A stretch of 64,000 nt of DNA from Escherichia phage DCP80. Shown piece after piece: positions 1 through 64,000 of the stretch; the first letter of the stretch is position 1, and the number at the start of each line of letters is the position of its first letter. The translations under genes were made by a program, and so were the position numbers. The stretch is from the sequence record PQ671644.1; one strand, given 5' to 3'. The notes below the pieces were generated by a model. The model was not told where the DNA came from. It saw only the letters and a list, made by a program, of their open reading frames with translations, and did not search any database.

Positions 1-173
1 GCACAAATGATTTCGGTTACATAATCATAGCCGTCTGCACTTGATATTGATTTAACTTCAAACCAACCGCCATTTTCTTGGATGATGTCGACCATACTAG
101 CATTCGATGAACTAATATCAATGAAAGATTTAATACGATGTGGATTGAACTCATATTTTTTGCCGATTTCCAT
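1..173 (-). CDS. hypothetical protein, N-terminal part only (gene runs off the window start)
   Basis: Minus-strand ATG at 171-173 preceded by GAGGAA RBS; open frame to position 1 (MEIGKKYEFNPHRIKSF...). Lies downstream of gene 32 in transcription, where T4 has small frd-side ORFs. Confidence 0.45.
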   Translation of the reverse strand, partial: MEIGKKYEFNPHRIKSFIDISSSNASMVDIIQENGGWFEVKSISSADGYDYVTEIIC

Positions 174-211
174 TTTTATTTCCTCAGTTGTTATCAGTAG
201 TTGATGGAACC

Positions 212-241
212 ATTATGCCTTAGCTCAAGGGACTTGTACAC
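212..241 (-). promoter_or_regulatory. T4-type early promoter (-35 GTGTAC, 18-nt spacer, -10 CATAAT)
   Basis: Minus strand reads GTGTAC-18nt-CATAAT followed by conserved CATCAACTACTGA leader and GAGGA RBS; same architecture recurs at more than 12 sites in the window. Confidence 0.5.
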
Positions 242-250
242 TACTTTTTG

Positions 251-280
251 AAAATAAAAAAGGGACCCGAAGGTCCCCTT
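251..280 (-). terminator. rho-independent terminator after gene 32
   Basis: GGGACC-CGAA-GGTCCC hairpin (CUUCGG loop on the minus strand) followed by a U-run on the minus strand, directly after the gene 32 stop. Confidence 0.6.
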
Positions 281-283
281 ATA

Positions 284-1195
284 TTAAAGGCCAGCCAGAA
301 GGTCGTCAAGACCATCATCAGAAGGCTCTGGAGTGCTTGGAGCAGTCGCAGTGCGTTCAGACTTAGCAGGTTTGCTGGAAGTGAAGTCTTCCATATCTTT
401 ATCAAAATCGTCCAGGTCAGCACCCAGTTTATCGGCTTGCGCAGCAGCTTTAGAAGCAGCACCACCGAGAGCAGCTGTACCCATTACTTTAGAGAATTTC
501 TTCTGATTCTCTTCAAGAGATTTAAATACCAGCAATTCATTCAGGTCAGACATTTCGTCCCAAAGTTTTTTCTGGAATGCTTCATCATTGATGCCAGCGA
601 TTTCAGACTGGTTCATGAATTTGGAATCATCGTAGTTTTTATAACCGGAAACCATTTTAGATTTCAGTACGAAGTTCGCACCTTCAAAAGGACAGGTTAC
701 ATCAATAGCTGTTTCGCCCATGTCAACATCGACTTCAACCATCTGGTTGATTTTGTCCATGATTTTCTTACCAAAGCGATATTTGAATACTTGGCCTTCG
801 TTAGACGGAACAGCAGGGTCTTTAATGACCAGGATGTTAGCCCAGTAAGAAGTATTACGCTTCAGTTTACGATATTCGGATTCGTTTGTGTTGTACAGGT
901 CATTCTTGTTCATGTACGCACACACAGGGCAGTTTTCATAATCGCCGTGGGTAGAAGTACAGTTTTCAATATACCATTGACCGCCATTTTTAAAGCCGTG
1001 GTTAACGAGCTTGATGAACGGAGATGGATTTTCTTCATTCTTAGAAGGTAGGAAACGAATAACCGCAGAGCCGACGCCATCAGTATCTTTCAGTTTCCAT
1101 TCTTTTTTATCGTCAGAAGAGAAACCAGCACCACCTTTAAGAGCGTTAAGGGAAGCGGCGAGGTCAGCTGGGTTTTTACGTTTAAACATAGACAT
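284..1195 (-). CDS. 32: single-stranded DNA-binding protein gp32
   Basis: 303-aa ORF; translation matches T4 gp32 from memory (MFKRK..., [22 protein letters not shown], acidic C-terminus); AAGGA RBS 7 nt upstream; canonical 59-32 order. Confidence 0.92.
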
Positions 1196-1255
1196 ATGAT
1201 TTTCCTTAGATTATTTGATTTTTAGCAGTTGTTTTGATTACGTATTAATTATACT

Positions 1256-1924
1256 TCAAAGTGTTTGAAGCGTTATTTGACAGTTTTTAACGGTCTCGAT
1301 GAACAATTTACGAGCTTCAAGAGAATCTATATTTAAGATTTTCTTATAGGCATTTAGTTTGGTTGAATACTTTTCCCAAACCAAGTCGTTAGTCTGTTCA
1401 TCATGTTTATTTATAATACCTAAAAATGAATCAAGCAAACAAAACGTTTCAAATGAGATAACATTCGATTGGAGAAGTTTGAAAATATAACTTGTATTCA
1501 CTTTAGTATTATATTCGAAAATCTCTTGGAGCGATTTGACTTCGACTTTCTTACTGAAGTAATAGATGTTCTTTATATCATCTTCGTATACTTGTCTAAT
1601 TCTTTTAAGTCTGCCAATGTATTCTCTATAAAATATCAGAGCATCAGCATCACTTATATCGCCTATCCATGCATCCTGGTTTGCGACCAGGTTTGACATG
1701 AATATTAACGTTAATTCTTTAAGAGTGTACTTATCGCTAAGCTTTTCGAAAAAATACTTATCGCGACGTTTTTGATAAGCACTATCGGAGATTCGCATGG
1801 TCCAGTTATATTTGATAATATCATAACGACCCGAAAAATGCTGTTTGATGGATAAGTACAGTTGGTATACTGATTTACCATTTATATATCGGTTGTTATT
1901 TGGAGGCATGCGAATCGTAATCAT
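1256..1924 (-). CDS. 59: helicase loader gp59
   Basis: 222-aa ORF; strong match to T4 gp59 (KSVYKLYL, YNWCMR, FISNLVANQDAWIGDISDADAL, IFKLLQSN); lies between 33 and 32. Confidence 0.9.
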   Translation of the reverse strand: MITIRMPPNNNRYINGKSVYQLYLSIKQHFSGRYDIIKYNWTMRISDSAYQKRRDKYFFEKLSDKYTLKELTLIFMSNLVANQDAWIGDISDADALIFYREYIGRLKRIRQVYEDDIKNIYYFSKKVEVKSLQEIFEYNTKVNTSYIFKLLQSNVISFETFCLLDSFLGIINKHDEQTNDLVWEKYSTKLNAYKKILNIDSLEARKLFIETVKNCQITLQTL

Positions 1925-2214
1925 AACAAAAAGTCCAGCGTATTAGTTTTCTGTGTACGAGACATACTCGGACGAAGCAGGTTATCATCATATGCTTCAT
2001 TCATAATCTTATCGACGATTCCCGCAGGGATATATCGCGCAAAATTGCCCTCAGGAATTCCACGTTCTTCCAACCAGGCAGTTGTAGCTTCCAGATAAGA
2101 CATTTCAGTTGACTCAACCATGGCTTCAATATCAAGCCCGTTTTGCTGCTTACTAATCGCCCCGGAAGGCGATTCAGTTTTCTGTGTATCAAAATTAACT
2201 AAAGAGGACATCAT
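1921..2214 (-). CDS. 33: late transcription coactivator gp33 (start uncertain; ORF extends to 2307)
   Basis: C-terminus ...MSYLEATTAWLEE...NLLRP...KTNTLDFLL matches T4 gp33; ATG at 2214 has GGAG 4 nt upstream; alternative ATGs at 2241 and 2307 would overlap dsbA more. Confidence 0.7.
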   Translation of the reverse strand: MMSSLVNFDTQKTESPSGAISKQQNGLDIEAMVESTEMSYLEATTAWLEERGIPEGNFARYIPAGIVDKIMNEAYDDNLLRPSMSRTQKTNTLDFLL

Positions 2215-2464
2215 AGAGCTCCACAGCTTCGGTTTTTTCATCTTCAAAACGCTCACGGGTGCCTTTATGATACAGGCCGAGCTGTGTATTGAACATCTTA
2301 CCGTCAACGCCTAATTCGGTTTTTGCCTTGTCTTTAAGGTCTTTAATTTCGTCTGCATATGCTTCCATTTTTAATTTGGTATCGGAAGCAGCTTTAATCA
2401 GCTTGGCTAGTTCAGCGCCATGAGTATCAGGACAAAATTCAACTTTCACTTTTTTCTCTTTCAT
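2195..2464 (-). CDS. dsbA: dsDNA-binding protein DsbA
   Basis: 89-aa ORF (T4 DsbA is 89 aa) in the conserved position between rnh and 33; identification mainly by position and size. Confidence 0.75.
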   Translation of the reverse strand: MKEKKVKVEFCPDTHGAELAKLIKAASDTKLKMEAYADEIKDLKDKAKTELGVDGKMFNTQLGLYHKGTRERFEDEKTEAVELYDVLFS

Positions 2465-2472
2465 AATATACC

Positions 2473-3417
2473 TTAATAAAATTCAGCAATGTTTGCAGTT
2501 AGTTTAGACAGACCAGACTTAACAAAGTAAGGATAAACTTTACTTTTGGCTGGGATAACGTAGTTATTATATCGTTCTAAGATTGAAGCAGATATTTCCG
2601 TTGGGATAAAGTCCATATCAATCAACAATTGGTTTTCACAGAATCTATTATATTGCTCTTCTGTTAAAAGCGTTTTCAGCACGTCATGGTCGTAATAGTT
2701 GAGCGCAATTTGTTCAAGCTCGGCGGCACGTGTCGGTGGAGTACGTTCACCTTCTTCGTGAGTGTAATAAAAATCACCACGAACCTTGATGCTCGACACG
2801 TTATCTTTTTTGTCACCTTTAACAACCTTTGTCACGCAATCCATAAGGGCATCGCCTGATTTGGTTTTGACATATTTTTTCTGCATCGGGGACCATTGTT
2901 TCACCCCAGGGAATTTATGTAACTGGGTAAAGTCACCATCTGAAGAAACAACCATAACCGGATGGCCGAGACCAGTGAGCAATTTTGTTAATACCGCAAT
3001 ATGGTCATCAGCCTCGACTTTATCTATATTCATCACGATGTAAGGCATATGTTTTTCCATTTCATCGATGATGATGTGCATGGCAGCATGTAGACCTTCC
3101 CAATCGAATTGAGACTCTTCACGAGCTTTCGCACGGTTTTTCTTATAATAATAAGATTTAGTCCGCCGCCAATAGCCATTCTTCGAGTTATCAACACAAA
3201 TAATTGGAATCGTATAACCGAGCTTCTTGAACTGCACAATATTTTTTCTGATGGAGTTCAGAACCAGGTGTCTGGTCATTGCAGTTGTTACCTTCGGAAA
3301 GCCTGCGTCTTTGCCGAATTCCTGGAAGGCTGCAGCCATGATGAGCTGACTAAAATCGAGTAACTGAAAACCATCTTTTTGACGGTCTTCTTCAGGGAGT
3401 AAAAAATCTAAATTCAT
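2473..3417 (-). CDS. rnh: RNase H (5'-3' exonuclease / flap endonuclease)
   Basis: 314-aa ORF; matches T4 RNase H (GYWRR, YYKKNR.KAREES, DWEG, ADDHIAVL, SSDGDFTQLHK, KGDKKDNV, AGLSKLT). Confidence 0.9.
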   Translation of the reverse strand: MNLDFLLPEEDRQKDGFQLLDFSQLIMAAAFQEFGKDAGFPKVTTAMTRHLVLNSIRKNIVQFKKLGYTIPIICVDNSKNGYWRRTKSYYYKKNRAKAREESQFDWEGLHAAMHIIIDEMEKHMPYIVMNIDKVEADDHIAVLTKLLTGLGHPVMVVSSDGDFTQLHKFPGVKQWSPMQKKYVKTKSGDALMDCVTKVVKGDKKDNVSSIKVRGDFYYTHEEGERTPPTRAAELEQIALNYYDHDVLKTLLTEEQYNRFCENQLLIDMDFIPTEISASILERYNNYVIPAKSKVYPYFVKSGLSKLTANIAEFY

Positions 3418-3474
3418 ATGAACCTCTGTTCAATTAGTTGACTCGATTATATTAGCATAAAATTTTTAAAGCAA

Positions 3475-3482
3475 TATAAATA
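3475..3482 (+). promoter_or_regulatory. late promoter TATAAATA for gene 34
   Basis: Exact TATAAATA about 30 nt upstream of the gene 34 ATG. Confidence 0.6.
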
Positions 3483-3512
3483 CACGTATACCAATCAATA
3501 AGGATAAAGCAC

Positions 3513-4510
3513 ATGGCCGATATTTTAAAACCAGCATTCAGAGCAACATCCGGTCTCGATGCTGCTGGTGAGAAAGTCATTAATGTCGCGAAAGCTGATT
3601 ACTCAGTTTTATCAGACGGCGTTAACGTAGATTTCTTTATAGAAGAAAACACAGTTCAACAATATGATGCGACACGAGGATACAAAAAGAACTTTGCAGT
3701 TATTAACGATAACCGTATTTGGGTTGCTCAACGTGATATCGCGGCTCCGGCAGGAGCATTTACCCCTCAGTATTGGTTAGCAACCCGTACTGACCCGAAA
3801 TGGGAAACTGTTGCATCTCCAACTCGTCAGCTTAGCTCGGGTGAATTTATCGCGGTCGACTCAGCTGCAAGCTTTACCACATTTACATTGCCTCCGAACC
3901 CGACTGATGGTGATACCATCGTTATTAAAGATATCGGTGGCAATACCGGTTATAATGAAATCAAAGTTCAATCGAGCAATGTACCTGGTCAAGGTAACCA
4001 AAAGATTGTTCGTTTCGGTAACCAATTTACTGAAATATTAATCAGTAAGCCGTTCTCTTATAATATGCTTATTTTCTCTAACCGCTTATGGCAGTTCTGG
4101 GAAGCAGGTAACGAAGAACGCGGAATAAGAATTGAACCAAGCTCTGGCAAATATCGTGCACAGGCAGCAGACTTTATTATGCGCCATTACACGACCGCAG
4201 AGAAGATTACATTTGTTCTTCCTAAGTATGCTAACCAAGGCGATATTGTCAAATCAGTAGATATAGATGGATTAGGGCCATTATACCACCTGGATGTTGA
4301 AACGTTTGACGAGTCAAGTTCTCTGGGTAAACAAGGCCAACACAGTATGGAATTCCGTACTACTGGTGATGGTTTCTTCGTTTATAATGCCACCGAAAAA
4401 TTGTGGGTGACCTGGGACGGTGATAATAAAACTCGTTTGCGTGTAATTCGTGACAATGTAAAATTGTTACCAAACGAAAGTATCATCGTGTTCGGTAATG
4501 ATAACAACAC
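3513..4510 (+). CDS. 34: long tail fiber proximal subunit gp34, N-terminal 332 aa (truncated by N-run)
   Basis: Translation matches T4 gp34 N-terminus (DGVNVD, ENTVQQYD.TRGY, PAGAF, IFSNRLWQ, PLYH); AAGGA RBS; divergent to rnh as in T4. Confidence 0.9.
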
Positions 4511-4520
4511 NNNNNNNNNN
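4511..4520. other. N-run (scaffold junction)
   Basis: 10 n; flanking genes (34 fragment vs unrelated minus-strand gene) are not adjacent in T4. Confidence 0.95.
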
Positions 4521-4632
4521 TTAGAAACACGTACAATATCACCAGCTTCAACTTTCATAATTTTCTCTCTTGGTTAATAAGTTTATTCTCCAGCAGGGTC
4601 ATTATACTCTGACCCCAAGAGTTTGTACACAC

Positions 4633-5388
4633 TTAATTAAAAATTTCAACAACCATGGAACGTGGGACGACAGTAAATTCACCAGCATGGACAACGTTCA
4701 GGAGTTCAACACCATCTTCAATCCACTGATCTGTTACCCAACCACAAATGGAACTGTTAAATGGGCGTTTGATTTGAACTGGTTTACATAGCAAGTCAAT
4801 AGGGTCACCCAGTTCGCTAACTTCTTTCAGCAGTACAGATTCACGCGGATAAAGGATAGCTTCAAGATTGTCACCTGATTCATTAACCGCAGTAAATTCA
4901 AAGATGCTTTGGTGATTGTGGTACTTAACTGTTTTAACGGTAAATGGAGCAAATCCAAAAATACCTTTTAGTACACGCCAACCAGCATGCATTGCAACGG
5001 TCTTTCCAAACTGACTGGCATCTTCAATAAGCTGATAGGTTTTACCAACTTTGATAGGAGTTTCTTCAACTTCTTTGAAGAGTTCAATCTCAGCTTCATA
5101 AACCATAATTTTTTCTACTTCATTTGTATCAAGGCGACGTGCATGTAGAATATATGCTTTATCAAACCAGTTACTTTTTACAAAAGTTTCAACAATAAAT
5201 TCACCTTCGCCTAAAGCATCAGTCAGAGTATTATACCCAGAAACCATAGCTGCGTTTTGAATAATAGGTTCAATCAGTTGATAAGTTTTGTTAATTTCAA
5301 TAGTCATATTTTGTTTCTCAAGTTTTAATGGTTTAATTGGACGAACATACATACTTACAATATCAAAGTCAATAAATTCTGGTTTCAT
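4633..5388 (-). CDS. hypothetical protein (251 aa) with internal duplication
   Basis: Long ORF downstream of dexA in the early operon; contains repeated KTYQLIE segments; no family recognised. Confidence 0.5.
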   Translation of the reverse strand: MKPEFIDFDIVSMYVRPIKPLKLEKQNMTIEINKTYQLIEPIIQNAAMVSGYNTLTDALGEGEFIVETFVKSNWFDKAYILHARRLDTNEVEKIMVYEAEIELFKEVEETPIKVGKTYQLIEDASQFGKTVAMHAGWRVLKGIFGFAPFTVKTVKYHNHQSIFEFTAVNESGDNLEAILYPRESVLLKEVSELGDPIDLLCKPVQIKRPFNSSICGWVTDQWIEDGVELLNVVHAGEFTVVPRSMVVEIFN

Positions 5389-5645
5389 TATGCAACCTTA
5401 TTGAACATCGCCAGTTGATTAGGTTGTACAACCATAATTTCACGACGACCTTTTGCGTTTGACACGTTTAGGTAGATGCCTTTGTTCATGTCTGTTTCTT
5501 TATCATATACCGCAATTTTATTGACAGTAAAGATTTTACCACGAATATTTGCAAATGCACATTCAAACGCTTTAGTCAGACCTGCTTCAGCAGCTTGAAG
5601 AGCAGACATTTCATATTGTTGGCCAATTTCAAAAGAAGTAATCAT
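5388..5645 (-). CDS. hypothetical protein (85 aa)
   Basis: ATG at 5645 with GAGGA RBS inside the conserved leader; track ORF starts further upstream at 5693 within the promoter region. Confidence 0.5.
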   Translation of the reverse strand: MITSFEIGQQYEMSALQAAEAGLTKAFECAFANIRGKIFTVNKIAVYDKETDMNKGIYLNVSNAKGRREIMVVQPNQLAMFNKVA

Positions 5646-5676
5646 TTTGTTGTCCTCATCAGTAGTTGATGAGATG

Positions 5677-5706
5677 ATTATGTCTCTTTCCATTGACCTT
5701 GTACAC
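5677..5706 (-). promoter_or_regulatory. T4-type early promoter
   Basis: Minus strand GTGTAC-18nt-CATAAT followed by CATCAACTACTGATGAGGA. Confidence 0.5.
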
Positions 5707-5712
5707 TACTTT

Positions 5713-6396
5713 TTATCGTTTTTTCGGTAAAGATAACGGGTCTGCATCTTCTTCGGAAGGAACTTCATCCAAACCAAGGGCATAGCGCTGGGCATACTTC
5801 AACATCAAAATATCTTTCGCGCAGTCATGTACCGAATCGTGCGCCACGAATCCATCTAAAGCCCCTTTCGGTAATGGGGTTTCACACATCTTACGGACGA
5901 GTGACAAGGCTTCGATTGCCGTCCTGATATCACGCTGGTTCCAGAATACAACCGGCTCCAGGCCATAAGTGTTCAATTCACGCTCAGGAATCCCCTCATT
6001 GCGCTGTAGGTCGCGGATAAGGTCGACAAACAACGGGAAGTCAAAAGACATTCCACGGCACCACATAAGGCTTTCGTATTTGTTAATTCCATTACCGTTC
6101 AGATAGTCAATCGCCTGTTGGATACCGGTCAGAGTATCAACATCATGTGCAGAAGGAGCCAGGTTAACACGAGCTTCTGCTGATTGCTTTTTCCACCAAC
6201 CCATGGTTGTTGTGTCGAACAGACGCTTACCTTTTTGATATTCGAGACTGAACTTAATACGTTTGCCGCGATTAACCAGGGTTTCGAATGATTCCACAAT
6301 AGCAGGGTCAGATTCGAATGTAATCAGAGCCAGGTCAATAACGGCTCCCTTCGAGCCGTTTCCCAGAGTTTCAAAGTCAATAATAGCATCAATCAT
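5713..6396 (-). CDS. dexA: exonuclease A (DexA, DEDD-type)
   Basis: 227 aa (same length as T4 DexA); IIDFETLG motif near N-terminus; position immediately downstream of dda. Confidence 0.75.
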   Translation of the reverse strand: MIDAIIDFETLGNGSKGAVIDLALITFESDPAIVESFETLVNRGKRIKFSLEYQKGKRLFDTTTMGWWKKQSAEARVNLAPSAHDVDTLTGIQQAIDYLNGNGINKYESLMWCRGMSFDFPLFVDLIRDLQRNEGIPERELNTYGLEPVVFWNQRDIRTAIEALSLVRKMCETPLPKGALDGFVAHDSVHDCAKDILMLKYAQRYALGLDEVPSEEDADPLSLPKKR

Positions 6397-6628
6397 CGCA
6401 CATCTCTTTTAATTTCTGAATTTCGCCAGCAACATAGTCGGAGATAAAAATCCCTGGCTCTTCATTGTTAAAATATTCAATCGCGGCCATACGTTTCCGA
6501 ATAAGGTCCAGTTCCAGTAAAACGTAATTGCCCTGTTGGACGATAGTCGGATTATCTTCGAAAAATTCAACGGCATCTTTAATACCGTAGATGAGATTAT
6601 CTAAATCTTCTTTATGTACCTTATACAT
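6389..6628 (-). CDS. hypothetical protein (79 aa; dexA.2 position)
   Basis: Start chosen at the Met shared with the duplicate copy (52561..52800); 8-nt overlap with dda. Confidence 0.5.
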   Translation of the reverse strand: MYKVHKEDLDNLIYGIKDAVEFFEDNPTIVQQGNYVLLELDLIRKRMAAIEYFNNEEPGIFISDYVAGEIQKLKEMCDD

Positions 6629-7949
6629 AATATGCGTCGTACCTCGCTCGTGTGATTCCAACATAAGCCAACTGGCTCGCTAATGAAGCTTCGGCCATAT
6701 GGATGCATGGAGTATAGATGAATGCTTTGTCCACTGAAACGCCCTGGGCCTTGTGGATTGTACTAACCGGAAGAGCACGAACTTTCAAGAAGGTCCGGCG
6801 AGCTTTCCAGAAGTCTTTCCACTCTGGACGTTTACCAGCGGCTTTCATCTGTTTGTATGTGTCAGCAACTTTAGCCAGATATGCCTGGAATTTCGGTTGC
6901 TGGTCTTCTGGTAAAACTTTGATGCGGTCAACCTGATATTCTTCATCTTCATCAATTGACTCAACTTCCAGGTCCCAGTAATTAATCACTAACTGGTGCG
7001 ATTCACCTTTACAACGGAGAATTGTGGAAGTGTATTTGCAATCCTTGATGCGAACCAACTGACCATTATTAAAAATGGTTTCGCTGAATTTCTTGCCTTC
7101 AAATTCCAGCTCTTTCATGTGTGGCTCTTGCATAACCAGGACTTCATACGGTAAAAATGCTTTATCCGTTTCATAGAGCTTGCGACGAATAATATTGTTC
7201 AGTTTTTCAACTGATTTATTCGTGTACGCATACATCCTGTTTTCCATCAACATATCAGCATCTTTTACAATACCGAAATAGTTTACCATGAAATCCTTTA
7301 AAGCGGTTTGTGAGGTAAAACCCTGCACACCATGACCATCATACATACAGTCGCGGAACCAACCACCATTGCGAATTTCTGTCGCCACTTCAATGATAGG
7401 AGCATTGCTTCGCATGACTTCAGTCAGATGAATCTGTTTGAACTTAGGATGCGTAAAGAATGGGCTTATCTTTTGTTGTGTGCTTCCTGGGTCAACTGGC
7501 TGCAGCTGGTGCATATCACCAATCCCAAGAATAGTACACCATTCAGGAACAGAGTTAAGAATAATCTTAAACAGAGCCCCGTCATACATACTTGCTTCAT
7601 CACAAACCAGAACATTGCATTTTGACATGTCAGGCATTTCGCGCTGTTCAAAAACGTTTTGGTCTTCATATGTGGTCGGGTTAATCTTCAGAATACTATG
7701 GATTGTATTCGCCGTTTGACCAGACAATTTAGATAAAACTTTTTTCGCCTGGTGAGTTGGTGCAGCAAGTACAATTCCCATAACTCCATTACGCACTAAA
7801 TGGTCAATGACAAATTTTGTCAGAGTAGTTTTACCTGTACCAGCTGGACCATTCAGAGTGATACATTCCCCTGAACGTCGCTGAATAGCTTCAGTGATAT
7901 AATCAAAAGCTTCTTTTTGTCCTGTGTTCAAGTCTTCAAATTTAATCAT
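6621..7949 (-). CDS. dda: Dda DNA helicase (SF1)
   Basis: 442 aa; matches T4 Dda (GPAGTGKTTLTKF, LAAPTH.AKK.LSKLSG, CDE.SMYD, PFFTH, FNNGQLVRI, TPCIH, YVG.TR.RYD). Confidence 0.92.
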   Translation of the reverse strand: MIKFEDLNTGQKEAFDYITEAIQRRSGECITLNGPAGTGKTTLTKFVIDHLVRNGVMGIVLAAPTHQAKKVLSKLSGQTANTIHSILKINPTTYEDQNVFEQREMPDMSKCNVLVCDEASMYDGALFKIILNSVPEWCTILGIGDMHQLQPVDPGSTQQKISPFFTHPKFKQIHLTEVMRSNAPIIEVATEIRNGGWFRDCMYDGHGVQGFTSQTALKDFMVNYFGIVKDADMLMENRMYAYTNKSVEKLNNIIRRKLYETDKAFLPYEVLVMQEPHMKELEFEGKKFSETIFNNGQLVRIKDCKYTSTILRCKGESHQLVINYWDLEVESIDEDEEYQVDRIKVLPEDQQPKFQAYLAKVADTYKQMKAAGKRPEWKDFWKARRTFLKVRALPVSTIHKAQGVSVDKAFIYTPCIHMAEASLASQLAYVGITRARYDAYYV

Positions 7950-8245
7950 GCCAATTTTACTCGCTTAACATATAAAGTATCTAAAACTAATTTCAATTCT
8001 CGTGCGTGTTCTTCAGTAGGAAAAACAGTTTTTGTTTCCCGCTTATCAAACCACCATTTTCTGGGAATATACCGTGTTTCAATACGTCCCATGCGTAAAT
8101 AGCGGTTTGTAGTATATGAATAGTTGGCAAGTTCATACTCTGCGCCCGGTTTTGTGGTGTATAAGGTAACCTTTCCATCATACTCCAATGGGCGTTCAAA
8201 ACCATCTTTATCTTTGTGGACCAGCACATATGCGTAGTACATCAC
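7946..8245 (-). CDS. hypothetical protein (99 aa; dda.1 position)
   Basis: ORF overlapping dda start by 4 nt; 93% identical to duplicate at 50944..51243. Confidence 0.5.
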   Translation of the reverse strand: MMYYAYVLVHKDKDGFERPLEYDGKVTLYTTKPGAEYELANYSYTTNRYLRMGRIETRYIPRKWWFDKRETKTVFPTEEHARELKLVLDTLYVKRVKLA

Positions 8246-8246
8246 A

Positions 8247-8990
8247 TTAACCTCTAATCAGTTTAAAAATTGACGCGTTCAAAGGTAGACCTTTTTTCAG
8301 TTTAAGGCGGTCAATGAATGACAACTTATCTAAACGCTCCAGACCTTGAATAATTTTATCATACATATCGTAACGCGTTTCAGCGTCAGATGATTTCATT
8401 TTCAGACGCCAGTCAGGACCACCCATAACCATTTTCAGCCCGCGTTGACTAGTTCCGATGGAAGCCATTTGTCCATGGATACGAGCCTTGACTGCAATCA
8501 CAGAAGGGGTGGTATCTTTAGCGCCACTTTTATAAAGCTCTTTTAAATGTTTTTGACGCTTCTTGATTCCACGTTCGGTATCTTTAATATTTTTAACAAT
8601 TTTGCGAATTTTATAATAGTCAGCAGGAGTTACTTTAAAACTATTGGGCATCTTAGAACCGCCATTAATACGCACCGCCAAACGAGTCTGCGCACGTTTA
8701 AGTTCATCAAGAGATAAATCAGCACGTAAACCGTTGTACTTAGTTTTGACAGGGATAACATTGCCTTCAATATAACCTATATCATTGTTAAAGCGTTCAA
8801 AGGAAACTTTATCTTGAGTTGAATTTTCATCAAAACGTTCACCAGAATACGCACAGAATTCTTGTTTCAAAAGATTGGCGATATACTTACTAGACAGATT
8901 GAAATCCTTGTTACGACGTTTTGCAGACGTTTTGGTATGCTCGCGACGTTTGTAAACTTTCAATTCAAACTCTTCTTTTGACATATTCAT
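8247..8990 (-). CDS. hypothetical protein (247 aa) at the srd position
   Basis: ORF with own early promoter; conserved N-terminal block (AKRR.KDFNL, CAYSGE, ERFNNDIGYI.GNVIPV) and C-terminus shared with the diverged copy at 50196..50942. Confidence 0.55.
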   Translation of the reverse strand: MNMSKEEFELKVYKRREHTKTSAKRRNKDFNLSSKYIANLLKQEFCAYSGERFDENSTQDKVSFERFNNDIGYIEGNVIPVKTKYNGLRADLSLDELKRAQTRLAVRINGGSKMPNSFKVTPADYYKIRKIVKNIKDTERGIKKRQKHLKELYKSGAKDTTPSVIAVKARIHGQMASIGTSQRGLKMVMGGPDWRLKMKSSDAETRYDMYDKIIQGLERLDKLSFIDRLKLKKGLPLNASIFKLIRG

Positions 8991-9036
8991 GATATTTTTC
9001 TCATCTTACGGACGATTGAAAACTCAGTATGGATTC

Positions 9037-9065
9037 ATTATACACTATACATCTTTTATGTACAC
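9037..9065 (-). promoter_or_regulatory. T4-type early promoter
   Basis: Minus strand GTGTAC-17nt-TATAAT followed by GATTCATACTGAGTT leader. Confidence 0.5.
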
Positions 9066-9146
9066 TACTTTTTAGCCTTTAACGCTTTTATTTTTACTGT
9101 GTATAATGGTTCTAAGGTCTTTGGCCTTTTGTTAACCCAGAATACT

Positions 9147-9659
9147 TCAGTAAGAAAGAACGGAAAGATTCCATAATTTATAGTCTTCCCATCTATAAAT
9201 GCTCTCAATAGAGTCCACGCGTAGCGTAGTTCCCGCAGGGAACATCATCTCATCTTCATCATTTACTAATTGTAAGTTTGAAGAACGAGTTATTTCAGGA
9301 TATAGTCCGTTGAACTCTTCAGGAGGTGCCGCACAAATCATTTTAAAAATCGCTTCCTGATAATCAAATGCGAATGGTGCATCATTAATACAGAAAATAT
9401 TTTTGGTTCCATAGAAGCTAAAGGAAGCAAAGTTACGCGCAACACTGAAATCTTTGGAGAAACTCATTACACGGTCAAACTCAATCGTAGCACCAACACA
9501 TCCTACGGTTTCAAGATATGCCAAAGTTTTCTTAGAAATCCCGCGATATAACTTACCAGGCACAGCAGAAGTCAAATTCTTACGAATAATTTTGTTCAAA
9601 GTTTCCTGGATAGTGTCTGGCTTATTTTCCATGCACTGCCAGAGTGTACTCTGTTCCAA
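9147..9659 (-). CDS. ADP-ribosyltransferase-like protein (ModA/ModB-like, R-S-E class)
   Basis: 170 aa; candidate catalytic triad pattern: Arg in LYRGISKK, SFSKDFS (S-x-S), and EDE (ExE) near the C-terminus; position upstream of srd/dda as modA/modB in T4. Confidence 0.5.
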   Translation of the reverse strand: MEQSTLWQCMENKPDTIQETLNKIIRKNLTSAVPGKLYRGISKKTLAYLETVGCVGATIEFDRVMSFSKDFSVARNFASFSFYGTKNIFCINDAPFAFDYQEAIFKMICAAPPEEFNGLYPEITRSSNLQLVNDEDEMMFPAGTTLRVDSIESIYRWEDYKLWNLSVLSY

Positions 9660-9759
9660 CTCAGAGTAAATTTCATCAATTTCAATCTGGGTATTTTCGC
9701 GAAAATATTCACATTTAACTGCATTGATGTACTCTGCTAATTGGTGACTTGCGTACAGC

Positions 9760-9800
9760 NNNNNNNNNNNNNNNNNNNNNNNNNNNNNNNNNNNNNNNNN
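9760..9800. other. N-run (scaffold junction)
   Basis: 41 n. Confidence 0.95.
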
Positions 9801-9818
9801 TGGGTCAAAACAAACATA

Positions 9819-10178
9819 TTAACCTCGCTTCATGAAGGCATTAAAAATCTGGTCATCAATATCAGTAGGCGGTTCTTGAGCTTTGACCCAAGCCCCTTCC
9901 AGAATGTCATTTGCTTCAGTAGATATCATGACCCCAATTTCAGGGTTTCCGGTTATCCATACTGCACAATCGCGGACATTCTTTTTATCAAATGGATAAC
10001 CACGATTATCTTCACAAGGCCCATTCATTGTCATAAATGAACGAGCCTTTATGATAACATCATCTTTAACGATAATATAACCAATCGCCTGATTATAACG
10101 AGGCTCACGAAATTCATAGTGAGCATTACCATTATTATTGCTCACCAGTTCAAAATTCAGAAAATTATAATAACTCAT
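9819..10178 (-). CDS. hypothetical protein (119 aa)
   Basis: ORF ending ...DDQIFNAFMKRG; C-terminal 11 aa shared with the upstream neighbour. Confidence 0.5.
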   Translation of the reverse strand: MSYYNFLNFELVSNNNGNAHYEFREPRYNQAIGYIIVKDDVIIKARSFMTMNGPCEDNRGYPFDKKNVRDCAVWITGNPEIGVMISTEANDILEGAWVKAQEPPTDIDDQIFNAFMKRG

Positions 10179-10179
10179 A

Positions 10180-10620
10180 TTAATCTCGCTTCATGAAGGC
10201 ATTAAAAATTTGGTCGTCAACTGAATATACAGGGGTTTCCAGAAGTTTCAAAAGACTGTTTTTAATGTACTTACCCGGGATACCCATATTAACAATACTG
10301 TCATTCAATTCATTATCAGGGTTGATGTCTTTAAATTCAAACCCATCAAATTCAACCTTGTCAGGAATACCATCAGCGAAAAAATAAACCAATTGGTGCA
10401 TTGTATTGCGCGAAAATAATTTAGACTTGACCGCAATAAGTTCTTGCCAATGGTTTAATTCTTTGTTAAGAAGTTTATGAGCAAACGTAATTCTATTATC
10501 ACTATCAACAAGAAAATAACCCAGGTATTGAATGGGTTCGTCGCTCCAAAACATCCTGTATGCTTGTGCATTTTGATTTTTACAACGAAGTTTTTTGATA
10601 ACTAGAGTTCTGTTAATCAT
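10180..10620 (-). CDS. hypothetical protein (147 aa; 61.2 position)
   Basis: ATG at 10620 lies 1 nt after the sp stop (TAAAATG coupling); ends ...DDQIFNAFMKRD. Confidence 0.5.
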   Translation of the reverse strand: MINRTLVIKKLRCKNQNAQAYRMFWSDEPIQYLGYFLVDSDNRITFAHKLLNKELNHWQELIAVKSKLFSRNTMHQLVYFFADGIPDKVEFDGFEFKDINPDNELNDSIVNMGIPGKYIKNSLLKLLETPVYSVDDQIFNAFMKRD

Positions 10621-10621
10621 T

Positions 10622-10915
10622 TTATTCACCTGTAACCCATTGAACAATCTTGCTGTTGTCAAATGAAGCATCGCAATACAGAACATAGTTATACTGCATA
10701 ACATCACCAGAAGTCAATTGGTCAGATACTTCTTTAACCATATCAGGACGGTCACGTTTAGTAATATTCATGATGTCAGCATAAATCTGATGTTCAACAT
10801 CAGCCTGGTCAGCAGTCATGGACCACTCGCAAAGGTCTTTATCAAGTCCAGCAGTAACTGGAGCTGTGCCACATGATGCTACGGTAAGAATTGCTGCGAT
10901 TAATAACTTTTTCAT
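10622..10915 (-). CDS. sp: spackle periplasmic protein (Sp)
   Basis: 97 aa (as T4 Sp) with signal peptide MKKLLIAAILTVASC and DKDLCEWSMTADQ, DIMNI.KRDRP, VMQYNYVLYCD motifs. Confidence 0.85.
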   Translation of the reverse strand: MKKLLIAAILTVASCGTAPVTAGLDKDLCEWSMTADQADVEHQIYADIMNITKRDRPDMVKEVSDQLTSGDVMQYNYVLYCDASFDNSKIVQWVTGE

Positions 10916-10943
10916 TTCAATCTCCTCAGTAGTTGATAGGGAT

Positions 10944-10973
10944 AATATACTGCATTATCCCTATGTTGTACAC
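10944..10973 (-). promoter_or_regulatory. T4-type early promoter
   Basis: Minus strand GTGTAC-18nt-GATAAT, then CTATCAACTACTGAGGAG leader. Confidence 0.45.
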
Positions 10974-11177
10974 TTATTTTTCGTTAGAACGATAATCATA
11001 TTCAAAAACTTTATTGTCATTAACAAAGGCTTTAACCAGTGCATTATTCACTTCTGCATACTGCACTGTAATCCATTCAATCATATTTTTGTCACTGACA
11101 TCTAGCGCGGTTTCTTTGGTAAACATATTACCATTTTCAAACCAACCAATAAACACTACGTTCTCTAATTTATACAT
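10974..11177 (-). CDS. dmd: Dmd (discriminator of mRNA degradation; antitoxin of RnlA/LsoA)
   Basis: 67 aa; matches T4 Dmd (VVFMGWF.N..MFTKE, QYAEVN.ALVKAF.DD.KV). Confidence 0.8.
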   Translation of the reverse strand: MYKLENVVFIGWFENGNMFTKETALDVSDKNMIEWITVQYAEVNNALVKAFVNDNKVFEYDYRSNEK

Positions 11178-11495
11178 TTAGATTTCCTCACAAAACGCCC
11201 AGGCGGCGTGATAAACTGTTGCACCTTTAGTGTCATTTAAACAAACCACGTCAACAGGTGCAATCACACGATAAAGACGGGGTTCTCCTCCATATGAGCG
11301 AGCTGCTCTTCCTGCATAGATACGCGCCAAACCAATATCTTCAGTAAAAAACACACGCCCTAAATTTTTCTTACGCCCAACTTCTGACAGAACACCAGTT
11401 GCATCAGGAGGACAAAGCATATTTTGGATTCCAGCATTAGAGCTTGAGCCATGATAATAAACTTTGTATTCTGCCTTGCAATCAATGGTTTTCAT
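11178..11495 (-). CDS. hypothetical protein (105 aa) with H-G-S / Y / E pattern
   Basis: Stop abuts the dmd start (co-transcribed); GGAG RBS; contains VYYHGSSS, RVFFTED, RLYRV segments loosely reminiscent of H-Y-E-type NAD-binding folds (speculative). Confidence 0.5.
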   Translation of the reverse strand: MKTIDCKAEYKVYYHGSSSNAGIQNMLCPPDATGVLSEVGRKKNLGRVFFTEDIGLARIYAGRAARSYGGEPRLYRVIAPVDVVCLNDTKGATVYHAAWAFCEEI

Positions 11496-11530
11496 TTTAT
11501 TCTCCAGTAGTTGATAGGGTCATTATAACA

Positions 11531-11558
11531 TAAGAAAAAGGGGCTTACAGCCCCTTTG
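11531..11558 (-). terminator. hairpin terminator after the 100-aa gene
   Basis: GGGGC-TTACA-GCCCC hairpin followed by U-run on the minus strand. Confidence 0.5.
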
Positions 11559-11563
11559 TTCAC

Positions 11564-11866
11564 TTACGCCAACTCATAGTTGTGCATAGTCAGACAACGA
11601 ATTTTCCCAGTAGTTGGGTGCATAACAGTCACACTAATTGTGTAATCATCACACACGTTAACAAAAGGTTCGGCGATAACATATACTGCCCCACCTGCCA
11701 ACAGGTACTCACGAAGAGAGCTGCGAACAGATGAAGGTTGAACATCGCTTTTGAGCTTTATTAATTTACCAGTTTGAATGCCTGATGCGATAAGAGCAGC
11801 ACAGTTTTCATCACGGCGAGCGAACTGACCAAAATAGTAACGGTTCATATCGGTTTGATTAAACAT
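11564..11866 (-). CDS. hypothetical protein (100 aa)
   Basis: ORF with early promoter upstream and terminator downstream; no family recognised. Confidence 0.5.
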   Translation of the reverse strand: MFNQTDMNRYYFGQFARRDENCAALIASGIQTGKLIKLKSDVQPSSVRSSLREYLLAGGAVYVIAEPFVNVCDDYTISVTVMHPTTGKIRCLTMHNYELA

Positions 11867-11915
11867 ATGGTTTTCCTTTTAACAGTTGGTTTATTGTGTA
11901 ACTCAGTATGGAATC

Positions 11916-11945
11916 ATTATGTCCTAAGACAAGGGGCTTGTACAC
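11916..11945 (-). promoter_or_regulatory. T4-type early promoter
   Basis: Minus strand GTGTAC-18nt-CATAAT then GATTCCATACTGAGTTAC leader. Confidence 0.5.
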
Positions 11946-12193
11946 TATTTTAATTCATTAATTAAATGAAAATCTTGTGCATTGAAAGTAATGAAAAAAT
12001 AATCATTCCCTTCAACTGAAGCATGACAGGCAACACTACACCAGCGCCTTGCTCTGTTCAAGGAGCAATCCAAAATTTTAAAAGGCTTCAGACCAACAAT
12101 GGCAGCTGTTCTTTTATTATGCTCACAAATATCAGCATACTTTTGGAGAGCTTCTTCAGATTTGAACTGGTAATGCACATTAACTAATAACAT
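11945..12193 (-). CDS. hypothetical protein (82 aa)
   Basis: ORF with GAGGA RBS and own early promoter between gene 41 and dmd. Confidence 0.5.
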   Translation of the reverse strand: MLLVNVHYQFKSEEALQKYADICEHNKRTAAIVGLKPFKILDCSLNRARRWCSVACHASVEGNDYFFITFNAQDFHLINELK

Positions 12194-12224
12194 TTTATTA
12201 TCCTCATCAGTAGTTGATGGGATA

Positions 12225-12254
12225 ATAGTACACCCTTTTTATGGTGATGTAAAC
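12225..12254 (-). promoter_or_regulatory. T4-type early promoter (GTTTAC / TACTAT)
   Basis: Minus strand GTTTAC-18nt-TACTAT then CATCAACTACTGATGAGGA leader. Confidence 0.4.
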
Positions 12255-12261
12255 CTCTAAA

Positions 12262-12286
12262 TGAAAAAGACCCGAAGGTCTTTAGA
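12262..12286 (-). terminator. terminator after gene 41
   Basis: AAGACC-CGAA-GGTCTT hairpin with U-run on the minus strand just past the gene 41 stop. Confidence 0.5.
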
Positions 12287-13721
12287 ATTTCATTTGAGCA
12301 GCAAGGTCGTCCAGGTCGCTCCTGTTGACCCTGGTTTGTCTATTCATTTCAGCCTGACGATTCATCTCACCGGTGGCTTCTTTAACCGTAGGGCCTTGTT
12401 TAGGAGCTGAATCATCATCAACCTCGTACCAGCGCTGATTACCTTTCTTAACACCCATCTTGAATTTATTATAGTAGTTCTTATCGCCATAACGAGACTT
12501 AAGCTGTTTGATTAACTGTAGTCCCATTTGAGCGAATTCTTCGGTCTCAACAACACCCAACATAAAGTCGGCCGTGTGAGCAATACCAAAGGATTCTGCG
12601 ATGTCAGCCATATCAATCTCAGCTGCAACGTTCGCACCCCTGGTTGTCTGCGCTGCAGTCCACAGGACTACATTTTTCTCAACAGCCAGACCACGAAGTT
12701 CTTCTGCAACCATCTTAATCAGGCCGTAACTGTTTTCGGTAAACGTTTTCAGTCTTGAGCTTGCACAGATTGCCAGGTAGTCAACAATAATCACATCCGG
12801 CACAAACCCTTGCTTCAGTTTGTATTCATTCAATAATGCACGGAAGGTATCTGCATGAGCGCCGCCAGTTGGATATTGTTTTATCTTCAGAGTCCCAAGA
12901 GTCCCGGAAGCACGCCACTTTTCCATCTTAGCTTTATATTCCGCCCATGATATATGACCTTCATCAATATCATCCAGAGATACATCCAGCAAGTTGGCAT
13001 CAATACGTTTGGCACATACTTCTTCAGCCATTTCCATGCTTATATAAAGAACATTATGACCAGTCTGAAGATAGTCAGCAGCTAACGAACAAAGTCCAAG
13101 AGATTTACCGACGTTTGTCCCGGCCAGTAAAACGTTCTCTGTACCGTACTCAACCCCACCCTTTGTGATTTTATTCAGGATGTTAATACGGAACGGAACC
13201 TTCTTCGATTTGTTCAGATAAGTCTGGAATCGAGCTTCGTAATCGTTTAACCAGTCATGGCCCAGAGCAGAGTCAAAACAGATAGACAATGCATCGCGCA
13301 TGATGTCGGGGATAGCACCAATATCCGGGATTCGTTTATCACGTTTATCTTTCGGAAGTTCGGCATTACTCTGGATTTCGATAATCCTGGATGTGGCATT
13401 GAACATCGCAGACTTCTGCACATACTTCTCGGTTTCTTTAACCAACCATTCCTGGTCTTCTGGAGTATCGGCCAGGACTCCTAAGAGTTTCTTTGTGCCT
13501 TCATATTCGACTTCAGAAAGGTCAGAACTGTCGAGCGCGATATCAAGTGCAGTCTTAGTTGGTACCGCTTGATATTCTTTTACGTGTTCGTTAATCGTAT
13601 TAAAAAGAGTCTTCGCGGGACCCTTTTCAAAATATGTGTTATTCAGATACGGCCAGACTTTAACAAAATATTCCTTGTTAAAGAGTAGCTGGGATAAAAT
13701 AGTTTCTACCACTTCCACCAC
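12282..13721 (-). CDS. 41: replicative DNA helicase gp41 (DnaB-like)
   Basis: 479 aa; matches T4 gp41 length and motifs (Walker A GTNVGKS, ISMEMAEE); uvsX-40-41 order. Confidence 0.92.
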   Translation of the reverse strand: MVEVVETILSQLLFNKEYFVKVWPYLNNTYFEKGPAKTLFNTINEHVKEYQAVPTKTALDIALDSSDLSEVEYEGTKKLLGVLADTPEDQEWLVKETEKYVQKSAMFNATSRIIEIQSNAELPKDKRDKRIPDIGAIPDIMRDALSICFDSALGHDWLNDYEARFQTYLNKSKKVPFRINILNKITKGGVEYGTENVLLAGTNVGKSLGLCSLAADYLQTGHNVLYISMEMAEEVCAKRIDANLLDVSLDDIDEGHISWAEYKAKMEKWRASGTLGTLKIKQYPTGGAHADTFRALLNEYKLKQGFVPDVIIVDYLAICASSRLKTFTENSYGLIKMVAEELRGLAVEKNVVLWTAAQTTRGANVAAEIDMADIAESFGIAHTADFMLGVVETEEFAQMGLQLIKQLKSRYGDKNYYNKFKMGVKKGNQRWYEVDDDSAPKQGPTVKEATGEMNRQAEMNRQTRVNRSDLDDLAAQMKF

Positions 13722-14050
13722 CTCTTTTTCATTTTAATTTTATCAATTTCATCTTGTATTTGCATTGTAACACACTTTTCTACATGCACAGCAAGCTCCG
13801 CTTTGCGGTCTTCAGAAGGGGTGCCGAAATCAACTGAAACTTTTCCAGATGGTTCAATTTTAATTCCGGTTACGTACACAATGTGACTGGACCCATCAGG
13901 GAGTGATAACAGAATTTCCTGTCGTACGGTTCCCATGGATTGCCGGATAATCTCCAAACTTTTTTCGTAGTAAGGTACAGAAGGAGCCTTAGCTCCCTCC
14001 GCATCTTTCTCGAAATTATCTAAATCAGATAAATCGATATCATTCATCAA
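13706..14050 (-). CDS. 40: gp40-position protein (head vertex assembly factor in T4)
   Basis: 114-aa ORF between uvsX and 41 as in T4; identification by position and size only. Confidence 0.55.
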   Translation of the reverse strand: MMNDIDLSDLDNFEKDAEGAKAPSVPYYEKSLEIIRQSMGTVRQEILLSLPDGSSHIVYVTGIKIEPSGKVSVDFGTPSEDRKAELAVHVEKCVTMQIQDEIDKIKMKKRWWKW

Positions 14051-15030
14051 GGTCTTCCATCATATCTAAATCGTTTTCGATATCTGCCGCAGACGGTTTT
14101 GTCTTACCTTCAGGAGCAGTGTATTTTTCAACCTTGGAGGCAATAAGCGCATCAACTTCGGCATCAACAACAGCATTGCTATCGATTGCACCCAGCTGGT
14201 AATGGCGTTTGATTGCGTCACGGAAAGGTTCGTGCTTGAACAACGGGCCCCAGAATTCGGTGCAGTTAGTATCTTTTGCGCGCCATGATTTTTCTTCGCG
14301 GACCATTTCACCGGTCTCAACATCAAGATATTCACGGTTATACCAACCAACTTTCGGTTTCACCACAAATCCGATTTCCATTGCCATATCAAGCAGGCCA
14401 GAATACGGGTCAATACCGCCATCGAATTTTACATCAATGAAGAATTTACTTTTCTCTTTGACCATACGAGATTTTTCGGCGTTCAGAACAAATTGGAAAC
14501 CTTCAAGTTCTTTACCAGTTTCTTTAATCTGGCGTTTGCCGATAATGAATACGGTGTCTGCGGAATACATAACACCTGTACCACCGGTCATAACGGTTTT
14601 GCTATACATCTCAATCGTCTCGATTGTATGGTTAACCGCGACACAAGGAATATCCTTGATGCTAAAATATGGAGTAACAATACGGAACAGAGATTTCAGG
14701 GATTTGGCACGAGTCATATCGCCAACAACTTTTTCGTTCATCGCATCTTCTGTTTCTTTTTTCGACGCCATGTTACCGATTGAGTCAATAAAGATAATGA
14801 CTTTTTCACCACGCTCAATTGCTTCAAGCTGGTTAACCATATCAACTTTCAATTGTTCAACCGACTGGATTGGTGTGTGGATAACACGTTCCGGGTCAAC
14901 TTTCATTGCACGAAGATAGGCTTCTGTGATACCAAATTCTGAATCATAGAACAAACAGATTGCATCGGGGTATTTGTTCATATATGCAGAGACCATCGTT
15001 AAACCCATATTGGATTTAAAGTGTTTTGAC
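14040..15030 (-). CDS. uvsX: UvsX recombinase (RecA-like), N-terminus lost in N-run
   Basis: RecA-fold core (FIDSIGNMASKKE) and C-terminal acidic tail; frame runs into the gap. Confidence 0.9.
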
Positions 15031-15080
15031 NNNNNNNNNNNNNNNNNNNNNNNNNNNNNNNNNNNNNNNNNNNNNNNNNN
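15031..15080. other. N-run (scaffold junction)
   Basis: 50 n; gene 62 and regA expected after 44 in T4 are absent, so the flanks are not contiguous. Confidence 0.95.
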
Positions 15081-15125
15081 ACGCAACCTCATGTTCGTTT
15101 AATTGAACGTCATCATCAAAGAGAC

Positions 15126-16085
15126 TTACAGCCATTTCATTTCCCCAGCCAGTTGAGCAAACAGATAAGTCAAGTGAACTTCGGTATTGGCCGCAATGCC
15201 ATGATACTGATTGTTCTCACCTACAATCTCATACATGCGGATGATACTTGCACCAGTCAGTTTGCCATACATTTCATCAGCCAGCTTTGCAATGAAGCTT
15301 GAATAATCATTTGCATGTTTAGGAGCCAGACCACGAAGAACTTTAAAGTTACGGTCTTTAAGGGCATCAATCACATCATCAATTGGCGTGCGATTGTTTG
15401 TCACGATACTCAGAATACCAGAATCGATAACACCCTTTGCAGAGTAACGGTCAAGCTCGTTAATTGTCTTACGCAGGTCCGGGAAGTTATGCTTAACCAG
15501 AGCAGCAACAACTTTCAGGTCTTCGATTTCAACGCCTTCGTTTTTACATACCGCAACTGCACGATGAATCATCTCTTTCATCATGGTAGTCTGGTCAGCC
15601 GGAGTTGCTTCACCGAACTTAATGACGCGACAACGAGACTGCAACGGAGTGATAATGCCATCGATATTGTTCGCGGTCATAATGATTGAACAGTTGCTCG
15701 AATAAGCTTCCATAAAGCTACGAAGATGCCGTTGTGATTCGGCCAGACCTGCACGGTCAAACTCATCGATAACGATTACCTTACGGCGACCTTCGATTGA
15801 TTTGGATGATGCAAAGCGAGTCAATTCATTACGCACAAAGTCAATTCGACAATCGGAGCCGTTAACAAACAGCATATCAGAATTCGTATCTGCGCACATA
15901 GCTTTTGCAACTGTTGTCTTACCAGTACCAGGGGAACTACTGACCAGAATCAAGTTAGGAATCAAACCTTTTTTAACAATCGCCTCTAATGTTTCTTTAT
16001 CATGAGCCGGGAGAATACACTCTGATAATGTACCTGGGCGGTATTTTTGTTCCCACATGAATTCTTTGTCATTAACCGTTAACAT
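15126..16085 (-). CDS. 44: clamp loader large subunit gp44 (AAA+)
   Basis: 319 aa (same as T4 gp44); N-terminus EQKYRP..L.ECILPA.DKET and Walker A SPGTGKTTVAKA. Confidence 0.92.
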   Translation of the reverse strand: MLTVNDKEFMWEQKYRPGTLSECILPAHDKETLEAIVKKGLIPNLILVSSSPGTGKTTVAKAMCADTNSDMLFVNGSDCRIDFVRNELTRFASSKSIEGRRKVIVIDEFDRAGLAESQRHLRSFMEAYSSNCSIIMTANNIDGIITPLQSRCRVIKFGEATPADQTTMMKEMIHRAVAVCKNEGVEIEDLKVVAALVKHNFPDLRKTINELDRYSAKGVIDSGILSIVTNNRTPIDDVIDALKDRNFKVLRGLAPKHANDYSSFIAKLADEMYGKLTGASIIRMYEIVGENNQYHGIAANTEVHLTYLFAQLAGEMKWL

Positions 16086-16119
16086 ATATTTTCCTCATAT
16101 TAGTTTCTACTTTGTACTC

Positions 16120-16137
16120 CATGGGGCCGAAGCCCCA
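16120..16137 (-). other. intercistronic C(UUCG)G RNA hairpin between genes 45 and 44
   Basis: GGGGC-UUCG-GCCCC on the minus strand; no following U-run. Confidence 0.5.
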
Positions 16138-16141
16138 TTTA

Positions 16142-16837
16142 TTAATCTTGGAATTCGTGGCTAGAGCCTTGTTCCATTGCAATCACATAGCTTGCTTGTG
16201 TGCCTTCAAACTTCGTAGCAAATTTATCATCTTTCGCCCAAAGCATAACACGGTAATCAGCCGGAATCATTTTCATGTTCAGTTTGTTAATGATAAATTT
16301 AAACGCTGCATCACCTTCGTAATCGCCACACACCAGGGAATACAATGGACGCGCCAATTCTTTATCTTCGAGCTGGTTATAACCATGGATAACAATCTTA
16401 CCGTCTTTGTTGGTGATTGCAAAAGTATCCAGAGACAAACCACCAGCCACACGCAGAAGCTGCTGCAGGTCACTGCCTTTCAGGTCGAAGATAACCTTAG
16501 CTACCGGGAAAGGAATCTTCTTAGCAGGGAACACGATAGTGCTCGGGTCAGCCGCAGGCCAGTGAATCGTTGAACGTTGGTCTTTGATAATGATATTTGA
16601 TGCGTCTTCAGCCAGAGATACTTCAGCTTGGTCAGTTACCAGGCCCAGGATACTTAAGAAGCCGTTCAGGTCATAAATCGCAGCTTCAAAGTCAATTGTA
16701 TCATTGATTTCGGATTCGCCATATGACGCTCCAGTTACAGAACGAGTCAGGATGGTATTACCCGGCTTAAGCATAATGCCAGAGTAAATGGAGGTGAAAT
16801 TTTTCAATACCGCGATTGTGTCCTTTGAGAATTTCAT
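16142..16837 (-). CDS. 45: sliding clamp gp45
   Basis: 231 aa; matches T4 gp45 nearly end to end (SGIMLK, IDF..AIYDLNGFL, WPAADPST, FINMKM.P..Y...LWAK, KFEG). Confidence 0.93.
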   Translation of the reverse strand: MKFSKDTIAVLKNFTSIYSGIMLKPGNTILTRSVTGASYGESEINDTIDFEAAIYDLNGFLSILGLVTDQAEVSLAEDASNIIIKDQRSTIHWPAADPSTIVFPAKKIPFPVAKVIFDLKGSDLQQLLRVAGGLSLDTFAITNKDGKIVIHGYNQLEDKELARPLYSLVCGDYEGDAAFKFIINKLNMKMIPADYRVMLWAKDDKFATKFEGTQASYVIAMEQGSSHEFQD

Positions 16838-16876
16838 GTAATTACCTTTTATTCAATATTCAGTTAATGAGAATTA

Positions 16877-16901
16877 ATTATACAACGTTTGTTAACAAGC
16901 A
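16877..16901 (-). promoter_or_regulatory. middle promoter (MotA box TGCTTGT + -10 TATAAT) for gene 45
   Basis: MotA-box-like TGCTTGT 12 nt upstream of TATAAT on the minus strand; T4 gene 45 is known to have a middle promoter. Confidence 0.5.
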
Positions 16902-16902
16902 G

Positions 16903-17310
16903 TTAAGCAACAACTACCATTTGTTTGCGGATAGCTTCCGGAAGAGATTCAATATACTCTGGAAGTTGCGCAGCAATAATAGAACCAGCTTGCACCAGAT
17001 GGTCGTCCGAGTTAACACAATAATCATCTTCAAGACGTTCGGAACCATCACGGTCGATAACCAGTTTAGCACCAGCGGCCAGTGAATCATTGTAGTGATT
17101 ACGCATCAGTTCAATCCACTTATCAGATACATCAGTATCAATCACACCGTACAGCATGAATTTAATTTCTTGTGGCAGAGACTGCAGACGGGTAGCAGAT
17201 GCTTCATCACATGCCAGGACCCAGGATTTGCGAACACGGTTTTGGTTATGTGGGTTAGCGTCGGTGCGGATGGTTTTAACTTGGATATCTTTAGCAGTTA
17301 CGTTGTTCAT
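16903..17310 (-). CDS. rpbA: RNA polymerase-binding protein RpbA-like (by position)
   Basis: ORF between 46-side genes and 45; start set to ATG 17310 (GAGAG RBS); track ORF starts at TTG 17334. Confidence 0.45.
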   Translation of the reverse strand: MNNVTAKDIQVKTIRTDANPHNQNRVRKSWVLACDEASATRLQSLPQEIKFMLYGVIDTDVSDKWIELMRNHYNDSLAAGAKLVIDRDGSERLEDDYCVNSDDHLVQAGSIIAAQLPEYIESLPEAIRKQMVVVA

Positions 17311-17334
17311 AATATTCTCTCTATTCATTATCAA

Positions 17335-17586
17335 TTAATCAAAGTATTCATATGCGAACCAGGCATTGTGTCTGTTCGCGATTATTTTAACATATTCTTC
17401 GCCGAAAGCGTTTTGTAAGTCACGTTCAGTAACAAGGTGTTCATCTTTCGAAAAGGTATTAACTAACACATACCGTTTAATTTCAGGGACAGCCAGTAAA
17501 TGCTGCCCGGTTAAGAAGTCAGCCATAATAGCCTCTATTATAACATCCTTGTTTAAAGCATTATTCCATAACAGTGAATCGACCAA
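17335..17586 (-). CDS. hypothetical protein (83 aa)
   Basis: ORF overlapping gene 46 3' end; small conserved-position ORF. Confidence 0.45.
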   Translation of the reverse strand: MVDSLLWNNALNKDVIIEAIMADFLTGQHLLAVPEIKRYVLVNTFSKDEHLVTERDLQNAFGEEYVKIIANRHNAWFAYEYFD

Positions 17587-19255
17587 CTTTTTTCATCTGG
17601 AGATGTTGCCCGTATGCTTCCGGGTCATGGTCTCGGTGACTGATAATAAAGATGTTGGTGTCTTCCAATTTGTTCAGGATGGTAGCAATTGCTTTAACAC
17701 CCTCTACATCCGTAGCCGAGTCAAAAACTTCGTCCAGAATCAAGGTGTTAATATTAACACCAGATACTTTCGCAGCAATATCACGCCATGTAAACAGCAA
17801 TGCAATATCGATACGAGCTTTTTCACCCTGGCTAAATGATGCATAGCTGAAGTCTTCACGTCCACGAGATTTAATCGTTTCGTTGAACTCTTCATCTAAC
17901 GTAAAACTATAATCAGCTTCCATAACTTTAAGATAAGCGTTTATCTGCTTATTAAAGATAGGAATATATTTCTTAATAATCGCACCCTTGATACCAGAAT
18001 CTTTCAACATATCCGTTAGGATACCACGTTGATATTTTTCCATCACAAGGTCAGATTTCTGTTTGACTATTTTATCAAGCTGGTCTTGAAGCATTTTAAT
18101 GTCTGCAGCATGGTCAATGAATTCTGACTTGGCTTGCTCGATTAATGCTTTAACCTTTTTAGCTTTTTCGACAGTCTGGACTAAGGTTTGTTTCTTGGTT
18201 TGAATGTCTTGAGCTATTGTACGCTGGTTTTGTCTTGCCTTGGTATACGCATCAAATTGCTCCTGAACAGCGTTCTGGCGAGCTTTATGGTTATCAGCTG
18301 ATACATTACATTCTTCAATCTTTGACTCAATCCTGGCGACAATAGGGTCTCCTGGATGCAACTGACTGGCACAAGTCTGACAGCAACCACCTTTCTCGTA
18401 CAGACCAACAACCTTTCGGTAATCGTCTATCTTCGATTTAATCAGGAATGATTCCTGCTTTAACTTCGTGAGTTCATGCTCAGGGTCTTCTCCCAAGATT
18501 ATCTCGGTCAGTCTTGTCGTTGCTTCTTCGATAGTCGTCTTGATTCCACGTGCTTCTGTGGCAAGTTCATCATACATCGTTTGCAGCCGCAACAGATTAT
18601 CACCTGATAATTTTCTTTGGCGGTCTTCGTTGTCCTGATAGATTTTAATCTGTTGAACAATACCATCATGCTGCACATCCATCACCTGGATTTGACTATT
18701 GACTTCGCGGATAAGAGATTTGTTCAGCTTATCCATATCGGCCAGTACAGAAACCTCTAAAAGGTCTTCGACAAGTTTTCTTCTTGCAGGAGTGGATAGG
18801 CCCATAAAAGGGGTATATCCAGCTGTGCCGAGTACGACAATCTGTTTGAAGCTTGCATAGGACATTCCGATAAGCTGTTCAAATTCCGCTTGGAAGTCTT
18901 TACTGCTGGCAGATTCATCAAGACGTTTACCGCCACAAGAGATTTCAAAAACATTGGGTTTTTGCCCGCGTTTGATATAGTATTCTTTTCCATCATATTC
19001 CATCCACAATTCAACGAGCATATCTTTTTTATTGCTCGAGTTAATCAGCTGGCCTTTCTTTACATCACGGAAAGGCTTACCGAACATAGCAAAGGTAACC
19101 GCTTCAAGGAACGTAGATTTCCCCGCGCCGTTCTTACCGGTGACCAGAGTTTTCTGGACTTTATCCAGTTCAACAGTAATCGGTTTGGCGCCAACCGACA
19201 TAATATTTTTATAGATAACTTTCTTAAGCTTAAAAGTCTTCATCGTAATAAGCAT
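17561..19255 (-). CDS. 46: recombination endonuclease subunit gp46 (Rad50/SbcC-like)
   Basis: 564 aa; Walker A GKNGAGKST at N-terminus, coiled-coil middle with CxxC zinc hook, ABC signature and Walker B (LILDE) at C-terminus. Confidence 0.92.
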   Translation of the reverse strand: MLITMKTFKLKKVIYKNIMSVGAKPITVELDKVQKTLVTGKNGAGKSTFLEAVTFAMFGKPFRDVKKGQLINSSNKKDMLVELWMEYDGKEYYIKRGQKPNVFEISCGGKRLDESASSKDFQAEFEQLIGMSYASFKQIVVLGTAGYTPFMGLSTPARRKLVEDLLEVSVLADMDKLNKSLIREVNSQIQVMDVQHDGIVQQIKIYQDNEDRQRKLSGDNLLRLQTMYDELATEARGIKTTIEEATTRLTEIILGEDPEHELTKLKQESFLIKSKIDDYRKVVGLYEKGGCCQTCASQLHPGDPIVARIESKIEECNVSADNHKARQNAVQEQFDAYTKARQNQRTIAQDIQTKKQTLVQTVEKAKKVKALIEQAKSEFIDHAADIKMLQDQLDKIVKQKSDLVMEKYQRGILTDMLKDSGIKGAIIKKYIPIFNKQINAYLKVMEADYSFTLDEEFNETIKSRGREDFSYASFSQGEKARIDIALLFTWRDIAAKVSGVNINTLILDEVFDSATDVEGVKAIATILNKLEDTNIFIISHRDHDPEAYGQHLQMKKVGRFTVME

Positions 19256-19493
19256 CCTTGATACATGATTCAGCCATATGGATTAATGCCTCTGGGGTAT
19301 CATCTTCCATTACATTAAAGCTAAATTCTACGGCCCAATCGGTGACTACATAGACTTTGATAAGTTGACCAGTTTCCCGGTCAGTGATAGCTTCAAACCA
19401 ATACTTAATAGTATTCGGTTGATTATCGTCGTCAACCACATCACATTCGCGGATATGCTCAAGCCCCGCTTCATTAAAATCATAAAGTCTCAT
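19230..19493 (-). CDS. hypothetical protein (87 aa)
   Basis: ORF between 47 and 46, overlapping both ends. Confidence 0.45.
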   Translation of the reverse strand: MRLYDFNEAGLEHIRECDVVDDDNQPNTIKYWFEAITDRETGQLIKVYVVTDWAVEFSFNVMEDDTPEALIHMAESCIKDAYYDEDF

Positions 19494-20285
19494 GGTTGCA
19501 CCTCAAGATATAATTTGTTGGCCAATGCTTTGAGAGCTTTTGATTCTTTCTCATTGGCGTCAGGTAATGCATCGATATATTCTGCCATCATATCTGTTAA
19601 GCGTTTTATGTCTAACTCTTCATCAGAGTCTGACGTATCAACACTGTTATCAACCTTATTGACAACACGCAATTCGTGCACACGCTTTTCTAATTCAGAT
19701 TCGAACTTGGTCAGGTCTTTATCGACTTTTTCTACAATAACACGGACTGATAAGTCTTTGAAGTCGTCGTAGTTAATAGTTTCGTTTGGATAAAAAATCT
19801 TCCGATGCCAGGTGGTTTCATTCGGAATAAATTTCATCTCTTCGGTTTCTGTATCAAATTCCCAGAATCCGCGCGGGTCATTCTCATCACCTGCTGTTAA
19901 TGTCCATGGCGTTCCTATGTACTTAACGTTCGCAGCTTCTGAAATGGTATGGAAGTGCCCAGACCAAACTTGCTTGTACTTCTTAAGGAAATCAGGCTCA
20001 AGTCCGTGGGATTTCAATCCTTTATAGAAATAAAACCCGGTTAATTCCCAGTGACCGATGCAATATTCGGCACCAGAAGTTTTGATGTGTTGATGAATGT
20101 CAGTCGCGTTCTCGTCACACATCCATGGAATCATATCAATCTGACAACCGTCAAAATCAACAGTCGTTGGCTTATCGTAGATTTTAACATGGTCATACTT
20201 ATTCAGGAGTTCAGTGATAGCATTAGGATGAATCTTATTCTTCAGATTCATGTCATGGTTCCCGACTATCGTGTGCATAGTAATT
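19490..20285 (-). CDS. 47: recombination endonuclease subunit gp47 (Mre11/SbcD-like), N-terminal ~75 aa missing at N-run
   Basis: Matches T4 gp47 (HTIVGNHD, FDGC.ID.IPWMC, GHWEL.GFYFYKG, SGHFHT, GTPWTLTAGDENDPRGFW). Confidence 0.9.
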
Positions 20286-20300
20286 NNNNNNNNNNNNNNN
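20286..20300. other. N-run (scaffold junction)
   Basis: 15 n; gp47 N-terminus is replaced by an unrelated holin fragment after the gap. Confidence 0.95.
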
Positions 20301-20383
20301 TTCCCGGTCGCATTATCTTTAAAAATTCTATCAAGAAGTCCAAAAAGTAGGTCTGATAATGAAAATCCTACTTTTGGTTCCAT
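20301..20383 (-). CDS. t: holin t, N-terminal 27 codons (truncated by N-run)
   Basis: MEPKVGFSLSDLLFGLLDRIFKDNATG matches T4 holin N-terminus (..SFSPSDILFGVLDRLFKDNATG); AAGGAG RBS. Confidence 0.75.
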
Positions 20384-20402
20384 ACTTTTCTCCTTTAAAG
20401 AT

Positions 20403-20410
20403 ATTTATAA
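20403..20410 (-). promoter_or_regulatory. late promoter TATAAATA for gene t
   Basis: Exact TATAAATA on the minus strand 20 nt upstream of the t ATG. Confidence 0.6.
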
Positions 20411-20419
20411 TATGGGGTA

Positions 20420-21220
20420 TTATACTCTGCTTCCGTATATCGTACCAACGTTTTGCCAGTTAGGAGCATTACCGGCGACTGCTGCCCCAGCATTACCACC
20501 AGCACCAACTTTAAGCACTTTACCTCCATCATTCCAAGCGTTTTGGCCTTTAGCACCGACATTCCCACCAGCACCTGAATGCGCGTTACCATAATTATAA
20601 CCACCACCTGCTCCGGTAAGAGATGCCGCCCCACCGGAGTATCCTCCGCCACCAGCTGCACCAAATGGTCTACCGCCGCCAGCGCCTATATCTTGCCAGT
20701 TAGCACCTGAATGGGGTCTATACGCGATGCCACCACCACCGCCACCACCACCGGCTATAGCGCCATTATTACGGATACGAAGTTTAGTTCCGGCATTGTT
20801 TTGTATGGCTATTCCGCCGGCCTCACCATTACCATTGCCGTCGCTATGGGTCCAGCCTCCTCGGCCTCCTCGACCATAAACGGTAACACCGCTATTAATA
20901 TTAAGTTGTATATAAGCATTAGGTAAGTTGCTAGGGAATTCCAGACATGGGTTTCCGCGGTTGTTAGATACCAAGTCACCAGTAATTGTAATAACAACAG
21001 GCGCACTGCCTTGTGCTCTCATCCAGTTTATAAGGGTGTTTTTATCATAGTTATGATTAGCCCCTATAGATAAGTAAATTTCTTTTGATTGGTTAGCCAT
21101 CGAACCCATCCAACCCGGGACAGCTACACGAACATCTCGCATTGCTGCATCCATCCAACGTTGGCCAGTTTCGTCAACTGCAGATTGTCCGACCCAACCA
21201 GGTAATCCTACAATTGCCAT
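20420..21220 (-). CDS. 38: gp38 tail-fiber adhesin, T2/T6 type (glycine-rich motifs)
   Basis: 266 aa; conserved N-terminal attachment domain (VG.PGW.G.SAV.ETGQRWM) and C-terminal polyglycine stretches (GGGGGGGG) separating variable segments, as in T2-type gp38 adhesins. Confidence 0.8.
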   Translation of the reverse strand: MAIVGLPGWVGQSAVDETGQRWMDAAMRDVRVAVPGWMGSMANQSKEIYLSIGANHNYDKNTLINWMRAQGSAPVVITITGDLVSNNRGNPCLEFPSNLPNAYIQLNINSGVTVYGRGGRGGWTHSDGNGNGEAGGIAIQNNAGTKLRIRNNGAIAGGGGGGGGIAYRPHSGANWQDIGAGGGRPFGAAGGGGYSGGAASLTGAGGGYNYGNAHSGAGGNVGAKGQNAWNDGGKVLKVGAGGNAGAAVAGNAPNWQNVGTIYGSRV

Positions 21221-21251
21221 AATAAATCCTTAGGGCCCGAAGGCCCTTTTC

Positions 21252-24200
21252 TTAATTTAATTTAGCTTCAAGTTCTCTAACTTTAGCCGACAGGGTTTTA
21301 ACTGCTTCAATTAACAGAGCAACTTGTGCCTGAGTCGAAACTGTCAGAACCATATTTTCCTGCGAATCTAAAGACTCATGCACCGCTTCAGGTAATACTT
21401 CTTTAAGATTCTGAGCAATAACACCTGCTTCAGTTTGAACCGCTTCACCACCGATATATTCAGCTTTATCATAGATTAAACCGTCGAGCTGTTCAACCTT
21501 TTCAAGAGCATTTTCAATAGGCCTGAAGTTTGATTTCAAACGAATGTCAGAACGAATATAAACGTTTGGAGCATTTATATTTTTATATGAGTACAAATCA
21601 CCGTTTTGGAAACGGAAAGTCTGTACGCCATTCGCATATATGTCTAATAATCCATCGCCATTTTGCTTAATACCGGTATCACTATCGCCAATTGTTATAC
21701 TACTTCCACCGAGTGAGTTAGTTGTATTAACACCAAAGGCACTTGTTTGTGGCATCTGTACTTTACCCGGGCAATCTAAAATGCCATCCATTGTAAATCG
21801 CCATCTTGCTTGTTGGCCGTTAGCGTTATCTCCGCGAATACGAATAATACCTTCTCGCCAACCAGCTGTGGTACCAGAGCCGACCCATCCAAATTCAAAG
21901 GTTTGACGATATCCAGAGGAACCATAGTTGCTGTATGCACCTACAATAGGATAATAACTACCTGAATTAGATAAATCACCATGGTCTGCCATAAAGGTGA
22001 TTTTAGATTTCATTGTATCTGAGGTATCTCCCCAACCAGAGGCACCGCGCCAACCTGCAACCACACGAGACGAGATATTGCCTAAACTAGTATTACCACT
22101 GGTGACATTAAGGCCGCCCGCCACGTTCAGACCACCACCAGTAATATTCAGACCACTGCCCATGCCTACACGACCATCAGCCATGTTGATAGAGAAAGGT
22201 CTTAAGCCATTCCACAACCCGTCAGTTGCATTCGGGTTTTCTTCCGTGTTTTTATCCGTAACTAAAATATGAAAATTTTCACCGTCGTTTCTAATCAAAG
22301 CGGCATTAGAACCTATATCATTACCGCTGGATTTGATACGCATACCTTTTTGGTTATTGGTAACGTATTCACCACGTGTAACAATATCCGATTCGCCGGC
22401 AGCAAACATTCCGTCAATGTTGTTCAGCATTCTTACAGATTTACCTACAACATGACCTTCAGGTAATGTTTCTACCAAAGGCTGGACACCGCTATTAATA
22501 CCCACTACGGTTACTTTACTATTGCTACTGCATGTATATTCTACCGCCAAAGAATTAGAATACCCACCTAAGTAAACGTAAATATCATAGGTATCTTCGC
22601 TTGTATTAACAGAAGCAATCTGAGAAATAGCTTCAGAAGTTCTATTCCACAGCGTAGCATTAAGGCCTTTAGGGTTATTATTGCCGGTTCTAAGGACTAT
22701 TTCGGCTATTGAAGCCTGACCATAACTTTTAAAATTAAATCCAGAACCACCTGATATTTTAAAGGATGCTGTACCCGTCGCTTGTGGAATTTCTACAGTA
22801 GCAAATTTATACCAACCTGTAGTAGCGCCGCCAGCCCAACCGCCTGTGTTAACTTTACGGTCTAACGTTGTGTTCAGGTTTTTAAAGTTATCTAATGCAG
22901 TGCTGCCTGTAATATTACCGTCAGGACCAATACGAACATCGGAACCAATTTTAAGTGCCTTGGTTATATCAACAGTATCAGAGTTTAATGCAATACCATG
23001 GGAGTATGTATAGTTATGTAAACGAACAACGTTGCCGCCGTCGCCAATACCGAGATACCATTTTGTAACATCTGCTTTACGTCCTTGGATAAAGTTGGAT
23101 GATGCCTGGGATGAAGCATTTACCACAATGGCATCAGAATCCATATTAACACGCAGTCTACAGTCGGTCTGGACAAATTTACTTACGTTGTCTACTGTAA
23201 AAAGTGGACCATACCCGGCACTTTTATTCCCCATTATAACCGTGCCGGTGGCTAAATTGATAGATAGCGGACGAAGGTCACTTATTCCACCATTTTCTCC
23301 AGCGTTCTGAAGAGTAGGAATAAGATGGAATGAAGCAGAAGAACCTGTTTCTGAACGACGGAAAATCATACCATATTCGGCATTCCAAATTCTTAATGCA
23401 TCAGCGGTACCGCCTATTTTAACTTGACCGTTAAAAGTGGCGCCACCATTTATATTCAATCCGTTTGCTGAAGTGATACTACCTTCCGATGAAATACTAC
23501 CAGCAGTAGTCAATCCACCATTTACACGGAATTGAATAGAACCTACGGTTTGGGAACTTGTGGGAGCAACGCGTTGTGAATAAAAATGCCAACCCTGTCC
23601 ATCGCCTAATTCAAATACAGTTTCTCTGCTTTTATTAGTGTCATCCTCAAATGCGTTACCCCATACTTTCATGGTCACATAGCTTTTGTTCTGACCCGGG
23701 CGGGTGCCTGCGTTCCAAACAATCGTTTTTGTGCCATTGATAGTGGAAGAAGCGCCGAACTTTATACCTTTATTGTTGTTGTTAGTATTAAAAAATAATT
23801 CGTTATCTAATTTAACTGGTTGGGTCGAGGAAACTGTGCCATCGGCTCTAAGATTCAGTTCATTAACCCCGGTTTTAATATTCAAAATACCTGGTTCAAT
23901 AATCATGCCTTCTGCCATAGAAATGGCTACACGACCTGTACCACGGAAATAATGATAAAGTTTACCATTAGAATTATAACCTAAATGGGTTTGGCCATCC
24001 CCAGAGTTATTACCGTCTATTTCGGTTCTAATAGAAACCATAGAAGAGTTCTGGCCAGGCAGAAGCCAAGTAAGACCTTGGTCATTACTACGGCCAAATA
24101 TGGTTTTACTAGTCCCACGGAAGCCGTCGGAAGTAATAGATGCAACGGAATAACCTCCACCAACTAAATCATAAACACCTTGCTTAATATATTTCAGACC

Positions 24201-25004
24201 GGTTACAGTGTCACCGAGAACAAGATACTTATCGCCCATTACACCGACGTTACCATAATCACTAGACGGGAAACCCGTAGTGAATGTACCTAATGCAAGG
24301 CTATTACGGCCTGCCATTCGTCCGTCATTACGAATGCCATATTGTTTAGATGATGGAGTATTACCTGTCCACCATGACATTTCATCAGCTTGACCTGTCT
24401 GGGCGGTGCAAAGCTCATGCCACATAGTGCCACCAGACTTGGCGCGAACTTTACGAAGATAGTTTACACCATTCGTTTCGCCTGTGCCTGGGTATACATA
24501 ATTAACTAATGAATCTGTATCATATACACCAAAGGCTTTGCCACCGTGGATAACTGTATCGACTGCAATGCGTTTAGTTACTAATGAATCTGATGCTAAA
24601 ATACGGTTGGCCTGAAATTCACCACCATTTATAGAACGGAAATAGAATTCACTATTAGCAGTACCTTCTGTCCCCTGTTTAATCCTAATGCGTAATTCAC
24701 CAGCATTTGTAGTTTGAGGACGTGCATATATAACACCGCGTTCACTGCCATCAGCATTTTCAAACCATAAATGGGCATTTGATGTTGTATCGTTTGAAGC
24801 TCTTGAATAAAACGAGCCTTGCAACGCTCTAAAAGTTTGAGCCGAAATACTAGTGCCTGCTGTAATCGACCCGCTTGTAGAAAAGTTTCCAAAATTGTTT
24901 AATGGGCCGTTAATGCGTAAAGTTCCATTAATAGTTACATCCCCGTCAACCTGCCCACCTTTAGCAAAGCCCAAATCAATAATCTGTCCCTGGTCTGACT
25001 TAGT
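21252..25004 (-). CDS. 37: long tail fiber distal subunit gp37, T2-type with C-terminal intramolecular chaperone domain; N-terminal ~40 aa lost in N-run
   Basis: N-terminal region near-identical to T4 gp37 ([24 protein letters not shown]); C-terminus ...[19 protein letters not shown]...[15 protein letters not shown]... resembles self-cleaving intramolecular chaperone domains of tail fibres. Confidence 0.85.
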
Positions 25005-25040
25005 NNNNNNNNNNNNNNNNNNNNNNNNNNNNNNNNNNNN
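25005..25040. other. N-run (scaffold junction)
   Basis: 36 n. Confidence 0.95.
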
Positions 25041-25056
25041 GCGGAAAGGGGGTGTT

Positions 25057-25224
25057 ATGAAAACATTCAAAGATTTTATCAACGAAGATATGGTTGCAGG
25101 TGATGCAGGTGGAAACCCAACTAATATCACAACAGGTACCACTTCCGGGGCAGTTGTCAATAAAGGCCCTGAACAAATCCCATCAAAAAAGCGTAAGAAC
25201 AAAGACGATAAACCTACAGTATAA
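25057..25224 (+). CDS. hypothetical protein (55 aa)
   Basis: ATG at 25057; short ORF upstream of primase followed by a UUCG hairpin at 25228-25241. Confidence 0.4.
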   Translation: MKTFKDFINEDMVAGDAGGNPTNITTGTTSGAVVNKGPEQIPSKKRKNKDDKPTV

Positions 25225-25256
25225 TGGTCCTTCGGGGCCATTGAAATGAGGAAACT

Positions 25257-26285
25257 ATGTCATATATTGATAAAGAATTTGCAGTCAGAGCTTTATCGTA
25301 TCAACCACGTTATAGAGAAGTCACCGGGAGCACATTTAAAGCAAACTGCAGATGTAAAGTTTGTGGCGACTCCCAGAAAGATTCACATAAAGCCAGATTC
25401 TGGGCGTATACTAATCCGGCTGATGGCGCGGTTTACGTGAAATGTTTTAACTGTGACTACTCCACGCATATAAGCAAATACATAAAAGAGTTTGAGCCGG
25501 ATTTGCACCGGGAATATATGGTTGAGAAGTACAAGGAGAACGCCTTCGGGCGACAACGCACTGAAGTTGTCGAAACTCCGAAAGAACCAGAAAAAACTCC
25601 GGTTATCGAACAGCTTGCTTTTTGTGAAAGACTCGATACTTTACCAGAAGCACATCCGATAGTTAAGTATGTAAAAAGTCGATGTATTCCAAGCAATGTT
25701 TGGAACCGGTTATGGTTTACAAACCAATGGCCCGCATTAGTTAACTCCGTCAATCCTGGGACGTATAAGAATGAAACGAATGAACCACGCTTGGTTATTC
25801 CTATCTTCAACGGCAAAAAAGAAATCGAATCTTTCCAAGGACGAGCTCTTCGCAAAGATGCACCACAAAAATATATCACAATCAAAGCTCACCCAGAAGC
25901 TTCCAAAGTCTATGGCGTAGACAAGATTGATGAGCGTAAACGCGTATGGGTAATGGAAGGTCCAATTGATAGTTTGTTTATCCCTAACAGCATTGCGATA
26001 ACTGGTGGCACATTGTCATTGGAAGCAGTTCCTTATGCTGAAACCAGAGTATGGGTAATGGACAACGAGCCAAGACATCCGGATACGATTAAACGTATGA
26101 AGAAGCTCGTTGAAGCTGGCGAAGCTGTTATGTTCTGGGACAATGCACCATGGCATACGAAAGACATAAATGAGATGGTTAAATCAGAAGGGGCAACCCC
26201 TGAACAAATCGAATCATATATGGCCGATAACGTTGCTCAAGGATTGATGGCGAGAATGCGACTTTCGAAGTACGCAAAAGTTTAG
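25257..26285 (+). CDS. 61: DNA primase gp61
   Basis: 342 aa (as T4 gp61); zinc ribbon CxxCGDS...CxNC, LKEFEPDL.REY, EPRLVIPI, FQGRAL.KDAPQKYITI, MAKMRLSKYAK. Confidence 0.93.
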   Translation: MSYIDKEFAVRALSYQPRYREVTGSTFKANCRCKVCGDSQKDSHKARFWAYTNPADGAVYVKCFNCDYSTHISKYIKEFEPDLHREYMVEKYKENAFGRQRTEVVETPKEPEKTPVIEQLAFCERLDTLPEAHPIVKYVKSRCIPSNVWNRLWFTNQWPALVNSVNPGTYKNETNEPRLVIPIFNGKKEIESFQGRALRKDAPQKYITIKAHPEASKVYGVDKIDERKRVWVMEGPIDSLFIPNSIAITGGTLSLEAVPYAETRVWVMDNEPRHPDTIKRMKKLVEAGEAVMFWDNAPWHTKDINEMVKSEGATPEQIESYMADNVAQGLMARMRLSKYAKV

Positions 26286-26393
26286 GAAGGGATTCCGGTA
26301 AAGTAACCGATGATGGAATGAATATGTTCTATTGTGACCTGGGGTAAGTGCACCCCTTGTGTTGCAGCGATAGGCACAACCAGTAAGTTCCAC

Positions 26394-26591
26394 CTATATA
26401 AGGCCGATTAATGCTAGTGAAACATCTACAACTGATTCGAGCGCGACGACTGGCAATATAACACCATGTGCCAATGCAATAGGGGCAACAATGAAATTCC
26501 AGAGTAGAACAAAACAGAGTATCGAAAGGACCAGAATCGTTCGCTTACGACTGCCTTTGATGGCTTGAATTAGACTAGATAGTTTGAGCAT
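26394..26591 (-). CDS. small membrane protein (65 aa), convergent to gene 61
   Basis: AAGGAGG RBS; hydrophobic segments predicted; conserved in duplicate at 59152..59349. Confidence 0.45.
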   Translation of the reverse strand: MLKLSSLIQAIKGSRKRTILVLSILCFVLLWNFIVAPIALAHGVILPVVALESVVDVSLALIGLI

Positions 26592-26613
26592 ACATCCTCC
26601 TTTCTTGTATTTA

Positions 26614-26637
26614 TGCTTTAAACCAATATGATATAAT
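26614..26637 (+). promoter_or_regulatory. middle promoter (MotA box TGCTTTA + -10 TATAAT) for gene 56
   Basis: ATGCTTTA then 11 nt then TATAAT upstream of the gene 56 RBS. Confidence 0.5.
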
Positions 26638-26675
26638 TAACATACAAACAATATGAATTGATAAGGAAAAATATA

Positions 26676-27194
26676 ATGGCTCATTTTAACGAGTGTTCTC
26701 AACTGATTGCTGGTGTTGATAAAGCGCAAGATGCGTATAATGATGTCCTAAAAGGCAATGATGACCCTCTGCAGATTATGCTTGATATGCAGAAATCTTT
26801 GCAGGTTCGTCTGGCTACAGAAAAACCAGAATATAACGCACATCCAGATGAATTGGCAACCGCAGGCGATGTTGTTGCATGGCTTCGTAACCAGAAAGAT
26901 TATGTCGACGACGAATTCCGTGAACTTCTGACTTCGCTCGGTGGCATGTCTAATGGTGAGAAAGCCGCATCCAGTTGCTGGAAGCCGTGGAAAGCGCAAC
27001 ATGCTGAATATCGTAATCGTCGTATTGATGAACTGTCTCCTGAAGACCAGCTCGAAATTAAATTCGAAATGATTGATATTCTGCACTTCGTTCTGAATAT
27101 GTTTCAAGGTCTGGGTCTTTCTGCTGAAGAAATCTTTAAACTGTATTACTTGAAAAATGCCGAGAACTTTGCTCGCCAAGACCGAGGTTATTAA
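26676..27194 (+). CDS. 56: dCTP pyrophosphatase gp56 (MazG-like)
   Basis: Start at MAHFNE (AAGGA RBS); matches T4 gp56 (VDKAQ, DPLQ.MLDMQ, ETAGDVV.W.R.QKD, DDEFRELLTSLG, SPEDQLEIKFE, EEIFKLYYLKN.ENFARQDRGY). Confidence 0.92.
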   Translation: MAHFNECSQLIAGVDKAQDAYNDVLKGNDDPLQIMLDMQKSLQVRLATEKPEYNAHPDELATAGDVVAWLRNQKDYVDDEFRELLTSLGGMSNGEKAASSCWKPWKAQHAEYRNRRIDELSPEDQLEIKFEMIDILHFVLNMFQGLGLSAEEIFKLYYLKNAENFARQDRGY

Positions 27195-27475
27195 TGGCTC
27201 GTTTAAATAAACGTCAACTTAAGAAAGCTCGTAAGAAGCATATTAATGCTATAATTGAAAACGCTAATGTTGAAATCTTTGTAGAACTCTTAGCCAATCA
27301 ACTAAAAAATTTATCTAAACAAGAAATTGATATGAATACTGAAAATGCTAAAAATGTAATCGAAACTCATAATGTTTTTGCTCAAGCTACAGCCGAATAC
27401 ATTGCCAATCCTACTGCTGAAAATCTAGCTAAAATGACTGAAGCCAATAAAGCAGTCCAAGCCGCCAAATTGTAA
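27194..27475 (+). CDS. hypothetical protein (93 aa)
   Basis: ORF overlapping the gene 56 stop (ATG/TAA overlap); helical, basic N-terminus. Confidence 0.5.
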   Translation: MARLNKRQLKKARKKHINAIIENANVEIFVELLANQLKNLSKQEIDMNTENAKNVIETHNVFAQATAEYIANPTAENLAKMTEANKAVQAAKL

Positions 27476-27516
27476 GTTATAAATACACCTGTAATTAAAC
27501 AACAAAGGAGTTTATT

Positions 27517-27750
27517 ATGGGTGGTTTCGTTAATATCAAAACCTTCACGCATCCAGCTGGTGAAGGTAAAGAAGTTAAAGGCGTTGAAGTATCAGTTCCG
27601 TTTGAAATCTATTCGAACGAGCACCGTATTGCTGATGCGCACTATCAGACTTTCCCTTCGGCCGTTGCAGCATATACTACTGTAGTGACTGATGCAGCCG
27701 ATTGGCGAACTAAGAACGCGGCAATGTTTACGCCTACCCCAGTAGTTTAA
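27517..27750 (+). CDS. soc: small outer capsid protein Soc
   Basis: 77 aa; matches T4 Soc (VNIKTF, AHYQTFPS, AAY.TV); AAGGAG RBS. Confidence 0.8.
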   Translation: MGGFVNIKTFTHPAGEGKEVKGVEVSVPFEIYSNEHRIADAHYQTFPSAVAAYTTVVTDAADWRTKNAAMFTPTPVV

Positions 27751-27754
27751 TTAT

Positions 27755-27780
27755 AGGGAACCTTCGGGTTCCCTTTTTTG
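27755..27780 (+). terminator. rho-independent terminator after soc
   Basis: GGGAACC-UUCG-GGUUCCC hairpin followed by UUUUUU. Confidence 0.65.
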
Positions 27781-27827
27781 CTTTTAATAGAGATGGTATA
27801 ATTATTTCAACTACAGAGGAGAATACT

Positions 27828-28025
27828 ATGTTAAACCGTTGGATTAAACCAAATAAAACTTTAGATGAAGTTATTGCCCATGATGTGCATTTTAAGTATG
27901 GTCTGGGTGTGTTTGACGAGGTTGTCGTGCACTCGTTCATGATGCACGATGATGATTCTTTAGAATTCAATATTGAAATCCGTTATGATGATGGTCAAGT
28001 TGAATTTAAACGAGGTTTCCTATGA
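27828..28025 (+). CDS. hypothetical protein (65 aa)
   Basis: ORF with GAGGAG RBS after a -10 TATAAT and CAACTAC leader. Confidence 0.45.
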   Translation: MLNRWIKPNKTLDEVIAHDVHFKYGLGVFDEVVVHSFMMHDDDSLEFNIEIRYDDGQVEFKRGFL

Positions 28026-28381
28026 TTAGTTGGCTCAAGAATTTATTCAAGACTAAACCTGGTGAAGGGGTGGTTCCTGTTAGCCTGCCAGATGTTAAAC
28101 TAAGAGAATATGTTTACATGGGCGATGGTATGATGGAAGAAGTTCGTCGCCGCCCAGAAAAAGCCGGTAATGTCGGACCAGGCGCATTGCCATTGAATTC
28201 GAAAAAGTTAAAAGAGCATCTGGATTCAAGACGTTCTACAAGCCATGTCGATACTACACCGCATATTGATATGACTCCGATTGTGGTTACTGCGGCCGCT
28301 GTCAGTTCGTGGACTGGTGATTCGTCTTATTCCTCCTATGATTCAGGAAGCTGCGATTCATCTTCCAGCTCGTGTGATTAA
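28022..28381 (+). CDS. hypothetical protein (118 aa), Ser/Cys-rich C-terminus
   Basis: ORF overlapping upstream stop; ends in S/C-rich tail. Confidence 0.5.
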   Translation: MISWLKNLFKTKPGEGVVPVSLPDVKLREYVYMGDGMMEEVRRRPEKAGNVGPGALPLNSKKLKEHLDSRRSTSHVDTTPHIDMTPIVVTAAAVSSWTGDSSYSSYDSGSCDSSSSSCD

Positions 28382-28576
28382 ATGAGAATTACAAGTTGGC
28401 TTAAAGATTGGTTGGTTACCCCGGGGATTGATGATTCCTGGGTGGCCAGAGCCGAGGAAGAAATGCAGCGCGAAGCTGAAGAATGGGCCGCCGCAAGCGT
28501 CAAAGATATGCAGGAAAAGAAGACCGAACGAGCTGTGCTTAAACTGATGCGTGATATCTACGGAGATAAATCATGA
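28382..28576 (+). CDS. hypothetical protein (64 aa)
   Basis: ATG directly after the preceding stop; acidic/helical. Confidence 0.45.
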
Positions 28577-28722
28577 CACAAGAAGAAGCTGAACGTCAGG
28601 CAAAAGAAGCACTGGATTTGCTTTTGAAAATTGGCAGTAAAATGATGGAAGAAAATGAAAAGTACATCAAGGAAAATAAAGTTCCTGATGGTCCATTAGT
28701 TGGTAAGAGGAAAACATTATGA
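28573..28722 (+). CDS. hypothetical small protein (49 aa)
   Basis: Short ORF read from sequence ([17 protein letters not shown]...); fills the gap between neighbours with start/stop overlaps; below ORF-track cutoff. Confidence 0.3.
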
Positions 28723-29207
28723 AAGTATATGAATTAGAATTCTATGTCCGTGATTCTGCTGGGCAAACACGACCTTACGATGCAACAGCCTGTCTTATCT
28801 TTGCATATAATGGCATGGATTCGGTTACTGAGTTGGAAACAAAATTAATGAACCTGACGATGCCAGAAAATGTCATGATGAAGGTATTTCATAACAAAAA
28901 CGTTAATGTGGCTGAAGGGTGTCCGTTTACTGTTTCCGAAGCTCTACACATTAAAGGCTATCGTCACCCGGACCCTTATGCAGAAGGTACTGCGGATATC
29001 TTCTATAAAGATACCGATAGAATTTCAGAAGAACGCCTTAAAGGTCGCACATATCTGATTTCCACTACCGACGACCTTGCTGAAGTTGAACGTCAGATTT
29101 GGAAGCACTTTGATATCGGTCTGCGCTTTACTTTAACAGAAGAAGCTATTCAAGATACTAAAATGCGTGCTCGTATGTATGGTTACGGTCCGATTGGTGG
29201 TTACTAA
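28719..29207 (+). CDS. hypothetical protein (162 aa; mrh position and size)
   Basis: T4 has mrh (161 aa) downstream of soc; assignment by position and length only. Confidence 0.45.
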
Positions 29208-29383
29208 TGGATTTATTTGAACTTTTTGAAGAGCCTAAAGCTCCCACAGAAGCCCGTGTGGACCTAGTTGACGAACTTGATGCGATTATACAGAAGCACG
29301 GTTTTAGTCTCCCATTGGAAGTTCTGCGCGACCTGGCCTCATATTACGACGACCCACCTCCATGGGCACCATGGAAACAGTAG
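29207..29383 (+). CDS. hypothetical small protein (58 aa)
   Basis: Short ORF ([13 protein letters not shown]...) with start overlapping upstream stop; below ORF-track cutoff. Confidence 0.3.
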   Translation: MDLFELFEEPKAPTEARVDLVDELDAIIQKHGFSLPLEVLRDLASYYDDPPPWAPWKQ

Positions 29384-29439
29384 TTTACTTACTCCCCTCC
29401 TAATGACATAATGACCTTTCTTACAACAGAGAGGTCATT

Positions 29440-29505
29440 ATGAACATCATCAAATCTGATACCGAACCCAACCAGTTAAAATTTAGTGAAATGGAGATAG
29501 CTTCA
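29440..29505 (+). CDS. hypothetical protein, N-terminal 22 codons (truncated by N-run)
   Basis: ATG 29440 with GAGAGG RBS embedded in a 10-bp inverted repeat. Confidence 0.35.
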
Positions 29506-29540
29506 NNNNNNNNNNNNNNNNNNNNNNNNNNNNNNNNNNN
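29506..29540. other. N-run (scaffold junction)
   Basis: 35 n. Confidence 0.95.
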
Positions 29541-29756
29541 ACTGAAGGCACAAGCCCCGGTGGCCAAGGTTCAAGTCAATCAGCAGGCCCTTCTAATGGT
29601 TCTGCACATGCATCACATTCTCAAGGTATAGAGAATATTAAATCCAGCTATGTAAATACCACTCACGGTAAAGCACAGGAAGCATGGGCGAAAGGTAGAG
29701 TAGTTACTGATTCTGTTTTCTGTCATATGCCAAAATATGTTGGTTGTAAGAAATAA
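29541..29756 (+). CDS. hypothetical protein, C-terminal 71 codons
   Basis: Stop-free frame from the gap to TAA at 29754 (..SAHASHSQGIENIK..CHMPKYVGCKK); may be the same gene as the 29440 fragment. Confidence 0.5.
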   Translation, partial: TEGTSPGGQGSSQSAGPSNGSAHASHSQGIENIKSSYVNTTHGKAQEAWAKGRVVTDSVFCHMPKYVGCKK

Positions 29757-29761
29757 TCTAA

Positions 29762-29783
29762 GGACCCTTCGGGGTCCTTTTTT
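29762..29783 (+). terminator. rho-independent terminator
   Basis: GGACCC-UUCG-GGGUCC followed by UUUUUU. Confidence 0.65.
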
Positions 29784-29796
29784 ATTTTAAAAAGTA

Positions 29797-29826
29797 GTGT
29801 ACAACCAGATGGTCATAAGACATAAT
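29797..29826 (+). promoter_or_regulatory. T4-type early promoter
   Basis: GTGTAC-18nt-CATAAT then GATTCCATACTGAGTTACC leader and GGAG RBS. Confidence 0.55.
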
Positions 29827-29867
29827 GATTCCATACTGAGTTACCAAATAAACAAACGGAGAATAAA

Positions 29868-30074
29868 ATGTTAGAATTAATCAAAGCTGCTGGTGAAAAA
29901 GGTCTGATGGTTAACACTCGTGACCCTGAGCAACGTCAAGCATTTGGTGAGTTAAAAGCCAAAGGTCTGGTTAAAGCATCCCTTGGTATTGGTAATGCTT
30001 TGCGTGTGACTTTGACCCCTGCAGGTAAAGCAATGTTCTTCCCTAAACCATTACCAAAACGTCGTCGCAAGTGA
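29868..30074 (+). CDS. hypothetical protein (68 aa), basic C-terminal tail
   Basis: ORF with GGAG RBS; ends KPLPKRRRK. Confidence 0.5.
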   Translation: MLELIKAAGEKGLMVNTRDPEQRQAFGELKAKGLVKASLGIGNALRVTLTPAGKAMFFPKPLPKRRRK

Positions 30075-30080
30075 GGAATT

Positions 30081-30383
30081 ATGAAGAAGTATGAACTTGA
30101 CATGATTGAGGCATGTCTGAAATCTGCTGACCATTTTAAGTTGAAAATGCACAAGTTAAGAGGAATGGTCAAAACTCCAGAAGAGAAGAAGCGATATGCT
30201 CTTAAGGAGAAATGTAAAGCTCTTATCATGATGGATAAGCTGCAAATGGTCGCCGCAGAAGCTCACAGGACACGTAAAGCCGAGGCCCTTGGTGTTTATA
30301 TGGCAGAGCAGCTTCATCGTGCACAGCAAGCCGTTAAGAGCGTCTGGTTCAGCGGTGAAAATACTGAAAGAACTTTTAATTAA
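30081..30383 (+). CDS. hypothetical protein (100 aa)
   Basis: ORF with GAGGAA RBS; helical, Lys-rich. Confidence 0.5.
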   Translation: MKKYELDMIEACLKSADHFKLKMHKLRGMVKTPEEKKRYALKEKCKALIMMDKLQMVAAEAHRTRKAEALGVYMAEQLHRAQQAVKSVWFSGENTERTFN

Positions 30384-30385
30384 AT

Positions 30386-30415
30386 GTGTACATAGTATGG
30401 GGATAGACGTATAAT
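30386..30415 (+). promoter_or_regulatory. T4-type early promoter
   Basis: GTGTAC-18nt-TATAAT then GTTCCCATACTGAGTTACC leader. Confidence 0.55.
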
Positions 30416-30451
30416 GTTCCCATACTGAGTTACCAAATACTGGAGAATAAA

Positions 30452-30976
30452 ATGGACGCAAAATCAATCTTTAATCTGATTAATTACAATAATGGTAATT
30501 TTAAATCAGAAGCGCAAAGCAAGTTCTTTAATGATGTTGCTTGTGCAGGTGAGATTACAGTATCAGGTGGTCAGACTTATAAAAACGCCTGGAACTGGAT
30601 TGTGACTGTTGATTCAGTTGGTATTGTTGATGTGTATAAAAACACCAACAAAAACCGCTCTTTGTTCTGGTCAAGAGAGACTAATGCAGAATATCAAGCG
30701 ACAAGAGCGAAGAAAAATATGCCTACTGAATCTGATGTACAAAACATCAAATCAGATATCCAATATTATGATGGTCTGATTGCTGAACAACAAGCGGTGC
30801 TTGATAAGTTCAATGAAATCAAGGCGTGTAAAGAGATTCCTGAATTCATGAGGGAATCAGTTAATGAACAATACAATCTCACTTCAGAGCGTATTGAAAC
30901 CTATACCAAACAAAGAGCAGAGCGCCAGGTACTCCTTCAGAAGTTTGAAGAGCGTTTAAAGACGGTTCTCGCATAA
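30452..30976 (+). CDS. hypothetical protein (174 aa)
   Basis: ORF with GGAG RBS; no family recognised. Confidence 0.55.
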   Translation: MDAKSIFNLINYNNGNFKSEAQSKFFNDVACAGEITVSGGQTYKNAWNWIVTVDSVGIVDVYKNTNKNRSLFWSRETNAEYQATRAKKNMPTESDVQNIKSDIQYYDGLIAEQQAVLDKFNEIKACKEIPEFMRESVNEQYNLTSERIETYTKQRAERQVLLQKFEERLKTVLA

Positions 30977-30978
30977 AC

Positions 30979-31002
30979 GCTTTATACCAAGGATGGTATA
31001 AT
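30979..31002 (+). promoter_or_regulatory. putative middle promoter (MotA-box-like GCTTTA + TATAAT)
   Basis: GCTTTA then 12 nt then TATAAT; shares CCAAGGATGG with the promoter at 32984. Confidence 0.45.
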
Positions 31003-31039
31003 GGTTCTGACCTTTGATTAATCTATTGAGGAAATTATT

Positions 31040-31882
31040 ATGTCACAAGCAATTAATGAAATTCGTTCTGAAGTTAAAAAAGTTATTAAATTTGGTCGTA
31101 TTCCAAGCACTAAAGATGTGGTTGAAAAGGTTCTATATATGATGTGGGACAAGTTCAATGTTTGTACTGTTAAAAATGACTTCACTAAAATCTTTGACAA
31201 GACTAAAGGTTCGTTTACATTAGAAGACCGAGTCATGAAAACTCTTCGTAAAACAGGTATGTTGTCTCGTGCTAATGCCAAAATTATTCTTAAAAAATAT
31301 AACAAAGGCTACGACCTTTATGGTCGTGCGATTAACACCATGACGTTTGATGAAGTGGTTAAAGACCTTCATGCCAACCAACGACGTTTACTAGCACTAG
31401 GTGCTCGCCTTGCAAAAGGTCAAGATAAACAAATGACCTTTAAAACCAATAATTCTTTAGATTATAAAGTATTCAATGTTATTAAAGGTCAAAATGAAGG
31501 CGAATACAGTATTTCTTCTTTTAGTGGTTGTCAATATGACAACTGGAAGTTCCATCTCCGATTGGCCTTGTCTGAATTAGAACAGCACGGTGTTCTTAGT
31601 TTTGGTGATGCCGAAACTGGAGCAGGTCAGCGTATTAAACTTTATAAAATTAAAGACCTGGCTGAAGACTCTTCAGAACAAGCTCCTAAAATGGAACCTG
31701 TTCCAGTGCGAAGCAATGAAAAATATTCAGAGCAAATTGAGCTTTTCACTAAACAGATTGAAGAGCTTAACATCACCATCCAGCAGCAAGATGATGAAAT
31801 TTTCCGCCTGTCAGGACTGAACGGCGCGGCAAAAGCTGAACGTCAGAAACTGATGGACGTTATTAAATTGCTTAAGGCTTAA
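31040..31882 (+). CDS. hypothetical protein (280 aa), coiled-coil C-terminus
   Basis: ORF with GAGGAA RBS; C-terminal heptad-like region. Confidence 0.55.
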   Translation: MSQAINEIRSEVKKVIKFGRIPSTKDVVEKVLYMMWDKFNVCTVKNDFTKIFDKTKGSFTLEDRVMKTLRKTGMLSRANAKIILKKYNKGYDLYGRAINTMTFDEVVKDLHANQRRLLALGARLAKGQDKQMTFKTNNSLDYKVFNVIKGQNEGEYSISSFSGCQYDNWKFHLRLALSELEQHGVLSFGDAETGAGQRIKLYKIKDLAEDSSEQAPKMEPVPVRSNEKYSEQIELFTKQIEELNITIQQQDDEIFRLSGLNGAAKAERQKLMDVIKLLKA

Positions 31883-31883
31883 T

Positions 31884-32099
31884 ATGACCATTTTGATTAT
31901 CAGTATTATTTTTGGTTATCTTGTGACGGGTTTTATTACTACCCTGTTGCTTCACAAGTTTGATAGTCCCTACGAAAGTGGGGACGAGTATGATGCGGTG
32001 TTCACAACATTTTGCTGGCCTATATTCTGGGTAGTCGCTGTTATAATGTGTGTGACCTGGCCTTTTGCTAAACTCTATGAAAAATTATTTGGACTATGA
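31884..32099 (+). CDS. small membrane protein (71 aa)
   Basis: Two hydrophobic helices (ILIISIIFGYLVTGFITTLLL; WPIFWVVAVIMCVTW). Confidence 0.5.
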   Translation: MTILIISIIFGYLVTGFITTLLLHKFDSPYESGDEYDAVFTTFCWPIFWVVAVIMCVTWPFAKLYEKLFGL

Positions 32100-32100
32100 T

Positions 32101-32982
32101 ATGAACATTAAAACACGTAAAGAATATTCTCGATTTGAACAGCGTGAAGGACGTGCAACCCGTCTTATCGCGATGAATTCTCTGGTTAACTTTGGCAAAA
32201 TCAAATCAGGTTCTGCCACCCAGGGGTATGGACAACGTATTGTAAGAATTAACTCTCTGAATGATTACTGCCGCCGCCCGGCGTTTTTGTTTGGTGCCAC
32301 AGTTCGTAAGAGCATCAAGGAAATCCTGGCCGCTGGACTTCGTATTCGTAAAGCTCCAGTTAACATCAAGAACTATAATTTTACCTCCAGTAACTTGATT
32401 ATCAATATCAAGAATGATGGTGTGCAGATTAAGTTCAAGCCAACCACCAAGGGTGATGTTGCTCTTTGTGATACCTTTAAAGAGGTTATGGGTATTGCGC
32501 TGTTTTATATGCGCCATGCTGTTGAAGCATACACGTTTGAAGAAGATACAAATTATATCCACCAAACGGAAAAATTCCTTAAAACTATAACCATTGATAT
32601 TAAATTGACTAAAGAATATCTTTTGTCTTACGCTCCTTATCAGGAGAAAAAGGAACCAGAAATGACAGAACGTATCCCTACCGCATCATATGGCCCAGCA
32701 TTTGCAGGTCAGTTTAAATCTTACGACCAGGCTAAAATTTCACCGTTGGACGTTAAAAACATGTACAAATGGAAAGTTCAACCATCCAGCTCTCTTGAAA
32801 TCTTTAACCCACCAATGAAGCCTATTGAGAGCTATCATGCTGATGCTATCCAGGAATCAGTCAACCGCTTAAATGGTCTGATTGAAGATGAGAAAAAGGG
32901 TATCCAGGATGTTCTGAATCGCATCAAGAACATGGAAACACAACGCAATAAATTGCAGGCGGCGATTTTAGCATTAAAATAA
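32101..32982 (+). CDS. hypothetical protein (293 aa)
   Basis: ATG 1 nt after upstream stop; track ORF starts earlier at 32065 in overlap. Confidence 0.55.
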   Translation: MNIKTRKEYSRFEQREGRATRLIAMNSLVNFGKIKSGSATQGYGQRIVRINSLNDYCRRPAFLFGATVRKSIKEILAAGLRIRKAPVNIKNYNFTSSNLIINIKNDGVQIKFKPTTKGDVALCDTFKEVMGIALFYMRHAVEAYTFEEDTNYIHQTEKFLKTITIDIKLTKEYLLSYAPYQEKKEPEMTERIPTASYGPAFAGQFKSYDQAKISPLDVKNMYKWKVQPSSSLEIFNPPMKPIESYHADAIQESVNRLNGLIEDEKKGIQDVLNRIKNMETQRNKLQAAILALK

Positions 32983-32983
32983 T

Positions 32984-33013
32984 GTTTACTTCCAAGGATG
33001 GAGGGAGTATAAT
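32984..33013 (+). promoter_or_regulatory. T4-type early promoter (consensus GTTTAC / TATAAT)
   Basis: GTTTAC-18nt-TATAAT followed by GAGGAG RBS. Confidence 0.55.
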
Positions 33014-33040
33014 GAATTCCTACTTTATGAGGAGAACACT

Positions 33041-33784
33041 ATGACACGTAACGAATATATCCAGGCCTTTAACGCAACTATCGACACAAAAGTAAAACCA
33101 TTGACAGGCGAATCGGCTATCCTTTTAATTATCAATTATTGGTTAAATCAGATTGATTCGACGATTGTTGCATCTGGTCGCTTCAAGAAAGACATTGCAA
33201 CTATTGCGAGTCGTGCCGGTAATGATGATATCAAGAAAACTTTTAAAGGTTCCAGAGTCCTGGCGTACCTGGTTAATAAAGACCTTCTTCATAAGTTTGG
33301 TGTTGAATCCAACCGCGGTAAAGGTACAATTGGGTATCATTGGTTTGGCGATGTTGAAAAATACTACCTTGATAAACAAGGCTATACTGTTTCTGAATTC
33401 GCACATTGCTGGGCTCGTGAATTCAGAGATAACAAAATGTCTATCATAAAATCAGCGACAAAATTGATGGGCGGTGATTTTCGCACTATCTCCCATTTGG
33501 CTGAGCACATGATAAAGGTTAAAGAGTCTGGTGAAAACCAGGTAATTATTACAGTTAAGCATGAGTTCTTTACGCCGGTGGCTACTCCAGAAAATGTCAA
33601 AAAGTATCTTGATGTTGCCTGTACGCTTTCTCATCAGCTGGTGTGTGCCCTTAACTATATGCGCACTGTTGAAAAAATTAAAGTAGACCCTATCACCAGT
33701 GCTCATGGTTGGAAAGGTTGGAAAATTGTGGTGACATTACCGACGATGAAGATGAGGACGATGAATAATGTTTATTATCCCTGA
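33041..33784 (+). CDS. hypothetical protein (247 aa) at the position of T4 genes 20/67
   Basis: ORF overlapping the gene 68 start by 17 nt; no resemblance to portal gp20 or gp67 noticed. Confidence 0.55.
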
Positions 33785-34196
33785 TGATTACGAATTAACT
33801 CTTGAAAACATTGAAAGTGTTTCCGAAGAAGCTCAGGGACAATTTGATTCATTATCTGAAGCCTTAGAAAAAGACGATATAAATATTATTGTAGAAAACA
33901 TGTTTGCAGCCGGTGAATACGAAAAAGCAACGGTTATCGGCGCTCTGAATGAAGGTGTTCAGCTTAACGAATTTATCGTTAAACATGTATCGTCTCGCGG
34001 TGAGTTAACCCGCACAAAAGACCGAGCTACTCGTAAGCGTAATGCTTTCCAAACAACTGGTCTTTCTAAAGCTAAACGTCGTCAAATTGCCCGTCTGGCT
34101 ACTAAAACGAAAAGAGCAAACCCATCTACGCAAATCAGAGCAGAGCGCAAGCGCAAAAAAGCTCGAGCTAAGCGTAAAGCATTCGGACTTGATTAA
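33768..34196 (+). CDS. 68: prohead core protein gp68
   Basis: 142 aa (T4 gp68 is 141 aa), basic C-terminal tail; immediately upstream of gene 21 as in T4. Confidence 0.7.
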
Positions 34197-34834
34197 TGGA
34201 ACAGAAACCAGAGTTACTAATCGAACACTGGGGTCAACCGGGCGAAATTAAAGATGGTGTACCGATGTTGGAATCTCATGATGGTTCCAGCAGCGGTTTA
34301 AAGCCAGGACTTTATATTGAAGGTATTTTCCTACAAGCTGAAGTTGTTAACCGTAATAAACGACTTTATCCTAAACATATTTTGGAAAAAGCCGTTGCGG
34401 ACTATATCGCCGAACAGGTTGAAACCAAGCAGTCTCTTGGAGAATTAAACCATCCACCTCGCGCAAACGTTGACCCTATGCAGGCAGCAATTATTATCGA
34501 GGAAATGTGGTGGAAAGGGAATGATGTATATGGCCGCGCGCGTATTATCGAAGGCGACCATGGCCCAGGTGATAAACTTGCTGCGAATATAAGAGCAGGT
34601 TGGATTCCTGGTGTATCTAGTCGTGGACTTGGTTCCTTGACTAAATCAGCAAAAGGTTATAGCATCGTTAATGAAGGTTTTAAATTGACGGTTGGAGTAG
34701 ATGCAGTATGGGGGCCAAGTGCTCCGGACGCTTGGGTCAAACCAAAGCAGATTACAGAATCACAAACGGCAGTTGCCGATACCAGTGCCGATGACGCCTT
34801 TATGGCTCTCGCAGAGGCTTTAAAGACGTTATAA
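34196..34834 (+). CDS. 21: prohead protease gp21
   Basis: 212 aa; matches T4 gp21 closely (GQPGEI.DGVPMLESHDG, LKPGLYIEGIF.QAEVVNRNKRLYPK, GELNHPPRANVDP, GDHGPGDKLAANIRAGWIPGVSSRGLGSL). Confidence 0.93.
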   Translation: MEQKPELLIEHWGQPGEIKDGVPMLESHDGSSSGLKPGLYIEGIFLQAEVVNRNKRLYPKHILEKAVADYIAEQVETKQSLGELNHPPRANVDPMQAAIIIEEMWWKGNDVYGRARIIEGDHGPGDKLAANIRAGWIPGVSSRGLGSLTKSAKGYSIVNEGFKLTVGVDAVWGPSAPDAWVKPKQITESQTAVADTSADDAFMALAEALKTL

Positions 34835-34837
34835 ATA
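34830..34837 (+). promoter_or_regulatory. late promoter TATAAATA for gene 22
   Basis: Exact TATAAATA overlapping the gene 21 stop, 30 nt upstream of the gene 22 ATG. Confidence 0.55.
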
Positions 34838-34866
34838 AATGTATATCTTAACAACAGGACTACAAA

Positions 34867-35685
34867 ATGCTTAAAGAACAACTCATTTCTGAAGCTCAGA
34901 ATATCGATGCTTCCGTTGCTCTTGATAGTATTTTCGAATCAGTTAATTTGTCCCCGGAAGCGAAAGCTACCTTCGGCACTGTATTCGAAGCTACCGTCAA
35001 GCAACACGCCATCAAACTGGCAGAATCTCACATTCACGCCATCGCTGAAAAAGCTGAAGAAGAAGTCGAAAAGAATAAAGAAGAAGCCGACGAAAAAGCA
35101 GAGAAAAAACTGAAAGAATCTGCAGCTAAATTCCTGGACCACGTTGCTAAAGAATGGCTCGCTGAAAATAAACTGGCTGTCGACCGCGGCATTAAAGCTG
35201 ACCTGTTCGAATCCATGTTCACCGGCATGAAAGAACTGTTCGTTGAGCACAACGTTGTTGTTCCAGAAGAATCTGTCGATGTTGTTGCAGAAATGCAGGA
35301 AGAACTGGCTGAACAGAAAGAAGAAACCGCTAATCTGTTCGAAGAAGTTGCTAAGCGTGATGCTTATATCAATTATGTCCAACGTGAAGTTGCGTTGACT
35401 GAAGCGACTAAAGACCTGACTGAATCCCAAAAAGAAAAAGTTGGTTCTCTGGTAGAAGGCATGGAATACTCTGATGCATTCGGTACCAAAATTGGCGCTA
35501 TCGTTGAAATGGTTAAAGGTCAGGTAGAACCCACCAACAAACCAATCACCGAAGCCGCTATAAATAAAAATGTAGACGATGCTGCGGCACTGAATTACAT
35601 TTCAGAAGCAGTTGAAGAAAAAGGCGCCAAGCCTACCCTGTCCTTCGCGGACTTGTCTGCTCTCGCAGCATCACGAATTTCTTAA
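34867..35685 (+). CDS. 22: prohead core scaffold protein gp22
   Basis: 272 aa, acidic helical protein between 21 and 23 (T4 gp22 269 aa). Confidence 0.85.
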   Translation: MLKEQLISEAQNIDASVALDSIFESVNLSPEAKATFGTVFEATVKQHAIKLAESHIHAIAEKAEEEVEKNKEEADEKAEKKLKESAAKFLDHVAKEWLAENKLAVDRGIKADLFESMFTGMKELFVEHNVVVPEESVDVVAEMQEELAEQKEETANLFEEVAKRDAYINYVQREVALTEATKDLTESQKEKVGSLVEGMEYSDAFGTKIGAIVEMVKGQVEPTNKPITEAAINKNVDDAAALNYISEAVEEKGAKPTLSFADLSALAASRIS

Positions 35686-35706
35686 TTTAATAAGGTTATA
35701 CAACAC

Positions 35707-37266
35707 ATGAAAAAGAATGCATTAGTTCAAAAATGGTCCGCTCTGTTGGAAAACGAAGCTCTTCCGGAAATCGTTGGTGCTTCTAAACAAGCTATCATCG
35801 CTAAAATCTTTGAAAACCAGGAACAAGATATTCTGACCGCTCCTGAATACCGTGACGAAAAAATCTCCGAGGCATTTGGTTCTTTCCTGACCGAAGCTGA
35901 AATCGGTGGTGACCATGGTTATGATGCTACCAATATCGCTGCTGGCCAGACCTCTGGTGCAGTAACTCAGATTGGGCCGGCAGTTATGGGCATGGTTCGT
36001 CGTGCTATCCCGCATCTGATTGCGTTTGATATTTGTGGCGTACAGCCTCTGAACAACCCGACTGGCCAGGTATTTGCCCTGCGTGCAGTATACGGTAAAG
36101 ACCCTGTAGCTGCTGGTGCTAAAGAAGCTTTCCACCCGATGTATGCTCCGAACGCTATGTTCTCTGGTCAGGGCGCTGCTGAAGCTTTTGAAGCACTGGC
36201 TGCAAGCAAAGTTCTGGAAGTTGGTAAAATTTATTCTCACTTCTTCGAAGCAACCGGTTCTGCACACTTCCAGGCTGTTGAAGCTGTAACTGTTGATGCT
36301 GCTGCTACTGATGCCGCTAAACTTGACGCCGAAGTTACCAAACTGCTCGAAGCTGGTAAGCTGGCCGAAATCGCTGAAGGTATGGCTACCTCTATCGCCG
36401 AATTGCAGGAAGGCTTCAACGGTTCTACTGATAACCCGTGGAACGAAATGGGCTTCCGTATCGATAAACAAGTTATCGAAGCTAAATCCCGTCAGCTGAA
36501 AGCAAGTTACTCCATCGAACTGGCACAGGACCTGCGCGCTGTTCATGGTATGGATGCTGATGCCGAATTGAGTGGTATTCTGGCTACCGAAATTATGCTG
36601 GAAATCAACCGCGAAGTTATCGATTGGATTAACTACTCCGCACAGGTTGGTAAATCTGGTATGACCAACACCGTTGGCGCTAAAGCTGGTGTGTTTGACT
36701 TCCAGGACCCGATTGATATCCGTGGCGCTCGTTGGGCTGGTGAAAGCTTCAAAGCCTTACTGTTCCAGATTGATAAAGAAGCCGCTGAAATCGCTCGTCA
36801 GACTGGCCGTGGTGCAGGTAACTTCATCATCGCTTCCCGTAACGTAGTTAACGTGCTGGCTGCTGTTGATACTTCTGTTAGTTATGCTGCTCAGGGTCTG
36901 GGTAAAGATTTCAACGTTGACACCACTAAAGCTGTGTTCGCCGGTGTTCTGGGTGGCAAATACCGTGTATACATCGACCAGTATGCTCGTGCAGACTATT
37001 TCACCATCGGTTATAAAGGCGCTAACGAAATGGATGCTGGTATCTACTACGCACCATATGTTGCACTGACCCCGCTGCGTGGCTCTGACCCGAAAAACTT
37101 CCAGCCGGTTATGGGCTTCAAAACCCGTTACGGTATCGGTATCAACCCGTTTGCTGACCCTGCTGCTCAGGCTCCGACCAAGCGCATTCAGAACGGCATG
37201 CCGGACATCGTTAACAGCCTTGGCTTGAACGGTTACTTTAGACGTGTATATGTTAAGGGAATTTAA
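35707..37266 (+). CDS. 23: major capsid protein gp23
   Basis: 519 aa; near-identical to T4 gp23 over most of its length (GASKQAIIAKIFENQE, GQTSGAVTQIGPAVMGMVRRAIP, ...FRRVYVKGI). Confidence 0.97.
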   Translation: MKKNALVQKWSALLENEALPEIVGASKQAIIAKIFENQEQDILTAPEYRDEKISEAFGSFLTEAEIGGDHGYDATNIAAGQTSGAVTQIGPAVMGMVRRAIPHLIAFDICGVQPLNNPTGQVFALRAVYGKDPVAAGAKEAFHPMYAPNAMFSGQGAAEAFEALAASKVLEVGKIYSHFFEATGSAHFQAVEAVTVDAAATDAAKLDAEVTKLLEAGKLAEIAEGMATSIAELQEGFNGSTDNPWNEMGFRIDKQVIEAKSRQLKASYSIELAQDLRAVHGMDADAELSGILATEIMLEINREVIDWINYSAQVGKSGMTNTVGAKAGVFDFQDPIDIRGARWAGESFKALLFQIDKEAAEIARQTGRGAGNFIIASRNVVNVLAAVDTSVSYAAQGLGKDFNVDTTKAVFAGVLGGKYRVYIDQYARADYFTIGYKGANEMDAGIYYAPYVALTPLRGSDPKNFQPVMGFKTRYGIGINPFADPAAQAPTKRIQNGMPDIVNSLGLNGYFRRVYVKGI

Positions 37267-37280
37267 TCCTTAATAAATTT

Positions 37281-37310
37281 AAGGGACTCTTCGGAGTCCC
37301 TTTCTTGTTT
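37281..37310. terminator. bidirectional terminator between gene 23 and convergent small gene
   Basis: GGGACUC-UUCG-GAGUCCC hairpin with U-runs on both strands. Confidence 0.6.
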
Positions 37311-37592
37311 TCATACCATACCATTTAAATGAACTTCTACCCGGCGCTTGATGAGGTCTCTGAAGTTAACATTGTTTTCTTGAAGTTTCAACCAATTACC
37401 ATTTTTATCTTTAGTGTGAGTAGAATAATTACCATTCCACCAGAAATCAGTGTCATATGCTAAGTTTTCATATTTTTTAACTAGTTTGTTCAGAGCATTA
37501 CCATTAACACCATTTGGGTATTTGTTGACCAATGCAATAACTTCAATTTCCAGATTTTTAAAGGTGTTCAGAAGGAAAGTTGATTTGTTCAT
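37311..37592 (-). CDS. hypothetical protein (93 aa), early gene antisense to the late capsid operon
   Basis: ORF with GGAG RBS and own early promoter between genes 23 and 24 (segD position in T4, but no GIY-YIG motif). Confidence 0.5.
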   Translation of the reverse strand: MNKSTFLLNTFKNLEIEVIALVNKYPNGVNGNALNKLVKKYENLAYDTDFWWNGNYSTHTKDKNGNWLKLQENNVNFRDLIKRRVEVHLNGMV

Positions 37593-37629
37593 TTTTAAAC
37601 TCCATTGTTTGGTAACTCAGTATGGAATC

Positions 37630-37659
37630 ATTATGTCTTATCTTAATCTGGTTGTAAAC
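37630..37659 (-). promoter_or_regulatory. T4-type early promoter
   Basis: Minus strand GTTTAC-18nt-CATAAT then GATTCCATACTGAGTTACC leader. Confidence 0.5.
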
Positions 37660-37665
37660 AACTTT

Positions 37666-37673
37666 TATAAATA
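37666..37673 (+). promoter_or_regulatory. late promoter TATAAATA for gene 24
   Basis: Exact TATAAATA about 27 nt upstream of the gene 24 ATG. Confidence 0.6.
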
Positions 37674-37699
37674 AAGTATATCACAAAAGGAAAGCGCAA

Positions 37700-37899
37700 A
37701 TGGCAAAGATTAACAAATTACTGCGCGAGTCAACTACCACTACCAGCAACTCCTTGGGCCGCCCGAATCTTGTTGCTTTGACCCGCGCTACAACCAAATT
37801 GATTTACCGCGATATTATCGCTGAACAACGTACAAGCCAGCCAGTTGCGGCGCTGTATGGTGTTAAATATCTTACTCCTGATAATGAATTCAGTTTCCA
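37700..37899 (+). CDS. 24: head vertex protein gp24, N-terminal 66 codons (truncated by N-run)
   Basis: MAKINKLLRESTTT.SNS.GRPNLVALTRATTKLIY.DI matches the T4 gp24 N-terminus. Confidence 0.88.
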
Positions 37900-37940
37900 N
37901 NNNNNNNNNNNNNNNNNNNNNNNNNNNNNNNNNNNNNNNN
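37900..37940. other. N-run (scaffold junction)
   Basis: 41 n. Confidence 0.95.
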
Positions 37941-38023
37941 TTCCCGGTCGCATTATCTTTAAAAATTCTATCAAGAAGTCCAAAAAGTAGGTCTGATAAT
38001 GAAAATCCTACTTTTGGTTCCAT
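37941..38023 (-). CDS. t: holin t, N-terminal 27 codons (second copy, truncated by N-run)
   Basis: Identical to 20301..20383. Confidence 0.75.
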
Positions 38024-38042
38024 ACTTTTCTCCTTTAAAGAT

Positions 38043-38050
38043 ATTTATAA
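38043..38050 (-). promoter_or_regulatory. late promoter TATAAATA for gene t
   Basis: Identical to 20403..20410. Confidence 0.6.
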
Positions 38051-38063
38051 TGCTTTTGCGCTA

Positions 38064-38615
38064 CTATTTTTTAAACCATCTTTTGAAGAATGATTTTTTC
38101 TCTTTTTCTGGCCAAGCCGGGAATTCACCACCGAGGTGTTCGTGTTTTTCTAAAAGAGCAAAGAAACGTTTAAGATTCTGGTGATAGAATTTTTCTTTCT
38201 TATCGGCGACTGAGGCTTCAACCATATTACTTAATACCTGGAATTCTTTATACAAATCGTCAATTTTTCGATTGCGAATCATTACTCGTTTATATGTTTC
38301 ATCTTCTTTCCAGCCATCATCTGTCCATATATCAAACTCGCCAGGTTTATCGAAAGTTATACCGACTGGGCTTCCTATGTCATTTATTAAGATTTCTTCT
38401 TTATTAAAAGTCCATGCACGTTTGCCTCGATGGTCTTCTTCATAAATCCAATCTTGAATGCGTTCGTCAAATACAACGGCATACCCTTCTTTAGGTTCTA
38501 AAGGTTTTTTAGCTGTTGAATGGGCCGGAAGGCCAAGGCCTTTAATGGGTTTATAATTTTCTTCTTTGTAGAATTCTTTTGTGTCAAAATAAAAATGATA
38601 AATTTTCATATTCAA
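38064..38615 (-). CDS. 38: gp38, T4 type (tail-fiber assembly chaperone, not a virion adhesin)
   Basis: 183 aa (as T4 gp38); near-identical to T4 gp38 (KIYH.YFDTKEFYKEENYKP.KGLGLPAHST.KKPLEPKEGYAVVFDER.QDWIYEEDHRGKRAWTFNKEEI). Confidence 0.9.
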   Translation of the reverse strand: MNMKIYHFYFDTKEFYKEENYKPIKGLGLPAHSTAKKPLEPKEGYAVVFDERIQDWIYEEDHRGKRAWTFNKEEILINDIGSPVGITFDKPGEFDIWTDDGWKEDETYKRVMIRNRKIDDLYKEFQVLSNMVEASVADKKEKFYHQNLKRFFALLEKHEHLGGEFPAWPEKEKKSFFKRWFKK

Positions 38616-38636
38616 AAGGGGCCGAAGCCCCTCTCC

Positions 38637-41600
38637 TTATGCTAAACGAACGATATAGTTAAAAGCAATGTTTTTAACCGTGTTTTCTGTATTACCTGTA
38701 CTATTTACGGTAATGGTATGCCCATGTGAACCAATCGCTACAGTATGAGTGTGAGCACCGATACCTACCGTATGCGTGTGAGCACCAATACCTACAGTAT
38801 GAGCGTGGTTACCTGTGGCACTTGTGGTCCCTGACCAACTATGAGTATGAGCACCGTCTGAAGAAGTTTTGGCTATATTCGACCCTGCAGTAGCACCGCT
38901 CACGGTTCCAGTGATTTTAGCGTTGGCGTTTGCACCTACACTATTATATCCGTCATAGAATATGTTATTGGGTACGCCGGCTTGCATCTGAGGGCCTGAA
39001 CGCGCGTGTTGGTGTGCTCCGGCTGAACTGGTAGTACCACTCACTGTATGGTTATGGTTACCGGTGGTATTACTGGTCTTAGTACCATAATCAAAGCTTG
39101 AAGATGTTTTAGTGCCATAATCAAAGCTTGATGTGGTTTTAGTACCCAAGTCAGTACTCGAAGCAGATGCGCCATGGTTATGAGACTTAATACCATCAGC
39201 TTCTGCACTCAACACTGCGCGGCCACTTGGTTTACCCTTGATAGTTTGTCCACGCATATCAGGAATAGTACCAGAAGGATATGCAACAGCAAGCTTAGGA
39301 TAAGCACCTGTATCAAAGGTCTGACCTTCCATCAAAGCATAACCATTAGGAGGAGTATCCGTTGGCCATGGAATTGGGGCTCCAATAGGATAACTTGAAA
39401 CAATATCAGTTTTAAGTGATTCAATTGTACTGTTTAAGTTAGCAAAGTTACCAGAGCCACCGGTGATATTACCATCAGTTCCTAAAGTTGTGTTGCCTAC
39501 AATAATTTTACCAGGTAAGCGGAAGTCACCGGTGCGGCGGAATTCCCAACTTAAATCAGTTCCGGTAGTACTATTGCCCTGGTGATAATGAACGCGGAAG
39601 TCTCCTTGAGAAATTAAGGTGCCAATAGAATAAGTGCTATCACCATTTACATACCGTTGTTTAACAATAGGAATGTATTCAGAAGTAGCAGTACGCTCTA
39701 TATTCATATAAATTGGAGCCCTGACATCTGCGTAATTCTGAGATGCAAACGAACCAGCTCCTGCTGGGCGTACCGTATCAGTACATTCGGCCTCAATATA
39801 TGTCGACTGCCCCAATTTCATTCTAAAATTGGCATTAATGCGAGAGTTACTGTTTATCGTAGTTAAAGCATTATTTTGATCTACTATAAAAGAATCTCTT
39901 CCTAATCCAACCATACCATCGTTTAATCCTATTCTCACAGGTCTCAAAGAGCTGTGAATGTCTCCACTTTCGCCTTCATTTTGATTGGTTGGAAGAATAT
40001 AAAAGTTACTTTCTGAACGACGGAAAATAGCGCCATATTCAGCATTCCAAATTCTTAATGCATCTGCTGTTCCACCAATTTTTACTTGTCCGGTAATAGA
40101 AGAACCACCTTGGACAAACAAACCGTTAGACATAGTAACATTGCCACCAAAAGAACCTGTACCGGAGGCACTTATATTTCCAAGGCCTATGATATGGTCT
40201 GTTTCAACAGCTCCGTTAAATTTAAAGTTAACTGGACCTACTGTTTGACCTGACGCAGGATTAGTACGTTGAGCGTAGAAATAATAACCTTGTGAATCTG
40301 AAACTTCGAATACAGTTTCTCTATTACCGCCACCTGTATTAAATGAATTACCCCACGCTTTAATAGATATATAGTTTTTATTCTGTCCTGCGCGAGTACC
40401 AGCGCCCCACAGTATAGTTTTAGTGCCATCTAATGATGTAGGTGCATCAAGTTGAATACCGTCAGCTCTAGCCCCGGTAAGAAGTACCCCGTTATCAAAT
40501 TTAATTCTTTGAATAGAAGAAATAGTGCCGTCAGCATAAAGCTGTACATTATTAGCGCCGGTTACCAGTTTAAGAATACCTGGGTTAAGTTCCATGCCTT
40601 CTTGGGTGTTAATATTGGTTTGACCTCTACCGCGGAAATAGTGCGACATTTTTCCGCCAGAGTTATAACCAATATGCGTCTGACCATCGCCAGCTGTATT
40701 CCCGTCAGCCTGAGTTTGAGCTGATAAAAATGCAGCATTGGTTCCAGGCATAATCCATGTGGTGCCTTGGTCTTCTGAACGACCAAATAAACCTTTACGA
40801 GTACTACGGAAACTATCTGGAGTAATAGAAGCAACTGAATTCCCTGAACCAACTAAATCATAAACACCGGTTTTTTTGTATGACAGCCCCGTCCCGTTAT
40901 CGCCTAGAGCTAAATAAACACCGAATCCTAAAGCGGCACCATTACCATAGTCGCTTGACGGGTATCCTTCAGTCACAGTACCAATGGCCAAGCTATTGCG
41001 AACAATCATTCTGCCGTCATTACGAATACCATATAGTTTATATGTTGGTGTATTACCAGACCACCAAGAAACCTCATCAGCTTGGCCTAATTGGGCCGTA
41101 CAAATTTCATGATACATTGTACCACCAGACTTGGCGCGAACTTTACGAAGATAGTTTACACCATTCGTTTCGCCTGTGCCTGGGTATGTATATTTAACTA
41201 ATGAATCAGTGTCATATACACCAAATGCTTTGGCATCGTGAATAACTGTATCAGCTGCAATGCGTTTTGTTAATAACGCATCCGAAGCTAAAATACGGTT
41301 AGCCTGAAATTCACCGCCGTTTATAGAACGGAAATAGAATTCACTATTAGCAGTGCCTTCTGTCCCCTGTTTAAGCCTAATGCGTAATTCACCAGCATTT
41401 GTAGTTTGAGGGCGAGTATATATAACACCACGTTCAGTGCCATCGGCATTTTCAAACCAAAGGTGGGCATTTGACGTATCGTTTGTTGCTCTTGAATAAA
41501 ACGAACCCTGTAATGCTCTAAAAGTTTGAGCCGAAATACTCGTGCCTGCTGTAATCGACCCGCTTGTGGAAAAGTTTCCAAAATTGTTTAATGGGCCATT

Positions 41601-41810
41601 AATGCGTAAAGTTCCAGTAATAGTTACATCGCCATCAACTTGTCCACCTTTTGCAAAGCCCAAATCAATAATCTGTCCCTGGTCGGACTTGGTAAAAATA
41701 GTGCGGTCACGCAAGTTAATAGCCAGTTCGCCTTCATCTAACTGAGCTGCAGTAGGCTTGGCTCCTGGTGTTTTACTTCTTTTAAATTGTATCGATTTTA
41801 AAGTAGCCAT
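38637..41810 (-). CDS. 37: long tail fiber distal subunit gp37, T4 type (His-x-His C-terminal tip)
   Basis: 1057 aa; matches T4 gp37 from MATLK.IQFKRSK to the [48 protein letters not shown]-terminus. Confidence 0.95.
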
Positions 41811-41818
41811 AATGCCTC

Positions 41819-42023
41819 TTAATAATATCCAAAATCTTCAGATGTACCTCTAAGAACAACCTGGTCAATACGAGGAACGTGTTCGTTCAATGTTCCTGGG
41901 TTCCTAGATATGAAATTCGGGGCTGAAAGAACACCAGCCATAGATTGTATGTTACTATTATTTATTTGGACCTGTTTTGCGTTATCCACATCACTTAATC
42001 CAACTTGTGCTTTTGTCGGGGTA
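41819..42023 (-). CDS. 36: tail fiber protein gp36, C-terminal fragment
   Basis: Stop-free frame from the N-run to a stop 8 nt upstream of the gene 37 start; assignment by position. Confidence 0.6.
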
Positions 42024-42080
42024 NNNNNNNNNNNNNNNNNNNNNNNNNNNNNNNNNNNNNNNNNNNNNNNNNNNNNNNNN
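42024..42080. other. N-run (scaffold junction)
   Basis: 57 n. Confidence 0.95.
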
Positions 42081-42254
42081 ATTAACCCAGCCAAAGACCA
42101 TCCGGTTTGGCGTGAATGTGTTGAGCAAGGGTTTATCTATGTTCACTTTATGTCTAAGTTTAAACCAGATGGGCGAATGAGATTTGTGTTCACTTATCAC
42201 AAACGCCTGGATTTGCTTTTGGAAGATGTGGCATATAATAGAGCCAACGACTAA
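42081..42254 (+). CDS. hypothetical protein, C-terminal fragment (gene upstream of ligase)
   Basis: Stop-free frame from the gap to a stop at 42254, 3 nt before the ligase ATG. Confidence 0.4.
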   Translation: MNPAKDHPVWRECVEQGFIYVHFMSKFKPDGRMRFVFTYHKRLDLLLEDVAYNRAND

Positions 42255-42257
42255 GAG

Positions 42258-43796
42258 GTGATTATGATTTTAGATATTTTAAATGAAATTGCTGCAACCG
42301 ATTCCACTAAAGAGAAACAAGCTATCCTGGAATCGTATTCTGACAATGAAACCCTTAAACGCGTGTATCGTTTGACATATTCCAAAGGCATCCAGTTCTA
42401 TATTAAGAAATGGCCTAAACCTGGGGCAACGACACAAAGCTTTGGTATGCTGAATATCGATGATATGCTTGACTTTATCGAATTCACATTGGCCTCTCGC
42501 AAATTGACAGGTAATGCTGCAATCGAGGAATTATCTGGCTATATTGCAGATGGTAAAAAGGCTGATGTTGAAGTTCTTCGCCGTGTGATGATGCGTGACC
42601 TGGAATGCGGAGCATCCGTATCAATTGCGAATAAGGTTTGGAAAGGTTTAATTCCTGAACAACCACAGATGCTCGCTTCTTCCTATGATGAAGCCGGTAT
42701 TGCCAAGAACATTAAGTTCCCGGCCTTTGCACAATTGAAAGCCGACGGCGCTCGGTGTTTTGCAGAAGTTCGTGGCGATGAGTTGGATGATGTTCGATTG
42801 TTATCCCGAGCTGGCAACGAATACCTCAAGCTTGACCTCCTTAAAAAGGAATTGATTGAAGCTACCCGTGAAGCGCGTGAGAGACATCCTGAGGGCGTTT
42901 TGATTGACGGCGAGTTAGTATACCATGAACAGAAAGTAGCTCCCCAGAATGACGGTTTGGGTTTCCTTTTTGACGATTCAGATGAGATTGCTCCTGCAAA
43001 AGAAACCGCAGAATCAAGAACATTTTCGAATGGTATGGCAAACAAATCATTAAAAGGAACCATTTCTGCAACAGAAGCTTCTTGCATGAAATTCCAGGTT
43101 TGGGATTATGTTCCGCTGATTGAAGTCTATTCTGATGTTAAGATTCTCAATCCGTTGAAATACGATGTGCGTTTTGCTGTTCTGGAAAAGATGATTGCAG
43201 ATAACGTGGTGTTGCATGGTTTCGACCGCATGATTCTGATTGAAAACCATGTTGTTAACAATCTCGATGAAGCGAAGGTTATCTATAAGAAATATGTGGA
43301 TGAAGGTCTTGAAGGTATTATCCTTAAGAACATGGCATCGATTTGGGAAAACAAGCGCTCAAAGAACTTGTATAAGTTCAAAGAAGTAATTGACATCGCA
43401 ATGGAAATCATTGGATATTACGAGCACGATAAAGACCCGAATAAGATTGGTGGTGTTGTGCTTCGTTCTTCTTGTGGTAAGATTACAAATAACTGTGGTT
43501 CTGGTTTTAAAGACACAACTCAAGTTAAAGATAAGAAAACCAAAAAATGGGTTACTATTCCGATTGAGGAGCGTCATAAACTAGACCGTGAAGCCTTGAT
43601 GGTTAAAGCCCGCAAAGGTGAATTGGTTGGAATGATTGCTGACTGTGAATGCAATGGTTGGTTGACTTCCGAGACTCGTAAAGATAATACGGTTGCATTG
43701 TTCCTGCCGATTATCAAAGGGTTCCGTTTCGATAAAGACCATGCAGACACATTCGAAGATGTATTTGGTGACTGGTCAAAGACTGGACTAAACTAA
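42258..43796 (+). CDS. 30: ATP-dependent DNA ligase gp30
   Basis: 512 aa; matches T4 ligase (STK.KQAILE, KRVYRLTYS, YIKKWPKPG, FPAFAQLKADGARCFAEVRGDELDDVRLLSRAGNEY with active-site Lys in KADG, FEDVFGD). Confidence 0.93.
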   Translation: MIMILDILNEIAATDSTKEKQAILESYSDNETLKRVYRLTYSKGIQFYIKKWPKPGATTQSFGMLNIDDMLDFIEFTLASRKLTGNAAIEELSGYIADGKKADVEVLRRVMMRDLECGASVSIANKVWKGLIPEQPQMLASSYDEAGIAKNIKFPAFAQLKADGARCFAEVRGDELDDVRLLSRAGNEYLKLDLLKKELIEATREARERHPEGVLIDGELVYHEQKVAPQNDGLGFLFDDSDEIAPAKETAESRTFSNGMANKSLKGTISATEASCMKFQVWDYVPLIEVYSDVKILNPLKYDVRFAVLEKMIADNVVLHGFDRMILIENHVVNNLDEAKVIYKKYVDEGLEGIILKNMASIWENKRSKNLYKFKEVIDIAMEIIGYYEHDKDPNKIGGVVLRSSCGKITNNCGSGFKDTTQVKDKKTKKWVTIPIEERHKLDREALMVKARKGELVGMIADCECNGWLTSETRKDNTVALFLPIIKGFRFDKDHADTFEDVFGDWSKTGLN

Positions 43797-43797
43797 T

Positions 43798-43820
43798 AAA
43801 AGGGCTTCGGCCTTTTTTTC
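43798..43820 (+). terminator. rho-independent terminator after gene 30
   Basis: AAAGGGC-UUCG-GCCUUU hairpin followed by a U-run. Confidence 0.6.
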
Positions 43821-43821
43821 G

Positions 43822-43829
43822 TATAAATA
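43822..43829 (+). promoter_or_regulatory. late promoter TATAAATA for alt
   Basis: Exact TATAAATA 25 nt upstream of the alt ATG; Alt is a late, packaged protein in T4. Confidence 0.6.
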
Positions 43830-43854
43830 CATCATATTTTATAAGGAAAACAAT

Positions 43855-45732
43855 ATGACCGAATTATTGTCAGAGGTTTTTGAAGGGGAATCTAATATCC
43901 CGGCCATTAACCTTTCAAAGTCAAAAGTTCCACAGATTTGGAATATTCAGGTCCCTGGGAACGATAATCTTATTGCTCGTATGGTTTCTTACGCATCCGA
44001 AGGCGATGCTATCAAACAGGTCAAAACTGGTGATAAGTATGCTCACGTTATTTTGATGTCGTTAAATTCAAACGGTACTCCAGCTATTCTTAAAGGGGGT
44101 CTTGGTGATAACCCGATTGGAGCAATTAAATCCATTTTTGATGTAGTTTACGAACAAGTAAAACTGATGAAAATGGATGCAATTATGTTCCGCTTCCCGA
44201 CCCGTAAAATGAAGGGGCAAGAACGAACCATTCAGCGTGTTCTTGCTCGACTTATTATGGCTCGCGCGGGTGGCCAATTCAAAGTCCTGGATGATATGTA
44301 TCAATACACAGGTAAACATACTTACGTATTGATTTATCGTAAATCCAAACCGATTGAATCTATCGCCGGAATTCCAGGCATCAACACTGAGCTATACACA
44401 AAAGTGGAATCGAAAGTTGGTGATGTTTATGTGGATAAAGCCAGCGGTGAAACTGTTACCAAAAATGAAGCTATTGCAGCATCCATTGCAAAGGTTGAAG
44501 AAAAACGTACAGACCAGGCAGTTGTTGTTAAAACCAAGTTTTCTAAACGCGCGGCTATTAATGCGTTGTATTCGGGGAACGAACCAACTGGGCTTGCTAA
44601 ATTCTCGCCAGAACATAAAGAGATTTATACAAAGCTCTCGACTACCAGCGCAGTGCATTCAACAGATGATGCCAGAGAAAGTCAGATAGCTAAAGCTTCG
44701 ATAAAAGTAATCGACCGAGCAGGTGATGAATATGCAGATTATTTTGATTTAGTCGCGCAAGGCGATGTCGGTGAAGATAAGACAAAAACTCGTGTAGCTA
44801 TGGATGTGCTTAATGCTCTTAAAGAAGTCGGCATGGAACACAAAATAAGTGAGTTTTCGAACGTCCTGCGAGCCTCAAAGAATCCTGTTGATACATTGCG
44901 CAGGATTGCGGATATGTTGCTCGACGACTCCATTGTGGGGACCTGGGCTCGCGAAGATAAGACTAAAGAAGCTATTCGTATTATTGCGGATGAAATTTAT
45001 ACCAAGGCAATCCAACCGTTATTCCATATCTCCGATAACCCTGAAATAACCGACGACCAGGCCGAAGCAATTAAGGCATATACTCGCGGAAAATATACTG
45101 CAATCAATAATTTCCTTTTAGGGAAAGCTGATGCAAAAGAAAGCGAAATCAAAATGATTTCCGATATGGATAAAGTGTTTGAAAACGGTGTTAAGCTTCC
45201 GAAAGGAACTATTATCTACCGTGCTCAAGTTATGCCAACTGACATGGCGATTAATTCCATCAAAAATAAAACGATGTATCTTCCTATGTTTGCAAGTACA
45301 TCTCTTGCGCCAAATATTTTTGGTCGTATGGGCCATACTGCAGCAAACCTTGACCCGAATGCATTATCAAGTGATATCGATGACGGGGCAATTGATGCAA
45401 CTATTAAGAGTGCAACTGGTTCAGCAAAGCCTACAATCAAGATTGGTATGATTATCAAAGGTGCAGAAAATATCAAGGTAGTTATCCCTGGTGACTTGGC
45501 AAACTGGTCCGTTGAAACCGAAGTTATTCTTCCTCGTGGAACGATGCTTAAGATTGATAAGGTCTATGGTGCTACTGCTGGCATGATGGGTTCGATGGGT
45601 AAATACATTCTTGTTGAATGCTCTATCTTAGAAAATGACCAGATAGACGAATCAAATTCGCTTTTGAAAAAATATGACAGAATCTCTTATGATTTGTCTA
45701 TGGAAAAACTTGTACACCTTCTTAATTATTAA
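43855..45732 (+). CDS. alt: Alt-like ADP-ribosyltransferase (packaged internal protein)
   Basis: 625 aa next to gene 30 as in T4; R-S-E motifs (YTRGKY, MFASTSL, ETEVILP) in the C-terminal half. Confidence 0.8.
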   Translation: MTELLSEVFEGESNIPAINLSKSKVPQIWNIQVPGNDNLIARMVSYASEGDAIKQVKTGDKYAHVILMSLNSNGTPAILKGGLGDNPIGAIKSIFDVVYEQVKLMKMDAIMFRFPTRKMKGQERTIQRVLARLIMARAGGQFKVLDDMYQYTGKHTYVLIYRKSKPIESIAGIPGINTELYTKVESKVGDVYVDKASGETVTKNEAIAASIAKVEEKRTDQAVVVKTKFSKRAAINALYSGNEPTGLAKFSPEHKEIYTKLSTTSAVHSTDDARESQIAKASIKVIDRAGDEYADYFDLVAQGDVGEDKTKTRVAMDVLNALKEVGMEHKISEFSNVLRASKNPVDTLRRIADMLLDDSIVGTWAREDKTKEAIRIIADEIYTKAIQPLFHISDNPEITDDQAEAIKAYTRGKYTAINNFLLGKADAKESEIKMISDMDKVFENGVKLPKGTIIYRAQVMPTDMAINSIKNKTMYLPMFASTSLAPNIFGRMGHTAANLDPNALSSDIDDGAIDATIKSATGSAKPTIKIGMIIKGAENIKVVIPGDLANWSVETEVILPRGTMLKIDKVYGATAGMMGSMGKYILVECSILENDQIDESNSLLKKYDRISYDLSMEKLVHLLNY

Positions 45733-45740
45733 GGGTAAAA

Positions 45741-46130
45741 ATGTCTGAACAATTAAATGAACTCTTTGACAAATATATCGAAGCCTTCGGTTATCCTGTC
45801 ATTAATATGAATCCAAAATACAAGGTCCCGCAGGTTTGGCAATTCGGTGTTCCTGGGACCAATTCTCTTATGGCCCGTTTGATGCAATTCACGGGCAAAG
45901 AAACAGTTAAACAATATAAACGTGGTGATGCAATTGCCGAGGTATTCCTGCTCTCCGGGACTTCACACGGCCACGCTGTTCCTCTGAAGGGTGGTCTAGG
46001 TGAAAAACCTCTTGATGCAATTAACCTGATTTTTGTTACAGTCTGGGAAAGCATTAAACTAGGCAAACCTGATGTAGTCTTGTTCCGTTTCCCATCCAAA
46101 AAGATGAAAGGACAAGACCAAGCTGTTATT
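45741..46130 (+). CDS. Alt-like paralog, N-terminal 130 codons (truncated by N-run)
   Basis: N-terminal region about 45% identical to Alt (KVPQ.W...VPG.N.L.AR, LKGGLG..P..AI, FRFP..KMKGQ). Confidence 0.65.
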
Positions 46131-46160
46131 NNNNNNNNNNNNNNNNNNNNNNNNNNNNNN
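46131..46160. other. N-run (scaffold junction)
   Basis: 30 n. Confidence 0.95.
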
Positions 46161-46246
46161 CAGTAAACTATTCCTGCATAATGATGACCCCGGAGATTTG
46201 AAACTTTGATGTCACGGTCTGACACATTGAAATGCTTAATCATAAT

Positions 46247-46444
46247 TTATTCACCAAAATAAGAGATACGAACTGCCAGTACATGAGCATAAGCGCCCAT
46301 CGCGTCTAGTTGTGCAATCAAAAGACCTTGTTGACGAGCATCGAGAGTTTCAAAAACACCGCCCTTAATAAATTCTTCAAGAGCATTGATTTTCAAAACC
46401 AGCTGGTCATGTTCTTCAACTGCACGTGCTTGGAAACCTAACAT
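46247..46444 (-). CDS. hypothetical protein (65 aa) downstream of rIIB
   Basis: ORF following a GGGGC-UUCG-GCCCC hairpin (46456-46469). Confidence 0.4.
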   Translation of the reverse strand: MLGFQARAVEEHDQLVLKINALEEFIKGGVFETLDARQQGLLIAQLDAMGAYAHVLAVRISYFGE

Positions 46445-46477
46445 AAAGCCTCATTAGGGGCCGAAGCCCCGATTAAT

Positions 46478-47452
46478 TTAGAATTGTTCAGTTACATCAT
46501 CAAGAACCAGGTAACCACAAACCCTCATCTTACTATCACCATAATCCACCGGGATGCTTACAACATCACGCGGGTGAACTTTACAGGATACGATGCGGCC
46601 ATCACCATGGCCAAAGCCACTTCCGATATAACCTTTAGAACAAACGTGCAGCCCAGTTGAACAGGTCTGTTCGTCATTGTCATTCACACGAGAGCGCGGC
46701 ATTTTAACATATTGGCCAGGGCTGTTGTCGAATGTGTTTGAGTGGCAATCTTTGTAGGTTGAACGAACCATTTTCCATGCGATGAAATGACCGTCTTCGG
46801 TGATTTCGATATCGTTTGCAACCAGGAAGTCAAACAAACGCTGTACAGCTTTCTCACTCGGGTTCTCAAGGAGATTCTCAAGGAACGGCAGATAGAATTC
46901 AAAGTCTTCGCCATTTTGCATTGAATCAATGATACGAGTAACCAGGCCGGAGCGCAGTTCAATTCCCTGATAGAACAGACTACCACCTTCAATACGCACA
47001 TCGCCTTTCACATATTTTTGTACTGCAGCTTTGATTGAAATAAACTCGATAGCATCTTCATAACGGAATTCAATCAATGCCTGAATAATATCATCAAAGT
47101 GTTTATGGTCTTTTGTTGCGTTCCAGACTGTACGACCTTCAGTGATGGAAACGAATTTGCTTGATGCGTTCCATACGATTTCTGGACGGCTGCCGCCGAT
47201 TGTATCTTCAACAACCGGAACTTCAACCGTTACTGTCACTGGAGCATTAATCGCCACCCCGACAGCGGCTTTCAATGATGCAGAAATGGTTTTAGCTAAT
47301 TTTGATTCTTTATCATTTTTCAAAACGCGGCGAATGGTGTCAACGGACACAGCAAAATATTCTGCCAATTCAGGCTGGGTATAATTGCCAGTTGAATACA
47401 TCTGGACCACATCAGCTTGTTCGGCTTTAGACATACATTTGATATTAAACAT
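46478..47452 (-). CDS. rIIB: rIIB protein
   Basis: 324 aa; matches T4 rIIB (NIKC..K.EQA..V..YS.GNYTQ.ELA, VSVDTIRRVLKN, DVRIEGGSLFYQ.IELRSGLV.RI.DSM, FLENLLENPS.KAV.RLFDFLVANDIEITEDG, HPRDVVSIP.DY). Confidence 0.92.
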   Translation of the reverse strand: MFNIKCMSKAEQADVVQMYSTGNYTQPELAEYFAVSVDTIRRVLKNDKESKLAKTISASLKAAVGVAINAPVTVTVEVPVVEDTIGGSRPEIVWNASSKFVSITEGRTVWNATKDHKHFDDIIQALIEFRYEDAIEFISIKAAVQKYVKGDVRIEGGSLFYQGIELRSGLVTRIIDSMQNGEDFEFYLPFLENLLENPSEKAVQRLFDFLVANDIEITEDGHFIAWKMVRSTYKDCHSNTFDNSPGQYVKMPRSRVNDNDEQTCSTGLHVCSKGYIGSGFGHGDGRIVSCKVHPRDVVSIPVDYGDSKMRVCGYLVLDDVTEQF

Positions 47453-47453
47453 A

Positions 47454-49688
47454 TTATTCCTTATTGGCCGCTTCCACGGCCTTCATGATTTGAGCAACGT
47501 TCTGTACTTGTTCAGTTGACATAGCGTTACGGTTATATAAAAAGTGTGAAACAATCGGGTGATTCTTTTCAAATTCAAAAACCATTTTATCGCTTGTTAC
47601 CGAAGCGTTTTTGGTCAGGTCGTCATAAATCTTATTACAAAGGACCAGCGTTTCCTGCATGGTCTTATCAACCGTTCCACTGTTATATGCGTTATAAGCA
47701 AAGAACTTATTGAACTGCATTAGTTCGGCATAGTCAGTATTCACATCTTTCTGAACATCTTTCGCATAAAAATACTTGAACATAAAATTCAGTTCTGCAT
47801 ATTCAGACAGGATAGGAATATAATAACGCGAACGGCTTGAAGCGGCAATGTACTGGTCCGCATCAACCGCATCAATCAATTCCACATAACGATTGACTGC
47901 AGCTTCAATCAGACAATCACATTGCGCCAGCTTGGTAACCTTTTTCTGAAGCTGTGGACGAATAACACAGAATTCATTGATTTCCAACAGGTTTGCCAGT
48001 TTACACAATGTCTGGGTCCCGAAGGTCGTGGTGCCATATTCCTGATTCAACGGGGAAATGCTACTGCGGTTAATGAATACAGCATAACCATCGATTTCCT
48101 CTGCATCAGCTGCACATGTAAATTCTTCAACAGACTGCCATTTGCCATTAGTTTTAGTCCAACGAATCAATGATGGAGTCTTTGACTTAACGCGCGCTTT
48201 CGGGTCAGCAACCGGAATCCAGTCTTTTACAAGGGCAATCAGTTCAGATGTACGATAGATATTAACCGTATCGCCTTCAAATCGTTCCTGGAGTTGAACC
48301 ATCAGACGTGTTTGAATTTCGCTGGTTGGGTCAACGAACAATAGACTACTACCTTGTACAGTCGGAACTTTACCAGATGCTTTGAGCTTTTTGGCTTTCG
48401 CGCTGGTGTCATACAGCATTGAACTGATACCACGAATCATCGCAATTCGCCCTTTAGCATCGTCAATAACAATATTCAAGGTATCATTATGAATACCAAA
48501 CATGCTTGTCAGGCTTGCAGTATTCGTGTTCGAGCTTGAGTTACGCAGACGTTTCAGACGGGTGGTGCTATAGATATCATAGACAACCCCGGCATTAATA
48601 AGGTCTTTGTCCAGCTCAAACATTTCGTACATCTGGTTAAAAGTCAATTGTGATTTTGTAAATTTCGTTTCAGCATTACGAGCTTTCAGAAAATTACGAG
48701 CTTCATAATTCAGATTCTGTAATTCGCGATACGTGTGGCGGATACATTCTGATTCCTGCCATTTCTTACAATCATCTTCCATAACTTTCTTATCAAGGGA
48801 TTCAATACGTTCAACGATATTTGCGACCGTACGTTTGTCCAGCGATAATGCTTCACGAGAAGGAGCGATATCCAGCGAACCCATCGGGAACTTAATAAAG
48901 ACAACATCATTTTTGGCAGTCATCCAGGTTTTCTTTGTATAACCGTCGGCAATTGGATAAACAATTCCACCGTAAATTGCATAAAGACCATAACGTTCTG
49001 GGCTACTATAATTAATACGCTCTGGAGCATAATAATCATCAAATTCTGGGAAGTAATTAATTTCGCCTACGCCTTGTACTTCAGCCAGTCCGGCAAATGG
49101 GCGCATGATATATGCAATCTCGTGGCGGAACTTACCAAAATCATTACTATCAACCGGGACAACAACTTCAATCCCCGTCCGGTCACCAGGTTTCATTGGT
49201 TCGCTAAAGGTTGGCTTAATCTGTGGGCCATCGCCGTCCATATAAGCGACATAACCATTAACTTGACCATCGTGATATGAAATCAGGCTAAACGTCTCTG
49301 TATAACTAAACGGAGATTTAGAACCCAGACCAAAGCCACCAATAAAATCATTGGATTCTGCCTTGGATGATGCAAAGAAACTGTTATACAGACCTGGGGT
49401 ATTTTCATCACCACGAATCTGGAAATCACTCATACCCGGACCAAAGTCACGACATACAAAACGTGGGTCCAGTTCACCAGGAGCTTGCACAATGAATTTA
49501 TCCTGACAGCCATTGAGCATATGAGCATCAATCATATTGGTAATCAGCTCACGGACAACCGCGCGCACCTTGTTTGTATAAAGGTCGCTGGTCAGAATCT
49601 TAAACACCTTCGGAGATGCCTGGATTGTGAATGCTGACGCCTTGGCACCATTACCAAGGATTGTTTCCTTTTCAGTTTCTAAAATCAT
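47454..49688 (-). CDS. rIIA: rIIA protein
   Basis: 744 aa; matches T4 rIIA (ETEKETILGNG.K..AF.I.ASPKVFKIL.SDLYTNK.RAVVRELITNMIDAH, FVCRDFGPGMSDF, GGFGLGSKSPFSYT, MGSLDIAPSREALSLD). Confidence 0.93.
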   Translation of the reverse strand: MILETEKETILGNGAKASAFTIQASPKVFKILTSDLYTNKVRAVVRELITNMIDAHMLNGCQDKFIVQAPGELDPRFVCRDFGPGMSDFQIRGDENTPGLYNSFFASSKAESNDFIGGFGLGSKSPFSYTETFSLISYHDGQVNGYVAYMDGDGPQIKPTFSEPMKPGDRTGIEVVVPVDSNDFGKFRHEIAYIMRPFAGLAEVQGVGEINYFPEFDDYYAPERINYSSPERYGLYAIYGGIVYPIADGYTKKTWMTAKNDVVFIKFPMGSLDIAPSREALSLDKRTVANIVERIESLDKKVMEDDCKKWQESECIRHTYRELQNLNYEARNFLKARNAETKFTKSQLTFNQMYEMFELDKDLINAGVVYDIYSTTRLKRLRNSSSNTNTASLTSMFGIHNDTLNIVIDDAKGRIAMIRGISSMLYDTSAKAKKLKASGKVPTVQGSSLLFVDPTSEIQTRLMVQLQERFEGDTVNIYRTSELIALVKDWIPVADPKARVKSKTPSLIRWTKTNGKWQSVEEFTCAADAEEIDGYAVFINRSSISPLNQEYGTTTFGTQTLCKLANLLEINEFCVIRPQLQKKVTKLAQCDCLIEAAVNRYVELIDAVDADQYIAASSRSRYYIPILSEYAELNFMFKYFYAKDVQKDVNTDYAELMQFNKFFAYNAYNSGTVDKTMQETLVLCNKIYDDLTKNASVTSDKMVFEFEKNHPIVSHFLYNRNAMSTEQVQNVAQIMKAVEAANKE

Positions 49689-49695
49689 GTTTTTC

Positions 49696-49905
49696 TCACT
49701 TTATGCTACGTTTGATTAATTCTGCAACTTCAAGAAGTTCATCCTTTGTTGCGGTGTCTGAAGCTATTTTATTACGGATTTCTTTGAAGCGTTCTTTAAA
49801 CTCTTCGGCTTCTCTTATATCAAAAAATCGTTGGATAACGCGGTATTCTTTATGAACAGCTTTATCAAACAGTTCCATATTAACTTTGAAGTTCGTCATT
49901 TCCAA
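49696..49905 (-). CDS. hypothetical protein (69 aa; rIIA.1 position)
   Basis: Small ORF immediately upstream of rIIA. Confidence 0.45.
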   Translation of the reverse strand: MEMTNFKVNMELFDKAVHKEYRVIQRFFDIREAEEFKERFKEIRNKIASDTATKDELLEVAELIKRSIK

Positions 49906-49972
49906 TCTCCTGTAATATTTTTCTCATACTACGCATGGTAGCTTTATGTTCTTGGTCATGGTATATCAATGC

Positions 49973-50000
49973 NNNNNNNNNNNNNNNNNNNNNNNNNNNN
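49973..50000. other. N-run (scaffold junction)
   Basis: 28 n. Confidence 0.95.
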
Positions 50001-50119
50001 GACTATAAATTATGGAATCTTTCCGTTCTTTCTTACTGAAGTATTCTGGGTTAACAAAAGGCCAAAGACCTTAGAACCATTATACACAGTAAAAATAAAA
50101 GCGTTAAAGGCAAAAAGTA

Positions 50120-50148
50120 GTGTACATAAAAGATGAATAGTATATAAT
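50120..50148 (+). promoter_or_regulatory. T4-type early promoter (second copy of 9037..9065)
   Basis: GTGTAC-17nt-TATAAT then GATTCCGTACTGAGTT leader. Confidence 0.5.
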
Positions 50149-50195
50149 GATTCCGTACTGAGTTATTCAATCGTCCGTAAGATGAGAAAAATATC

Positions 50196-50942
50196 ATGAC
50201 TTTATCAAAAACCAAAACGCTGAAAGTTAAACGTCGTCTGGAACACACTCAAGCTTCCGCTAAACGTCGCGGTAAGGACTTTAACCTGGATTTTGATTAT
50301 CTGGTTAACATTCTTGACCAAAAAGTTTGTGCTTATTCTGGTGAGACATTTAATAACTCTATTGAAGGTGAGAAGTTATCATTAGAGCGTTTTAACAATG
50401 ATATTGGTTATATCAAGGGTAATGTTATTCCTGTTAAAAAGAAATACAATACCATGCGTTCTGATTGGACCCTGGATGAGCTTAAACAACGCCGTGATGA
50501 TGTTGCTGTAAAAATTGCTCGCCCTTCTGCCAAGAAGATTGATAAGTTAAATCTGACTGCAGAGAAATGGGAACAGATTAAAAAGTCATATACTCATATC
50601 AAGAACATCCAGCATAAACGTGATAATCGCGTTAAGCATTATGCTCAAATGAGTAAATCAGAGCAGTCCAAAGAAAACCAATTAAAAATGGTTGCTCTGA
50701 AGGCTCGCATTGATGGTTCCCGTGTTGCGGAAGGTCATGAGCTTACTAAATTGAACGTTTTGCTCAAAGGCAATGACTGGAAAGTTACCAAGAAATTAAC
50801 TGATGCTGAAACGCTTTTTGATTGCTATGATAAAATCATTCAAGGTCTTGAGCGTTTTGAGAAGATTGGTTTTATTGGTAAATTAAAACTGAAACGTGGT
50901 CTGCCTTTGAACGCGTCAATTTTTAAACTGATTAGAGGTTAA
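50196..50942 (+). CDS. hypothetical protein (248 aa) at the srd position, diverged copy
   Basis: About 55% identical to 8247..8990 with identical last ~25 aa; flanks near-identical. Confidence 0.55.
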   Translation: MTLSKTKTLKVKRRLEHTQASAKRRGKDFNLDFDYLVNILDQKVCAYSGETFNNSIEGEKLSLERFNNDIGYIKGNVIPVKKKYNTMRSDWTLDELKQRRDDVAVKIARPSAKKIDKLNLTAEKWEQIKKSYTHIKNIQHKRDNRVKHYAQMSKSEQSKENQLKMVALKARIDGSRVAEGHELTKLNVLLKGNDWKVTKKLTDAETLFDCYDKIIQGLERFEKIGFIGKLKLKRGLPLNASIFKLIRG

Positions 50943-50943
50943 T

Positions 50944-51243
50944 GTGATGTACTACGCATATGTGCTAGTCTACAAAGATAAAGATGGTTTTGAACATCCA
51001 TTGGAGTATGATGGAAAGGTGACCTTATACACCACAAAAGTGGGCGCAGAATATGAACTTGCCAACTATTCATATACTACAAAACGCTATTTAAGTATGG
51101 GACGTATTGAAACACGGTATATTCCCAGAAAATGGTGGTTTGATAAGCGTGAAACAAAAACAGTTTTTCCTACTGAAGAACGTGCCCGCGAACTGAAATT
51201 AATTTTAGATACTTTATATGTTAAGCGAGTAAAATTGGCATGA
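50944..51243 (+). CDS. hypothetical protein (99 aa; dda.1 position), second copy
   Basis: 93% identical to 7946..8245. Confidence 0.5.
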   Translation: MMYYAYVLVYKDKDGFEHPLEYDGKVTLYTTKVGAEYELANYSYTTKRYLSMGRIETRYIPRKWWFDKRETKTVFPTEERARELKLILDTLYVKRVKLA

Positions 51244-52568
51244 TTAAATTTGAAGACTTGAACACAGGACAAAAAGAAGCTTTTGATTATATCACTGAAG
51301 CTATTCAGCGACGTTCGGGGGAATGTATCACTCTGAATGGCCCAGCTGGCACAGGTAAGACCACTCTGACAAAATTTGTCATTGACCACTTAGTGCGTAA
51401 TGGAGTTATGGGAATTGTGCTTGCTGCACCAACTCACCAGGCGAAAAAAGTTTTATCTAAATTGTCTGGTCAAACGGCGAATACAATCCATAGTATTCTG
51501 AAGATTAACCCGACCACATATGAAGACCAAAACGTTTTTGAACAGCGCGAAATGCCTGACATGTCAAAATGCAATGTTCTGGTTTGTGATGAAGCAAGTA
51601 TGTATGACGGGGCTCTGTTTAAGATTATTCTTAACTCTGTTCCTGAATGGTGTACTATTCTTGGGATTGGTGATATGCACCAGCTGCAACCAGTTGACCC
51701 AGGAAGTACACAACAAAAGATAAGCCCATTCTTTACGCATCCTAAGTTCAAACAGATTCATCTGACTGAGGTCATGCGAAGCAATGCTCCTATCATTGAA
51801 GTGGCGACAGAAATTCGTAATGGTGGCTGGTTCCGTGACTGTATGTATGATGGTCATGGTGTGCAGGGTTTTACCTCACAAACCGCTTTAAAGGATTTCA
51901 TGATAAACTATTTCGGTATTGTAAAAGATGCTGATATGTTGATGGAAAACCGGATGTATGCGTACACGAATAAATCAGTTGAAAAACTGAACAATATCAT
52001 TCGCCGTAAGCTCTATGAAACAGATAAAGCATTTTTACCGTATGAAGTCCTGGTTATGCAAGAGCCACACATGAAAGAGCTGGAATTTGAAGGCAAGAAA
52101 TTCAGCGAAACCATTTTTAATAATGGTCAGTTGGTTCGCATCAAGGATTGCAAATACACTTCCACAATTCTCCGTTGTAAAGGCGAATCGCACCAGTTGG
52201 TGATTAATTACTGGGACCTGGAAGTTGAGTCAATTGATGAAGATGAAGAATATCAGGTTGACCGCATCAAAGTTTTACCAGAAGACCAGCAACCAAAATT
52301 CCAGGCATACCTGGCTAAAGTTGCTGACACATACAAACAGATGAAAGCCGCTGGTAAACGTCCAGAGTGGAAAGACTTCTGGAAAGCTCGCCGGACCTTC
52401 TTGAAAGTTCGTGCTCTTCCGGTCAGTACAATCCATAAGGCACAGGGTGTTTCAGTGGACAAAGCATTCATCTATACTCCATGCATCCATATGGCCGAAG
52501 CTTCATTAGCGAGCCAGTTGGCTTATGTAGGAATCACACGAGCGAGGTACGACGCATATTATGTATAA
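51240..52568 (+). CDS. dda: Dda DNA helicase, second copy
   Basis: Differs from 6621..7949 by a single residue (V to I). Confidence 0.92.
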   Translation: MIKFEDLNTGQKEAFDYITEAIQRRSGECITLNGPAGTGKTTLTKFVIDHLVRNGVMGIVLAAPTHQAKKVLSKLSGQTANTIHSILKINPTTYEDQNVFEQREMPDMSKCNVLVCDEASMYDGALFKIILNSVPEWCTILGIGDMHQLQPVDPGSTQQKISPFFTHPKFKQIHLTEVMRSNAPIIEVATEIRNGGWFRDCMYDGHGVQGFTSQTALKDFMINYFGIVKDADMLMENRMYAYTNKSVEKLNNIIRRKLYETDKAFLPYEVLVMQEPHMKELEFEGKKFSETIFNNGQLVRIKDCKYTSTILRCKGESHQLVINYWDLEVESIDEDEEYQVDRIKVLPEDQQPKFQAYLAKVADTYKQMKAAGKRPEWKDFWKARRTFLKVRALPVSTIHKAQGVSVDKAFIYTPCIHMAEASLASQLAYVGITRARYDAYYV

Positions 52569-52800
52569 GGTACATAAAGAAGATTTAGATAATCTCATCT
52601 ATGGTATTCAGGACGCGGTTGAATTTTTCGAAGATAATCCGACTATCGTCGTGCAGGGTAATTACGTTTTACTGGAACTGAATCTTATTCGGAAACGTAT
52701 GGCCGCGATTGAATATTTTAACAATGAAGAGCCAGGGATTTTTATCTCCGACTATGTTGCTGGTGAAATTCAGAAATTAAAAGAGATGTGCGATGATTGA
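52561..52800 (+). CDS. hypothetical protein (79 aa), second copy
   Basis: Matches 6389..6628. Confidence 0.5.
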   Translation: MYKVHKEDLDNLIYGIQDAVEFFEDNPTIVVQGNYVLLELNLIRKRMAAIEYFNNEEPGIFISDYVAGEIQKLKEMCDD

Positions 52801-53476
52801 TGCTATTATTGACTTTGAAACTCTGGGAAACGGCTCGAAGGGAGCCGTTATTGACCTGGCCCTGATTACATTCGAATCTGACCCTGCTATTGTGGAATCG
52901 TTCGAAACCCTGGTTAATCGCGGCAAACGCATTAAGTTCAGCCTTGAATATCAAAAAGGTAAGCGGCTGTTCGACACAACAACTATGGGTTGGTGGAAAA
53001 AGCAATCAGCCGAAGCACGTGTTAACCTGGTCCCTTCTGCGCAAGATGTTGATACTCTGACTGGTATCCAACAAGCAATTGACTATCTGAATGACAATGG
53101 AATTAACAAATACGAAAGCCTTATGTGGTGCCGTGGAATGTCTTTTGACTTCCCGTTGTTTGTCGACCTTATCCGCGACCTGCAGCGCAATGAGGGGATT
53201 CCTGAGCGCGAATTGAATACCTATAACCTGGAGCCGGTTGTATTCTGGAACCAGCGAGATATCAGAACAGCAATCGAAGCCCTGTCACTCGTCCGTAAAA
53301 TGTGTGAAACTCCATTACCAAAGGGGACTTTAGATGGATTCGTGGCGCACGATTCGGTACATGACTGTGCGAAAGATATTTTGATGCTTAAGTACGCCCA
53401 GCGCTATGCCCTTGGTTTAGATGAAGTTCCTTCCGAAGAAGATGCAGACCCATTATCTTTGCCGAAAAAACGATAA
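52793..53476 (+). CDS. dexA: exonuclease A (DexA), second copy
   Basis: 227 aa, a few substitutions relative to 5713..6396. Confidence 0.75.
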   Translation: MIDAIIDFETLGNGSKGAVIDLALITFESDPAIVESFETLVNRGKRIKFSLEYQKGKRLFDTTTMGWWKKQSAEARVNLVPSAQDVDTLTGIQQAIDYLNDNGINKYESLMWCRGMSFDFPLFVDLIRDLQRNEGIPERELNTYNLEPVVFWNQRDIRTAIEALSLVRKMCETPLPKGTLDGFVAHDSVHDCAKDILMLKYAQRYALGLDEVPSEEDADPLSLPKKR

Positions 53477-53482
53477 AAAGTA

Positions 53483-53512
53483 GTGTACAAGGCCAATGGA
53501 AAGAGACATAAT
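53483..53512 (+). promoter_or_regulatory. T4-type early promoter (second copy of 5677..5706)
   Basis: GTGTAC-18nt-CATAAT then CATCAACTACTGATGAGGA. Confidence 0.5.
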
Positions 53513-53543
53513 CATCTCATCAACTACTGATGAGGACAACAAA

Positions 53544-53696
53544 ATGATTACTTCTTTTGAAATTGGCCAACAATATGAAATGTCCGCTCTTCAAGCTGCT
53601 GAAGCAGGTCTGACTAAAGCGTTTGAATGTGCATTTGCAAATATTCGTGGTAAAATCTTTACTGTCAATAAAATTGCGGTATATGATAAAGAAACA
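53544..53696 (+). CDS. hypothetical protein, N-terminal fragment (copy of 5388..5645)
   Basis: ATG 53544 after GAGGA RBS; truncated by N-run. Confidence 0.45.
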
Positions 53697-53720
53697 NNNN
53701 NNNNNNNNNNNNNNNNNNNN
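53697..53720. other. N-run (scaffold junction)
   Basis: 24 n. Confidence 0.95.
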
Positions 53721-53721
53721 T

Positions 53722-54180
<459 letters not shown>

Positions 54181-54209
54181 AAGTAAAGCAAACTATTAGA
54201 GGACTCAAA

Positions 54210-56189
54210 ATGGCTTTATTATCCCCGGGCATTGAGCTCAAAGAAACAACGGTCCAAAGCACTGTTGTTCGTAACGCGACGGGTCGTGCGGCGCTGGTTG
54301 GTAAATTCCAGTGGGGCCCAGCTTTCCAGGTAACTCAGATTACAAACGAAGTGGAACTTGTCGATTTGTTTGGTGGCCCGAACAATATCACGGCTGACTA
54401 CTTTATGAGTGGAATGAACTTCCTTCAATATGGTAATGACCTGCGCACTGTTCGTGTTGTTAACCGTGATTTTGCTAAAAACGCATCTCCGGTAGCAGGG
54501 AACATCGAAAGTACAATCGCTACTGCTGGTTCTAACTATGCAGTCGGTGACGCTATCCAGGTTAAATACAACCAGACTGTTGTTGAAACTTCTGGCCGTA
54601 TCACCAAGGTTGACGTTGACGGGAAAATCCTCGCGGTCTTCATTCCGTCTGACAAAATTATTTCCTTTGCAAAATCTGTAAACCAGTATCCTGCTTTAGG
54701 CCCGGCTTGGGCTGCTGAAATCCTGACCACTTCTTCAGGTGTGTCTGGCACGATTACCCTCGGGAAAATTGTTACCGATTCTGGTATCCTGTTGACCGAA
54801 GCAGAAAATAGTGAAGAAGCTATTACCTCTCTGGAATTCCAGGCTTCCCTGCAGAAATATGCAATGCCGGGTGTTGTTGCTCTTTATCCTGGTGAAATCG
54901 GTTCGACTCTCGAAGTTGAAATCGTTTCCAAAGCTGCTTATGATGCTGGCTCTTCAAAGATGCTTGACATCTATCCGAATGGCGGTTCCCGTGCTTCTGT
55001 AGCTCGTGCAGTGTTTAACTATGGCCCACAGTCTGACGACCAGTATGCAATCATCGTTCGCCGTGATGGTGCTATCGTTGAAAACGTCGTTCTGTCAACT
55101 AAAGAAGGCGATAAAGACGTTTACGGCAACAACATTTATCTGGATGACTACTTTGCAAAAGGTACTTCCAATTACATCTATGCAACTTCTCTGAACTGGC
55201 CAAAAGGTTTTGCAGGCATCATCAATCTGATGGGCGGTATTTCTGCAAACGACCAGGTGACCGCTGGTGATTTGATGCAAGGTTGGGACCTGTTTGCTGA
55301 CCGTGAAGCACTGCATATTAACCTGCTTATTGCTGGTGCTTGTGCTGGTGAAGGTGATGCGACTGCTTCCACTGTTCAGAAGCACGTAGTTTCTATCGCT
55401 GACGAACGTCAGGATTGCTTGGCATTTATCTCTCCACCGAAAGGTCTGTTGGTTAACGTTCCACTGACCCGCGCAGTGGATAACCTGATTGACTGGCGTA
55501 CAGGTAGTGGTGCATTTGATACTGATAACATGAATATCAGCACGACTTATGCAGCGATTGATGGCAACTATAAATATCAGTATGATAAATATAACGACGT
55601 TAACCGTTGGGTTCCTCTGGCAGCTGATATGGCTGGTCTGTGTGCTCGTACTGATGATGTTTCTCAGCCTTGGATGTCTCCGGCCGGCTATAACCGTGGT
55701 CAGATTCTGAACGTTCTGAAATTGGCAATCGAACCACGTCAGACTCAACGTGACCGCATGTATCAGGAAGCTATCAACCCGGTTGTTGGTTTCGCAGGTG
55801 GCGATGGTTTTGTTCTGTACGGTGATAAGACTGCAACTAAAGTTCCATCTCCGATGGACCATATCAACGTTCGCCGTCTTACGAATATGCTGAAGAAAAA
55901 TATCGGTGACGCATCCAAATATAAACTGTTTGAGCTTAACGATAACTTCACTCGTGCATCATTCCGTATGGAAACTTCTCAATACTTGGATGGTATTCGT
56001 GCGCTCGGTGGCATTTATGAAGGTCGTGTAGTTTGTGATACTACTAACAACACCCCAGCGGTCATAGACCGAAATGAGTTTGTTGCTAGTATATATTTTA
56101 AACCGGCAAGGGCGATAAATTATATCACACTTAATTTCGTAGCAACAAGCACGGGCGCTGATTTCGATGAGCTGATTGGACCACAATAA
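54210..56189 (+). CDS. 18: tail sheath protein gp18
   Basis: 659 aa (identical length to T4 gp18); N-terminus LLSPGIELKETTVQSTVV...GKFQWGPAFQ and FMS.MNFLQYGNDLR match T4. Confidence 0.95.
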   Translation: MALLSPGIELKETTVQSTVVRNATGRAALVGKFQWGPAFQVTQITNEVELVDLFGGPNNITADYFMSGMNFLQYGNDLRTVRVVNRDFAKNASPVAGNIESTIATAGSNYAVGDAIQVKYNQTVVETSGRITKVDVDGKILAVFIPSDKIISFAKSVNQYPALGPAWAAEILTTSSGVSGTITLGKIVTDSGILLTEAENSEEAITSLEFQASLQKYAMPGVVALYPGEIGSTLEVEIVSKAAYDAGSSKMLDIYPNGGSRASVARAVFNYGPQSDDQYAIIVRRDGAIVENVVLSTKEGDKDVYGNNIYLDDYFAKGTSNYIYATSLNWPKGFAGIINLMGGISANDQVTAGDLMQGWDLFADREALHINLLIAGACAGEGDATASTVQKHVVSIADERQDCLAFISPPKGLLVNVPLTRAVDNLIDWRTGSGAFDTDNMNISTTYAAIDGNYKYQYDKYNDVNRWVPLAADMAGLCARTDDVSQPWMSPAGYNRGQILNVLKLAIEPRQTQRDRMYQEAINPVVGFAGGDGFVLYGDKTATKVPSPMDHINVRRLTNMLKKNIGDASKYKLFELNDNFTRASFRMETSQYLDGIRALGGIYEGRVVCDTTNNTPAVIDRNEFVASIYFKPARAINYITLNFVATSTGADFDELIGPQ

Positions 56190-56227
56190 GGCTTTACATC
56201 TGATTTAATTTGGGCTATAATGCGCGT

Positions 56228-56878
56228 ATGTTAATAAATACGCGCAAGGATTTACAAGTGATTATAGATAAATTTGTTGAAGTTAAAATCATGTACTGTA
56301 ATTATCAGTATTTTTTGGATTTGGGATACGACTTGAAACCATTAGGTGCCGCTAAGTGGGGCTATAAATCACAAGTGATTATGGCTAAAGTTGAAGATAT
56401 GCTCCCGGGTTCAAACAAATATGTCAATTGTCAATGTGATAAATGTGGTGCTACATTTAAACAAAGAATTGCCAGGAACACAGATGTGTGCTATCCATGC
56501 CGCAAAAATTCTTTTATGAAGGGAAATAAATTAGGCGAAGCAAATAAAGGAAAGGTTATTTCCTGTATGCAAGGTGATAAACATCCAAGATGGAATCCTA
56601 ACAAAAAAGAATTTGATGCATATGGAAGACGTGTTAGATGGTTAACTCTCAAACAAAAAGATATTTGGTCAAAATGGGAAAATGCAGATAAGATAGGAAA
56701 ATGTGGTGTAGAAGGTGCATATCAACTTGACCACAAAGTTTCTATTGCATATGGATTTTATAATCACATACCAGAGACTGTTATCGCTTCGCTCAACAAT
56801 TTATCTATAGTCACTTGGGAATCTAATAGGTCCAAAGGAAAATCAAATAGTATTGACTTATGGGATATATTATCCTGA
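56228..56878 (+). CDS. HNH homing endonuclease (free-standing, inserted between genes 18 and 19)
   Basis: Zinc knuckles CQCDKCG / CYPCRK, then HNH core (GDKHPRWNPN ... YQLDHKVSIAYGF ... NLSIVTWESNRSKG); first in-frame ATG at 56228 (track ORF begins at TTG 56210); weak RBS. Confidence 0.7.
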   Translation: MLINTRKDLQVIIDKFVEVKIMYCNYQYFLDLGYDLKPLGAAKWGYKSQVIMAKVEDMLPGSNKYVNCQCDKCGATFKQRIARNTDVCYPCRKNSFMKGNKLGEANKGKVISCMQGDKHPRWNPNKKEFDAYGRRVRWLTLKQKDIWSKWENADKIGKCGVEGAYQLDHKVSIAYGFYNHIPETVIASLNNLSIVTWESNRSKGKSNSIDLWDILS

Positions 56879-56902
56879 CAGTAAATGTAATTAAGCAGTA
56901 AA

Positions 56903-56955
56903 CCGTAGAACCATTATACAATGCTATAAATAAAAGCATATCATCGGTTCTACGG
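56903..56955. repeat. 10-bp perfect inverted repeat (CCGTAGAACC / GGTTCTACGG) enclosing a late promoter
   Basis: Arms at 56903-56912 and 56946-56955; 33-nt loop contains TATAAATA at 56925-56932. Confidence 0.6.
56925..56932 (+). promoter_or_regulatory. late promoter TATAAATA (distal, upstream of gene 19)
   Basis: Exact TATAAATA inside the inverted-repeat loop. Confidence 0.45.
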
Positions 56956-57013
56956 ACTCCTCAGAGCTCCTCCAGCGACCTAAATACATTTATTGATGAA
57001 TCATATTACCTAG

Positions 57014-57021
57014 TATAAATA
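57014..57021 (+). promoter_or_regulatory. late promoter TATAAATA (proximal, for gene 19)
   Basis: Exact TATAAATA 52 nt upstream of the gene 19 ATG. Confidence 0.55.
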
Positions 57022-57073
57022 CATGCATCAGGGACGCGTTCGCGCGACCTGTGTCTATAAAGAGGATTCCTTA

Positions 57074-57104
57074 ATGGAGTTGACCGATATCACACGCGCT
57101 TTCG
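57074..57104 (+). CDS. 19: tail tube protein gp19, first 10 codons (truncated by N-run)
   Basis: MELTDITRAF resembles the T4 gp19 N-terminus (..DDVTRAFESGDF); GAGGA RBS; follows gene 18. Confidence 0.55.
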
Positions 57105-57140
57105 NNNNNNNNNNNNNNNNNNNNNNNNNNNNNNNNNNNN
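57105..57140. other. N-run (scaffold junction)
   Basis: 36 n. Confidence 0.95.
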
Positions 57141-57170
57141 CTTTTGCCTGACGTTCAGCTTCTTCTTGTG

Positions 57171-57365
57171 TCATGATTTATCTCCGTAGATATCACGCAT
57201 CAGTTTAAGCACAGCTCGTTCGGTCTTCTTTTCCTGCATATCTTTGACGCTGGCGGCGGCCCATTCTTCAGCTTCGCGCTGCATTTCTTCCTCGGCTCTG
57301 GCTACCCAGGAATCATCAATCCCTGGAGTAACCAACCAATCTTTAAGCCAACTTGTAATTCTCAT
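57171..57365 (-). CDS. hypothetical protein (64 aa), copy of 28382..28576
   Basis: Identical translation. Confidence 0.45.
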   Translation of the reverse strand: MRITSWLKDWLVTPGIDDSWVARAEEEMQREAEEWAAASVKDMQEKKTERAVLKLMRDIYGDKS

Positions 57366-57722
57366 TTAATCACACGAGCTGGAAGACGAATCGCAGCTTC
57401 CTGAATCATAGGAGGAATAAGACGAATCACCAGTCCACGAACTGACGGCAGCAGCGACTACAATCGGAGTCATATCAATATGCGGTGTAGTATCGACATG
57501 GCTTGTAGAACGTCTTGAATCCAGATGCTCTTTTAACTTTTTCGAATTCAATGGCAATGCACCTGGTCCGACATTACCGGCTTTTTCTGGTCGGCGACGA
57601 ACTTCTTCCATCATACCATCGCCCATGTAAACATATTCTCTTAGCTTGACATCTGGTAGGCTAACAGGAACCACGCCCTCGTTTGGTTTGGTCTTGAATA
57701 AATTCTTGAGCCAACTAATCAT
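57366..57722 (-). CDS. hypothetical protein (118 aa), copy of 28022..28381
   Basis: Near-identical translation (a few substitutions). Confidence 0.5.
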   Translation of the reverse strand: MISWLKNLFKTKPNEGVVPVSLPDVKLREYVYMGDGMMEEVRRRPEKAGNVGPGALPLNSKKLKEHLDSRRSTSHVDTTPHIDMTPIVVAAAVSSWTGDSSYSSYDSGSCDSSSSSCD

Positions 57723-57916
57723 AGGAAACCTCGTTTAAATTCAACTTGACCATCATCATAACGGATTTCAATATTGAATTCTAAAGAATCATCATCGTGC
57801 ATCATGAACGAGTGCACGACAACCTCATCAAACACACCCAGACCATACTTAAAATGTACATCATGGGCAATAACTTCGTCTAAAGTTTTGTTCGGTTTAA
57901 TCCAACGGTTTAACAT
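57719..57916 (-). CDS. hypothetical protein (65 aa), copy of 27828..28025
   Basis: Identical translation. Confidence 0.45.
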   Translation of the reverse strand: MLNRWIKPNKTLDEVIAHDVHFKYGLGVFDEVVVHSFMMHDDDSLEFNIEIRYDDGQVEFKRGFL

Positions 57917-57964
57917 AGTATTCTCCTCTGTAGTTGAGATAATTATACCATCTCTATTAAAAGC

Positions 57965-57987
57965 AAAAAGGGAACCCGAAGGTTCCC
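57965..57987 (-). terminator. rho-independent terminator after soc (second copy)
   Basis: GGGAACC-UUCG-GGUUCCC with U-run on the minus strand. Confidence 0.65.
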
Positions 57988-57992
57988 TATAA

Positions 57993-58226
57993 TTAAACTA
58001 CTGGGGTAGGCGTAAACATCGCCGCGTTCTTAGTTCGCCAATCGGCTGCATCAGTCACTACAGTAGTATAGGCTGCAACGGCCGAAGGGAAAGTCTGATA
58101 ATGAGCATCCGCAATACGGTGCTCGTTTGAATAGATTTCAAACGGAACAGATACTTCAACACCTTTAACTTCTTTACCTTCACCAGCTGGATGCGTAAAG
58201 GTTTTGATATTAACGAAACCACCCAT
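57993..58226 (-). CDS. soc: small outer capsid protein Soc, second copy
   Basis: Identical translation to 27517..27750. Confidence 0.8.
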   Translation of the reverse strand: MGGFVNIKTFTHPAGEGKEVKGVEVSVPFEIYSNEHRIADAHYQTFPSAVAAYTTVVTDAADWRTKNAAMFTPTPVV

Positions 58227-58267
58227 AATAAACTCCTTTGTTGTTTAATTACAGGTGTATTTATAAC

Positions 58268-58549
58268 TTACAATTTGGCGGCTTGGACTGCTTTATTGGC
58301 TTCAGTCATTTTAGCTAGATTTTCAGCAGTAGGATTGGCAATGTATTCGGCTGTAGCTTTAGCAAAAACATTATGAGTTTCGATTACATTTTTAGCATTT
58401 TCAATATTCATATCAATTTCTTGTTTAGATAAATTTTTTAGTTGATTGGCTAAGAGTTCTACAAAGATTTCAACATTAGCGTTTTCAATTATATCATTAA
58501 TATGCTTCTTACGAGCTTTCTTAAGCTGACGTTTATTTAAACGAGGCAT
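58268..58549 (-). CDS. hypothetical protein (93 aa), copy of 27194..27475
   Basis: Near-identical translation. Confidence 0.5.
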   Translation of the reverse strand: MPRLNKRQLKKARKKHINDIIENANVEIFVELLANQLKNLSKQEIDMNIENAKNVIETHNVFAKATAEYIANPTAENLAKMTEANKAVQAAKL

Positions 58550-59067
58550 TAATAACCTCGGTCCTGACGAGCAAAGTTCTCGGCATTTTTCAGGTAATAC
58601 AGTTTAAAGATTTCTTCTGCTGTCAGACCAAGACCATGGAACATGTTCAGAACGAAATGGAGAATATCAATCATTTCGAATTTAATTTCGAGCTGGTCTT
58701 CAGGAGAGAGTTCGTCAATACGACGGTTACGGAATTCGCCATGTTGAGCTTTCCAAGGCTTCCAACAACTTGATGCAGCTTTCTCGCCATTAGACATACC
58801 ACCGAGAGAAGTCAGAAGTTCACGGAATTCGTCGTCAACATAATCTTTCTGGTTGCGAAGCCATGCAACAACATCGCCTGCGGTTGCCAATTCATCTGGA
58901 TGTGCGTTATATTCTGGTTTTTCTGTAGCCAGACGAACCTGCAAAGATTTCTGCATATCAAGCATAATCTGCAGAGGGTCATCATTGCCTTTTAGGACAT
59001 CATTATACGCATCTTGCGCTTTATCAACACCAGCAATCAGTTGAGAACACTCGTTAAAATGAGCCAT
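58549..59067 (-). CDS. 56: dCTP pyrophosphatase gp56, second copy
   Basis: Near-identical to 26676..27194 (a few substitutions). Confidence 0.92.
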   Translation of the reverse strand: MAHFNECSQLIAGVDKAQDAYNDVLKGNDDPLQIMLDMQKSLQVRLATEKPEYNAHPDELATAGDVVAWLRNQKDYVDDEFRELLTSLGGMSNGEKAASSCWKPWKAQHGEFRNRRIDELSPEDQLEIKFEMIDILHFVLNMFHGLGLTAEEIFKLYYLKNAENFARQDRGY

Positions 59068-59105
59068 TATATTTTTCCTTATCAATTCATGTTGTTTGTA
59101 TGTTA

Positions 59106-59129
59106 ATTATATCATATTGGTTTAAAGCA
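59106..59129 (-). promoter_or_regulatory. middle promoter (MotA box + TATAAT) for gene 56, second copy
   Basis: Reverse complement of 26614..26637. Confidence 0.5.
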
Positions 59130-59151
59130 TAAATACAAGAAAGGAGGATGT

Positions 59152-59349
59152 ATGCTCAAACTATCTAGTCTAATTCAAGCCATCAAAGGCAGTCGTAAGC
59201 GAACGATTCTGGTCCTTTCGATACTCTGTTTTGTTCTACTCTGGAATTTCATTGTTGTCCCTATTGCATTGGCACATGGTGTTATATTGCCAGTCGTCGC
59301 GCTCGAATCAGTTGTAGATGTTTCACTAGCATTAATCGGCCTTATATAG
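59152..59349 (+). CDS. small membrane protein (65 aa), second copy
   Basis: One substitution relative to 26394..26591. Confidence 0.45.
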   Translation: MLKLSSLIQAIKGSRKRTILVLSILCFVLLWNFIVVPIALAHGVILPVVALESVVDVSLALIGLI

Positions 59350-59457
59350 GTGGAACTTACTGGTTGTGCCTATCGCTGCAACACAAGGGGTGCACTTACC
59401 CCAGGTCACAATGGAACATATTCATTCCATCATCGGTTACTTTACCGGAATCCCTTC

Positions 59458-60486
59458 CTAAACTTTTGCGTACTTCGAAAGTCGCATTCTCGCCATCAAT
59501 CCTTGAGCAACGTTATCGGCCATATATGATTCGATTTGTTCAGGGGTTGCCCCTTCTGATTTAACCATCTCATTTATGTCTTTCGTATGCCATGGTGCAT
59601 TGTCCCAGAACATAACAGCTTCGCCCGCTTCAACGAGCTTCTTCATACGTTTAATCGTATCTTTATGTCGCGGTTCATGGTCCATCACCCATACTCTGGT
59701 TTCTGGATAAGGAACAGCTTCCAATGCCAATGTGCCACCGGTTATCGCAATGCTGTTAGGGATAAACAAACTATCAATTGGACCTTCCATTACCCATACG
59801 CGTTTACGCTCATCAATCTTGTCTACGCCATAGACTTTGGAAGCTTCTGGGTGAGCTTTGATTGTGATATATTTTTGTGGTGCATCTTTGCGAAGAGCTC
59901 GTCCTTGGAAAGATTCGATTTCTTTTTTGCCGTTGAAGATAGGAATAACCAAGCGTGGTTCATTCGTTTCATTCTTATACGTCCCAGGATTGACGGAGTT
60001 AACTAATGCAGGCCATTTGTTTGTAAACCATAACCGGTTCCAAACATTGCTAGGAATACACCGACTTTTTACATACTTAATTATCGGATGTGCTTCTGGT
60101 AAAGTATCGAGTCTTTCACAAAAAGCAAGCTGCTCGATAACCGGAGTTTTTTCTGGTTCTTTCGGAGTTTCTGCAACTTCATTGCGCTGTCTGCCAAAGG
60201 CATTCTCCTTATACTTCTCAACCATATATTCCCGGTGTAAATCCGGCTCAAACTCTTTTATGTATTTGCTTATATGCGTGGAGTAGTCACAGTTAAAACA
60301 TTTCACGTAAACCGCGCCATCAGACGGATTGGTATACGCCCAGAATCGAGCTTTATGTGAATCTTTCTGGGAGTCGCCACAAACTTTACATCTGCAGTTT
60401 GCCTTAAATGTGCTCCCGGTGACTTCTCTATAACGTGGTTGATACGATAAAGCTCTGACTGCAAATTCTTTATCAATATATGACAT
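59458..60486 (-). CDS. 61: DNA primase gp61, second copy
   Basis: About 97% identical to 25257..26285. Confidence 0.93.
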   Translation of the reverse strand: MSYIDKEFAVRALSYQPRYREVTGSTFKANCRCKVCGDSQKDSHKARFWAYTNPSDGAVYVKCFNCDYSTHISKYIKEFEPDLHREYMVEKYKENAFGRQRNEVAETPKEPEKTPVIEQLAFCERLDTLPEAHPIIKYVKSRCIPSNVWNRLWFTNKWPALVNSVNPGTYKNETNEPRLVIPIFNGKKEIESFQGRALRKDAPQKYITIKAHPEASKVYGVDKIDERKRVWVMEGPIDSLFIPNSIAITGGTLALEAVPYPETRVWVMDHEPRHKDTIKRMKKLVEAGEAVMFWDNAPWHTKDINEMVKSEGATPEQIESYMADNVAQGLMARMRLSKYAKV

Positions 60487-60514
60487 AGTTTCCTCATTTC
60501 AATGGCCCCGAAGG

Positions 60515-60560
60515 NNNNNNNNNNNNNNNNNNNNNNNNNNNNNNNNNNNNNNNNNNNNNN
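60515..60560. other. N-run (scaffold junction)
   Basis: 46 n. Confidence 0.95.
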
Positions 60561-60561
60561 A

Positions 60562-60691
60562 GCGGACGAACGTTTGGAACGAGCTATCAAACAAGAAGCT
60601 ATTGCCAAACGAGCATTGATGAAGTCTCTTTATCTCTGCCTTCATGTCATTAATGCGCTGGAAGCTATTCGGTTTTATGTTTCATTTGCGT
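60562..60691 (+). CDS. nrdB: ribonucleotide reductase beta subunit NrdB, exon 1 (3' part only)
   Basis: Frame ...LYLCLHVINALEAIRFYVSFA aligns with the conserved R2 helix (E. coli ..LSLFLCGLMAEAIRFYVSFAC..); exon ends at U60691. Confidence 0.8.
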
Positions 60692-61000
60692 AAATTGCGC
60701 CTTTAAGTGGTAACACTTATCGAAAACTCCTTTAATTGCTGGAAAATCCGGAAACGGAAAACTAGCAGCCAAGGTTTTGCTTGCGCCTTTAATTAGTATC
60801 ATATTATAAATATGATTATACTTTTAAGAGGATGCACAATTGCAAAACAAGGTTCAACGACTAGTCTTCGGACGTAGGGCCAAGCGGCTCGAAATGGGGA
60901 GAATCCTTCTGGGATTGTGATATAGTCTGGTCTGCATGGTAACATGCAGCAGTTCATAAGAGAACGGGATAAGAAATAGCGAGCTTATTCGAACATAACG
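60692..61000 (+). ncRNA. group I self-splicing intron in nrdB (309 nt, no homing-endonuclease ORF)
   Basis: Interrupts the conserved FYVSFA|C..MEGNAK region exactly where a Cys codon is reconstituted (U + GU); exon U before 5' splice site, intron ends in G; P1-like pairing UUGCGU/GCGC; catalytic-core-like segments (UCAACGACUAGUC ... AUAGUCUGG); T4 nrdB is known to carry a group I intron. Confidence 0.7.
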
Positions 61001-61503
61001 GTACATTTAATTTCCATAAGAACATGGAAATCATGGAAGGTAATGCGAAGATAATGAAGTTCATCGCCCGTGATGAACAGCTCCACCTTAAGGGGACCCA
61101 ATATATTCTTCGTCAGTTGCAGACTGGTACTGACGGTGACGAATGGGTTAAAATCGCACATGAATGTGAAGCAGAAGCCGCAGCCATTTTCATGGAAGTT
61201 AATCGCCAGGAAAAAGAATGGGCCGTGCATCTGTTTAAAGATGGTGGACTCCCCGGGCTGAGCGTCGAGATTCTTAACCGGTTCATCGATTACCTGACGG
61301 TTTCTCGTATGAAGCAATGTGGTCTCCCGTGTGAAATCGTGTTAGAATCTACTAAGCACCCGATTCCATGGATTCGTGAATATCTTAACTCTGATAATGT
61401 GCAATCAGCACCACAAGAAGTTGAGTTGTCTGCTTACCTGGTAGCCCAGATTGACAATGACGTCGATGAGAATGTTCTTGCTGGTTTCCGTAAATATCTA
61501 TAA
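61001..61503 (+). CDS. nrdB: NrdB exon 2
   Basis: ..(C)TFNFHKNMEIMEGNAKIMKFIARDEQLHL...VELSAYLVAQIDNDVDENVLAGF matches the R2 C-terminal half and C-terminal tail. Confidence 0.85.
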
Positions 61504-61505
61504 GG

Positions 61506-61526
61506 AAAGGGCTTCGGCCCTTTTTG
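61506..61526 (+). terminator. rho-independent terminator after nrdB
   Basis: AAAGGGC-UUCG-GCCCUUUUU. Confidence 0.65.
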
Positions 61527-61529
61527 TCT

Positions 61530-61940
61530 ATGAAACAAATCGCTGACGAATACAGTTTTATAAAATACGCGGAGTTAGAGTTAGTCGATGGTAAAATCCC
61601 TATTCTTACTCTCGCAAACAAGAAAAATGTTATCTATGCTATTTCAGTTGATGATGAACTAGTGTATATTGGTAAGACGAACAACCTTAAGAAGCGTATC
61701 AACTATTACCGGACTGCAATTAACCGAATCGAACAGACGAGTGATTCAAACAAATCCCGGATGATACATGAAGCTTTACAAGAAGGTAAAAAGGTGGTAT
61801 TCTATGCACGACAATGTTTCAATCTGTCAATGACCAATGAACTTGGCACAATGTCAGTCGAAACGATGTCTCTAGAAGAGCCGATGTTCATCAAGCTTTT
61901 TAATCCCCCGTGGAATTACCAACATAAGGTGAAGAAATGA
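61530..61940 (+). CDS. denA: endonuclease II (DenA, GIY-YIG family)
   Basis: Start at ATG 61530 (track starts at TTG 61524); MKQIADEYSFIKY...VIYAISVDDELVYIGKTNNLKKRINYYRTAINR...FYARQCFNLSMTNELGT matches T4 EndoII. Confidence 0.9.
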   Translation: MKQIADEYSFIKYAELELVDGKIPILTLANKKNVIYAISVDDELVYIGKTNNLKKRINYYRTAINRIEQTSDSNKSRMIHEALQEGKKVVFYARQCFNLSMTNELGTMSVETMSLEEPMFIKLFNPPWNYQHKVKK

Positions 61941-63073
61941 TTGAATTATATGATAACTTAATGAAGCTTTGCGCCGAATCCGATAAAGGTAAGTTTTTCT
62001 ATACGGATTTTGTTTCTCCATTTGAAACCAAGTTCCGCATCTTTAGCTATAACTATGCTTCCTATAGTGATTGGCTTCTTGATGACGCACTGGAGTGCCG
62101 CGGCATTATGTTTGAAATGGATGACAATGGTCCAGTTCGCATTGCTGCCCGTCCTATGGAAAAATTCTTTAATCTGGGTGAGAACCCAATGACCATGGAC
62201 CTTAACCTTGATGAGGTTGTCCTGGTTACTGCAAAAGCTGATGGTAGCTTGGTTTCTACTTATATGGACCAGACTAATATTGCTTTTAAATCCAAAGGGT
62301 CAATCAAAAGCTCCCAGGCTGCTGAATCTCTGCAGGTGTTTAAACAACCGCACCGTGAAGCGTTCAGGGCTCGCGTAACTGAAATCACTGAAGCTGGTTA
62401 TACATGCAATATGGAATATGTTGCACCAACCAACCGCATTGTTTTGCCTTACCAGGAACGTGACCTGATTTTACTGAACGTTCGTCATAATGAAACTGGC
62501 GAATATATCCCATACCAGGAACTGTTCAAAGATGCTGCACTCCGTCCTTTCCTGGTTGAAGCATATGACCTGGTGAGCATTGAGAATGTTCGTGGCATGA
62601 AAGAGATTGAAGGCTTCGTCTACGAGCTGGCAAGTGGTCAGAAGTTCAAGCTGAAAACAGAATGGTATTGTGCTCTGCACCATACTAAAGACTCCATTAA
62701 TAATAATGAGCGTTTGTTTGAAGTTGTTGTTGCCGGCGGGGCTGATGATGTTATTGCCATGTTTACTGGTGATGATTATGCTCGCGAAAAAGTTAATGCC
62801 TTTACCATTGTACATCTGGATTATCTGTCCAATACGCTGGGATTGTTGCTTGACGCCCAGAAACAACTGGCAGGAAAAGACCGTCGCGAGTTTGCGATTA
62901 AAGGTCAAGAGTTGTGTAAACCGTACCCGGGATTGTTCTCCGTATTAATGAACACCTATCAACGCCCCCAGGAAACCGAACAAACGATTGCTCAAATCAA
63001 TAAAGTTTTCCTTAAAAATCATAAACTTTACATTCCGTCGGACTACCAAGCGGAAGTAATCCTTCCTGAATAA
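61937..63073 (+). CDS. rnlA: RNA ligase 1 (gp63; also tail-fiber attachment)
   Basis: 378 aa; matches T4 Rnl1 (FRIFSYNYASYSDWLL.DALECRGIMFEMD, PMEKFFNL.ENP, EDGSLVSTY with active-site Lys in TAKADG/TKEDG region, FKSKGSIKS, APTNRIVL.YQE, LLNVR.NETGEYI). Confidence 0.92.
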   Translation: MIELYDNLMKLCAESDKGKFFYTDFVSPFETKFRIFSYNYASYSDWLLDDALECRGIMFEMDDNGPVRIAARPMEKFFNLGENPMTMDLNLDEVVLVTAKADGSLVSTYMDQTNIAFKSKGSIKSSQAAESLQVFKQPHREAFRARVTEITEAGYTCNMEYVAPTNRIVLPYQERDLILLNVRHNETGEYIPYQELFKDAALRPFLVEAYDLVSIENVRGMKEIEGFVYELASGQKFKLKTEWYCALHHTKDSINNNERLFEVVVAGGADDVIAMFTGDDYAREKVNAFTIVHLDYLSNTLGLLLDAQKQLAGKDRREFAIKGQELCKPYPGLFSVLMNTYQRPQETEQTIAQINKVFLKNHKLYIPSDYQAEVILPE

Positions 63074-63082
63074 TAAAAAGGG

Positions 63083-63112
63083 GTGTACAAGCCCCTTCTT
63101 TCTATACATAAT
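63083..63112 (+). promoter_or_regulatory. T4-type early promoter
   Basis: GTGTAC-18nt-CATAAT then GGTTCCATCAACTACTGATGAGGA; -35 lies in the loop of the post-63 hairpin. Confidence 0.5.
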
Positions 63113-63143
63113 GGTTCCATCAACTACTGATGAGGACTAAAAC

Positions 63144-63377
63144 ATGTTAAACTTAATTACAAATGAAAGAGTTACACAGGCATATGGTGACAGAAATGAT
63201 GGAATCTATGTCTACAAGGGAGACCGCCGGATTGGTTTCATTACTGACCTGAAGGCCAAATTGTTAAAAGAATTGAAAGCTCAAACAGGTGATTCTGGGT
63301 TTAGAGCAAGAGCCAAAAAGAAAGATGAACGCCTGGGTGCCAACTCTTTTGGTCCTAGAGGTTACAACCGCTACTAA
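63144..63377 (+). CDS. hypothetical protein (77 aa), N-terminal paralog of the following gene
   Basis: ATG after GAGGA RBS; residues 6-42 about 65% identical to the N-terminus of 63391..63894. Confidence 0.5.
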   Translation: MLNLITNERVTQAYGDRNDGIYVYKGDRRIGFITDLKAKLLKELKAQTGDSGFRARAKKKDERLGANSFGPRGYNRY

Positions 63378-63390
63378 TGAGGAAAATATT

Positions 63391-63894
63391 ATGAATATGC
63401 AACTGATTTCAAATGAAATGATTGTTGATGTATATGGTGACCGCCATGACGGAATCTATGTTTATAAAGGTTCCAAAAATGTTGGGTTCCTTACTGACTT
63501 AAGAAAGAAACTGGCGTCTGATAATAAGTTGAAGGCGAAACAAAAAGAATATCGTGATAAGAAATCAGAAGAGCGGAAAGAAGCACTGCATGAATCTGTT
63601 CCTGAAATGGTTGACTTCTTAAAGAACCATTTGGTTAAATATGATGCAGAAGTGTTCATCAATCAGACCCAACCTAATGTGCATATCAATGGATGTGTTT
63701 GTTATGTTGTGGTTGAACCCCTGACACTTCAACACCGCCTGGGAATTAAACACCCAGTGTTAACCCAGGATGATATGGCGGATGAAGTTGGTAATCAGTT
63801 CCGCATTTCAGCATCTGACAGTACAAATCACATCCTCCTGAATGGTTTATCCCAGGATGATATTGTTGAGGTAATCATCAAGTTATGCAAATAA
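63391..63894 (+). CDS. alc: Alc-like protein (by position after gene 63 and length 167 aa)
   Basis: ATG 63391 with GAGGA RBS, 13 nt after upstream stop; T4 alc follows gene 63 and encodes 167 aa; no sequence recall to confirm. Confidence 0.5.
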   Translation: MNMQLISNEMIVDVYGDRHDGIYVYKGSKNVGFLTDLRKKLASDNKLKAKQKEYRDKKSEERKEALHESVPEMVDFLKNHLVKYDAEVFINQTQPNVHINGCVCYVVVEPLTLQHRLGIKHPVLTQDDMADEVGNQFRISASDSTNHILLNGLSQDDIVEVIIKLCK

Positions 63895-63922
63895 GTAATC
63901 TCACCACAGGGCTTATGCTCGC

Positions 63923-63980
63923 NNNNNNNNNNNNNNNNNNNNNNNNNNNNNNNNNNNNNNNNNNNNNNNNNNNNNNNNNN
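63923..63980. other. N-run (scaffold junction)
   Basis: 58 n. Confidence 0.95.
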
Positions 63981-64000
63981 AAAAATGGTTATACCTTCCT

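What the first reader, a model, noticed from the sequence alone, without database searches (positions are those of the whole stretch)
37311..37659. Early-promoter gene transcribed antisense between major capsid gene 23 and vertex gene 24
A 93-aa ORF with a consensus early promoter (GTTTAC-18-CATAAT) sits on the opposite strand between genes 23 and 24, separated from gene 23 by a bidirectional terminator. T4 carries the homing endonuclease segD here; this ORF has no GIY-YIG motif and may be a different cargo gene or a remnant of a mobile insertion.
Basis: partly seen in the sequence, partly recalled or inferred. Interest (0 to 1): 0.4.

Follow-up and report, generated by a model that had tools for sequence, protein, structure and literature searches.

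The report
Small early gene between capsid genes
This is a real but already catalogued small phage gene of unknown function, switched on early in infection and sitting backwards between the two main capsid genes of a T4-like coliphage; it is not a fragment of the T4 segD homing endonuclease, and it is ordinary for this group of phages.

Summary
Window 37311..37592 (-) is a 93-aa ORF with a GGAG ribosome-binding site, a T4-type early promoter (GTTTAC-18-CATAAT, 37659..37630) and a hairpin terminator (37281..37302) shared tail-to-tail with gene 23.

- **Identity:** the region is 100% identical to Escherichia phage 212 (Gaprivervirus). The ORF is the known hypothetical protein VR7ORF190c / JS98 orf173 / RB69ORF188c (phrog_6003, E 9e-47).
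- **Distribution:** homologues occur in 238 phage records, assigned to Gapriver-, Dhaka- or Mosigvirus in every record whose taxonomy was read. In each of the ~10 contexts inspected they lie between genes 23 and 24.
- **Coding evidence:** dN/dS is 0.08-0.28, so it codes for protein.
- **Not segD:** BLASTP against T4 SegD gives E 3.2, and there is no GIY-YIG or other Pfam domain.
- **Slot:** it is empty in the Tequatrovirus (RB27) and Jiaodavirus genomes read, and holds segD in T4 and about 50 relatives.
- **Prior description:** the early promoter and terminator were already predicted for the RB69 homologue in 2006.
- **Protein:** the AF2 model (pLDDT 87.5) is a small basic three-helix plus beta-hairpin protein with no known structural relative. 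Function is unknown; an early host-directed accessory protein is inferred only.

Low interest; already known.

The parts
37311..37592 (-). 93-aa ORF (10.9 kDa, pI 9.4). Member of phrog_6003 = VR7ORF190c / JS98 orf173 / RB69ORF188c.
   Evidence: dN/dS 0.08-0.28. AF2 pLDDT 87.5 with H3-24, H31-47, E52-61, E67-71, H77-89.
37600..37603 (-). Shine-Dalgarno GGAG, 7 nt upstream of the ATG.
   Evidence: Sequence. The start context AAAATGA is invariant in alignment A4.
37608..37629 (-). Transcribed leader GATTCCATACTGAGTTACCAAA. It belongs to a repeated promoter-plus-leader cassette.
   Evidence: 4 copies in the window against 0 expected. Alignment A3. 4-9 places per Gaprivervirus genome.
37630..37635 (-). 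-10 hexamer CATAAT.
   Evidence: The homologous -10 is TACTAT in JS98 and PhAPEC2 and TATTAT in T4.
37654..37659 (-). -35 hexamer GTTTAC (T4 early-promoter type), preceded by an A-rich stretch.
   Evidence: GTTTACA is conserved in three genera. GTTTAC at -36..-31 is the T4 early consensus (PMC1524935).
37281..37302 (.). Bidirectional intrinsic terminator hairpin, shared by gene 23 (+) and the ORF (-).
   Evidence: Conserved in position in VR7, JS98, PhAPEC2, T4 and RB27. Annotated '23-><-RB69ORF188c' in RB69.
37666..37673 (+). Late promoter TATAAATA of gene 24, back to back with the early promoter (6 nt from its -35 hexamer).
   Evidence: In RB69, Pl:109573 overlaps Pe:109605.
35707..37266 (+). 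Gene 23, major capsid protein (left neighbour).
37700..37899 (+). 5' part of gene 24, capsid vertex protein (right neighbour). It is cut by the N run at 37900-37940.

Best explanation
A genuine, vertically inherited, probably non-essential early accessory gene of a Gaprivervirus (VR7-like T4 relative).

Shown at sequence level:
- It is a self-contained transcription unit placed backwards in the 355-nt gap between the gene 23 terminator and the gene 24 late promoter.
- The unit runs: T4-type early promoter (GTTTAC-18-CATAAT), a 30-nt leader, GGAG, the 93-aa ORF, then a hairpin that also terminates gene 23.

Inferred from established T4 biology:
- Host sigma-70 RNA polymerase transcribes it in the first minutes of infection.
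- The hairpin keeps this transcript from running antisense into gene 23.
- Later, gp55-dependent transcription of genes 23 and 24 proceeds on the other strand.

The product is a 10.9-kDa, basic (pI 9.4-9.8 in all family members), cysteine-free, soluble protein. It is predicted with good confidence to be a three-helix bundle with an inserted beta-hairpin. The invariant N-G-N-A-x-N motif sits at the start of helix 2.

Weak inference only: like most small early ORFans of T4-type phages, it most likely acts stoichiometrically in the cytoplasm by binding a host (or phage) protein or nucleic acid. That would be a host-takeover or counter-defence role. It is unlikely to be an enzyme or a virion part.

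It is unrelated to SegD. It merely occupies the same polymorphic slot.
For: - **ORF and signals:**
- **Identity:** 100% nt identity to phage 212 over 37200-37760. The full-length match to phrog_6003 has E 8.8e-47.
- **Distribution:** homologues in 238 phage records fall into three identity bands. These correspond to Gaprivervirus (>=90%), Dhakavirus (about 62%) and Mosigvirus (about 35%) in the records whose taxonomy was read.
- **Synteny:** the gene sits between genes 23 and 24, antisense, in every context inspected. These include metagenomic contigs.
- **Purifying selection:** dN/dS 0.08-0.28.
- **Fast evolution:** 61% / 35% aa identity against 98% / 84% for gp23 in the same phage pairs.
- **Promoter:** its position is conserved across genera. 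Its cassette is repeated upstream of other small ORFs. An early promoter Pe:109605, a terminator '23-><-RB69ORF188c' and a late promoter Pl:109573 were published for the RB69 homologue (PMC1524935 supplements).
- **Dispensability:** a 1-nt deletion splits the gene in Mosigvirus 'mogra'. The slot is empty in RB27 (Tequatrovirus) and ATCCa (Jiaodavirus), and most Tequatrovirus hits show the same shortened span.
- **Structure:** pLDDT 87.5. A 32%-identical family member in BFVD has the same fold, TM 0.80-0.84.
- **Physical properties:** basic pI, no Cys, no hydrophobic segment.
Against: - No experiment or homology bears on function. There is no Pfam, NCBIfam or PADLOC hit, and PDB sequence search gives nothing better than E 0.05.
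- Early timing is inferred from sequence motifs only. The -10 hexamer starts with C, not T.
- The host-interaction role is an argument by analogy with other small early T4 genes.
- Fast evolution fits an arms race but equally fits weak constraint.
Confidence: 0.8

Rival explanations
1. Degenerate fragment or remnant of the segD GIY-YIG homing endonuclease (or of another free-standing homing endonuclease) that once occupied the slot.
For: Same slot, same antisense orientation and the same promoter layout as T4 segD.
Against: - BLASTP against T4 SegD gives E 3.2 over 24 residues.
- No GIY-YIG, HNH, NUMOD or HTH Pfam hit in any of 7 family members, even at E <= 10.
- The ORF is intact, full length in three genera and under purifying selection.
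- The predicted fold gave no nuclease or homing-endonuclease DNA-binding domain among the top matches.
Confidence: 0.02
2. Capsid-related accessory protein (assembly factor, or a minor head or vertex component), as its position between genes 23 and 24 would suggest.
For: The location inside the head-gene cluster is conserved in three genera. There are very weak PHROG hits to 'virion structural protein' (E 0.22).
Against: - It lies on the opposite strand, with an early rather than a late promoter. No TATAAATA is seen on its strand in the upstream sequence.
- It is absent from T4, RB27 and the Jiaodavirus genome read, which build the same capsid.
- It is frameshifted in the isolated phage 'mogra', whose genome is deposited as complete.
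- It does not track with the gene 24 duplication. Mosigvirus and contig L018 carry one gene 24; Dhaka- and Gaprivervirus and contig L021 carry two.
Confidence: 0.07
3. The ORF is incidental. The functional product would be an early antisense or spacer transcript, or the DNA would simply fill the SegD target site and so protect the genome from SegD-mediated homing during mixed infection.
For: - The slot is a homing-endonuclease site in T4 (PMC2988022).
- The promoter is conserved.
- Any insertion between the terminator and the late promoter would disrupt an 'empty-site' target (inference).
Against: - The protein sequence, not just the DNA, is conserved. Synonymous sites are saturated between genera while 35-61% of residues persist, and dN/dS is 0.08-0.28.
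- SD and start codon are conserved.
- The transcript should stop at the hairpin before gene 23.
- The SegD cleavage site is unknown, so the protection idea cannot be tested here.
Confidence: 0.05

Closest known systems
RB69ORF188c / JS98 orf173 / VR7ORF190c (PHROG phrog_6003, unknown function)
   Same: Homologous protein: 93-100% identity to Gaprivervirus copies, about 62% to JS98, about 35% to the Mosigvirus copy. Same length (88-93 aa), same position and orientation between genes 23 and 24, and the same early promoter, terminator and late promoter layout.
   Different: Nothing essential. The Gaprivervirus copies have a 5-residue longer C-terminus. Their promoter carries a genus-specific leader shared with other early genes.
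T4 segD (free-standing GIY-YIG homing endonuclease gene between genes 23 and 24)
   Same: Same slot between the gene 23 terminator and the gene 24 late promoter, and the same antisense orientation. A sigma-70-like site (TTTACA-17-TATTAT with a TG extension) lies at the homologous position upstream.
   Different: Unrelated protein: 223 aa GIY-YIG against 93 aa with no detectable motif (BLASTP E 3.2). segD is present in only 53 records and absent from close relatives, as a mobile gene would be. This ORF is fixed in whole genera.
PeSL-flanked ORFans of RB49/phi1 (promoter-early stem-loop regulatory cassettes; Arbiol et al. 2010, PMC2839356)
   Same: A small ORFan driven by a repeated strong sigma-70-like early promoter cassette and bounded by a stem-loop. 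The paper notes that the few PeSLs inside virion modules almost always accompany genes of unknown function. The cassette here is repeated 4 times in the window and 4-9 times per genome.
   Different: In this copy the stem-loop is at the 3' end of the ORF, not fused to the promoter. The copy at 29.76-29.85 kb does have hairpin plus promoter. No evidence was obtained here for recombination or mini-circle formation at this locus.

Membership tests
GIY-YIG homing endonuclease (SegD-like) | GIY-YIG catalytic domain (Pfam PF01541) near the N-terminus | tested here: not met
   No Pfam hit at E <= 1 for the ORF, or at E <= 10 for 7 family members. No GIY...YIG motif is visible in the sequence.
GIY-YIG homing endonuclease (SegD-like) | Sequence similarity to T4 SegD, including its C-terminal DNA-binding part | tested here: not met
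   BLASTP E 3.2, 7/24 identities.
GIY-YIG homing endonuclease (SegD-like) | Sporadic presence or absence among close relatives (mobility) | tested here: not met
   Homologues were found in 238 records, always at the same site where context was read, and essentially once per genome. By contrast, segD is in 53 of 922 matching records. The share of genomes in each genus that carry the ORF was not counted.
phrog_6003 / RB69ORF188c family | Full-length match to the family profile | tested here: met
   E 8.8e-47, residues 1-90 on profile 1-90/90.
phrog_6003 / RB69ORF188c family | Position between genes 23 and 24 on the opposite strand | tested here: met
T4-type early (sigma-70) promoter | -35 GTTTAC, 17-18 nt spacer, -10 with A at -11 and T at -7, A-rich upstream region, correct orientation 5' of an ORF | tested here: met
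   GTTTAC-18-CATAAT preceded by TATAAAAGTT. Consensus features as described in PMC1524935. The homologous RB69 site scored 29.9 in that paper's HMM.
T4-type early (sigma-70) promoter | Transcript 5' end mapped, and made before phage protein synthesis | not testable with these tools
   No expression data are available for this phage or its relatives in the tools used.
PeSL regulatory cassette (Arbiol 2010) | Repeated sigma-70-like early promoter motif | tested here: met
   4 copies in the window where 0 are expected. 4-9 places per Gaprivervirus genome.
PeSL regulatory cassette (Arbiol 2010) | Stem-loop fused to or overlapping the promoter | tested here: inconclusive
   No hairpin adjoins this copy. 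Upstream lie the gene 24 late promoter and start. The hairpin is at the ORF's 3' end. The 29.8-kb copy has a hairpin immediately upstream.
Rho-independent bidirectional terminator | G+C-rich hairpin followed by a T-rich tract on both strands | tested here: met
   9-bp stem, 5 GC pairs, tetraloop. -15.2 / -14.6 kcal/mol, z -4.4 / -4.4. Tails are TCTTGTTTTC (+) and AAATTTATTA (-), the latter weaker.

The most novel reading that the evidence does not exclude
The gap between the gene 23 terminator and the gene 24 late promoter may be a conserved 'cargo slot' with a resident early promoter. The block TATTTATAAA(A)GTT(G/A)TTTACA-17/18-(-10) is alignable in Gapriver-, Dhaka- and Mosigvirus and in T4 itself. 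Two consequences would follow. First, T4 segD, reported to lack any promoter of its own (PMC2988022), would be driven by an overlooked early promoter inherited from an RB69ORF188c-type cassette that it replaced. Second, the 93-aa family would be a new-fold early protein directed against a host target or defence system.
Probability: 0.2. Interest if true: 0.4.

Novelty: already known. Interest (0 to 1): 0.15.

Why it matters
It matters little in itself. The gene is one of the many small early ORFans of T4-type phages, and it is already in GenBank, UniRef and PHROGs as a hypothetical protein.

Its modest value has three parts:
- It is a clean example of one intergenic slot in the otherwise rigid head-gene cluster that carries three alternative states: empty, segD, or this ORF.
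- The comparison points to a sigma-70-like promoter in front of T4 segD, where the literature reports none.
- A confidently modelled, fast-evolving, basic early protein with no structural relatives is a reasonable candidate for screens of host-takeover or anti-defence factors in Mosig-, Dhaka- and Gaprivervirus, genera that include phages isolated for therapy.

Tried and rejected
- **Sequence libraries:** Pfam, NCBIfam and PADLOC gave no hit. PHROGs gave only the family itself.
- **Word-indexed protein search:** 3 close relatives only.
- **Exhaustive HMMER over 1.84 billion representatives:** 5 hits. Three are true small homologues. One is a chimeric 160-aa contig product (P0006). One is a spurious repeat protein matched on NGNG/DESGNW low-complexity stretches (P0005).
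- **PDB sequence profile search:** nothing below E 0.05.
- **IMG/VR scan:** returned only 9 loci. Several have the exact genome lengths of known isolates (VR20, VR25, VR26, JS98), so no new diversity came from it.
- **Rfam on the fragment:** only a sub-threshold TarB hit (31.7 bits against a gathering score of 80) lying on the terminator hairpin. This is taken as chance.
- **Leader RNA fold:** not better than shuffles, z +0.9, so no structured leader.
- **Literature:** searches for the ORF names found nothing. One literature search was wasted on a badly chosen term.
- **Middle or late promoter for the ORF:** by reading the upstream sequence, no MotA box and no TATAAATA lie on the minus strand.
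- **segD-remnant idea:** rejected.

Full report
**1. What is in the sequence**

Window 37311..37592 on the minus strand is a 93-aa ORF with an ATG start. GGAG lies at 37603..37600, 7 nt upstream of the ATG. Further upstream on the same strand is GTTTAC (37659..37654), then 18 nt, then CATAAT (37635..37630). The scanner reads this as TTTACA-17-CATAAT, 10 of 12.

Downstream of the stop codon is a 9-bp G+C-rich hairpin at 37281..37302. Both strands fold well (-15.2 and -14.6 kcal/mol, z about -4.4) and both have a T-rich tail. Gene 23 (35707..37266, +) ends 15 nt before the hairpin, so the two genes converge on one terminator.

Gene 24 starts at 37700 (+). Its late promoter TATAAATA (37666..37673) is only 6 nt from the -35 hexamer of the early promoter, on the opposite strand.

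A single sigma-70-like match is not significant in this A+T-rich DNA (1 found, 1.8 expected). The case for the promoter rests on comparison, given below.

**2. A caveat about the window**

The window is not one contiguous genome segment. It holds 14 N runs that separate fragments of 3.4-5.2 kb. There is also one junction without Ns at 33740/33741. Phage 212 matches 33741..37899 at 98.75% and nothing upstream: identity is 22/100 before the junction and 98/100 after it.

The true context of the finding is therefore the 4.16-kb fragment 33741..37899. It carries the gene 67 3' end, then genes 68, 21, 22, 23, the ORF, and the gene 24 5' part. What follows the N run at 37900 (genes 38 and 37 on the minus strand) is not adjacent in the phage. 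The full context was taken from relatives.

**3. Identity**

The 561 nt around the ORF are 100% identical to Escherichia phage 212 and 91-95% identical to VR7, VR20, VR25, VR26, SP18 and others. VR7 is classified in genus Gaprivervirus, Tevenvirinae.

In those records the ORF is annotated 'hypothetical protein'. In VR7 it is 'VR7ORF190c, similar to JS98 ORF173c'. It matches phrog_6003 (unknown function) end to end, E 8.8e-47.

tblastn finds it in 238 phage records in three identity bands: at least 90%, about 62%, and about 35%. The records whose taxonomy was read assign these bands to Gaprivervirus (VR7), Dhakavirus (JS98) and Mosigvirus (PhAPEC2, where it is annotated 'similar to RB69ORF188c'). 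All source names in the 15-billion-protein collection are 'hypothetical' or 'uncharacterized', apart from two evident mis-annotations.

The exhaustive HMMER scan of 1.84 billion representatives found only three further true homologues. This is a narrow family.

**4. Is it a real gene?**

Yes.
- Within genera dN/dS is 0.08-0.28. Between genera synonymous sites are saturated while 35-61% of residues persist.
- Start codon, SD position and length are conserved.
- It evolves much faster than its neighbours. Window against JS98 gives 61% aa identity against 98% for gp23. Window against PhAPEC2 gives 35% against 84%.
- It is probably dispensable. A 1-nt deletion splits it in Mosigvirus 'mogra', and related genera lack it altogether.

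**5. Synteny and the slot**

In each of the roughly ten contexts inspected the gene lies between genes 23 and 24 on the opposite strand. These are phage 212, VR7, JS98, PhAPEC2, mogra, and the metagenomic contigs L018-L023. tblastn gave 239 places in 238 records, so it is essentially single-copy.

T4 has segD there. Only 53 of 922 matching records cover at least 80% of the T4 query that contains segD. Most others, including T2, RB7 and RB27 and the Jiaodavirus Klebsiella phages, span only about 470 nt for that query. That is the size expected if the segD segment is missing.

In the two empty slots that were read (RB27 and ATCCa), 81-83 nt separate gene 23 from gene 24: stop codon, hairpin, about 17 nt, TATAAATA, gene 24.

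The slot between the hairpin and the late promoter thus has three states. The inserted unit here is 'early promoter + ORF', about 355 nt.

**6. The promoter**

Aligning the ORF-to-gene-24 spacers of the window, VR7, JS98, PhAPEC2 and T4 shows a shared layout. In order it contains:
- the gene 24 SD;
- the late promoter;
- (A)AAGTT(G/A)TTTACA;
- 17-18 nt;
- a -10 hexamer (CATAAT, TACTAT or TATTAT);
- a leader, then the SD, then AAAATGA.

The scanner calls a site at the homologous position in JS98, PhAPEC2 and T4.

Nolan et al. 2006 describe GTTTAC at -36..-31, conserved A(-11) and T(-7), variable T(-12), an A-rich -40s region and C-rich -3..-1 as the T4-type early-promoter signature. All of these fit here...AAAAGTT GTTTAC ... 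CATAAT GATTCC A.

Their supplementary tables list three features for RB69:
- an early promoter Pe:109605 (minus strand, score 29.9);
- a terminator named '23-><-RB69ORF188c' at 109234-109251;
- a late promoter Pl:109573.

This is exactly the architecture found here. It was therefore already described for the homologue.

In Gaprivervirus the -10 plus 22-nt leader, CATAATGATTCCATACTGAGTTACCAAA, is a repeated module. It has 4 copies in the window where 0 are expected, each upstream of a different small ORF. It occurs at 4-9 places per genome. This resembles the repeated early-promoter cassettes (PeSLs) of RB49/phi1. Arbiol et al. note that, when these occur inside virion modules, they almost always accompany genes of unknown function. 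The leader has no significant fold.

**7. Not segD**

BLASTP of the ORF against T4 SegD gives E 3.2. No GIY-YIG or other domain appears in any family member. The ORF is intact and constrained. The gene is, however, a known gene of T4 relatives.

**8. The protein**

It is 10.9 kDa. The pI is 9.4-9.8 in all five divergent members examined, with no Cys and no hydrophobic segment.

AlphaFold2 with the 7-sequence alignment gives mean pLDDT 87.5 and pTM 0.70. The elements are helix 3-24, helix 31-47, hairpin 52-61/67-71, and helix 77-89. The BFVD model of a 32%-identical member superposes at TM 0.80-0.84.

Invariant residues are K3, F6, L21, N30-G31-N32-A33, N35, A45, W51, G65 and Q71. These map to the N-cap of helix 2, the first strand and the hairpin turn.

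**9. Most likely mechanism**

- **Shown:** an autonomous unit of promoter, SD, ORF and terminator on the 'early' strand.
- **Inferred from T4 biology:** transcription by host sigma-70 polymerase immediately after infection, and termination at the shared hairpin so that gene 23 is not covered by antisense RNA. The GGAG SD is the kind of site cut by the RegB endoribonuclease in T4 early messages. This last point is my own knowledge; it was not tested, and no regB gene was searched for in these phages.
- **Weakly inferred:** the small basic soluble product binds a host or phage macromolecule, as do the characterised small early proteins of T4. That would be host takeover or counter-defence. I put about 0.8 on 'real early accessory gene of this known family', and only about 0.3 on the host-directed or anti-defence class specifically.

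**10. Rivals**

- segD remnant: 0.02.
- Capsid accessory protein: 0.07. Against it are the strand, the promoter class, its absence from T4, RB27 and Jiaodavirus, which share the same capsid, and the frameshift in an isolated phage.
- Non-coding or site-filling role: 0.05. Against it are codon-level constraint and the conserved SD and ATG.

**11. Novelty and score**

Already known. The identical protein is in GenBank (phage 212, XPP61055.1). The family is in PHROGs and UniRef. The locus architecture was published for RB69 in 2006. Interest is 0.15.

The one point a T4 specialist might note concerns segD. Its upstream region aligns with this promoter and carries TTTACA-17-TATTAT with a TG extension (10/12). 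Edgell et al. 2010 state that no segD-specific promoter could be identified. This is a lead, not a result.

Noticed in passing
whole window; N runs at 4511, 9760, 15031, 20286, 25005, 29506, 37900, 42024, 46131, 49973, 53697, 57105, 60515, 63923; hidden junction at 33740/33741: The window is a concatenation of about 15 fragments (3.4-5.2 kb, roughly in decreasing length). They are joined by 10-58 Ns, and once with no Ns at all. Phage 212 matches 33741..37899 but not the sequence just upstream. Neighbourhood across these joins is not biological.
   Followed up: yes
25229-28606 vs 57141-60514 (96.6%, inverted); 5493-8397 vs 50792-53696 (95.6%, inverted); 24250-25001 vs 40942-41690 (87%); 37941-38051 = 20301-20411 (100%): The same genome regions appear twice at 95-97% identity. 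The fragments therefore seem to come from at least two related T4-like phages (a mixed or metagenomic assembly), not from one genome.
   Followed up: partly
37608-37635(-), 29821-29848(+), 30410-30437(+), 11894-11921(-): A repeated early-promoter cassette: G(T/G)GTAC/GTTTAC, about 18 nt, (C/T)ATAAT, then the near-invariant leader CCATACTGAGTTAC. It lies upstream of four different small ORFs, with 4-9 places per Gaprivervirus genome. Why the first ~20 transcribed bases are conserved is unexplained. The leader has no stable fold.
   Followed up: partly
L006 (T4 NC_000866) 2254-2282, minus strand, upstream of segD: T4 has TTTACA-17-TATTAT with a TG extension (10/12) at the position homologous to this ORF's early promoter. 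A review (PMC2988022) states that no segD-specific promoter could be found. segD may sit behind a promoter inherited from an RB69ORF188c-type cassette.
   Followed up: partly
L002 (VR7) 5505-8069; L004 (JS98) 1-2399; L001 (phage 212) 6504-9065; L021 1338-3897: Gapriver- and Dhakavirus relatives, and one metagenomic contig, carry two tandem copies of the vertex gene 24 (24(1)/24(2), 24a/24b). Mosigvirus, T4 and contig L018 carry one. The window is cut inside the first copy, so this cannot be seen here.
   Followed up: no
L005 (phage mogra) 2493-2761: In Mosigvirus 'mogra' the homologue is split into two ORFs (38 and 51 aa) by a 1-nt deletion. This is either a natural loss of function in an isolated phage or a sequencing error.
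   Followed up: partly
window 37225-37311 (+): A sub-threshold Rfam hit to the Vibrio sRNA TarB (31.7 bits, gathering score 80, E 0.0035) lies on the gene 23 terminator hairpin. It is taken as a chance match to a terminator-like structure.
   Followed up: yes
database records PQ341120 (EAWsc9) and protein P0008: Two homologues carry evidently wrong names in public sources: 'glycosyl hydrolase family 25' and 'NADPH-dependent curcumin reductase CurA'. Protein P0006 is a 160-aa chimera of an unrelated, apparently bacterial, protein sequence and a fragment of this ORF, most likely an assembly artefact.
   Followed up: no
window 38064-38615 (-) and 38637-41810 (-): The fragment after the N run encodes a 183-aa protein that, from memory of the T4 sequence, resembles the gp38 tail-fibre assembly protein or adhesin. 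It also encodes a 1057-aa protein that looks like a gp37 long tail fibre, with His-rich GxHxH repeats near its C-terminus. Neither identification was tested, and neither relates to the finding.
   Followed up: no

Follow-up and report, generated by a model that had tools for sequence, protein, structure and literature searches.

The 64,000-nt window of the Escherichia phage DCP80 record (PQ671644.1) that was analysed here contains a standard T4-type distal tail-fibre module, carried on a single contig of 4,083 bp (37941..42023) that comprises the 3' end of gene 36, genes 37 and 38 and the start of gene t. The T2-type cassette present elsewhere in the window is very probably an alternative allele of the same locus, contributed by a second, closely related phage that was co-assembled with the first. 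The window was made by stringing contigs together with padding, and each cassette sits on a contig of its own.

The arrangement of the window is apparent from its gaps. It consists of 15 contigs sorted by length and joined by N padding, and the end coordinates of all its 14 N-runs equal 20 modulo 60, including those of the run that separates the T4-type contig from the previous one (37900..37940) and of the run that follows it (42024..42080). One junction, at 33740/33741, has no padding at all, and there the piece (c7) jumps from position 127565 to position 15239 of Gaprivervirus P896. The lengths of the pieces decrease strictly from the second onwards, the first being cut by the start of the window. 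The pieces map to scattered places and to both orientations of P896, while most of the window is colinear, contig by contig, with the T4-like genes of this phage. The N-runs are line padding and not the sized, ordered and oriented joins of a single scaffold. As the contigs are ordered by length and padded with N, adjacency in the window carries no linkage, and the claim of the original prediction that the two cassettes belong to the same scaffold fails on all these counts. The main worth of the analysis is this caution: N-padded, length-sorted concatenations make the alleles of co-assembled strains resemble duplicated cassettes in one genome. They also give rise to artefactual open reading frames that run through the padding. 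The start proposed for the T2-type gp37, at 25241, is wrong for this reason, the 1329-aa reading frame being a chimera across the N-run at 25005..25040.

The T4-type cassette is encoded on the minus strand. Its gene 37 (38637..41810) is complete, and the product, a T4-type distal long-tail-fibre subunit of 1057 aa with a C-terminal tip of collar, needle and head, is identical to T4 gp37 at 758 of 1064 aa (71%) from end to end, the N-terminal part that adjoins gp36 included. It matches PHROG 1699 (2.3e-265) and Pfam Collar (1.3e-10), and its tip, the last 278 aa (aa 780-1057), matches the crystal structure of the T4 tip (PDB 2XGF, 2xgf_A; E=3.2e-92). Eight HxH motifs are present. Pfam detected no Peptidase_S74 domain in this protein, unlike in the companion gp37, and the C-terminus is the T4-type ending. 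The original prediction of a gp37 with a T4-type C-terminus is thus borne out by full-length homology as well as by the match of the tip. By analogy with T4, gp37 would form a trimeric, metal-binding fibre that binds the receptor.

Between gene 37 and t, immediately after the former, lies the gene for gp38 (38064..38609, minus strand), the T4-type tail-fibre assembly chaperone of 181 aa. The predicted protein is identical to T4 gp38 at 159 of 180 aa (88%) and matches PHROG 105, 'tail fiber assembly' (2.9e-43). Pfam gave nothing at all for it, neither GP38 nor Gp38_N, the adhesin families, so its identity rests on the direct comparison with T4 and on PHROGs; NCBIfam likewise returned nothing for any of the four cassette proteins. 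Translation almost certainly begins at the ATG at 38609 (MKIYH..., as in T4) and not at the TTG at 38615. The earlier claim that a T4-type chaperone follows gp37 holds. The glycine-rich adhesin domain typical of T2/T6-type gp38 is absent, and gp38 is predicted to be a non-structural protein that assists the trimerisation of gp37 and stays outside the virion.

The short region between the two genes (38610..38636, minus strand) contains a GGAG, a GGGGC-UUCG-GCCCC hairpin and then the AUG of gene 38; the fold has a predicted energy of -17.4 kcal/mol (z = -2.7). In T4, the hairpin at gene 38 brings the Shine-Dalgarno sequence close to the AUG. At one end the contig cuts the holin gene t, of which only the first 83 nt (27 codons) are present (37941..38023, minus strand; ATG at 38023..38021). 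This fragment gives a weak match to Pfam Phage_holin_T and is 100% identical to the start of the P896 holin. Upstream of it, the region 38030..38049 on the same strand, read directly, contains the box TATAAATA (38049..38042) and a Shine-Dalgarno GGAG (38033..38030). The box is a putative late promoter, as it fits the T4 late-promoter consensus. At the other end the contig cuts gene 36, the hinge connector, whose 3' end (41819..42023, minus strand) is colinear with gene 36 of phages 04086, P896, C6 and IME341.

The companion contig (20301..25004, minus strand) has the corresponding order, with the start of t (20301..20383), a gene for a gp38 adhesin of 266 aa (20420..21220) and a gene 37 truncated by 117 nt at its 5' end (21252..25004). 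The gp38 matches the Pfam GP38 adhesin (3.6e-67) and PDB 6F45, and the gp37 ends in a Peptidase_S74 chaperone domain; these matches confirm that the gene set at 20420..25004 is of the T2 type. The relationship between the two gp37 genes is looser than had been claimed. The 5' third was said to be near-identical at the DNA level, which is overstated: where the 5' parts can be aligned (1,446 nt) they are 75.6% identical, and identity is ~90% only in the first ~600 nt, falls to 60-75% up to nt ~1550 of the gene and gives way to unalignable sequence beyond ~1800. A recombination breakpoint between the alleles, which had been proposed for mapping, is not to be seen there, since identity decays gradually with no sharp edge. 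The reading frames at 24629..24892 and 41321..41581, described as antisense and almost the same, are alike to the extent of 79% aa identity, and they lie on the gp37 strand in another frame.

One sign of a mixed sample is at the starts of the cassette contigs. Both of them (c5, T2-type, and c8, T4-type) open on the same base, and their first 111 nt (20301..20411 and 37941..38051) are identical, as expected of a shared node of the assembly graph. This junction k-mer covers the putative late promoter, the ribosome-binding site and the first 83 nt of t; the identity starts 2 nt upstream of the late-promoter box. Gene t is the only flank directly seen to be common to both cassettes; the remainder of t lies outside the window, as do asiA and genes 35 and 36. 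For the right end of the T2-type contig (25004), the window contains no matching 111-mer. Two further contigs are redundant, c11 being 95.5% identical to c2 and c13 96.6% identical to c6, and both terminal 111-mers of c11 and c13 are present exactly inside c2 and c6. Such 111-nt end overlaps together with duplicate contigs are the signature of the arms of de Bruijn bubbles in the assembly of a mixed population, and the window combines sequence from two or more related phages of Gaprivervirus-like backbone that were assembled together. The suggestion of two co-assembled phage variants in the original prediction is thus supported. Exact 40-mers of both cassettes had no match in IMG/VR, nor had the T4-type 40-mer among GTDB genome contigs, and no contig encoding the exact protein was found for either the T4-type gp37 or the T2-type gp38 adhesin of the companion contig.

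In complete genomes the order of genes is asiA, t, 38, 37, 36, 35, 34. The T4-type cassette occupies this locus in 04086, P896, C6, VR25 and T4, and the T2-type cassette occupies it in IME341 and fDHCT2; all complete relatives examined have a single cassette there.

The T4-type contig is itself a mosaic of tracts near-identical to phages of two genera. A long tract (38885..41998, minus strand) is almost identical to Dhakavirus 04086, with 0 mismatches in 38885..39490 and 1 mismatch in the 2,248 nt of 39751..41998; the 260 nt between these segments (39491..39750) form a C6-like patch inside the 04086-like tract. The end with t and gp38 resembles P896, from which it differs by 2 mismatches in 500 nt (99.6%), with 99-100% nucleotide identity over 38041..38440. 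Between them, 38466..38884 (~420 nt, the His-box end of gene 37 and the 5' end of gene 38) differs from every reference compared. Sharp tract edges are seen only against these external references. A return to P896-like sequence in the last 25 nt of the contig would mark the right-hand recombination edge, but this stretch has just 2-3 informative sites, and their signal is mixed. The mosaic suggests recombination events that joined a Gaprivervirus-like t/gp38 end to a gene 37 that is mostly like that of Dhakavirus 04086. The 'recombination-driven host-range switch' proposed originally survives in the evolutionary sense only, as a two-genus mosaic, there being no sign of a programmed switch or of a genome with two cassettes.

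A fuller reading, which we put forward tentatively, is that the sample represents a natural population of near-identical Gaprivervirus-like phages that was polymorphic at the distal tail-fibre locus, one member having a T2-type and another a T4-type cassette next to one and the same allele of t. Gene 37 of the T4 type would then have come very recently from a Dhakavirus lineage (1 mismatch in 2.2 kb, as against ~73% identity for the backbone). One edge of the exchange would fall where genes 36 and 37 join, a conserved stretch, and the other in the His-box region that closes gene 37 at its 3' end. This would, if true, be a snapshot of the transfer of a host-range module between genera while under way.

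It is also conceivable, but improbable, that the T4-type contig comes from a third phage in the sample, a 04086-like Dhakavirus, and not from the Gaprivervirus-like backbone. Such an origin would suit the sequence of gene 37 and of the gene 36 end, which is 99.96% identical to 04086 over 39751..41998; the gene 36 end also has Dhakavirus-type bases at five variable sites. The P896-like end with t and gp38 does not fit, being only 66-94% like 04086, and neither does the exact 111-mer common to both cassette contigs. Furthermore, there is no Dhakavirus-like backbone contig among the 15 pieces, a weak point as only 64 kb of the record are visible. Less probable again is that the mosaic is an assembly chimera, in which the assembler passed from a P896-like to a 04086-like genome through a stretch common to both near the 3' end of gene 37. 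The assembly demonstrably holds several strains, and the change of affinity falls within 38441..38740, which is conserved in all T4-type cassettes and 90-97% identical to both references. A join at k = 111, however, needs 111 identical nucleotides in both parents, and the two references have none here. Nor is there a clean switch from 100% identity with one parent to 100% with the other, as the segment from 38466 to 38884 differs from both references at shared positions, and the second, C6-like patch shows natural patchwork.

That one genome has both cassettes, and either builds two sorts of long tail fibre or alternates between them, is most improbable of all, even though some unrelated phages carry dual or invertible receptor-binding modules: only the joint presence in one record speaks for it, whereas each cassette adjoins the identical first 111 nt of t, in one orientation, and a single t can have only one such neighbour, the complete relatives examined have one cassette each, and a single genome would leave the 95-97% duplication of other loci unexplained. 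A programmed switch, by invertible cassettes of the Mu/P1 type or by a diversity-generating retroelement, finds no support in the layout of the cassettes; they lie on separate contigs with the same t start, and all matches between these contigs are direct, with no inverted repeats.

Under the preferred reading, that of two alleles from two co-assembled phages, the observations can be accounted for as follows. The T4-type gp37 would trimerise to form the distal half-fibre, its C-terminal needle stacking His-x-His metal sites and carrying at its end a small, receptor-contacting head domain. In T4 this receptor is OmpC or LPS. Folding would depend on gp38, a chaperone acting together with the unlinked gp57A; gp38 would be required for trimerisation and would not be found in the virion. 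In the phage with the T2-type allele, gp37 would instead carry its own self-cleaving S74 chaperone domain, and the gp38 adhesin would cap the fibre. The assembler probably output the two alleles as separate bubble arms, and the record was then made by joining all contigs by length with N padding. Among T-even phages, mosaics such as the T4-type allele are known to arise when modules are exchanged by way of conserved flanks and motifs.

Modular exchange at the distal tail-fibre locus of T-even phages has long been known (Tetart et al. 1998, as cited in PMC3157838). PMC3157838 contrasts the T4 arrangement, in which the C-terminus of gp37 is the adhesin and folds with the help of gp38 and gp57, with the predominant one, in which gp38 is the adhesin, and describes the swapping of modules at this locus. 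The present mosaic is one more case of such documented exchange of receptor-binding modules among T-even phages and brings no new mechanism. Exchange of this kind is of use when therapeutic phages are chosen or engineered.

The distal fibre of the T2/T6/S16 type, with the intramolecular chaperone of gp37 and the gp38 adhesin (PDB 6F45), is encoded at the same locus, from gene 36 to t, and the two types share a conserved N-terminal stretch of ~200 aa in gp37. The T4-type gp38, in contrast, is unrelated to the adhesin, and the T4-type gp37 itself bears the receptor-binding tip. Among Gaprivervirus phages, P896, VR25 and 212 have backbones 95-98% identical to the other contigs of the window and a T4-type cassette at the same locus. 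The near-identity with P896 covers t and the 3' portion of the gp38 gene, but its gene 37 is only 82% identical overall, and that of phage 212 only 72%; in both, the likeness is a patchwork of windows with 40-100% identity. Escherichia phage 04086 (OR842557.1) matches the whole T4-type contig at 96.7% nucleotide identity and in gene order, differing at the gp38 and t end, and is 70-77% identical to the rest of the window, with short segments up to 86%, so that the backbone of the window belongs to another genus. Judged by sequence, the T4-type gp37/gp38 pair is an ordinary one that is already catalogued: gp37 of 04086, there named 'host-recognition protein', is identical at 1042 of 1057 aa (99%), with a downstream gp38 that is unannotated. 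Genes 37 and 38 of T4 (NC_000866) have the same locus and architecture, with collar and needle conserved and the last 44 aa of gp37 identical. T4 gp37 has seven HxH motifs, one fewer than the protein described here, whose needle has insertions of 10 aa in one limb and 9 aa in the other. The head segment, which would contact the receptor, is longer than that of T4 and has an unrelated sequence, which means that the receptor may differ from the OmpC or LPS used by T4. This variant of the head is a common one, and about 40 phage genomes encode it at >90% aa identity.

Two complete genes occupy the minus strand at 38064..41810. The product of 38637..41810 (1057 aa) is 71% identical to T4 gp37 over a full-length alignment, hits PHROG 1699 ('long tail fiber protein distal subunit'; 2.3e-265) and, over its final 278 residues, matches the receptor-binding tip of T4 gp37 as solved by crystallography (2XGF; E=3.2e-92). 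Its C-terminus is that of T4 gp37, the protein as a whole is 99% identical to one in GenBank, and a Pfam search found a Collar domain but not Peptidase_S74. Upstream, gene 37 adjoins the 3' end of gene 36. Downstream on the same strand lies gene 38, whose start is better placed at the ATG at 38609 than at the TTG at 38615; its product shares 159 of 180 aa (88%) with T4 gp38, matches PHROG 105 ('tail fiber assembly') and gave no adhesin domain in the Pfam search. Beyond gene 38 the sequence runs through a late-promoter box (TATAAATA) and a Shine-Dalgarno sequence into the holin gene t, of which the first 83 nt are present. Given these matches and flanking features, the gene content of the original prediction is correct. 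By homology to T4, gp37 would form the distal half-fibre as a trimer, its tip a needle organised around His-x-His metal sites with a head domain on top contacting the receptor, and gp38 would serve as folding chaperone.

The 27-nt spacer between the two genes (38610..38636, minus strand) consists of GGAG and then, immediately before the AUG, a GGGGC-UUCG-GCCCC hairpin (-17.4 kcal/mol, z = -2.7). This C(UUCG)G tetraloop structure stands between the Shine-Dalgarno GGAG and the AUG of gene 38, an arrangement that we take as the split ribosome-binding site known from gene 38 of T4.

The window contains 14 runs of N (10 to 58 nt), each ending at a coordinate equal to 20 modulo 60, and its pieces begin at 21 modulo 60, all except the first, which the window start cuts. 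From the second piece on, lengths drop monotonically (5239, 5230, 5205, 4704, 4465, 4200, 4159, 4083, 4050, etc.), and the 4200-nt piece, an exact multiple of 60, has no Ns after it. Mapped on the Gaprivervirus P896, the pieces are scattered and lie in both orientations, and across the join at 33740/33741 the P896 coordinate shifts from 127565 to 15239. The window is therefore a set of assembler contigs sorted by length, padded to fill 60-column lines and joined one after another; neither the neighbours of a piece nor its orientation carries information. As the join has no Ns, the apparent piece 29541..37899 is two unrelated contigs, one from the nrd/thioredoxin region and one with prohead and major capsid genes. 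ORFs running across padding or joins (21252..25241, 19490..20383, 37730..38023 and 41819..42094) are artefacts, and the 1329-aa ORF at 21252..25241 was rejected as a gene for this reason. The T4-type cassette lies on the contig 37941..42023 and the T2-type cassette on a separate one, 20301..25004, so that the two do not share a scaffold as had been claimed.

Comparison of the window pieces with one another revealed redundancy. Contig 50001..53696 matches 4521..9759 at 95.5%, and 57141..60514 matches 25041..29505 at 96.6%; the terminal 111-mers at both ends of each shorter contig have exact copies inside the longer ones. The two cassette contigs have exactly their first 111 nt in common, ending on the same base. 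Exact overlaps of this one fixed length mark the contigs as bubble arms of a de Bruijn graph, and the assembly therefore contains at least two closely related phages, which the original prediction had offered as one of two alternatives, with 50001..53696 and 57141..60514 as arms of the second strain. Both cassettes leave the same node in gene t and so are alleles of one locus. The order in the complete genomes examined is always asiA, t, 38, 37, 36, 35, 34, with the T4-type cassette in 04086, C6, P896, VR25, 212 and T4, and the T2-type in IME341 and fDHCT2. The apparent second cassette arises from the assembly of mixed strains and the joining of contigs; the T4-type cassette is real as a gene identification and ordinary, with a textbook architecture, and both types were already documented among close relatives.

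The first 117 nt of gene 37 are missing from the T2-type contig. From there the alleles have about 90% identity for ~600 nt, falling to 60-75% up to gene nt ~1550, beyond which come a short 83% island and an unalignable remainder. The 5' third is thus not near-identical, and alignment gave a gradient instead of the proposed distal breakpoint. The supposed antisense ORFs 24629..24892 and 41321..41581, said to be almost the same, are read from the strand that encodes gp37, in a different frame, and share 79% aa identity.

The other window contigs are 95-98% identical to Gaprivervirus phages, among them P896, SP18, PSD2001 and 212, and only 70-77% identical to the Dhakavirus 04086 (short segments up to 86%). 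Against reference phages the contig 37941..42023 reads as a patchwork. The t start and the 3' part of gene 38 (37941..38440) have two mismatches to P896; across 38466..38884, where gene 38 has its 5' end and gene 37 its His-box end, the sequence differs from all references; 38885..39490 is identical to 04086; 39491..39750 has 27 mismatches to 04086 and is 97-99% identical to C6; and 39751..41998 has one mismatch to 04086. It is possible that a third, 04086-like phage was the source of this contig, but its P896-like end at t and gp38 and the 111-mer shared with the other cassette contig speak against this. An assembly chimera is unlikely, as the transition zone shows differences from both references and a second foreign patch is present. 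For practical purposes a single genome with both cassettes can be excluded: each of the two adjoins an identical t start with matching orientation, duplication occurs at other loci too, and none of the relatives examined has two cassettes.

Other features deserve mention. Between contigs 50001..53696 and 4521..9759, 50488..50791 and 8398..8695 are unalignable and 50001..50487 is only 79% identical; this small segment close to srd/modA is hypervariable. The T2-type gp38 adhesin (20420..21220, minus strand) has a conserved N-terminal part; its glycine-rich hypervariable C-terminal part has only 50-66% nt identity to the closest genomes, and the closest full-length match in 50,697 phage records reaches 64% aa identity. 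It is a new specificity variant within a known adhesin family. A dispersed intergenic repeat of ~85-120 nt (29754..29872, 30376..30454; L003 140-224, 1300-1382, 17571-17691 and 21701-21782) is 76-89% identical to several intergenic places in P896 and may belong to the PeSL (promoter-early stem-loop) type known from T4-like phages. A 222-aa ORF after the tail sheath gene (56210..56878, plus strand) has no match of at least 300 nt to P896 at its position and a weak, below-cut-off treble-clef zinc-finger match (Pfam DUF4379, E=7.6e-4); a mobile, nuclease-like element inserted between genes 18 and 19 is one possible reading.

The gp37 tip (38637..38900, minus strand; aa 877-1031) carries eight HxH motifs against seven in T4. 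Relative to T4 the needle limbs have matching insertions, of 10 aa on one and 9 aa on the other, and these matching duplications (the shorter VGIGAHTHT) occupy the ascending and descending limbs. The head segment of T4 is shorter and of other sequence. All Dhakavirus and Gaprivervirus T4-type gp37 proteins examined have the eight-motif form, and the head variant occurs in ~40 phage genomes of several genera at >90% aa identity. Phage 212, with a backbone very similar to that of the window, has the head-domain sequence in common but little of the shaft. The duplications are reminiscent of His-box duplications that reportedly broaden the T4 host range (Tetart 1996, as cited in PMC3157838).

Two regions are conserved across all relatives, the junction of genes 36 and 37 and the promoter-t segment, and homology-based exchange is expected there. 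In T4 the adhesin is the C-terminus of gp37, folded with the aid of gp38 and gp57, but the predominant form at the tail-fibre locus is that with a gp38 adhesin, and shuffling there proceeds via conserved motifs (PMC3157838, citing Tetart et al. 1996, 1998); the mosaic of the T4-type contig fits this published picture.

Follow-up and report, generated by a model that had tools for sequence, protein, structure and literature searches.

Two tandem alt genes encoding Alt-like ADP-ribosyltransferases downstream of DNA ligase in a Gaprivervirus-type contig

The alt locus downstream of DNA ligase

The alt locus lies within contig 42081-46130 of the window, the whole 64,000-nucleotide stretch of DNA analysed here, which consists of short contigs joined by N spacers, with each contig start at a coordinate equal to 1 modulo 20. 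This contig aligned end to end with Escherichia phage PSD2001 at 96.8% nucleotide identity and with Shigella phage SP18 (NC_014595) at 94.8%, both members of Gaprivervirus within the Tevenvirinae. The following features were located on and directly after it:

42258..43796, plus strand: gp30 ATP-dependent DNA ligase (Pfam PF01068, E 2e-28; collinear with the SP18 and PSD2001 ligase genes)
43798..43819, plus strand: UUCG-loop hairpin with a T-run after it (AAAAGGGC-TTCG-GCCTTTTTTT), read from the sequence in the ligase-alt intergenic region
43822..43829, plus strand: T4-type late promoter TATAAATA, common to alta and altb, 25 nt 5' of the alta ATG
43855..45732, plus strand: alta, predicted 625-aa Alt-like NAD+--arginine ADP-ribosyltransferase of a short-tail subtype
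45741..46130, plus strand: altb, first 130 codons, orthologue of the 686-aa alt gene of SP18 and VR20, carrying the triplet LNE-7
46131..46160, no strand: 30-N spacer joining unrelated contigs, not a gap inside a gene

The gp30 ligase gene, whose true start is likely the ATG at 42264, is the conserved upstream neighbour of alt in the Tevenvirinae, and here too both the ligase gene and a late (gp55-type) promoter are found directly upstream of the alt genes. The UUCG hairpin between them looks like a terminator or an RNA-stability element, and is also present before alt in SP18, VR20, T4 and WG01. It was missed by a simple terminator scan because it contains one G-T pair. A terminator 5' of alt has been reported as conserved in 5/6 genomes (Nolan et al. 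2006, PMC1524935). The late promoter that the first-pass annotation had assigned to alt occupies the same place, directly 3' of the hairpin, in SP18, VR20 and T4, and alt of T4 belongs to the late genes (PMC9697503). The window contains 16 copies of the TATAAATA octamer, where 4.85 would be expected, and a search for a second late-promoter octamer between alta and altb found none.

AltA matched PHROG 802 (Alt-like RNA polymerase ADP-ribosyltransferase) over residues 1-603 with an E value of 3e-198, reaching profile position 618/674, and Pfam PF03496 (ADPrib_exo_Tox) over residues 397-589 with an E value of 1.9e-15. The cluster that contains SP18 AltA carries both PF26846 and PF03496 in precomputed annotations, and NCBIfam holds no model for AltA or AltB. 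The motifs YR456A, S481-T-S483 and E554-T-E556 lie in strongly conserved columns of an alignment of Alt homologues (n=126), with the arginine present in 125/126, the S-T-S positions in about 121-126/126 and both glutamates in 126/126. The initial description of a 625-aa Alt homologue with R, S-T-S and E-x-E motifs therefore held. Since the E-x-E motif is intact and the homology is clear, AltA would be expected to act as an arginine-specific mono-ADP-ribosyltransferase of host proteins.

In SP18 the two genes are annotated as alta (624 aa, SP18_gp212) and altb (686 aa, SP18_gp211). PSD2001 contains the same two ORFs at the same sizes, unnamed, and equivalents are present in phages P896 and 212. 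All four genomes share with the window the order ligase-alta-altb, the promoter and the hairpin. The window differs from SP18 in that altb is ended by the contig end and in one additional C-terminal Tyr of AltA, by which it also exceeds the 624-aa PSD2001 protein. AltA shares 99.7% identity with its PSD2001 counterpart and 98.7% with SP18 AltA, and exact-protein look-up of the 625-aa sequence returned no record. The gp54 side of the alt locus, which is present in SP18 and PSD2001, would lie past the contig end. Judged by this identity to SP18 and PSD2001 and by the 1,221 Alt-bearing records in the phage collection, the locus belongs to what is already known, its genes being near-identical to annotated ones and their arrangement a familiar one. 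Nothing in it is new: alta and altb are annotated in SP18, and duplications of alt have been in the literature since 2006, when Aeromonas phage 44RR was described as having a full-length second alt, and RB49 and T4 as having partial copies (PMC1524935).

Divergence and distribution of the alt paralogues

The AlphaFold model of AltA (pLDDT 79.5, pTM 0.70) comprises an alpha/beta N-terminal domain, an all-helical centre and a C-terminal ART domain, which we delimited as follows:

43876..44544, plus strand: N-terminal alpha/beta domain, AltA residues ~8-230 (Pfam PF26846, Tevenvirinae_ADPRT, from precomputed annotations)
44545..45039, plus strand: hypervariable all-helical centre, AltA residues ~231-395 (AF2 helices; low identity)
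45040..45651, plus strand: R-S-ExE ART domain, AltA residues ~396-599 (PF03496; ends at IDE-599)

To our knowledge there is no solved Alt structure. Foldseek comparison of the AltA ART domain with the PDB returned CDTa, Vis, iota Ia, VIP2 and C3 at E values of about 1e-6. The toxins C3, VIP2, iota-Ia and CDTa match the AltA C-terminal domain in catalytic fold and motifs at 15-19% identity, but lack the Alt N-domain, are delivered by secretion or as binary toxins, and have other targets.

We compared AltA segment by segment with SP18 AltB and, as median identity to AltA, with 124 homologues. The first part of the N-domain (residues 1-130) is 45% identical to SP18 AltB, with a family median of 68% (residues 8-130), and the second part (131-230) is 39% identical, with a median of 61%. 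These values fall to 24% and 13% in the central helical region (231-395), stand at 37% and 32% in the ART domain (396-600; median for 396-599), and reach 16% and 15% in the tail (601-625; median for 600-625), where there is no real similarity to AltB. Between AltA of the window and that of SP18, 6/8 amino-acid differences lie at residues 264-351. Within the Alt family, these alignments show the strongest conservation in the N-terminal domain, and it is the centre and the C-terminal tail that diverge. The second gene had been described in the first-pass annotation as having a diverged N-terminal domain; this does not fit the comparison of AltA with AltB, in which identity is highest in precisely that domain. 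Correcting the variable part of Alt to the centre and tail, instead of the N-terminus, is one value of the present analysis.

The conserved N-domain most likely serves assembly or packaging. Pfam searches with the N-terminal 235 residues of AltA, AltB and T4 Alt gave no match even at E <= 10; PF26846 was missing from the Pfam set searched and is known here via precomputed annotations only. A GNAT acetyltransferase fold, which would call for a clear structural match and an acetyl-CoA-binding motif (Q/R-x-x-G-x-G/A), is a weak hypothesis for the domain, and we make no claim for it. Foldseek against BFVD located the fold in long non-Alt phage proteins (E 1e-6 to 1e-4, 10-17% identity), some of them named with other domains such as ParB/Srx or deaminase; a zeta-toxin-domain protein matched more weakly (E 2.8e-3). 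The same search also found, in other phages, Alt ORFs of 211-484 aa that are 'split' or consist of the N-domain alone. The BFVD matches hint at a reusable delivery module. Since the two paralogues differ in the hypervariable centre, in loops of the ART domain and in the tail, AltA and AltB probably have different target sets or different regulation.

In the phage collection as a whole, the Alt-bearing records contain 1,815-1,840 Alt-like places, and the interval between ligase and gp54 holds arrays of one to three full-length alt genes. VR20-type Gapriverviruses have the ligase gene, the hairpin and the late promoter followed directly by an altb-type gene. Compared with these genomes, the window shows an insertion/deletion of about 1.9 kb, very nearly coextensive with the alta ORF and spacer (43855-45740). 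Blastn of query 43700-46130 gave two pieces, 1-149 and 2042-2431, with the homology on the upstream side ending about 6 nt short of the alta start codon. A simple deletion between two Shine-Dalgarno microhomologies was considered and rejected, as it failed to yield the junction seen in VR20. AltA-type proteins at >=95% identity occur in only five phage records. The next AltA relatives, at 62-63% identity, come from Dhakaviruses such as WG01, where they are encoded first in arrays of three alt genes. These arrays (WG01 ORF201-200-199; phage 04086) occupy the same locus and begin with an AltA-type gene whose product is 63-64% identical and has the same short tail, but they contain three paralogues against two here, and their downstream members belong to other Alt clades. 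Based on the VR20-type layout, on the altb-type gene that follows ligase in all Gapriverviruses examined and on the small number of AltA-type records, the gene resident in the genus is altb, with alta as the extra, less common cassette. This reverses the original view of the second gene as the novelty.

Of the earlier proposal of a diversifying family of packaged effectors, the tandem paralogues, here behind one late promoter, and the diversification of the family are borne out; its packaging and injection parts are carried over from homology to T4. If Alt paralogues do have distinct targets, such arrays would be a natural system for injected-effector diversification. A more extended reading would see in the Alt N-domain (PF26846) a general adaptor for head delivery, GNAT-like in fold and recurring at the N-termini of long non-ART proteins of unrelated phages. 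The alt arrays would then be exchangeable cassettes behind one late promoter, the hypervariable centre would set the host targets of each paralogue, and the short-tail AltA type would be differently tethered or regulated. Taken jointly, these propositions appear to us doubtful.

Predicted processing and action of AltA and AltB

T4 Alt (gpAlt, NP_049811) shares with the products of this locus the N-domain, the centre, the R-S-ExE ART domain and the aligned gp21 sites, and its gene shares the late promoter and the position after ligase; T4 has in addition the small gene alt.1 between ligase and alt. AltA is 34% and AltB 36% identical to T4 Alt over ~100% of length (range 33-36%), with the AltB value taken from a full-length alignment of the SP18 protein. 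In T4, Alt is present in the head core at ~40 copies, undergoes trimming by gp21 and is injected along with the DNA (PMC9958956, PMC9026906), after which it ADP-ribosylates the RNA polymerase alpha subunit and other host proteins (PMC9958956, PMC9026906, PMC5512222). An Alt homologue has also been detected by mass spectrometry in virions of Morganella phage MP1 (PMC5384007). The T4 prohead protease cleaves after Glu in L/I-x-E (PMC9026906), and T4 Alt is cut at ITE-6 and at LTE-619, the latter site having been found in 2017 by mass spectrometry and taking off 63 C-terminal residues (PMC5694885). The corresponding features of the window are:

34196..34834, plus strand: gp21 prohead protease, encoded on a different contig within the window (PHROG 207, E 4e-76; 88% identical to T4 gp21)
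43855..43875, plus strand: predicted AltA N-terminal propeptide, residues 1-7, ending at LSE-7 (aligns with T4 ITE-6)
45652..45729, plus strand: predicted AltA C-terminal propeptide, 26 residues, atypical (126-sequence alignment; PHROG 802 match ends at 603)

The gp21 motifs that the first-pass annotation had proposed to look for near the N-termini are present, as LSE-7 in AltA and LNE-7 in the AltB fragment, with cleavage at both being predicted. They lie in a column where L/I is found in 123/126 homologues and Glu in 126/126, followed by (V/L)-F-(D/E). The predicted C-terminal motifs, IDE-599 in AltA and LDE-619 in SP18 AltB, align with T4 LTE-619 in a column with L/I in 123/126 and Glu in 125/126. 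AltA contains six L/I-x-E triplets in total, and the two aligned sites are in segments that are disordered in the AF2 model (residues 1-8 and 600-614). The conservation across 126 homologues of the mapped gp21 sites of T4 Alt, at both ends of the protein, is a further value of this work. Trimming of AltA and AltB would be expected to fall to the gp21 encoded in the window.

We consider it highly probable that the locus is the ligase-proximal end of a Gaprivervirus alt region in which two full-length paralogues share one late promoter, and that both encode ARTs which, by homology to T4 Alt, would be packaged, trimmed by gp21 and injected. Under this reading, AltA and AltB would be produced late from one transcript and enter the scaffolding core of the prohead. 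There, gp21 would trim the N-terminal L/I-x-E site after E7 in both proteins and the C-terminal one after E599 in AltA and E619 in AltB. The trimmed proteins would stay in the mature head and be ejected with the DNA, and in the next host would use NAD+ to mono-ADP-ribosylate arginines of host proteins, the classic target being RNA polymerase alpha. Packaging, cleavage, injection and targets of AltA and AltB are in each case inferred from T4 Alt. The internal proteins IPI-III of T4 are, like Alt, head-core proteins that gp21 cuts at L/I-x-E and that enter the host by injection together with the DNA. However, they are small and non-enzymatic and carry an N-terminal capsid targeting sequence of 10-19 residues, whereas Alt loses just 6-7 N-terminal residues and a C-terminal propeptide as well.

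The C-terminal propeptide is where AltA departs from this pattern. It has 26 residues, against 63 in T4 Alt and 67 in SP18 AltB, and AltA lacks the canonical ~45-residue propeptide (F-x-SF...LASCID...P-KF) that is otherwise near-universal, and the same atypical 26-residue tail is found in WG01 ORF201. Since this tail is unlike the canonical one of 63-67 residues, packaging or regulation of AltA may differ. It could therefore be argued that AltA is an active ART that is neither packaged nor injected, acting late in the producing cell, or that the altered tail changes its fate in some other way, so that the pair would comprise one injected and one intracellular enzyme. Apart from the missing propeptide, though, AltA retains the N-domain and both LSE-7 and IDE-599, and it has the late promoter in common with altb, which makes a separate fate for AltA unlikely.

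The contig end and the integrity of altb

The altb ORF starts 8 nt past the alta stop codon and remains open, with no stop codon, to the last contig base at 46130. Its first 130 codons specify a protein 44% identical to the AltA N-terminus (57/130, E 2e-34), in agreement with the earlier observation of a second Alt-like gene directly downstream with about 45% N-terminal identity, and residues 1-129 matched PHROG 802 (E 1.6e-45). Also as first reported, the gene meets the N-run, with the ORF from 45741 stopping at 46131-46160. The SP18 and PSD2001 alignments end exactly at 46130, and past the N-run lies the rIIB/rIIA region on the opposite strand. At least two co-assembled strains are represented in the window, as indicated by duplicated regions of 95.5% and 96.6% identity and by one silent contig junction, and this is the probable cause of the fragmentation. 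The N-run after altb marks where two contigs of a mixed-strain assembly were joined and is not a lesion. Given the position at which the alignments to relatives end, the truncation that altb seems to show is an artefact of the assembly, produced by the contig end, and having traced it to a mixed-strain contig set is another value of this analysis. A tblastn search of the whole window with SP18 AltB found nothing past 46130 for the remaining 556 C-terminal codons, and neither genome_contigs nor viral_contigs contained the exact 48-nt junction pattern.

An alternative is that altb in the present genome is a short remnant without an effector domain, resembling T4 alt.-1/alt.-2. These ORFs lie directly downstream of T4 alt and are annotated as a decayed duplication. 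They match, at 91-96% identity, the N-terminus of P0110, an intact second alt of 685 aa found on a T4-like metagenomic contig whose gene order is ligase-alt.1-alt-alt2-alt.-3-gp54. The N-domain-only and split Alt ORFs of other phages would provide further precedents, and just 130 altb codons are contained in the window. However, the fragment is free of stops and ends where the contig ends, and its product is 100% identical to residues 1-130 of SP18 AltB, the 6-9 nt differences from SP18, PSD2001 and VR20 all being synonymous. Unlike T4, the closest relatives of the window have an intact second gene: in both SP18 and PSD2001 altb is an uninterrupted 686-aa gene, and SP18 AltB carries PF03496 at 413-606 (E 5.8e-20) with the motifs WR, STS 500-502 and EQE 577-579. 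A remnant is on this evidence very unlikely. The relatives and the synonymous-only divergence indicate that altb would be intact in the present genome as well. For alta, codon differences from SP18 comprise 105 synonymous and 8 non-synonymous changes; this synonymous excess, together with the synonymous-only differences of the altb fragment, shows that both genes are under purifying selection.

It is scarcely credible that the alta-altb adjacency is a chimeric assembly of an alta strain with a strain carrying altb directly after ligase, as in VR20-type genomes, even with two or more strains at 95-97% identity and a silent contig junction in the window, since the whole of contig 42081-46130 is collinear with four independent complete genomes, those of PSD2001, SP18, phage 212 and P896.

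Related strains and contig joins in the window

Two genomic regions are each present twice in the window, at 4521-9759 and 50001-53696 (95.5% identity) and at 25041-29505 and 57141-60514 (96.6% identity). The window thus comprises mixed contigs from at least two related Gaprivervirus strains, and such a mixture is probably the cause of the short contigs and of the break within altb. Two different distal long-tail-fibre genes were also found:

20301-25004, contig with a gp37-like gene
37941-42023, contig with a second gp37-like gene

These genes share 75.6% identity over 1.4 kb, and an identical 111-nt stretch opens both contigs, which looks like an assembly-graph branch. The ORF at 21252-25241 reads through the N-run at 25005-25040, and its 5' end is an artefact.

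A silent contig junction with no N lies at 33740|33741, within segment 29541-37899. Up to 33740 this segment corresponds to the SP18 nrdC region, reversed, and past that position it encodes gp21, gp22 and gp23. These genes do not adjoin nrdC in T-even genomes. The ORF at 33041-33784 spans the junction and is chimeric.

ADP-ribosyltransferase genes

The window copy of alta ends ...AAT TAT TAA (Asn-Tyr-stop; 45724-45732), whereas those of SP18 and PSD2001 end ...AAT TAA; the window copy is thus 3 nt longer, in frame, and its product has one extra Tyr. In SP18-type phages modA and modB are present as well, which brings the number of ADP-ribosyltransferases encoded by the lineage to four. Segment 4521-9759 of the window extends into the SP18 modA region at ~90% identity.

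SP18 DNA (L006) 11459-12678, modA and modB
T4-like metagenomic contig of 168 kb (L009) 5001-7058, intact second alt, 685 aa

T4 alt.-1 and alt.-2 (2066-2451 of the T4 DNA, L005) match the N-terminus of this intact second alt at 91-96% identity, so their decay in T4 is recent.

Genes beside rIIB

Directly downstream of rIIB is a crAss001_48 family gene, and near it a further gene is cut by the contig end.

46478-47452, rIIB
46247-46444, minus strand, crAss001_48 family gene, 65 aa (PF21825, E 2.5e-17)
start 46243, minus strand, further gene, cut

What the first reader, a model, noticed from the sequence alone, without database searches (positions are those of the whole stretch)
53483..53546. 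Recurrent early promoter and leader cassette in two families, one with a short stem-loop abutting the ribosome-binding site
More than a dozen intergenic sites share -35 G(T/G)(T/G)TAC, an 17-18-nt spacer and -10 (C/T)ATAAT, followed by either CATCAACTACTGATGAGGA (6-bp stem TCATCA/TGATGA ending at the GAGGA RBS) or GATTCCATACTGAGTTACC. Sites include 212-241, 5677-5706, 9037-9065, 11916-11945, 29797-29826, 30386-30415 and 63083-63112. Conservation extending from the -10 into the leader suggests a shared post-transcriptional signal in addition to the promoter.
Basis: seen in the sequence. Interest (0 to 1): 0.4.

Follow-up and report, generated by a model that had tools for sequence, protein, structure and literature searches.

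The report
T4-type early promoter cassette repeats
This is one of about fourteen copies of the standard early promoter, leader and ribosome-binding-site cassette of a T4-like coliphage; the repeat is real and already known in kind, and the small stem-loop next to the ribosome-binding site looks like a local accident, not a shared signal.

Summary
The pattern GT(G/T)TAC-N17/18-(C/T)ATAAT occurs 13 times in the window against about 0.2 expected, and both leader motifs recur far above chance. The window is a patchwork of segments from VR7/SP18-like T4-type phages (Gaprivervirus). Two listed site pairs are the same locus from two strains.

The site 53483-53546 lies between dexA and a small genus-specific ORF. 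It is a T4-type early promoter. The conserved block after the -10 sits a fixed 6 nt from it but 19-45 nt from the ATG, so it is tied to the start site, not the ribosome-binding site. Family A (ATCAACTAC...) also occurs at T4's own early promoters and in 921 phage records. Family B (ATACTGAGTTAC) is nearly genus-specific.

The stem is not a shared feature:
- A 6-7 bp stem exists only at this locus.
- The 5' arm is invariant whatever the 3' arm is.
- Pairing equals the shuffled control.
- The predicted start (A 53519) lies inside the 5' arm, leaving a 4-bp hairpin of about 0 kcal/mol.
- Leaders are less structured than shuffles.

Terminator, promoter, leader and ribosome-binding site together, plus an ORF present or absent between cassettes, match the published PeSL "mobile regulatory cassettes". 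Known kind; low interest.

The parts
53474..53476 (+). Stop codon of dexA (227-aa exonuclease A, ORF 52793-53476). No terminator lies between it and the promoter.
   Evidence: ORF list. Mapping to VR7 dexA. The terminator scan finds none here.
53463..53482 (+). A-rich, UP-like tract (gaaaaaacgataaaaagta) directly upstream of the -35.
   Evidence: Sequence. A-rich -40..-44 tracts are described for T4-type early promoters (PMC1524935; PMC2988021).
53483..53488 (+). -35 element GTGTAC (T4 convention). Read as TGTACA 53484-53489 against TTGACA, the spacer is 17 nt.
53507..53512 (+). -10 element CATAAT.
53513..53518 (+). Discriminator CATCTC. Other cassettes have g(a/g)ttcc, tatccc or gaccct here.
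53519..53530 (+). Predicted start (A 53519) and the conserved initial transcribed block ATCAACTACTGA (family A).
   Evidence: The block starts exactly 6 nt after the -10 in 40 of 42 family members. Identity at +1..+12 is 0.90. The same block occurs at T4 early promoters. The start position is inferred, not mapped.
53516..53534 (+). Inverted repeat CTCATCA / TGATGAG with loop ACTAC. The 3' arm covers GAG of the ribosome-binding site.
   Evidence: Fold results. The pair-count test shows no covariation.
53532..53536 (+). Shine-Dalgarno GAGGA, 7 nt before the ATG. It has no GGAG, so it does not fit the RegB consensus.
   Evidence: RegB consensus from PMC3014915.
53544..53696 (+). Start of the VR7ORF013c homologue (phrog_17795, function unknown), cut by the N run at 53697. 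The true product is probably 85 aa.
   Evidence: The PHROG profile 1-85 aligns to residues 17-101 of the 101-aa reading. Homologues occur only in 33 Gaprivervirus records.
5643..5706 (-). The same dexA-ORF013 cassette from a second strain segment. The stem and leader are identical.
63083..63146 (+). Family A cassette upstream of a 77-aa Alc-like ORF. A GGGG..CCCC hairpin plus T-run overlaps the -35. The 5' arm is CCATCA.
12191..12281 (-). Gene 41 terminator (AGACCttcgGGTCTTTTT), then -35 GTTTAC, -10 TACTAT, tatcccATCAACTACTGATGAGGATAATAAAATG, followed by the 82-aa goF-like ORF.
171..241 (-). Family A cassette with upstream terminator. The leader is ATCAACTACTGATAACAACTGAGGAAATAAAAATG.
10913..10973 (-). 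Family A cassette with -10 TATATT. An 11-bp inverted repeat ATAGGGATAAT/ATTATCCCTAT straddles the -10.
11493..11554 (-). Family A cassette in which the hairpin GGGGCtgtaaGCCCC plus T-run occupies the -35 position. The leader is ATCAACTACTGGAGAATAAAATG.
   Evidence: The VR7 orthologue is GGGGGTGTACACCCCC.
11864..11945 (-). Family B cassette (gattccATACTGAGTTACA...).
8988..9065 (-). Family B-like cassette upstream of srd (strain 1).
50120..50198 (+). The same srd cassette from strain 2. It has G at the predicted +1.
29797..29870 (+). Family B cassette with an upstream terminator.
30386..30454 (+). Family B cassette. A strong hairpin straddles the -10 (-13.5 kcal/mol).
37590..37659 (-). Family B cassette.

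Best explanation
The site is a T4-type early promoter cassette between dexA and a small genus-specific ORF, in a VR7/SP18-like phage.

How it most likely works:
1. Host sigma-70 RNA polymerase binds the A-rich upstream tract, the -35 GTGTAC(A) and the -10 CATAAT.
2. It starts at the A seven bases after the -10 (53519).
3. This gives a 25-nt, G-poor, essentially unstructured leader with GAGGA 7 nt before the AUG, so the ORF is expressed immediately after infection.

The block conserved after the -10 is the discriminator plus the first ~12 transcribed bases. It belongs to the promoter/start-site module, not to the ribosome-binding site. It is inherited across T-even phages in the family A form. 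Family B looks like a genus-specific derivative that lacks the TCAAC pentamer.

The whole unit (terminator or hairpin, promoter, leader, SD, ATG) is repeated in front of many small early genes. That gives transcriptional autonomy to each gene. As described for PeSL cassettes, it also gives 50-70 bp of homology at which ORFs can be inserted, lost or swapped.

The TCATCA/TGATGA stem at this locus most likely arose from a TGA triplet duplication in the T4-type ACTGAGGA sequence, and is not itself the selected feature.

Shown here: the repeats, their anchoring, their distribution, the absence of covariation, and the ORF presence/absence polymorphism.
Inferred: the start site, promoter activity, and the roles of the conserved block.
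For: Identity and context:
- The window is 94-99% identical to VR7/SP18-type phages.
- The site lies between dexA and VR7ORF013c.
- T4 has an early-type promoter at the same position after dexA, with leader ATAGCTACTGAGGATAATAAAATG.

Promoter:
- The pattern is enriched more than 60-fold over shuffles, and a generic sigma-70 scan also picks it up.
- GTTTAC-like -35 elements, A-rich -40s and C at -3..-1 are described for T4-like early promoters (PMC1524935; PMC2988021).

Anchoring:
- The motif starts 6 nt after the -10 in 40 of 42 sites, while its distance to the ATG ranges from 19 to 45 nt.
- ATACTGAGTT follows a -10 at that spacing in 5 of 5 window copies and 11 of 11 VR7 copies.

Block-wise conservation: identity is 0.38-0.44 in the spacer against 0.90-1.00 at +1..+12.

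Distribution:
- T4's own promoters carry ATCAACTAC.
- The family A consensus hits 921 phage records.
- Family B is found at 12-14 places per Gaprivervirus genome and hardly anywhere else.

Leader structure: leaders are less structured than shuffles, with mean z +0.59 and 88% of 66 above zero.

Cassette behaviour:
- Terminator-promoter composites are visible.
- The 82-aa ORF with its cassette is present in 12 of about 33 genomes. In the others, its 70-nt cassette matches a different locus at about 91% identity.
- The PeSL description and crossovers mapped between the -10 and the ATG are in PMC2839356 and PMC4122927.
Against: - No transcript 5' ends are available for this phage. The +1 position rests on the usual 7-nt distance and on alignment with T4-type promoters.
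- What the +1..+12 block does mechanistically (start selection, promoter escape, open leader, or factor binding) is not resolved by any test here.
- The dexA-ORF013 locus itself shows no gene-content polymorphism among the 33 genomes, so the recombination role is shown for a sister cassette and not for this one.
- At this locus the read-through RNA is predicted to fold over the SD and the AUG, which leaves room for a local regulatory role of the stem.
Confidence: 0.82

Rival explanations
1. Transcript-origin switch at this locus. RNA reading through from dexA folds the discriminator/+1 region onto the SD (7 bp) and the -10/discriminator AAUCAU onto AUGAUU, so ORF013 is poorly translated. RNA started at the local promoter lacks both 5' arms and is translated. 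This is the logic known for T4 genes e, soc, 49 and I-TevI.
For: - There is no terminator between dexA and the promoter.
- The read-through RNA has MFE -10.6 to -11.6 kcal/mol against -0.6 to -2.7 from +1. Its z-score is -3.1 against shuffles of the whole RNA.
- The SD unpaired probability is 0.78 from +1 and 0.14 in read-through RNA, against 0.52 with a shuffled upstream region (rank 3 of 60).
- The T4 orthologous site also occludes its SD in read-through RNA, using a different 5' arm (-23.7 against 0.0).
- The precedent is described in PMC3014915.
Against: - Over 66 early-promoter sites, read-through SD accessibility equals the shuffled-upstream control (0.43 against 0.40, p = 0.39).
- With upstream regions swapped between sites, this site ranks only 14 of 71.
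- There is no covariation.
- The other four TGATGAGG loci have different discriminators, and some have terminators that limit read-through.
- The hairpin is modest: -4.4 kcal/mol for the 6-bp form.
- All 33 orthologous copies are nearly identical, so they give no test.
Confidence: 0.2
2. One reading: the 6-bp stem-loop next to the ribosome-binding site is present in the early mRNA and is a shared post-transcriptional signal affecting stability or translation.
For: - The isolated 17-nt hairpin folds at -4.4 kcal/mol, and no shuffle does as well.
- The exact 19-mer recurs four times in the window.
Against: - The four copies are three loci, and only one of them has the 6-bp stem.
- The predicted +1 is inside the 5' arm. 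From +1 the hairpin has MFE 0 and the leader z-score is +0.15.
- Pairing is not above shuffles, and the 5' arm is invariant while the 3' arm varies.
- Most family A leaders (TGGAGA, GGAGG and similar) cannot form it.
- Leaders as a class avoid structure.
Confidence: 0.06
3. The conserved +1..+12 block (ATCAACTACTGA or ATACTGAGTTAC) is a recognition site for a phage or host factor. It could act on DNA as an operator for the still unexplained shut-off of early promoters, or on the RNA 5' end as a tag for decay or modification.
For: - +1..+12 is conserved as well as or better than the -10 and -35 within families (1.00 against 0.94 in family B).
- Its position relative to the promoter is strict.
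- It is retained from T4 to Gaprivervirus.
- The review states that early promoter shut-off is not understood (PMC3014915; PMC2988021).
Against:
- About a third of early-type promoters in VR7 and half in T4 lack either block. A general shut-off operator would be expected at all of them.
- The block may simply optimise start-site choice or promoter escape.
Confidence: 0.1
4. The similarity is only a trace of recent duplication or gene conversion of cassettes, with no selection on the leader.
For: - Cassettes at different loci can be about 91% identical over 70 nt.
- Tandem ACTGA-type repeats in some leaders look like recombinational slippage.
- PeSL recombination is documented.
Against: - The spacer between -35 and -10 is close to random (0.38-0.44 identity), while the flanking blocks are 0.8-1.0.
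- The same block is kept in T4, a different genus.
Confidence: 0.1

Closest known systems
Bacteriophage T4 early promoters (Pe), with the extended consensus: UP, GTTTAC -35, TGn, -10 and start-site region
   Same: - -35 of the GTTTAC type (here mostly GTGTAC), a 17/18-nt spacer, a TAnnAT-type -10 and an A-rich upstream tract.
- C-rich positions -3..-1, then A.
- Position in front of early-gene orthologues, including the same dexA-downstream slot as in T4.
- T4's own Pe sites carry ATCAACTAC at +1.
   Different: - G instead of T at the third -35 position.
- -10 is CATAAT/TATAAT, not T4's frequent TACTAT.
- The family B start block ATACTGAGTTAC is almost confined to this genus.
PeSL (promoter-early stem-loop) mobile regulatory cassettes of T4-like phages (Arbiol et al. 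2010, PMC2839356; Comeau et al. 2014, PMC4122927)
   Same: - A repeated composite of AT-rich tract, stem-loop or terminator, early promoter, SD and ATG in front of small non-essential ORFs.
- Stems at variable positions: upstream, over the -35, or across the -10.
- An ORF present or absent between cassettes in close relatives.
   Different: - This genus was not analysed in those papers.
- At the finding's own site the only stem lies downstream of the -10 and has no U-tract, so a terminator role is unlikely.
- No indel is seen at this locus.
RegB/S1 cleavage sites in T4 early ribosome-binding sites (GG*AGRAYARAA)
   Same: Many sister cassettes end in ACTGGAGAATAAAATG, an exact match to the consensus.
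   Different: The finding's site has GAGGACAACAA with no GGAG, so it is predicted to escape RegB.
T4 genes e, soc, 49 and I-TevI: a hairpin that sequesters the ribosome-binding site, with a promoter inside its 5' arm
   Same: The predicted start lies inside the 5' arm of a hairpin that covers part of the SD, and an outer helix covers the AUG. Only read-through RNA could fold it.
   Different: - Those cases use late promoters and much stronger, conserved structures.
- Here the promoter is early and the helix is weak.
- It is not supported by covariation or by a class-wide trend.

Membership tests
T4-type early promoter (Pe) | -35 GTTTAC-like hexamer and -10 TAnnAT-like hexamer, 17-18 nt apart | tested here: met
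   GTGTAC-18-CATAAT at 53483-53512. A generic sigma-70 scan also lists it.
T4-type early promoter (Pe) | A-rich UP-like tract upstream of the -35 | tested here: met
   gaaaaaacgataaaaagta lies directly upstream. The feature is described in PMC1524935.
T4-type early promoter (Pe) | Correct orientation directly upstream of an early-region gene; conserved position relative to T4 | tested here: met
   The site is in the dexA-motB region. T4 has a Pe-type site in the same slot.
T4-type early promoter (Pe) | Active immediately after infection without phage proteins; start about 7 nt after the -10 | not testable with these tools
   No transcript data are available for this phage. The start at 53519 is inferred.
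PeSL cassette | Repeated composite of promoter, stem-loop, SD and ATG in front of small ORFs | tested here: met
   About 14 loci in the window and about 30 in VR7. Stems are visible.
PeSL cassette | Stem-loop acts as a terminator or attenuator of upstream transcription | tested here: inconclusive
   Several sister cassettes have GC hairpins followed by T-runs. The finding's site has no terminator-like hairpin. The function was not assayed.
PeSL cassette | Association with insertions, deletions or replacements of ORFs between close relatives | tested here: met
   Met for the sister cassette at 12191-12281: the ORF is present in 12 of about 33 genomes, and the cassette is homologous to another locus. 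Not seen at the dexA-ORF013 locus itself.
PeSL cassette | Recombination between cassettes producing mini-circles | not testable with these tools
   This needs inverse PCR on phage DNA.
RegB/S1 target site | GGAG followed by an A-rich RAYARAA in the translation initiation region | tested here: not met
   The finding's site reads GAGGACAACAA. The feature is met at sister cassettes with GGAGAATAAAA.
Hairpin sequestering the ribosome-binding site, with an internal promoter (T4 gene e type) | SD and/or AUG paired in long transcripts and free in transcripts from the proximal promoter | tested here: inconclusive
   Predicted SD unpaired probability is 0.14 in read-through RNA, 0.78 from +1 and 0.52 with a shuffled upstream region (rank 3 of 60). 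There is no class-wide effect and no covariation.
   58.4% of cells are paired against 59.6% in shuffles; 454 of 500 shuffles do at least as well; 2 cells show double changes against 5.3 expected.

The most novel reading that the evidence does not exclude
The first ~12 transcribed bases (ATCAACTACTGA in T-even phages generally, ATACTGAGTTAC in Gaprivervirus) are held more tightly than the promoter hexamers and at a fixed distance from the -10. They could be a dedicated recognition element. One option is an operator on DNA for the still unexplained rapid shut-off of T4-type early promoters. Another is a 5'-end tag on early mRNAs read by a phage or host factor. Either would go beyond start-site or escape optimisation.
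Probability: 0.1. Interest if true: 0.6.

Novelty: new member of a known kind. Interest (0 to 1): 0.2.

Why it matters
It matters mostly for annotation.
- It gives a clean catalogue of early promoter cassettes in a Gaprivervirus-type phage.
- It shows that the conserved block after the -10 belongs to the promoter and start site and is shared with T4.
- It corrects the likely start of ORF013.
- It warns against reading a local inverted repeat as a regulatory RNA.

If the conserved start block proved to be a factor-binding element, it would bear on the open question of how T4 early promoters are switched off. Nothing here shows that.

Tried and rejected
- Rfam scan of the whole window: no RNA family at any cassette; the only hit is a group I intron elsewhere.
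- Covariation test of the stem on 23 leaders: negative.
- Search for diverged orthologues of ORF013, to compare upstream leaders: the protein exists only in 33 near-identical Gaprivervirus records, and the cassette is at least 97.5% identical in all of them, so there is no comparative power.
- IMG/VR scan for ATCAACTACTGATGAGG: promoter-context copies come only from the VR20/VR25/VR26 genomes. The other hits lie in unrelated sequence with no such promoter upstream.
- General SD occlusion by the cassette's own upstream sequence, tested with two controls: not supported as a class property.
- Literature search for mapped 5' ends of T4 early transcripts carrying ATCAAC, and for the motif itself: nothing usable is held. 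The Miller 2003 and Desplats 2002 papers are not in the library.
- The idea that the cassette is the N-terminal coding region of a 101-aa ORF013: rejected. The PHROG profile starts at residue 17, and the same leader precedes unrelated genes.

Full report
**What the window is**

The region around the finding is 96-99% identical to Shigella phage SP18 and to Escherichia phages VR20 and VR7, which are T4-like myoviruses of the genus Gaprivervirus. The window is not one contiguous stretch. It contains 14 runs of N. The segments between them map to scattered places of the VR7 genome in both orientations. Three regions are present twice, as slightly different strain versions. One of these is motB.1-ORF013-dexA-dda-srd, at 4521-9759 on the minus strand and at 50001-53696 on the plus strand. 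The sites 5677-5706(-) and 53483-53512(+) are therefore one locus seen twice, and so are 9037-9065(-) and 50120-50148(+).

**The observation**

The sequence is as described:
- -35 GTGTAC, 53483-53488
- 18-nt spacer
- -10 CATAAT, 53507-53512
- CATCTC
- ATCAACTACTGATGAGGA, 53519-53536
- ATG, 53544-53546

The promoter pattern occurs 11 times with an 18-nt spacer and twice with a 17-nt spacer. Shuffles give 0.09 and 0.10. The two leader strings have 5 and 6 matches against 0.02 and 0.01 expected.

Three more cassettes have degenerate hexamers and were missed by the strict pattern. The window therefore holds about 14 distinct loci.

**Where the site sits**

The upstream gene is dexA, whose stop codon is at 53474-53476. 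The downstream gene is the homologue of VR7ORF013c.

That ORF is annotated as 101 aa. Its first ATG, however, lies inside the promoter spacer. The PHROG family profile (85 positions) aligns to residues 17-101. The ATG at 53544, which follows the GAGGA, is therefore the likely start, giving 85 aa. The protein is found only in 33 Gaprivervirus records.

T4 has an early-type promoter in the same slot directly after dexA: GTTTAC-18-TACTAT-aacaccATAGCTACTGAGGATAATAAAATG.

**What is conserved, and what it is anchored to**

I fetched the whole VR7 genome and most of T4 and scanned them with the same pattern.

VR7 has about 30 such sites in front of genes, all in the early-gene orientation. Of these, 12 carry the family A start block (ATCAAC...) and 9-11 carry family B (ATACTGAGTTAC).

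T4's own early promoters carry family A at 12 sites, including those upstream of motA, imm.1 and trna.4, for example acaactATCAACTACTGATACGG..GGAGAATAAAATG. A 39-nt family A consensus finds 921 phage records across the T-even group. Family B is found at 12-14 places per Gaprivervirus genome and almost nowhere else.

Anchoring:
- The block begins exactly 6 nt after the -10 in 40 of 42 sites.
- Its distance to the ATG ranges from 19 to 39 nt in family A and from 28 to 45 nt in family B.
- Every copy of ATACTGAGTT in the window (5 of 5) and in VR7 (11 of 11) follows a -10 at that spacing.

Mean pairwise identity within each family:

| Region | Identity |
|---|---|
| -35 | 0.92-0.94 |
| 18-nt spacer | 0.38-0.44 |
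| -10 | 0.80-0.94 |
| +1..+12 | 0.90-1.00 |
| +13..+24 | about 0.5 |

The information profile shows the same continuation through G(-6), CCC(-3..-1) and AT(+1,+2). This agrees with the published note that T4-like early promoters prefer C at -3 to -1 (PMC1524935).

The conserved block is therefore part of the promoter and start-site module. It is old, and it is under selection and not merely recently copied.

**The ribosome-binding end of the cassettes**

Many cassettes end in ACTGGAGAATAAAATG. This matches the consensus for strong RegB/S1 cleavage sites, GGAGRAYARAA (PMC3014915). In that sense a post-transcriptional signal is indeed part of many cassettes. The finding's own site has GAGGA and no GGAG.

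**The stem-loop**

Five results argue against it as a shared signal.
1. Most family A leaders continue with TGGAGA, GGAGG, AGGAG or TGAGGAG, which cannot pair with ATCA.
2. On an ungapped alignment of 23 family A leaders, the 7-pair structure has 58.4% of cells paired against 59.6% in shuffles, and 454 of 500 shuffles do at least as well. The 5' arm never varies, while the 3' arm does.
3. Among the five paralogous loci that do have TGATGAGG, the three bases before +1 are ctc, tcc, cct/ttt, ccc and ccc. Only the dexA-ORF013 locus forms 6-7 bp.
4. The predicted start, the A seven bases after the -10 (53519), lies inside the 5' arm. RNA from that start keeps only AUCA/UGAU. The isolated hairpin has MFE 0, and the leader's z-score is +0.15.
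5. Leaders of 66 early-type sites are on average less structured than shuffles, with mean z +0.59 and 88% above zero.

The T4 orthologous site and a sister cassette differ by a TGA triplet (ACTGAGGATAATAAAATG against ACTGATGAGGATAATAAAATG). This suggests that a triplet duplication created the stem.

**A local alternative**

There is no terminator between dexA and the promoter, so longer transcripts probably read through the site. In such RNA the 7-bp stem forms over GAG of the SD. An outer 6-bp helix also pairs AAUCAU (the end of the -10 plus the discriminator) with AUGAUU. The MFE is about -11 kcal/mol, against about -0.6 from +1.

The SD unpaired probability is 0.78 from +1 and 0.14 in read-through RNA, against 0.52 when the upstream 36 nt are shuffled (rank 3 of 60). 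This is the logic known for T4 genes e, soc, 49 and I-TevI (PMC3014915).

Across all 66 sites, however, read-through accessibility equals the shuffled control (0.43 against 0.40, p = 0.39). A swap control gives the same answer. I therefore rate this as a possible local effect with confidence about 0.2, and not as a property of the cassette family.

**Comparison with known systems**

The cassettes fit the T4 early promoter class. As composites, they fit the PeSL "mobile regulatory cassettes" described for RB49/phi1, T4/PST and KVP40/nt-1. Those consist of an AT-rich tract, a stem-loop at variable positions, an early promoter, an SD and an ATG, repeated in plastic regions. Recombination crossovers in them were mapped between the -10 and the ATG.

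The window shows the same features:
- Terminator hairpins directly upstream of the promoter.
- GGGG..CCCC hairpins with T-runs over the -35.
- Hairpins across the -10.

After gene 41 the window carries an extra 82-aa goF-like ORF with its own family A cassette. That module is present in 12 of about 33 genomes. In the genomes without it, its 70-nt cassette matches a different locus (upstream of mobD.5) at about 91% identity. This is the pattern expected of cassette-mediated shuffling. The finding's own locus shows no such polymorphism.

**Verdict**

The repeat is real and is an ordinary, already described kind of element, seen here in a genus where it had not been catalogued in the papers I could read. 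The promoter reading and the two leader families are correct. The stem-loop reading is not supported.

What the conserved first dozen transcribed bases do remains unresolved. Start-site or escape optimisation and an open leader are the conservative readings. A factor-binding role is possible but untested.

Interest is low (0.2). Novelty: new member of a known kind.

Noticed in passing
whole window; N runs at 4511, 9760, 15031, 20286, 25005, 29506, 37900, 42024, 46131, 49973, 53697, 57105, 60515, 63923: The window is a patchwork of about 15 segments that map to scattered places of a VR7-like genome in both orientations. Three regions are present twice as slightly different strain versions: 4521-9759 and 50001-53696; 25041-29505 and 57141-60514; 20301-25004 and 37941-42023.
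   Followed up: partly
window about 33740/33741: A junction without Ns. Sequence matching VR7 47216-43030 (the nrdC.4/nrdC.5 region) abuts sequence matching VR7 99539-103701 (gp68 to gp23), inside ORF 33041-33784. This points to a chimeric join or a misassembly.
   Followed up: no
window 60666-60949 (+): A group I catalytic intron (Rfam RF00028, 74.1 bits, E = 6e-17) lies in the nrdB segment. The VR7 alignment starts only after it, so VR7 seems to lack it there.
   Followed up: no
window 5388-5693 (-) and 53544-53696 (+); VR7 7970-8275: The 101-aa reading of VR7ORF013c starts at an ATG inside the promoter spacer. The PHROG profile (85 positions) aligns to residues 17-101, so the real start is probably the ATG after GAGGA, giving 85 aa. 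The GenBank start is likely wrong.
   Followed up: partly
early promoter sites of T4, VR7 and the window, e.g. window 30386-30425 (+) and 10965-10934 (-); T4 73939, 133331, 146143; VR7 68184, 165049: About a quarter of early promoters have a strong hairpin across the -10 (-11 to -16.5 kcal/mol). Its 5' arm is in the spacer, and its 3' arm is the discriminator plus +1..+4. In 15 of 59 sites the hairpin ranks at 2 or better against swapped spacers, where 3 are expected. Arm sequences differ between sites while staying complementary. PeSL papers mention stems over the -10 for RB49/phi1. For T4/PST they describe stems upstream of the promoter.
   Followed up: partly
window 11554-11540 (-) compared with VR7 20762-20747: Orthologous cassettes keep a GC hairpin plus T-run where the -35 should be. 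VR7 has the perfect palindrome GGGGGTGTACACCCCC, which contains GTGTAC. The window strain has GGGGCtgtaaGCCCC, which keeps the hairpin but spoils the -35.
   Followed up: no
window 11945-12193 (-): An 82-aa ORF of the goF (mRNA metabolism modulator) PHROG family is present after gene 41 in only 12 of about 33 Gaprivervirus genomes. It is a second goF-like gene besides the canonical goF near motB.
   Followed up: partly
T4 NC_000866 133300-133313 (locus L008 14300-14313): The T4 record notes that this 14-nt stretch is the inverted complement of the earlier published sequence and that this 'corrects' early promoter Pe133295. It lies in the loop region of one of the strongest hairpins that straddle the -10 (-16.3 kcal/mol). 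The cause could be an old sequencing artefact or a flip between the inverted repeats.
   Followed up: no
window 26609-26637 (+) and 59106-59134 (-): A different promoter-like site, ATTTAT-17-TATAAT, followed by taacatacaaac, lies in the gene 56/61 region and is present in both strain copies. It is not of the A or B type and may belong to another promoter class.
   Followed up: no
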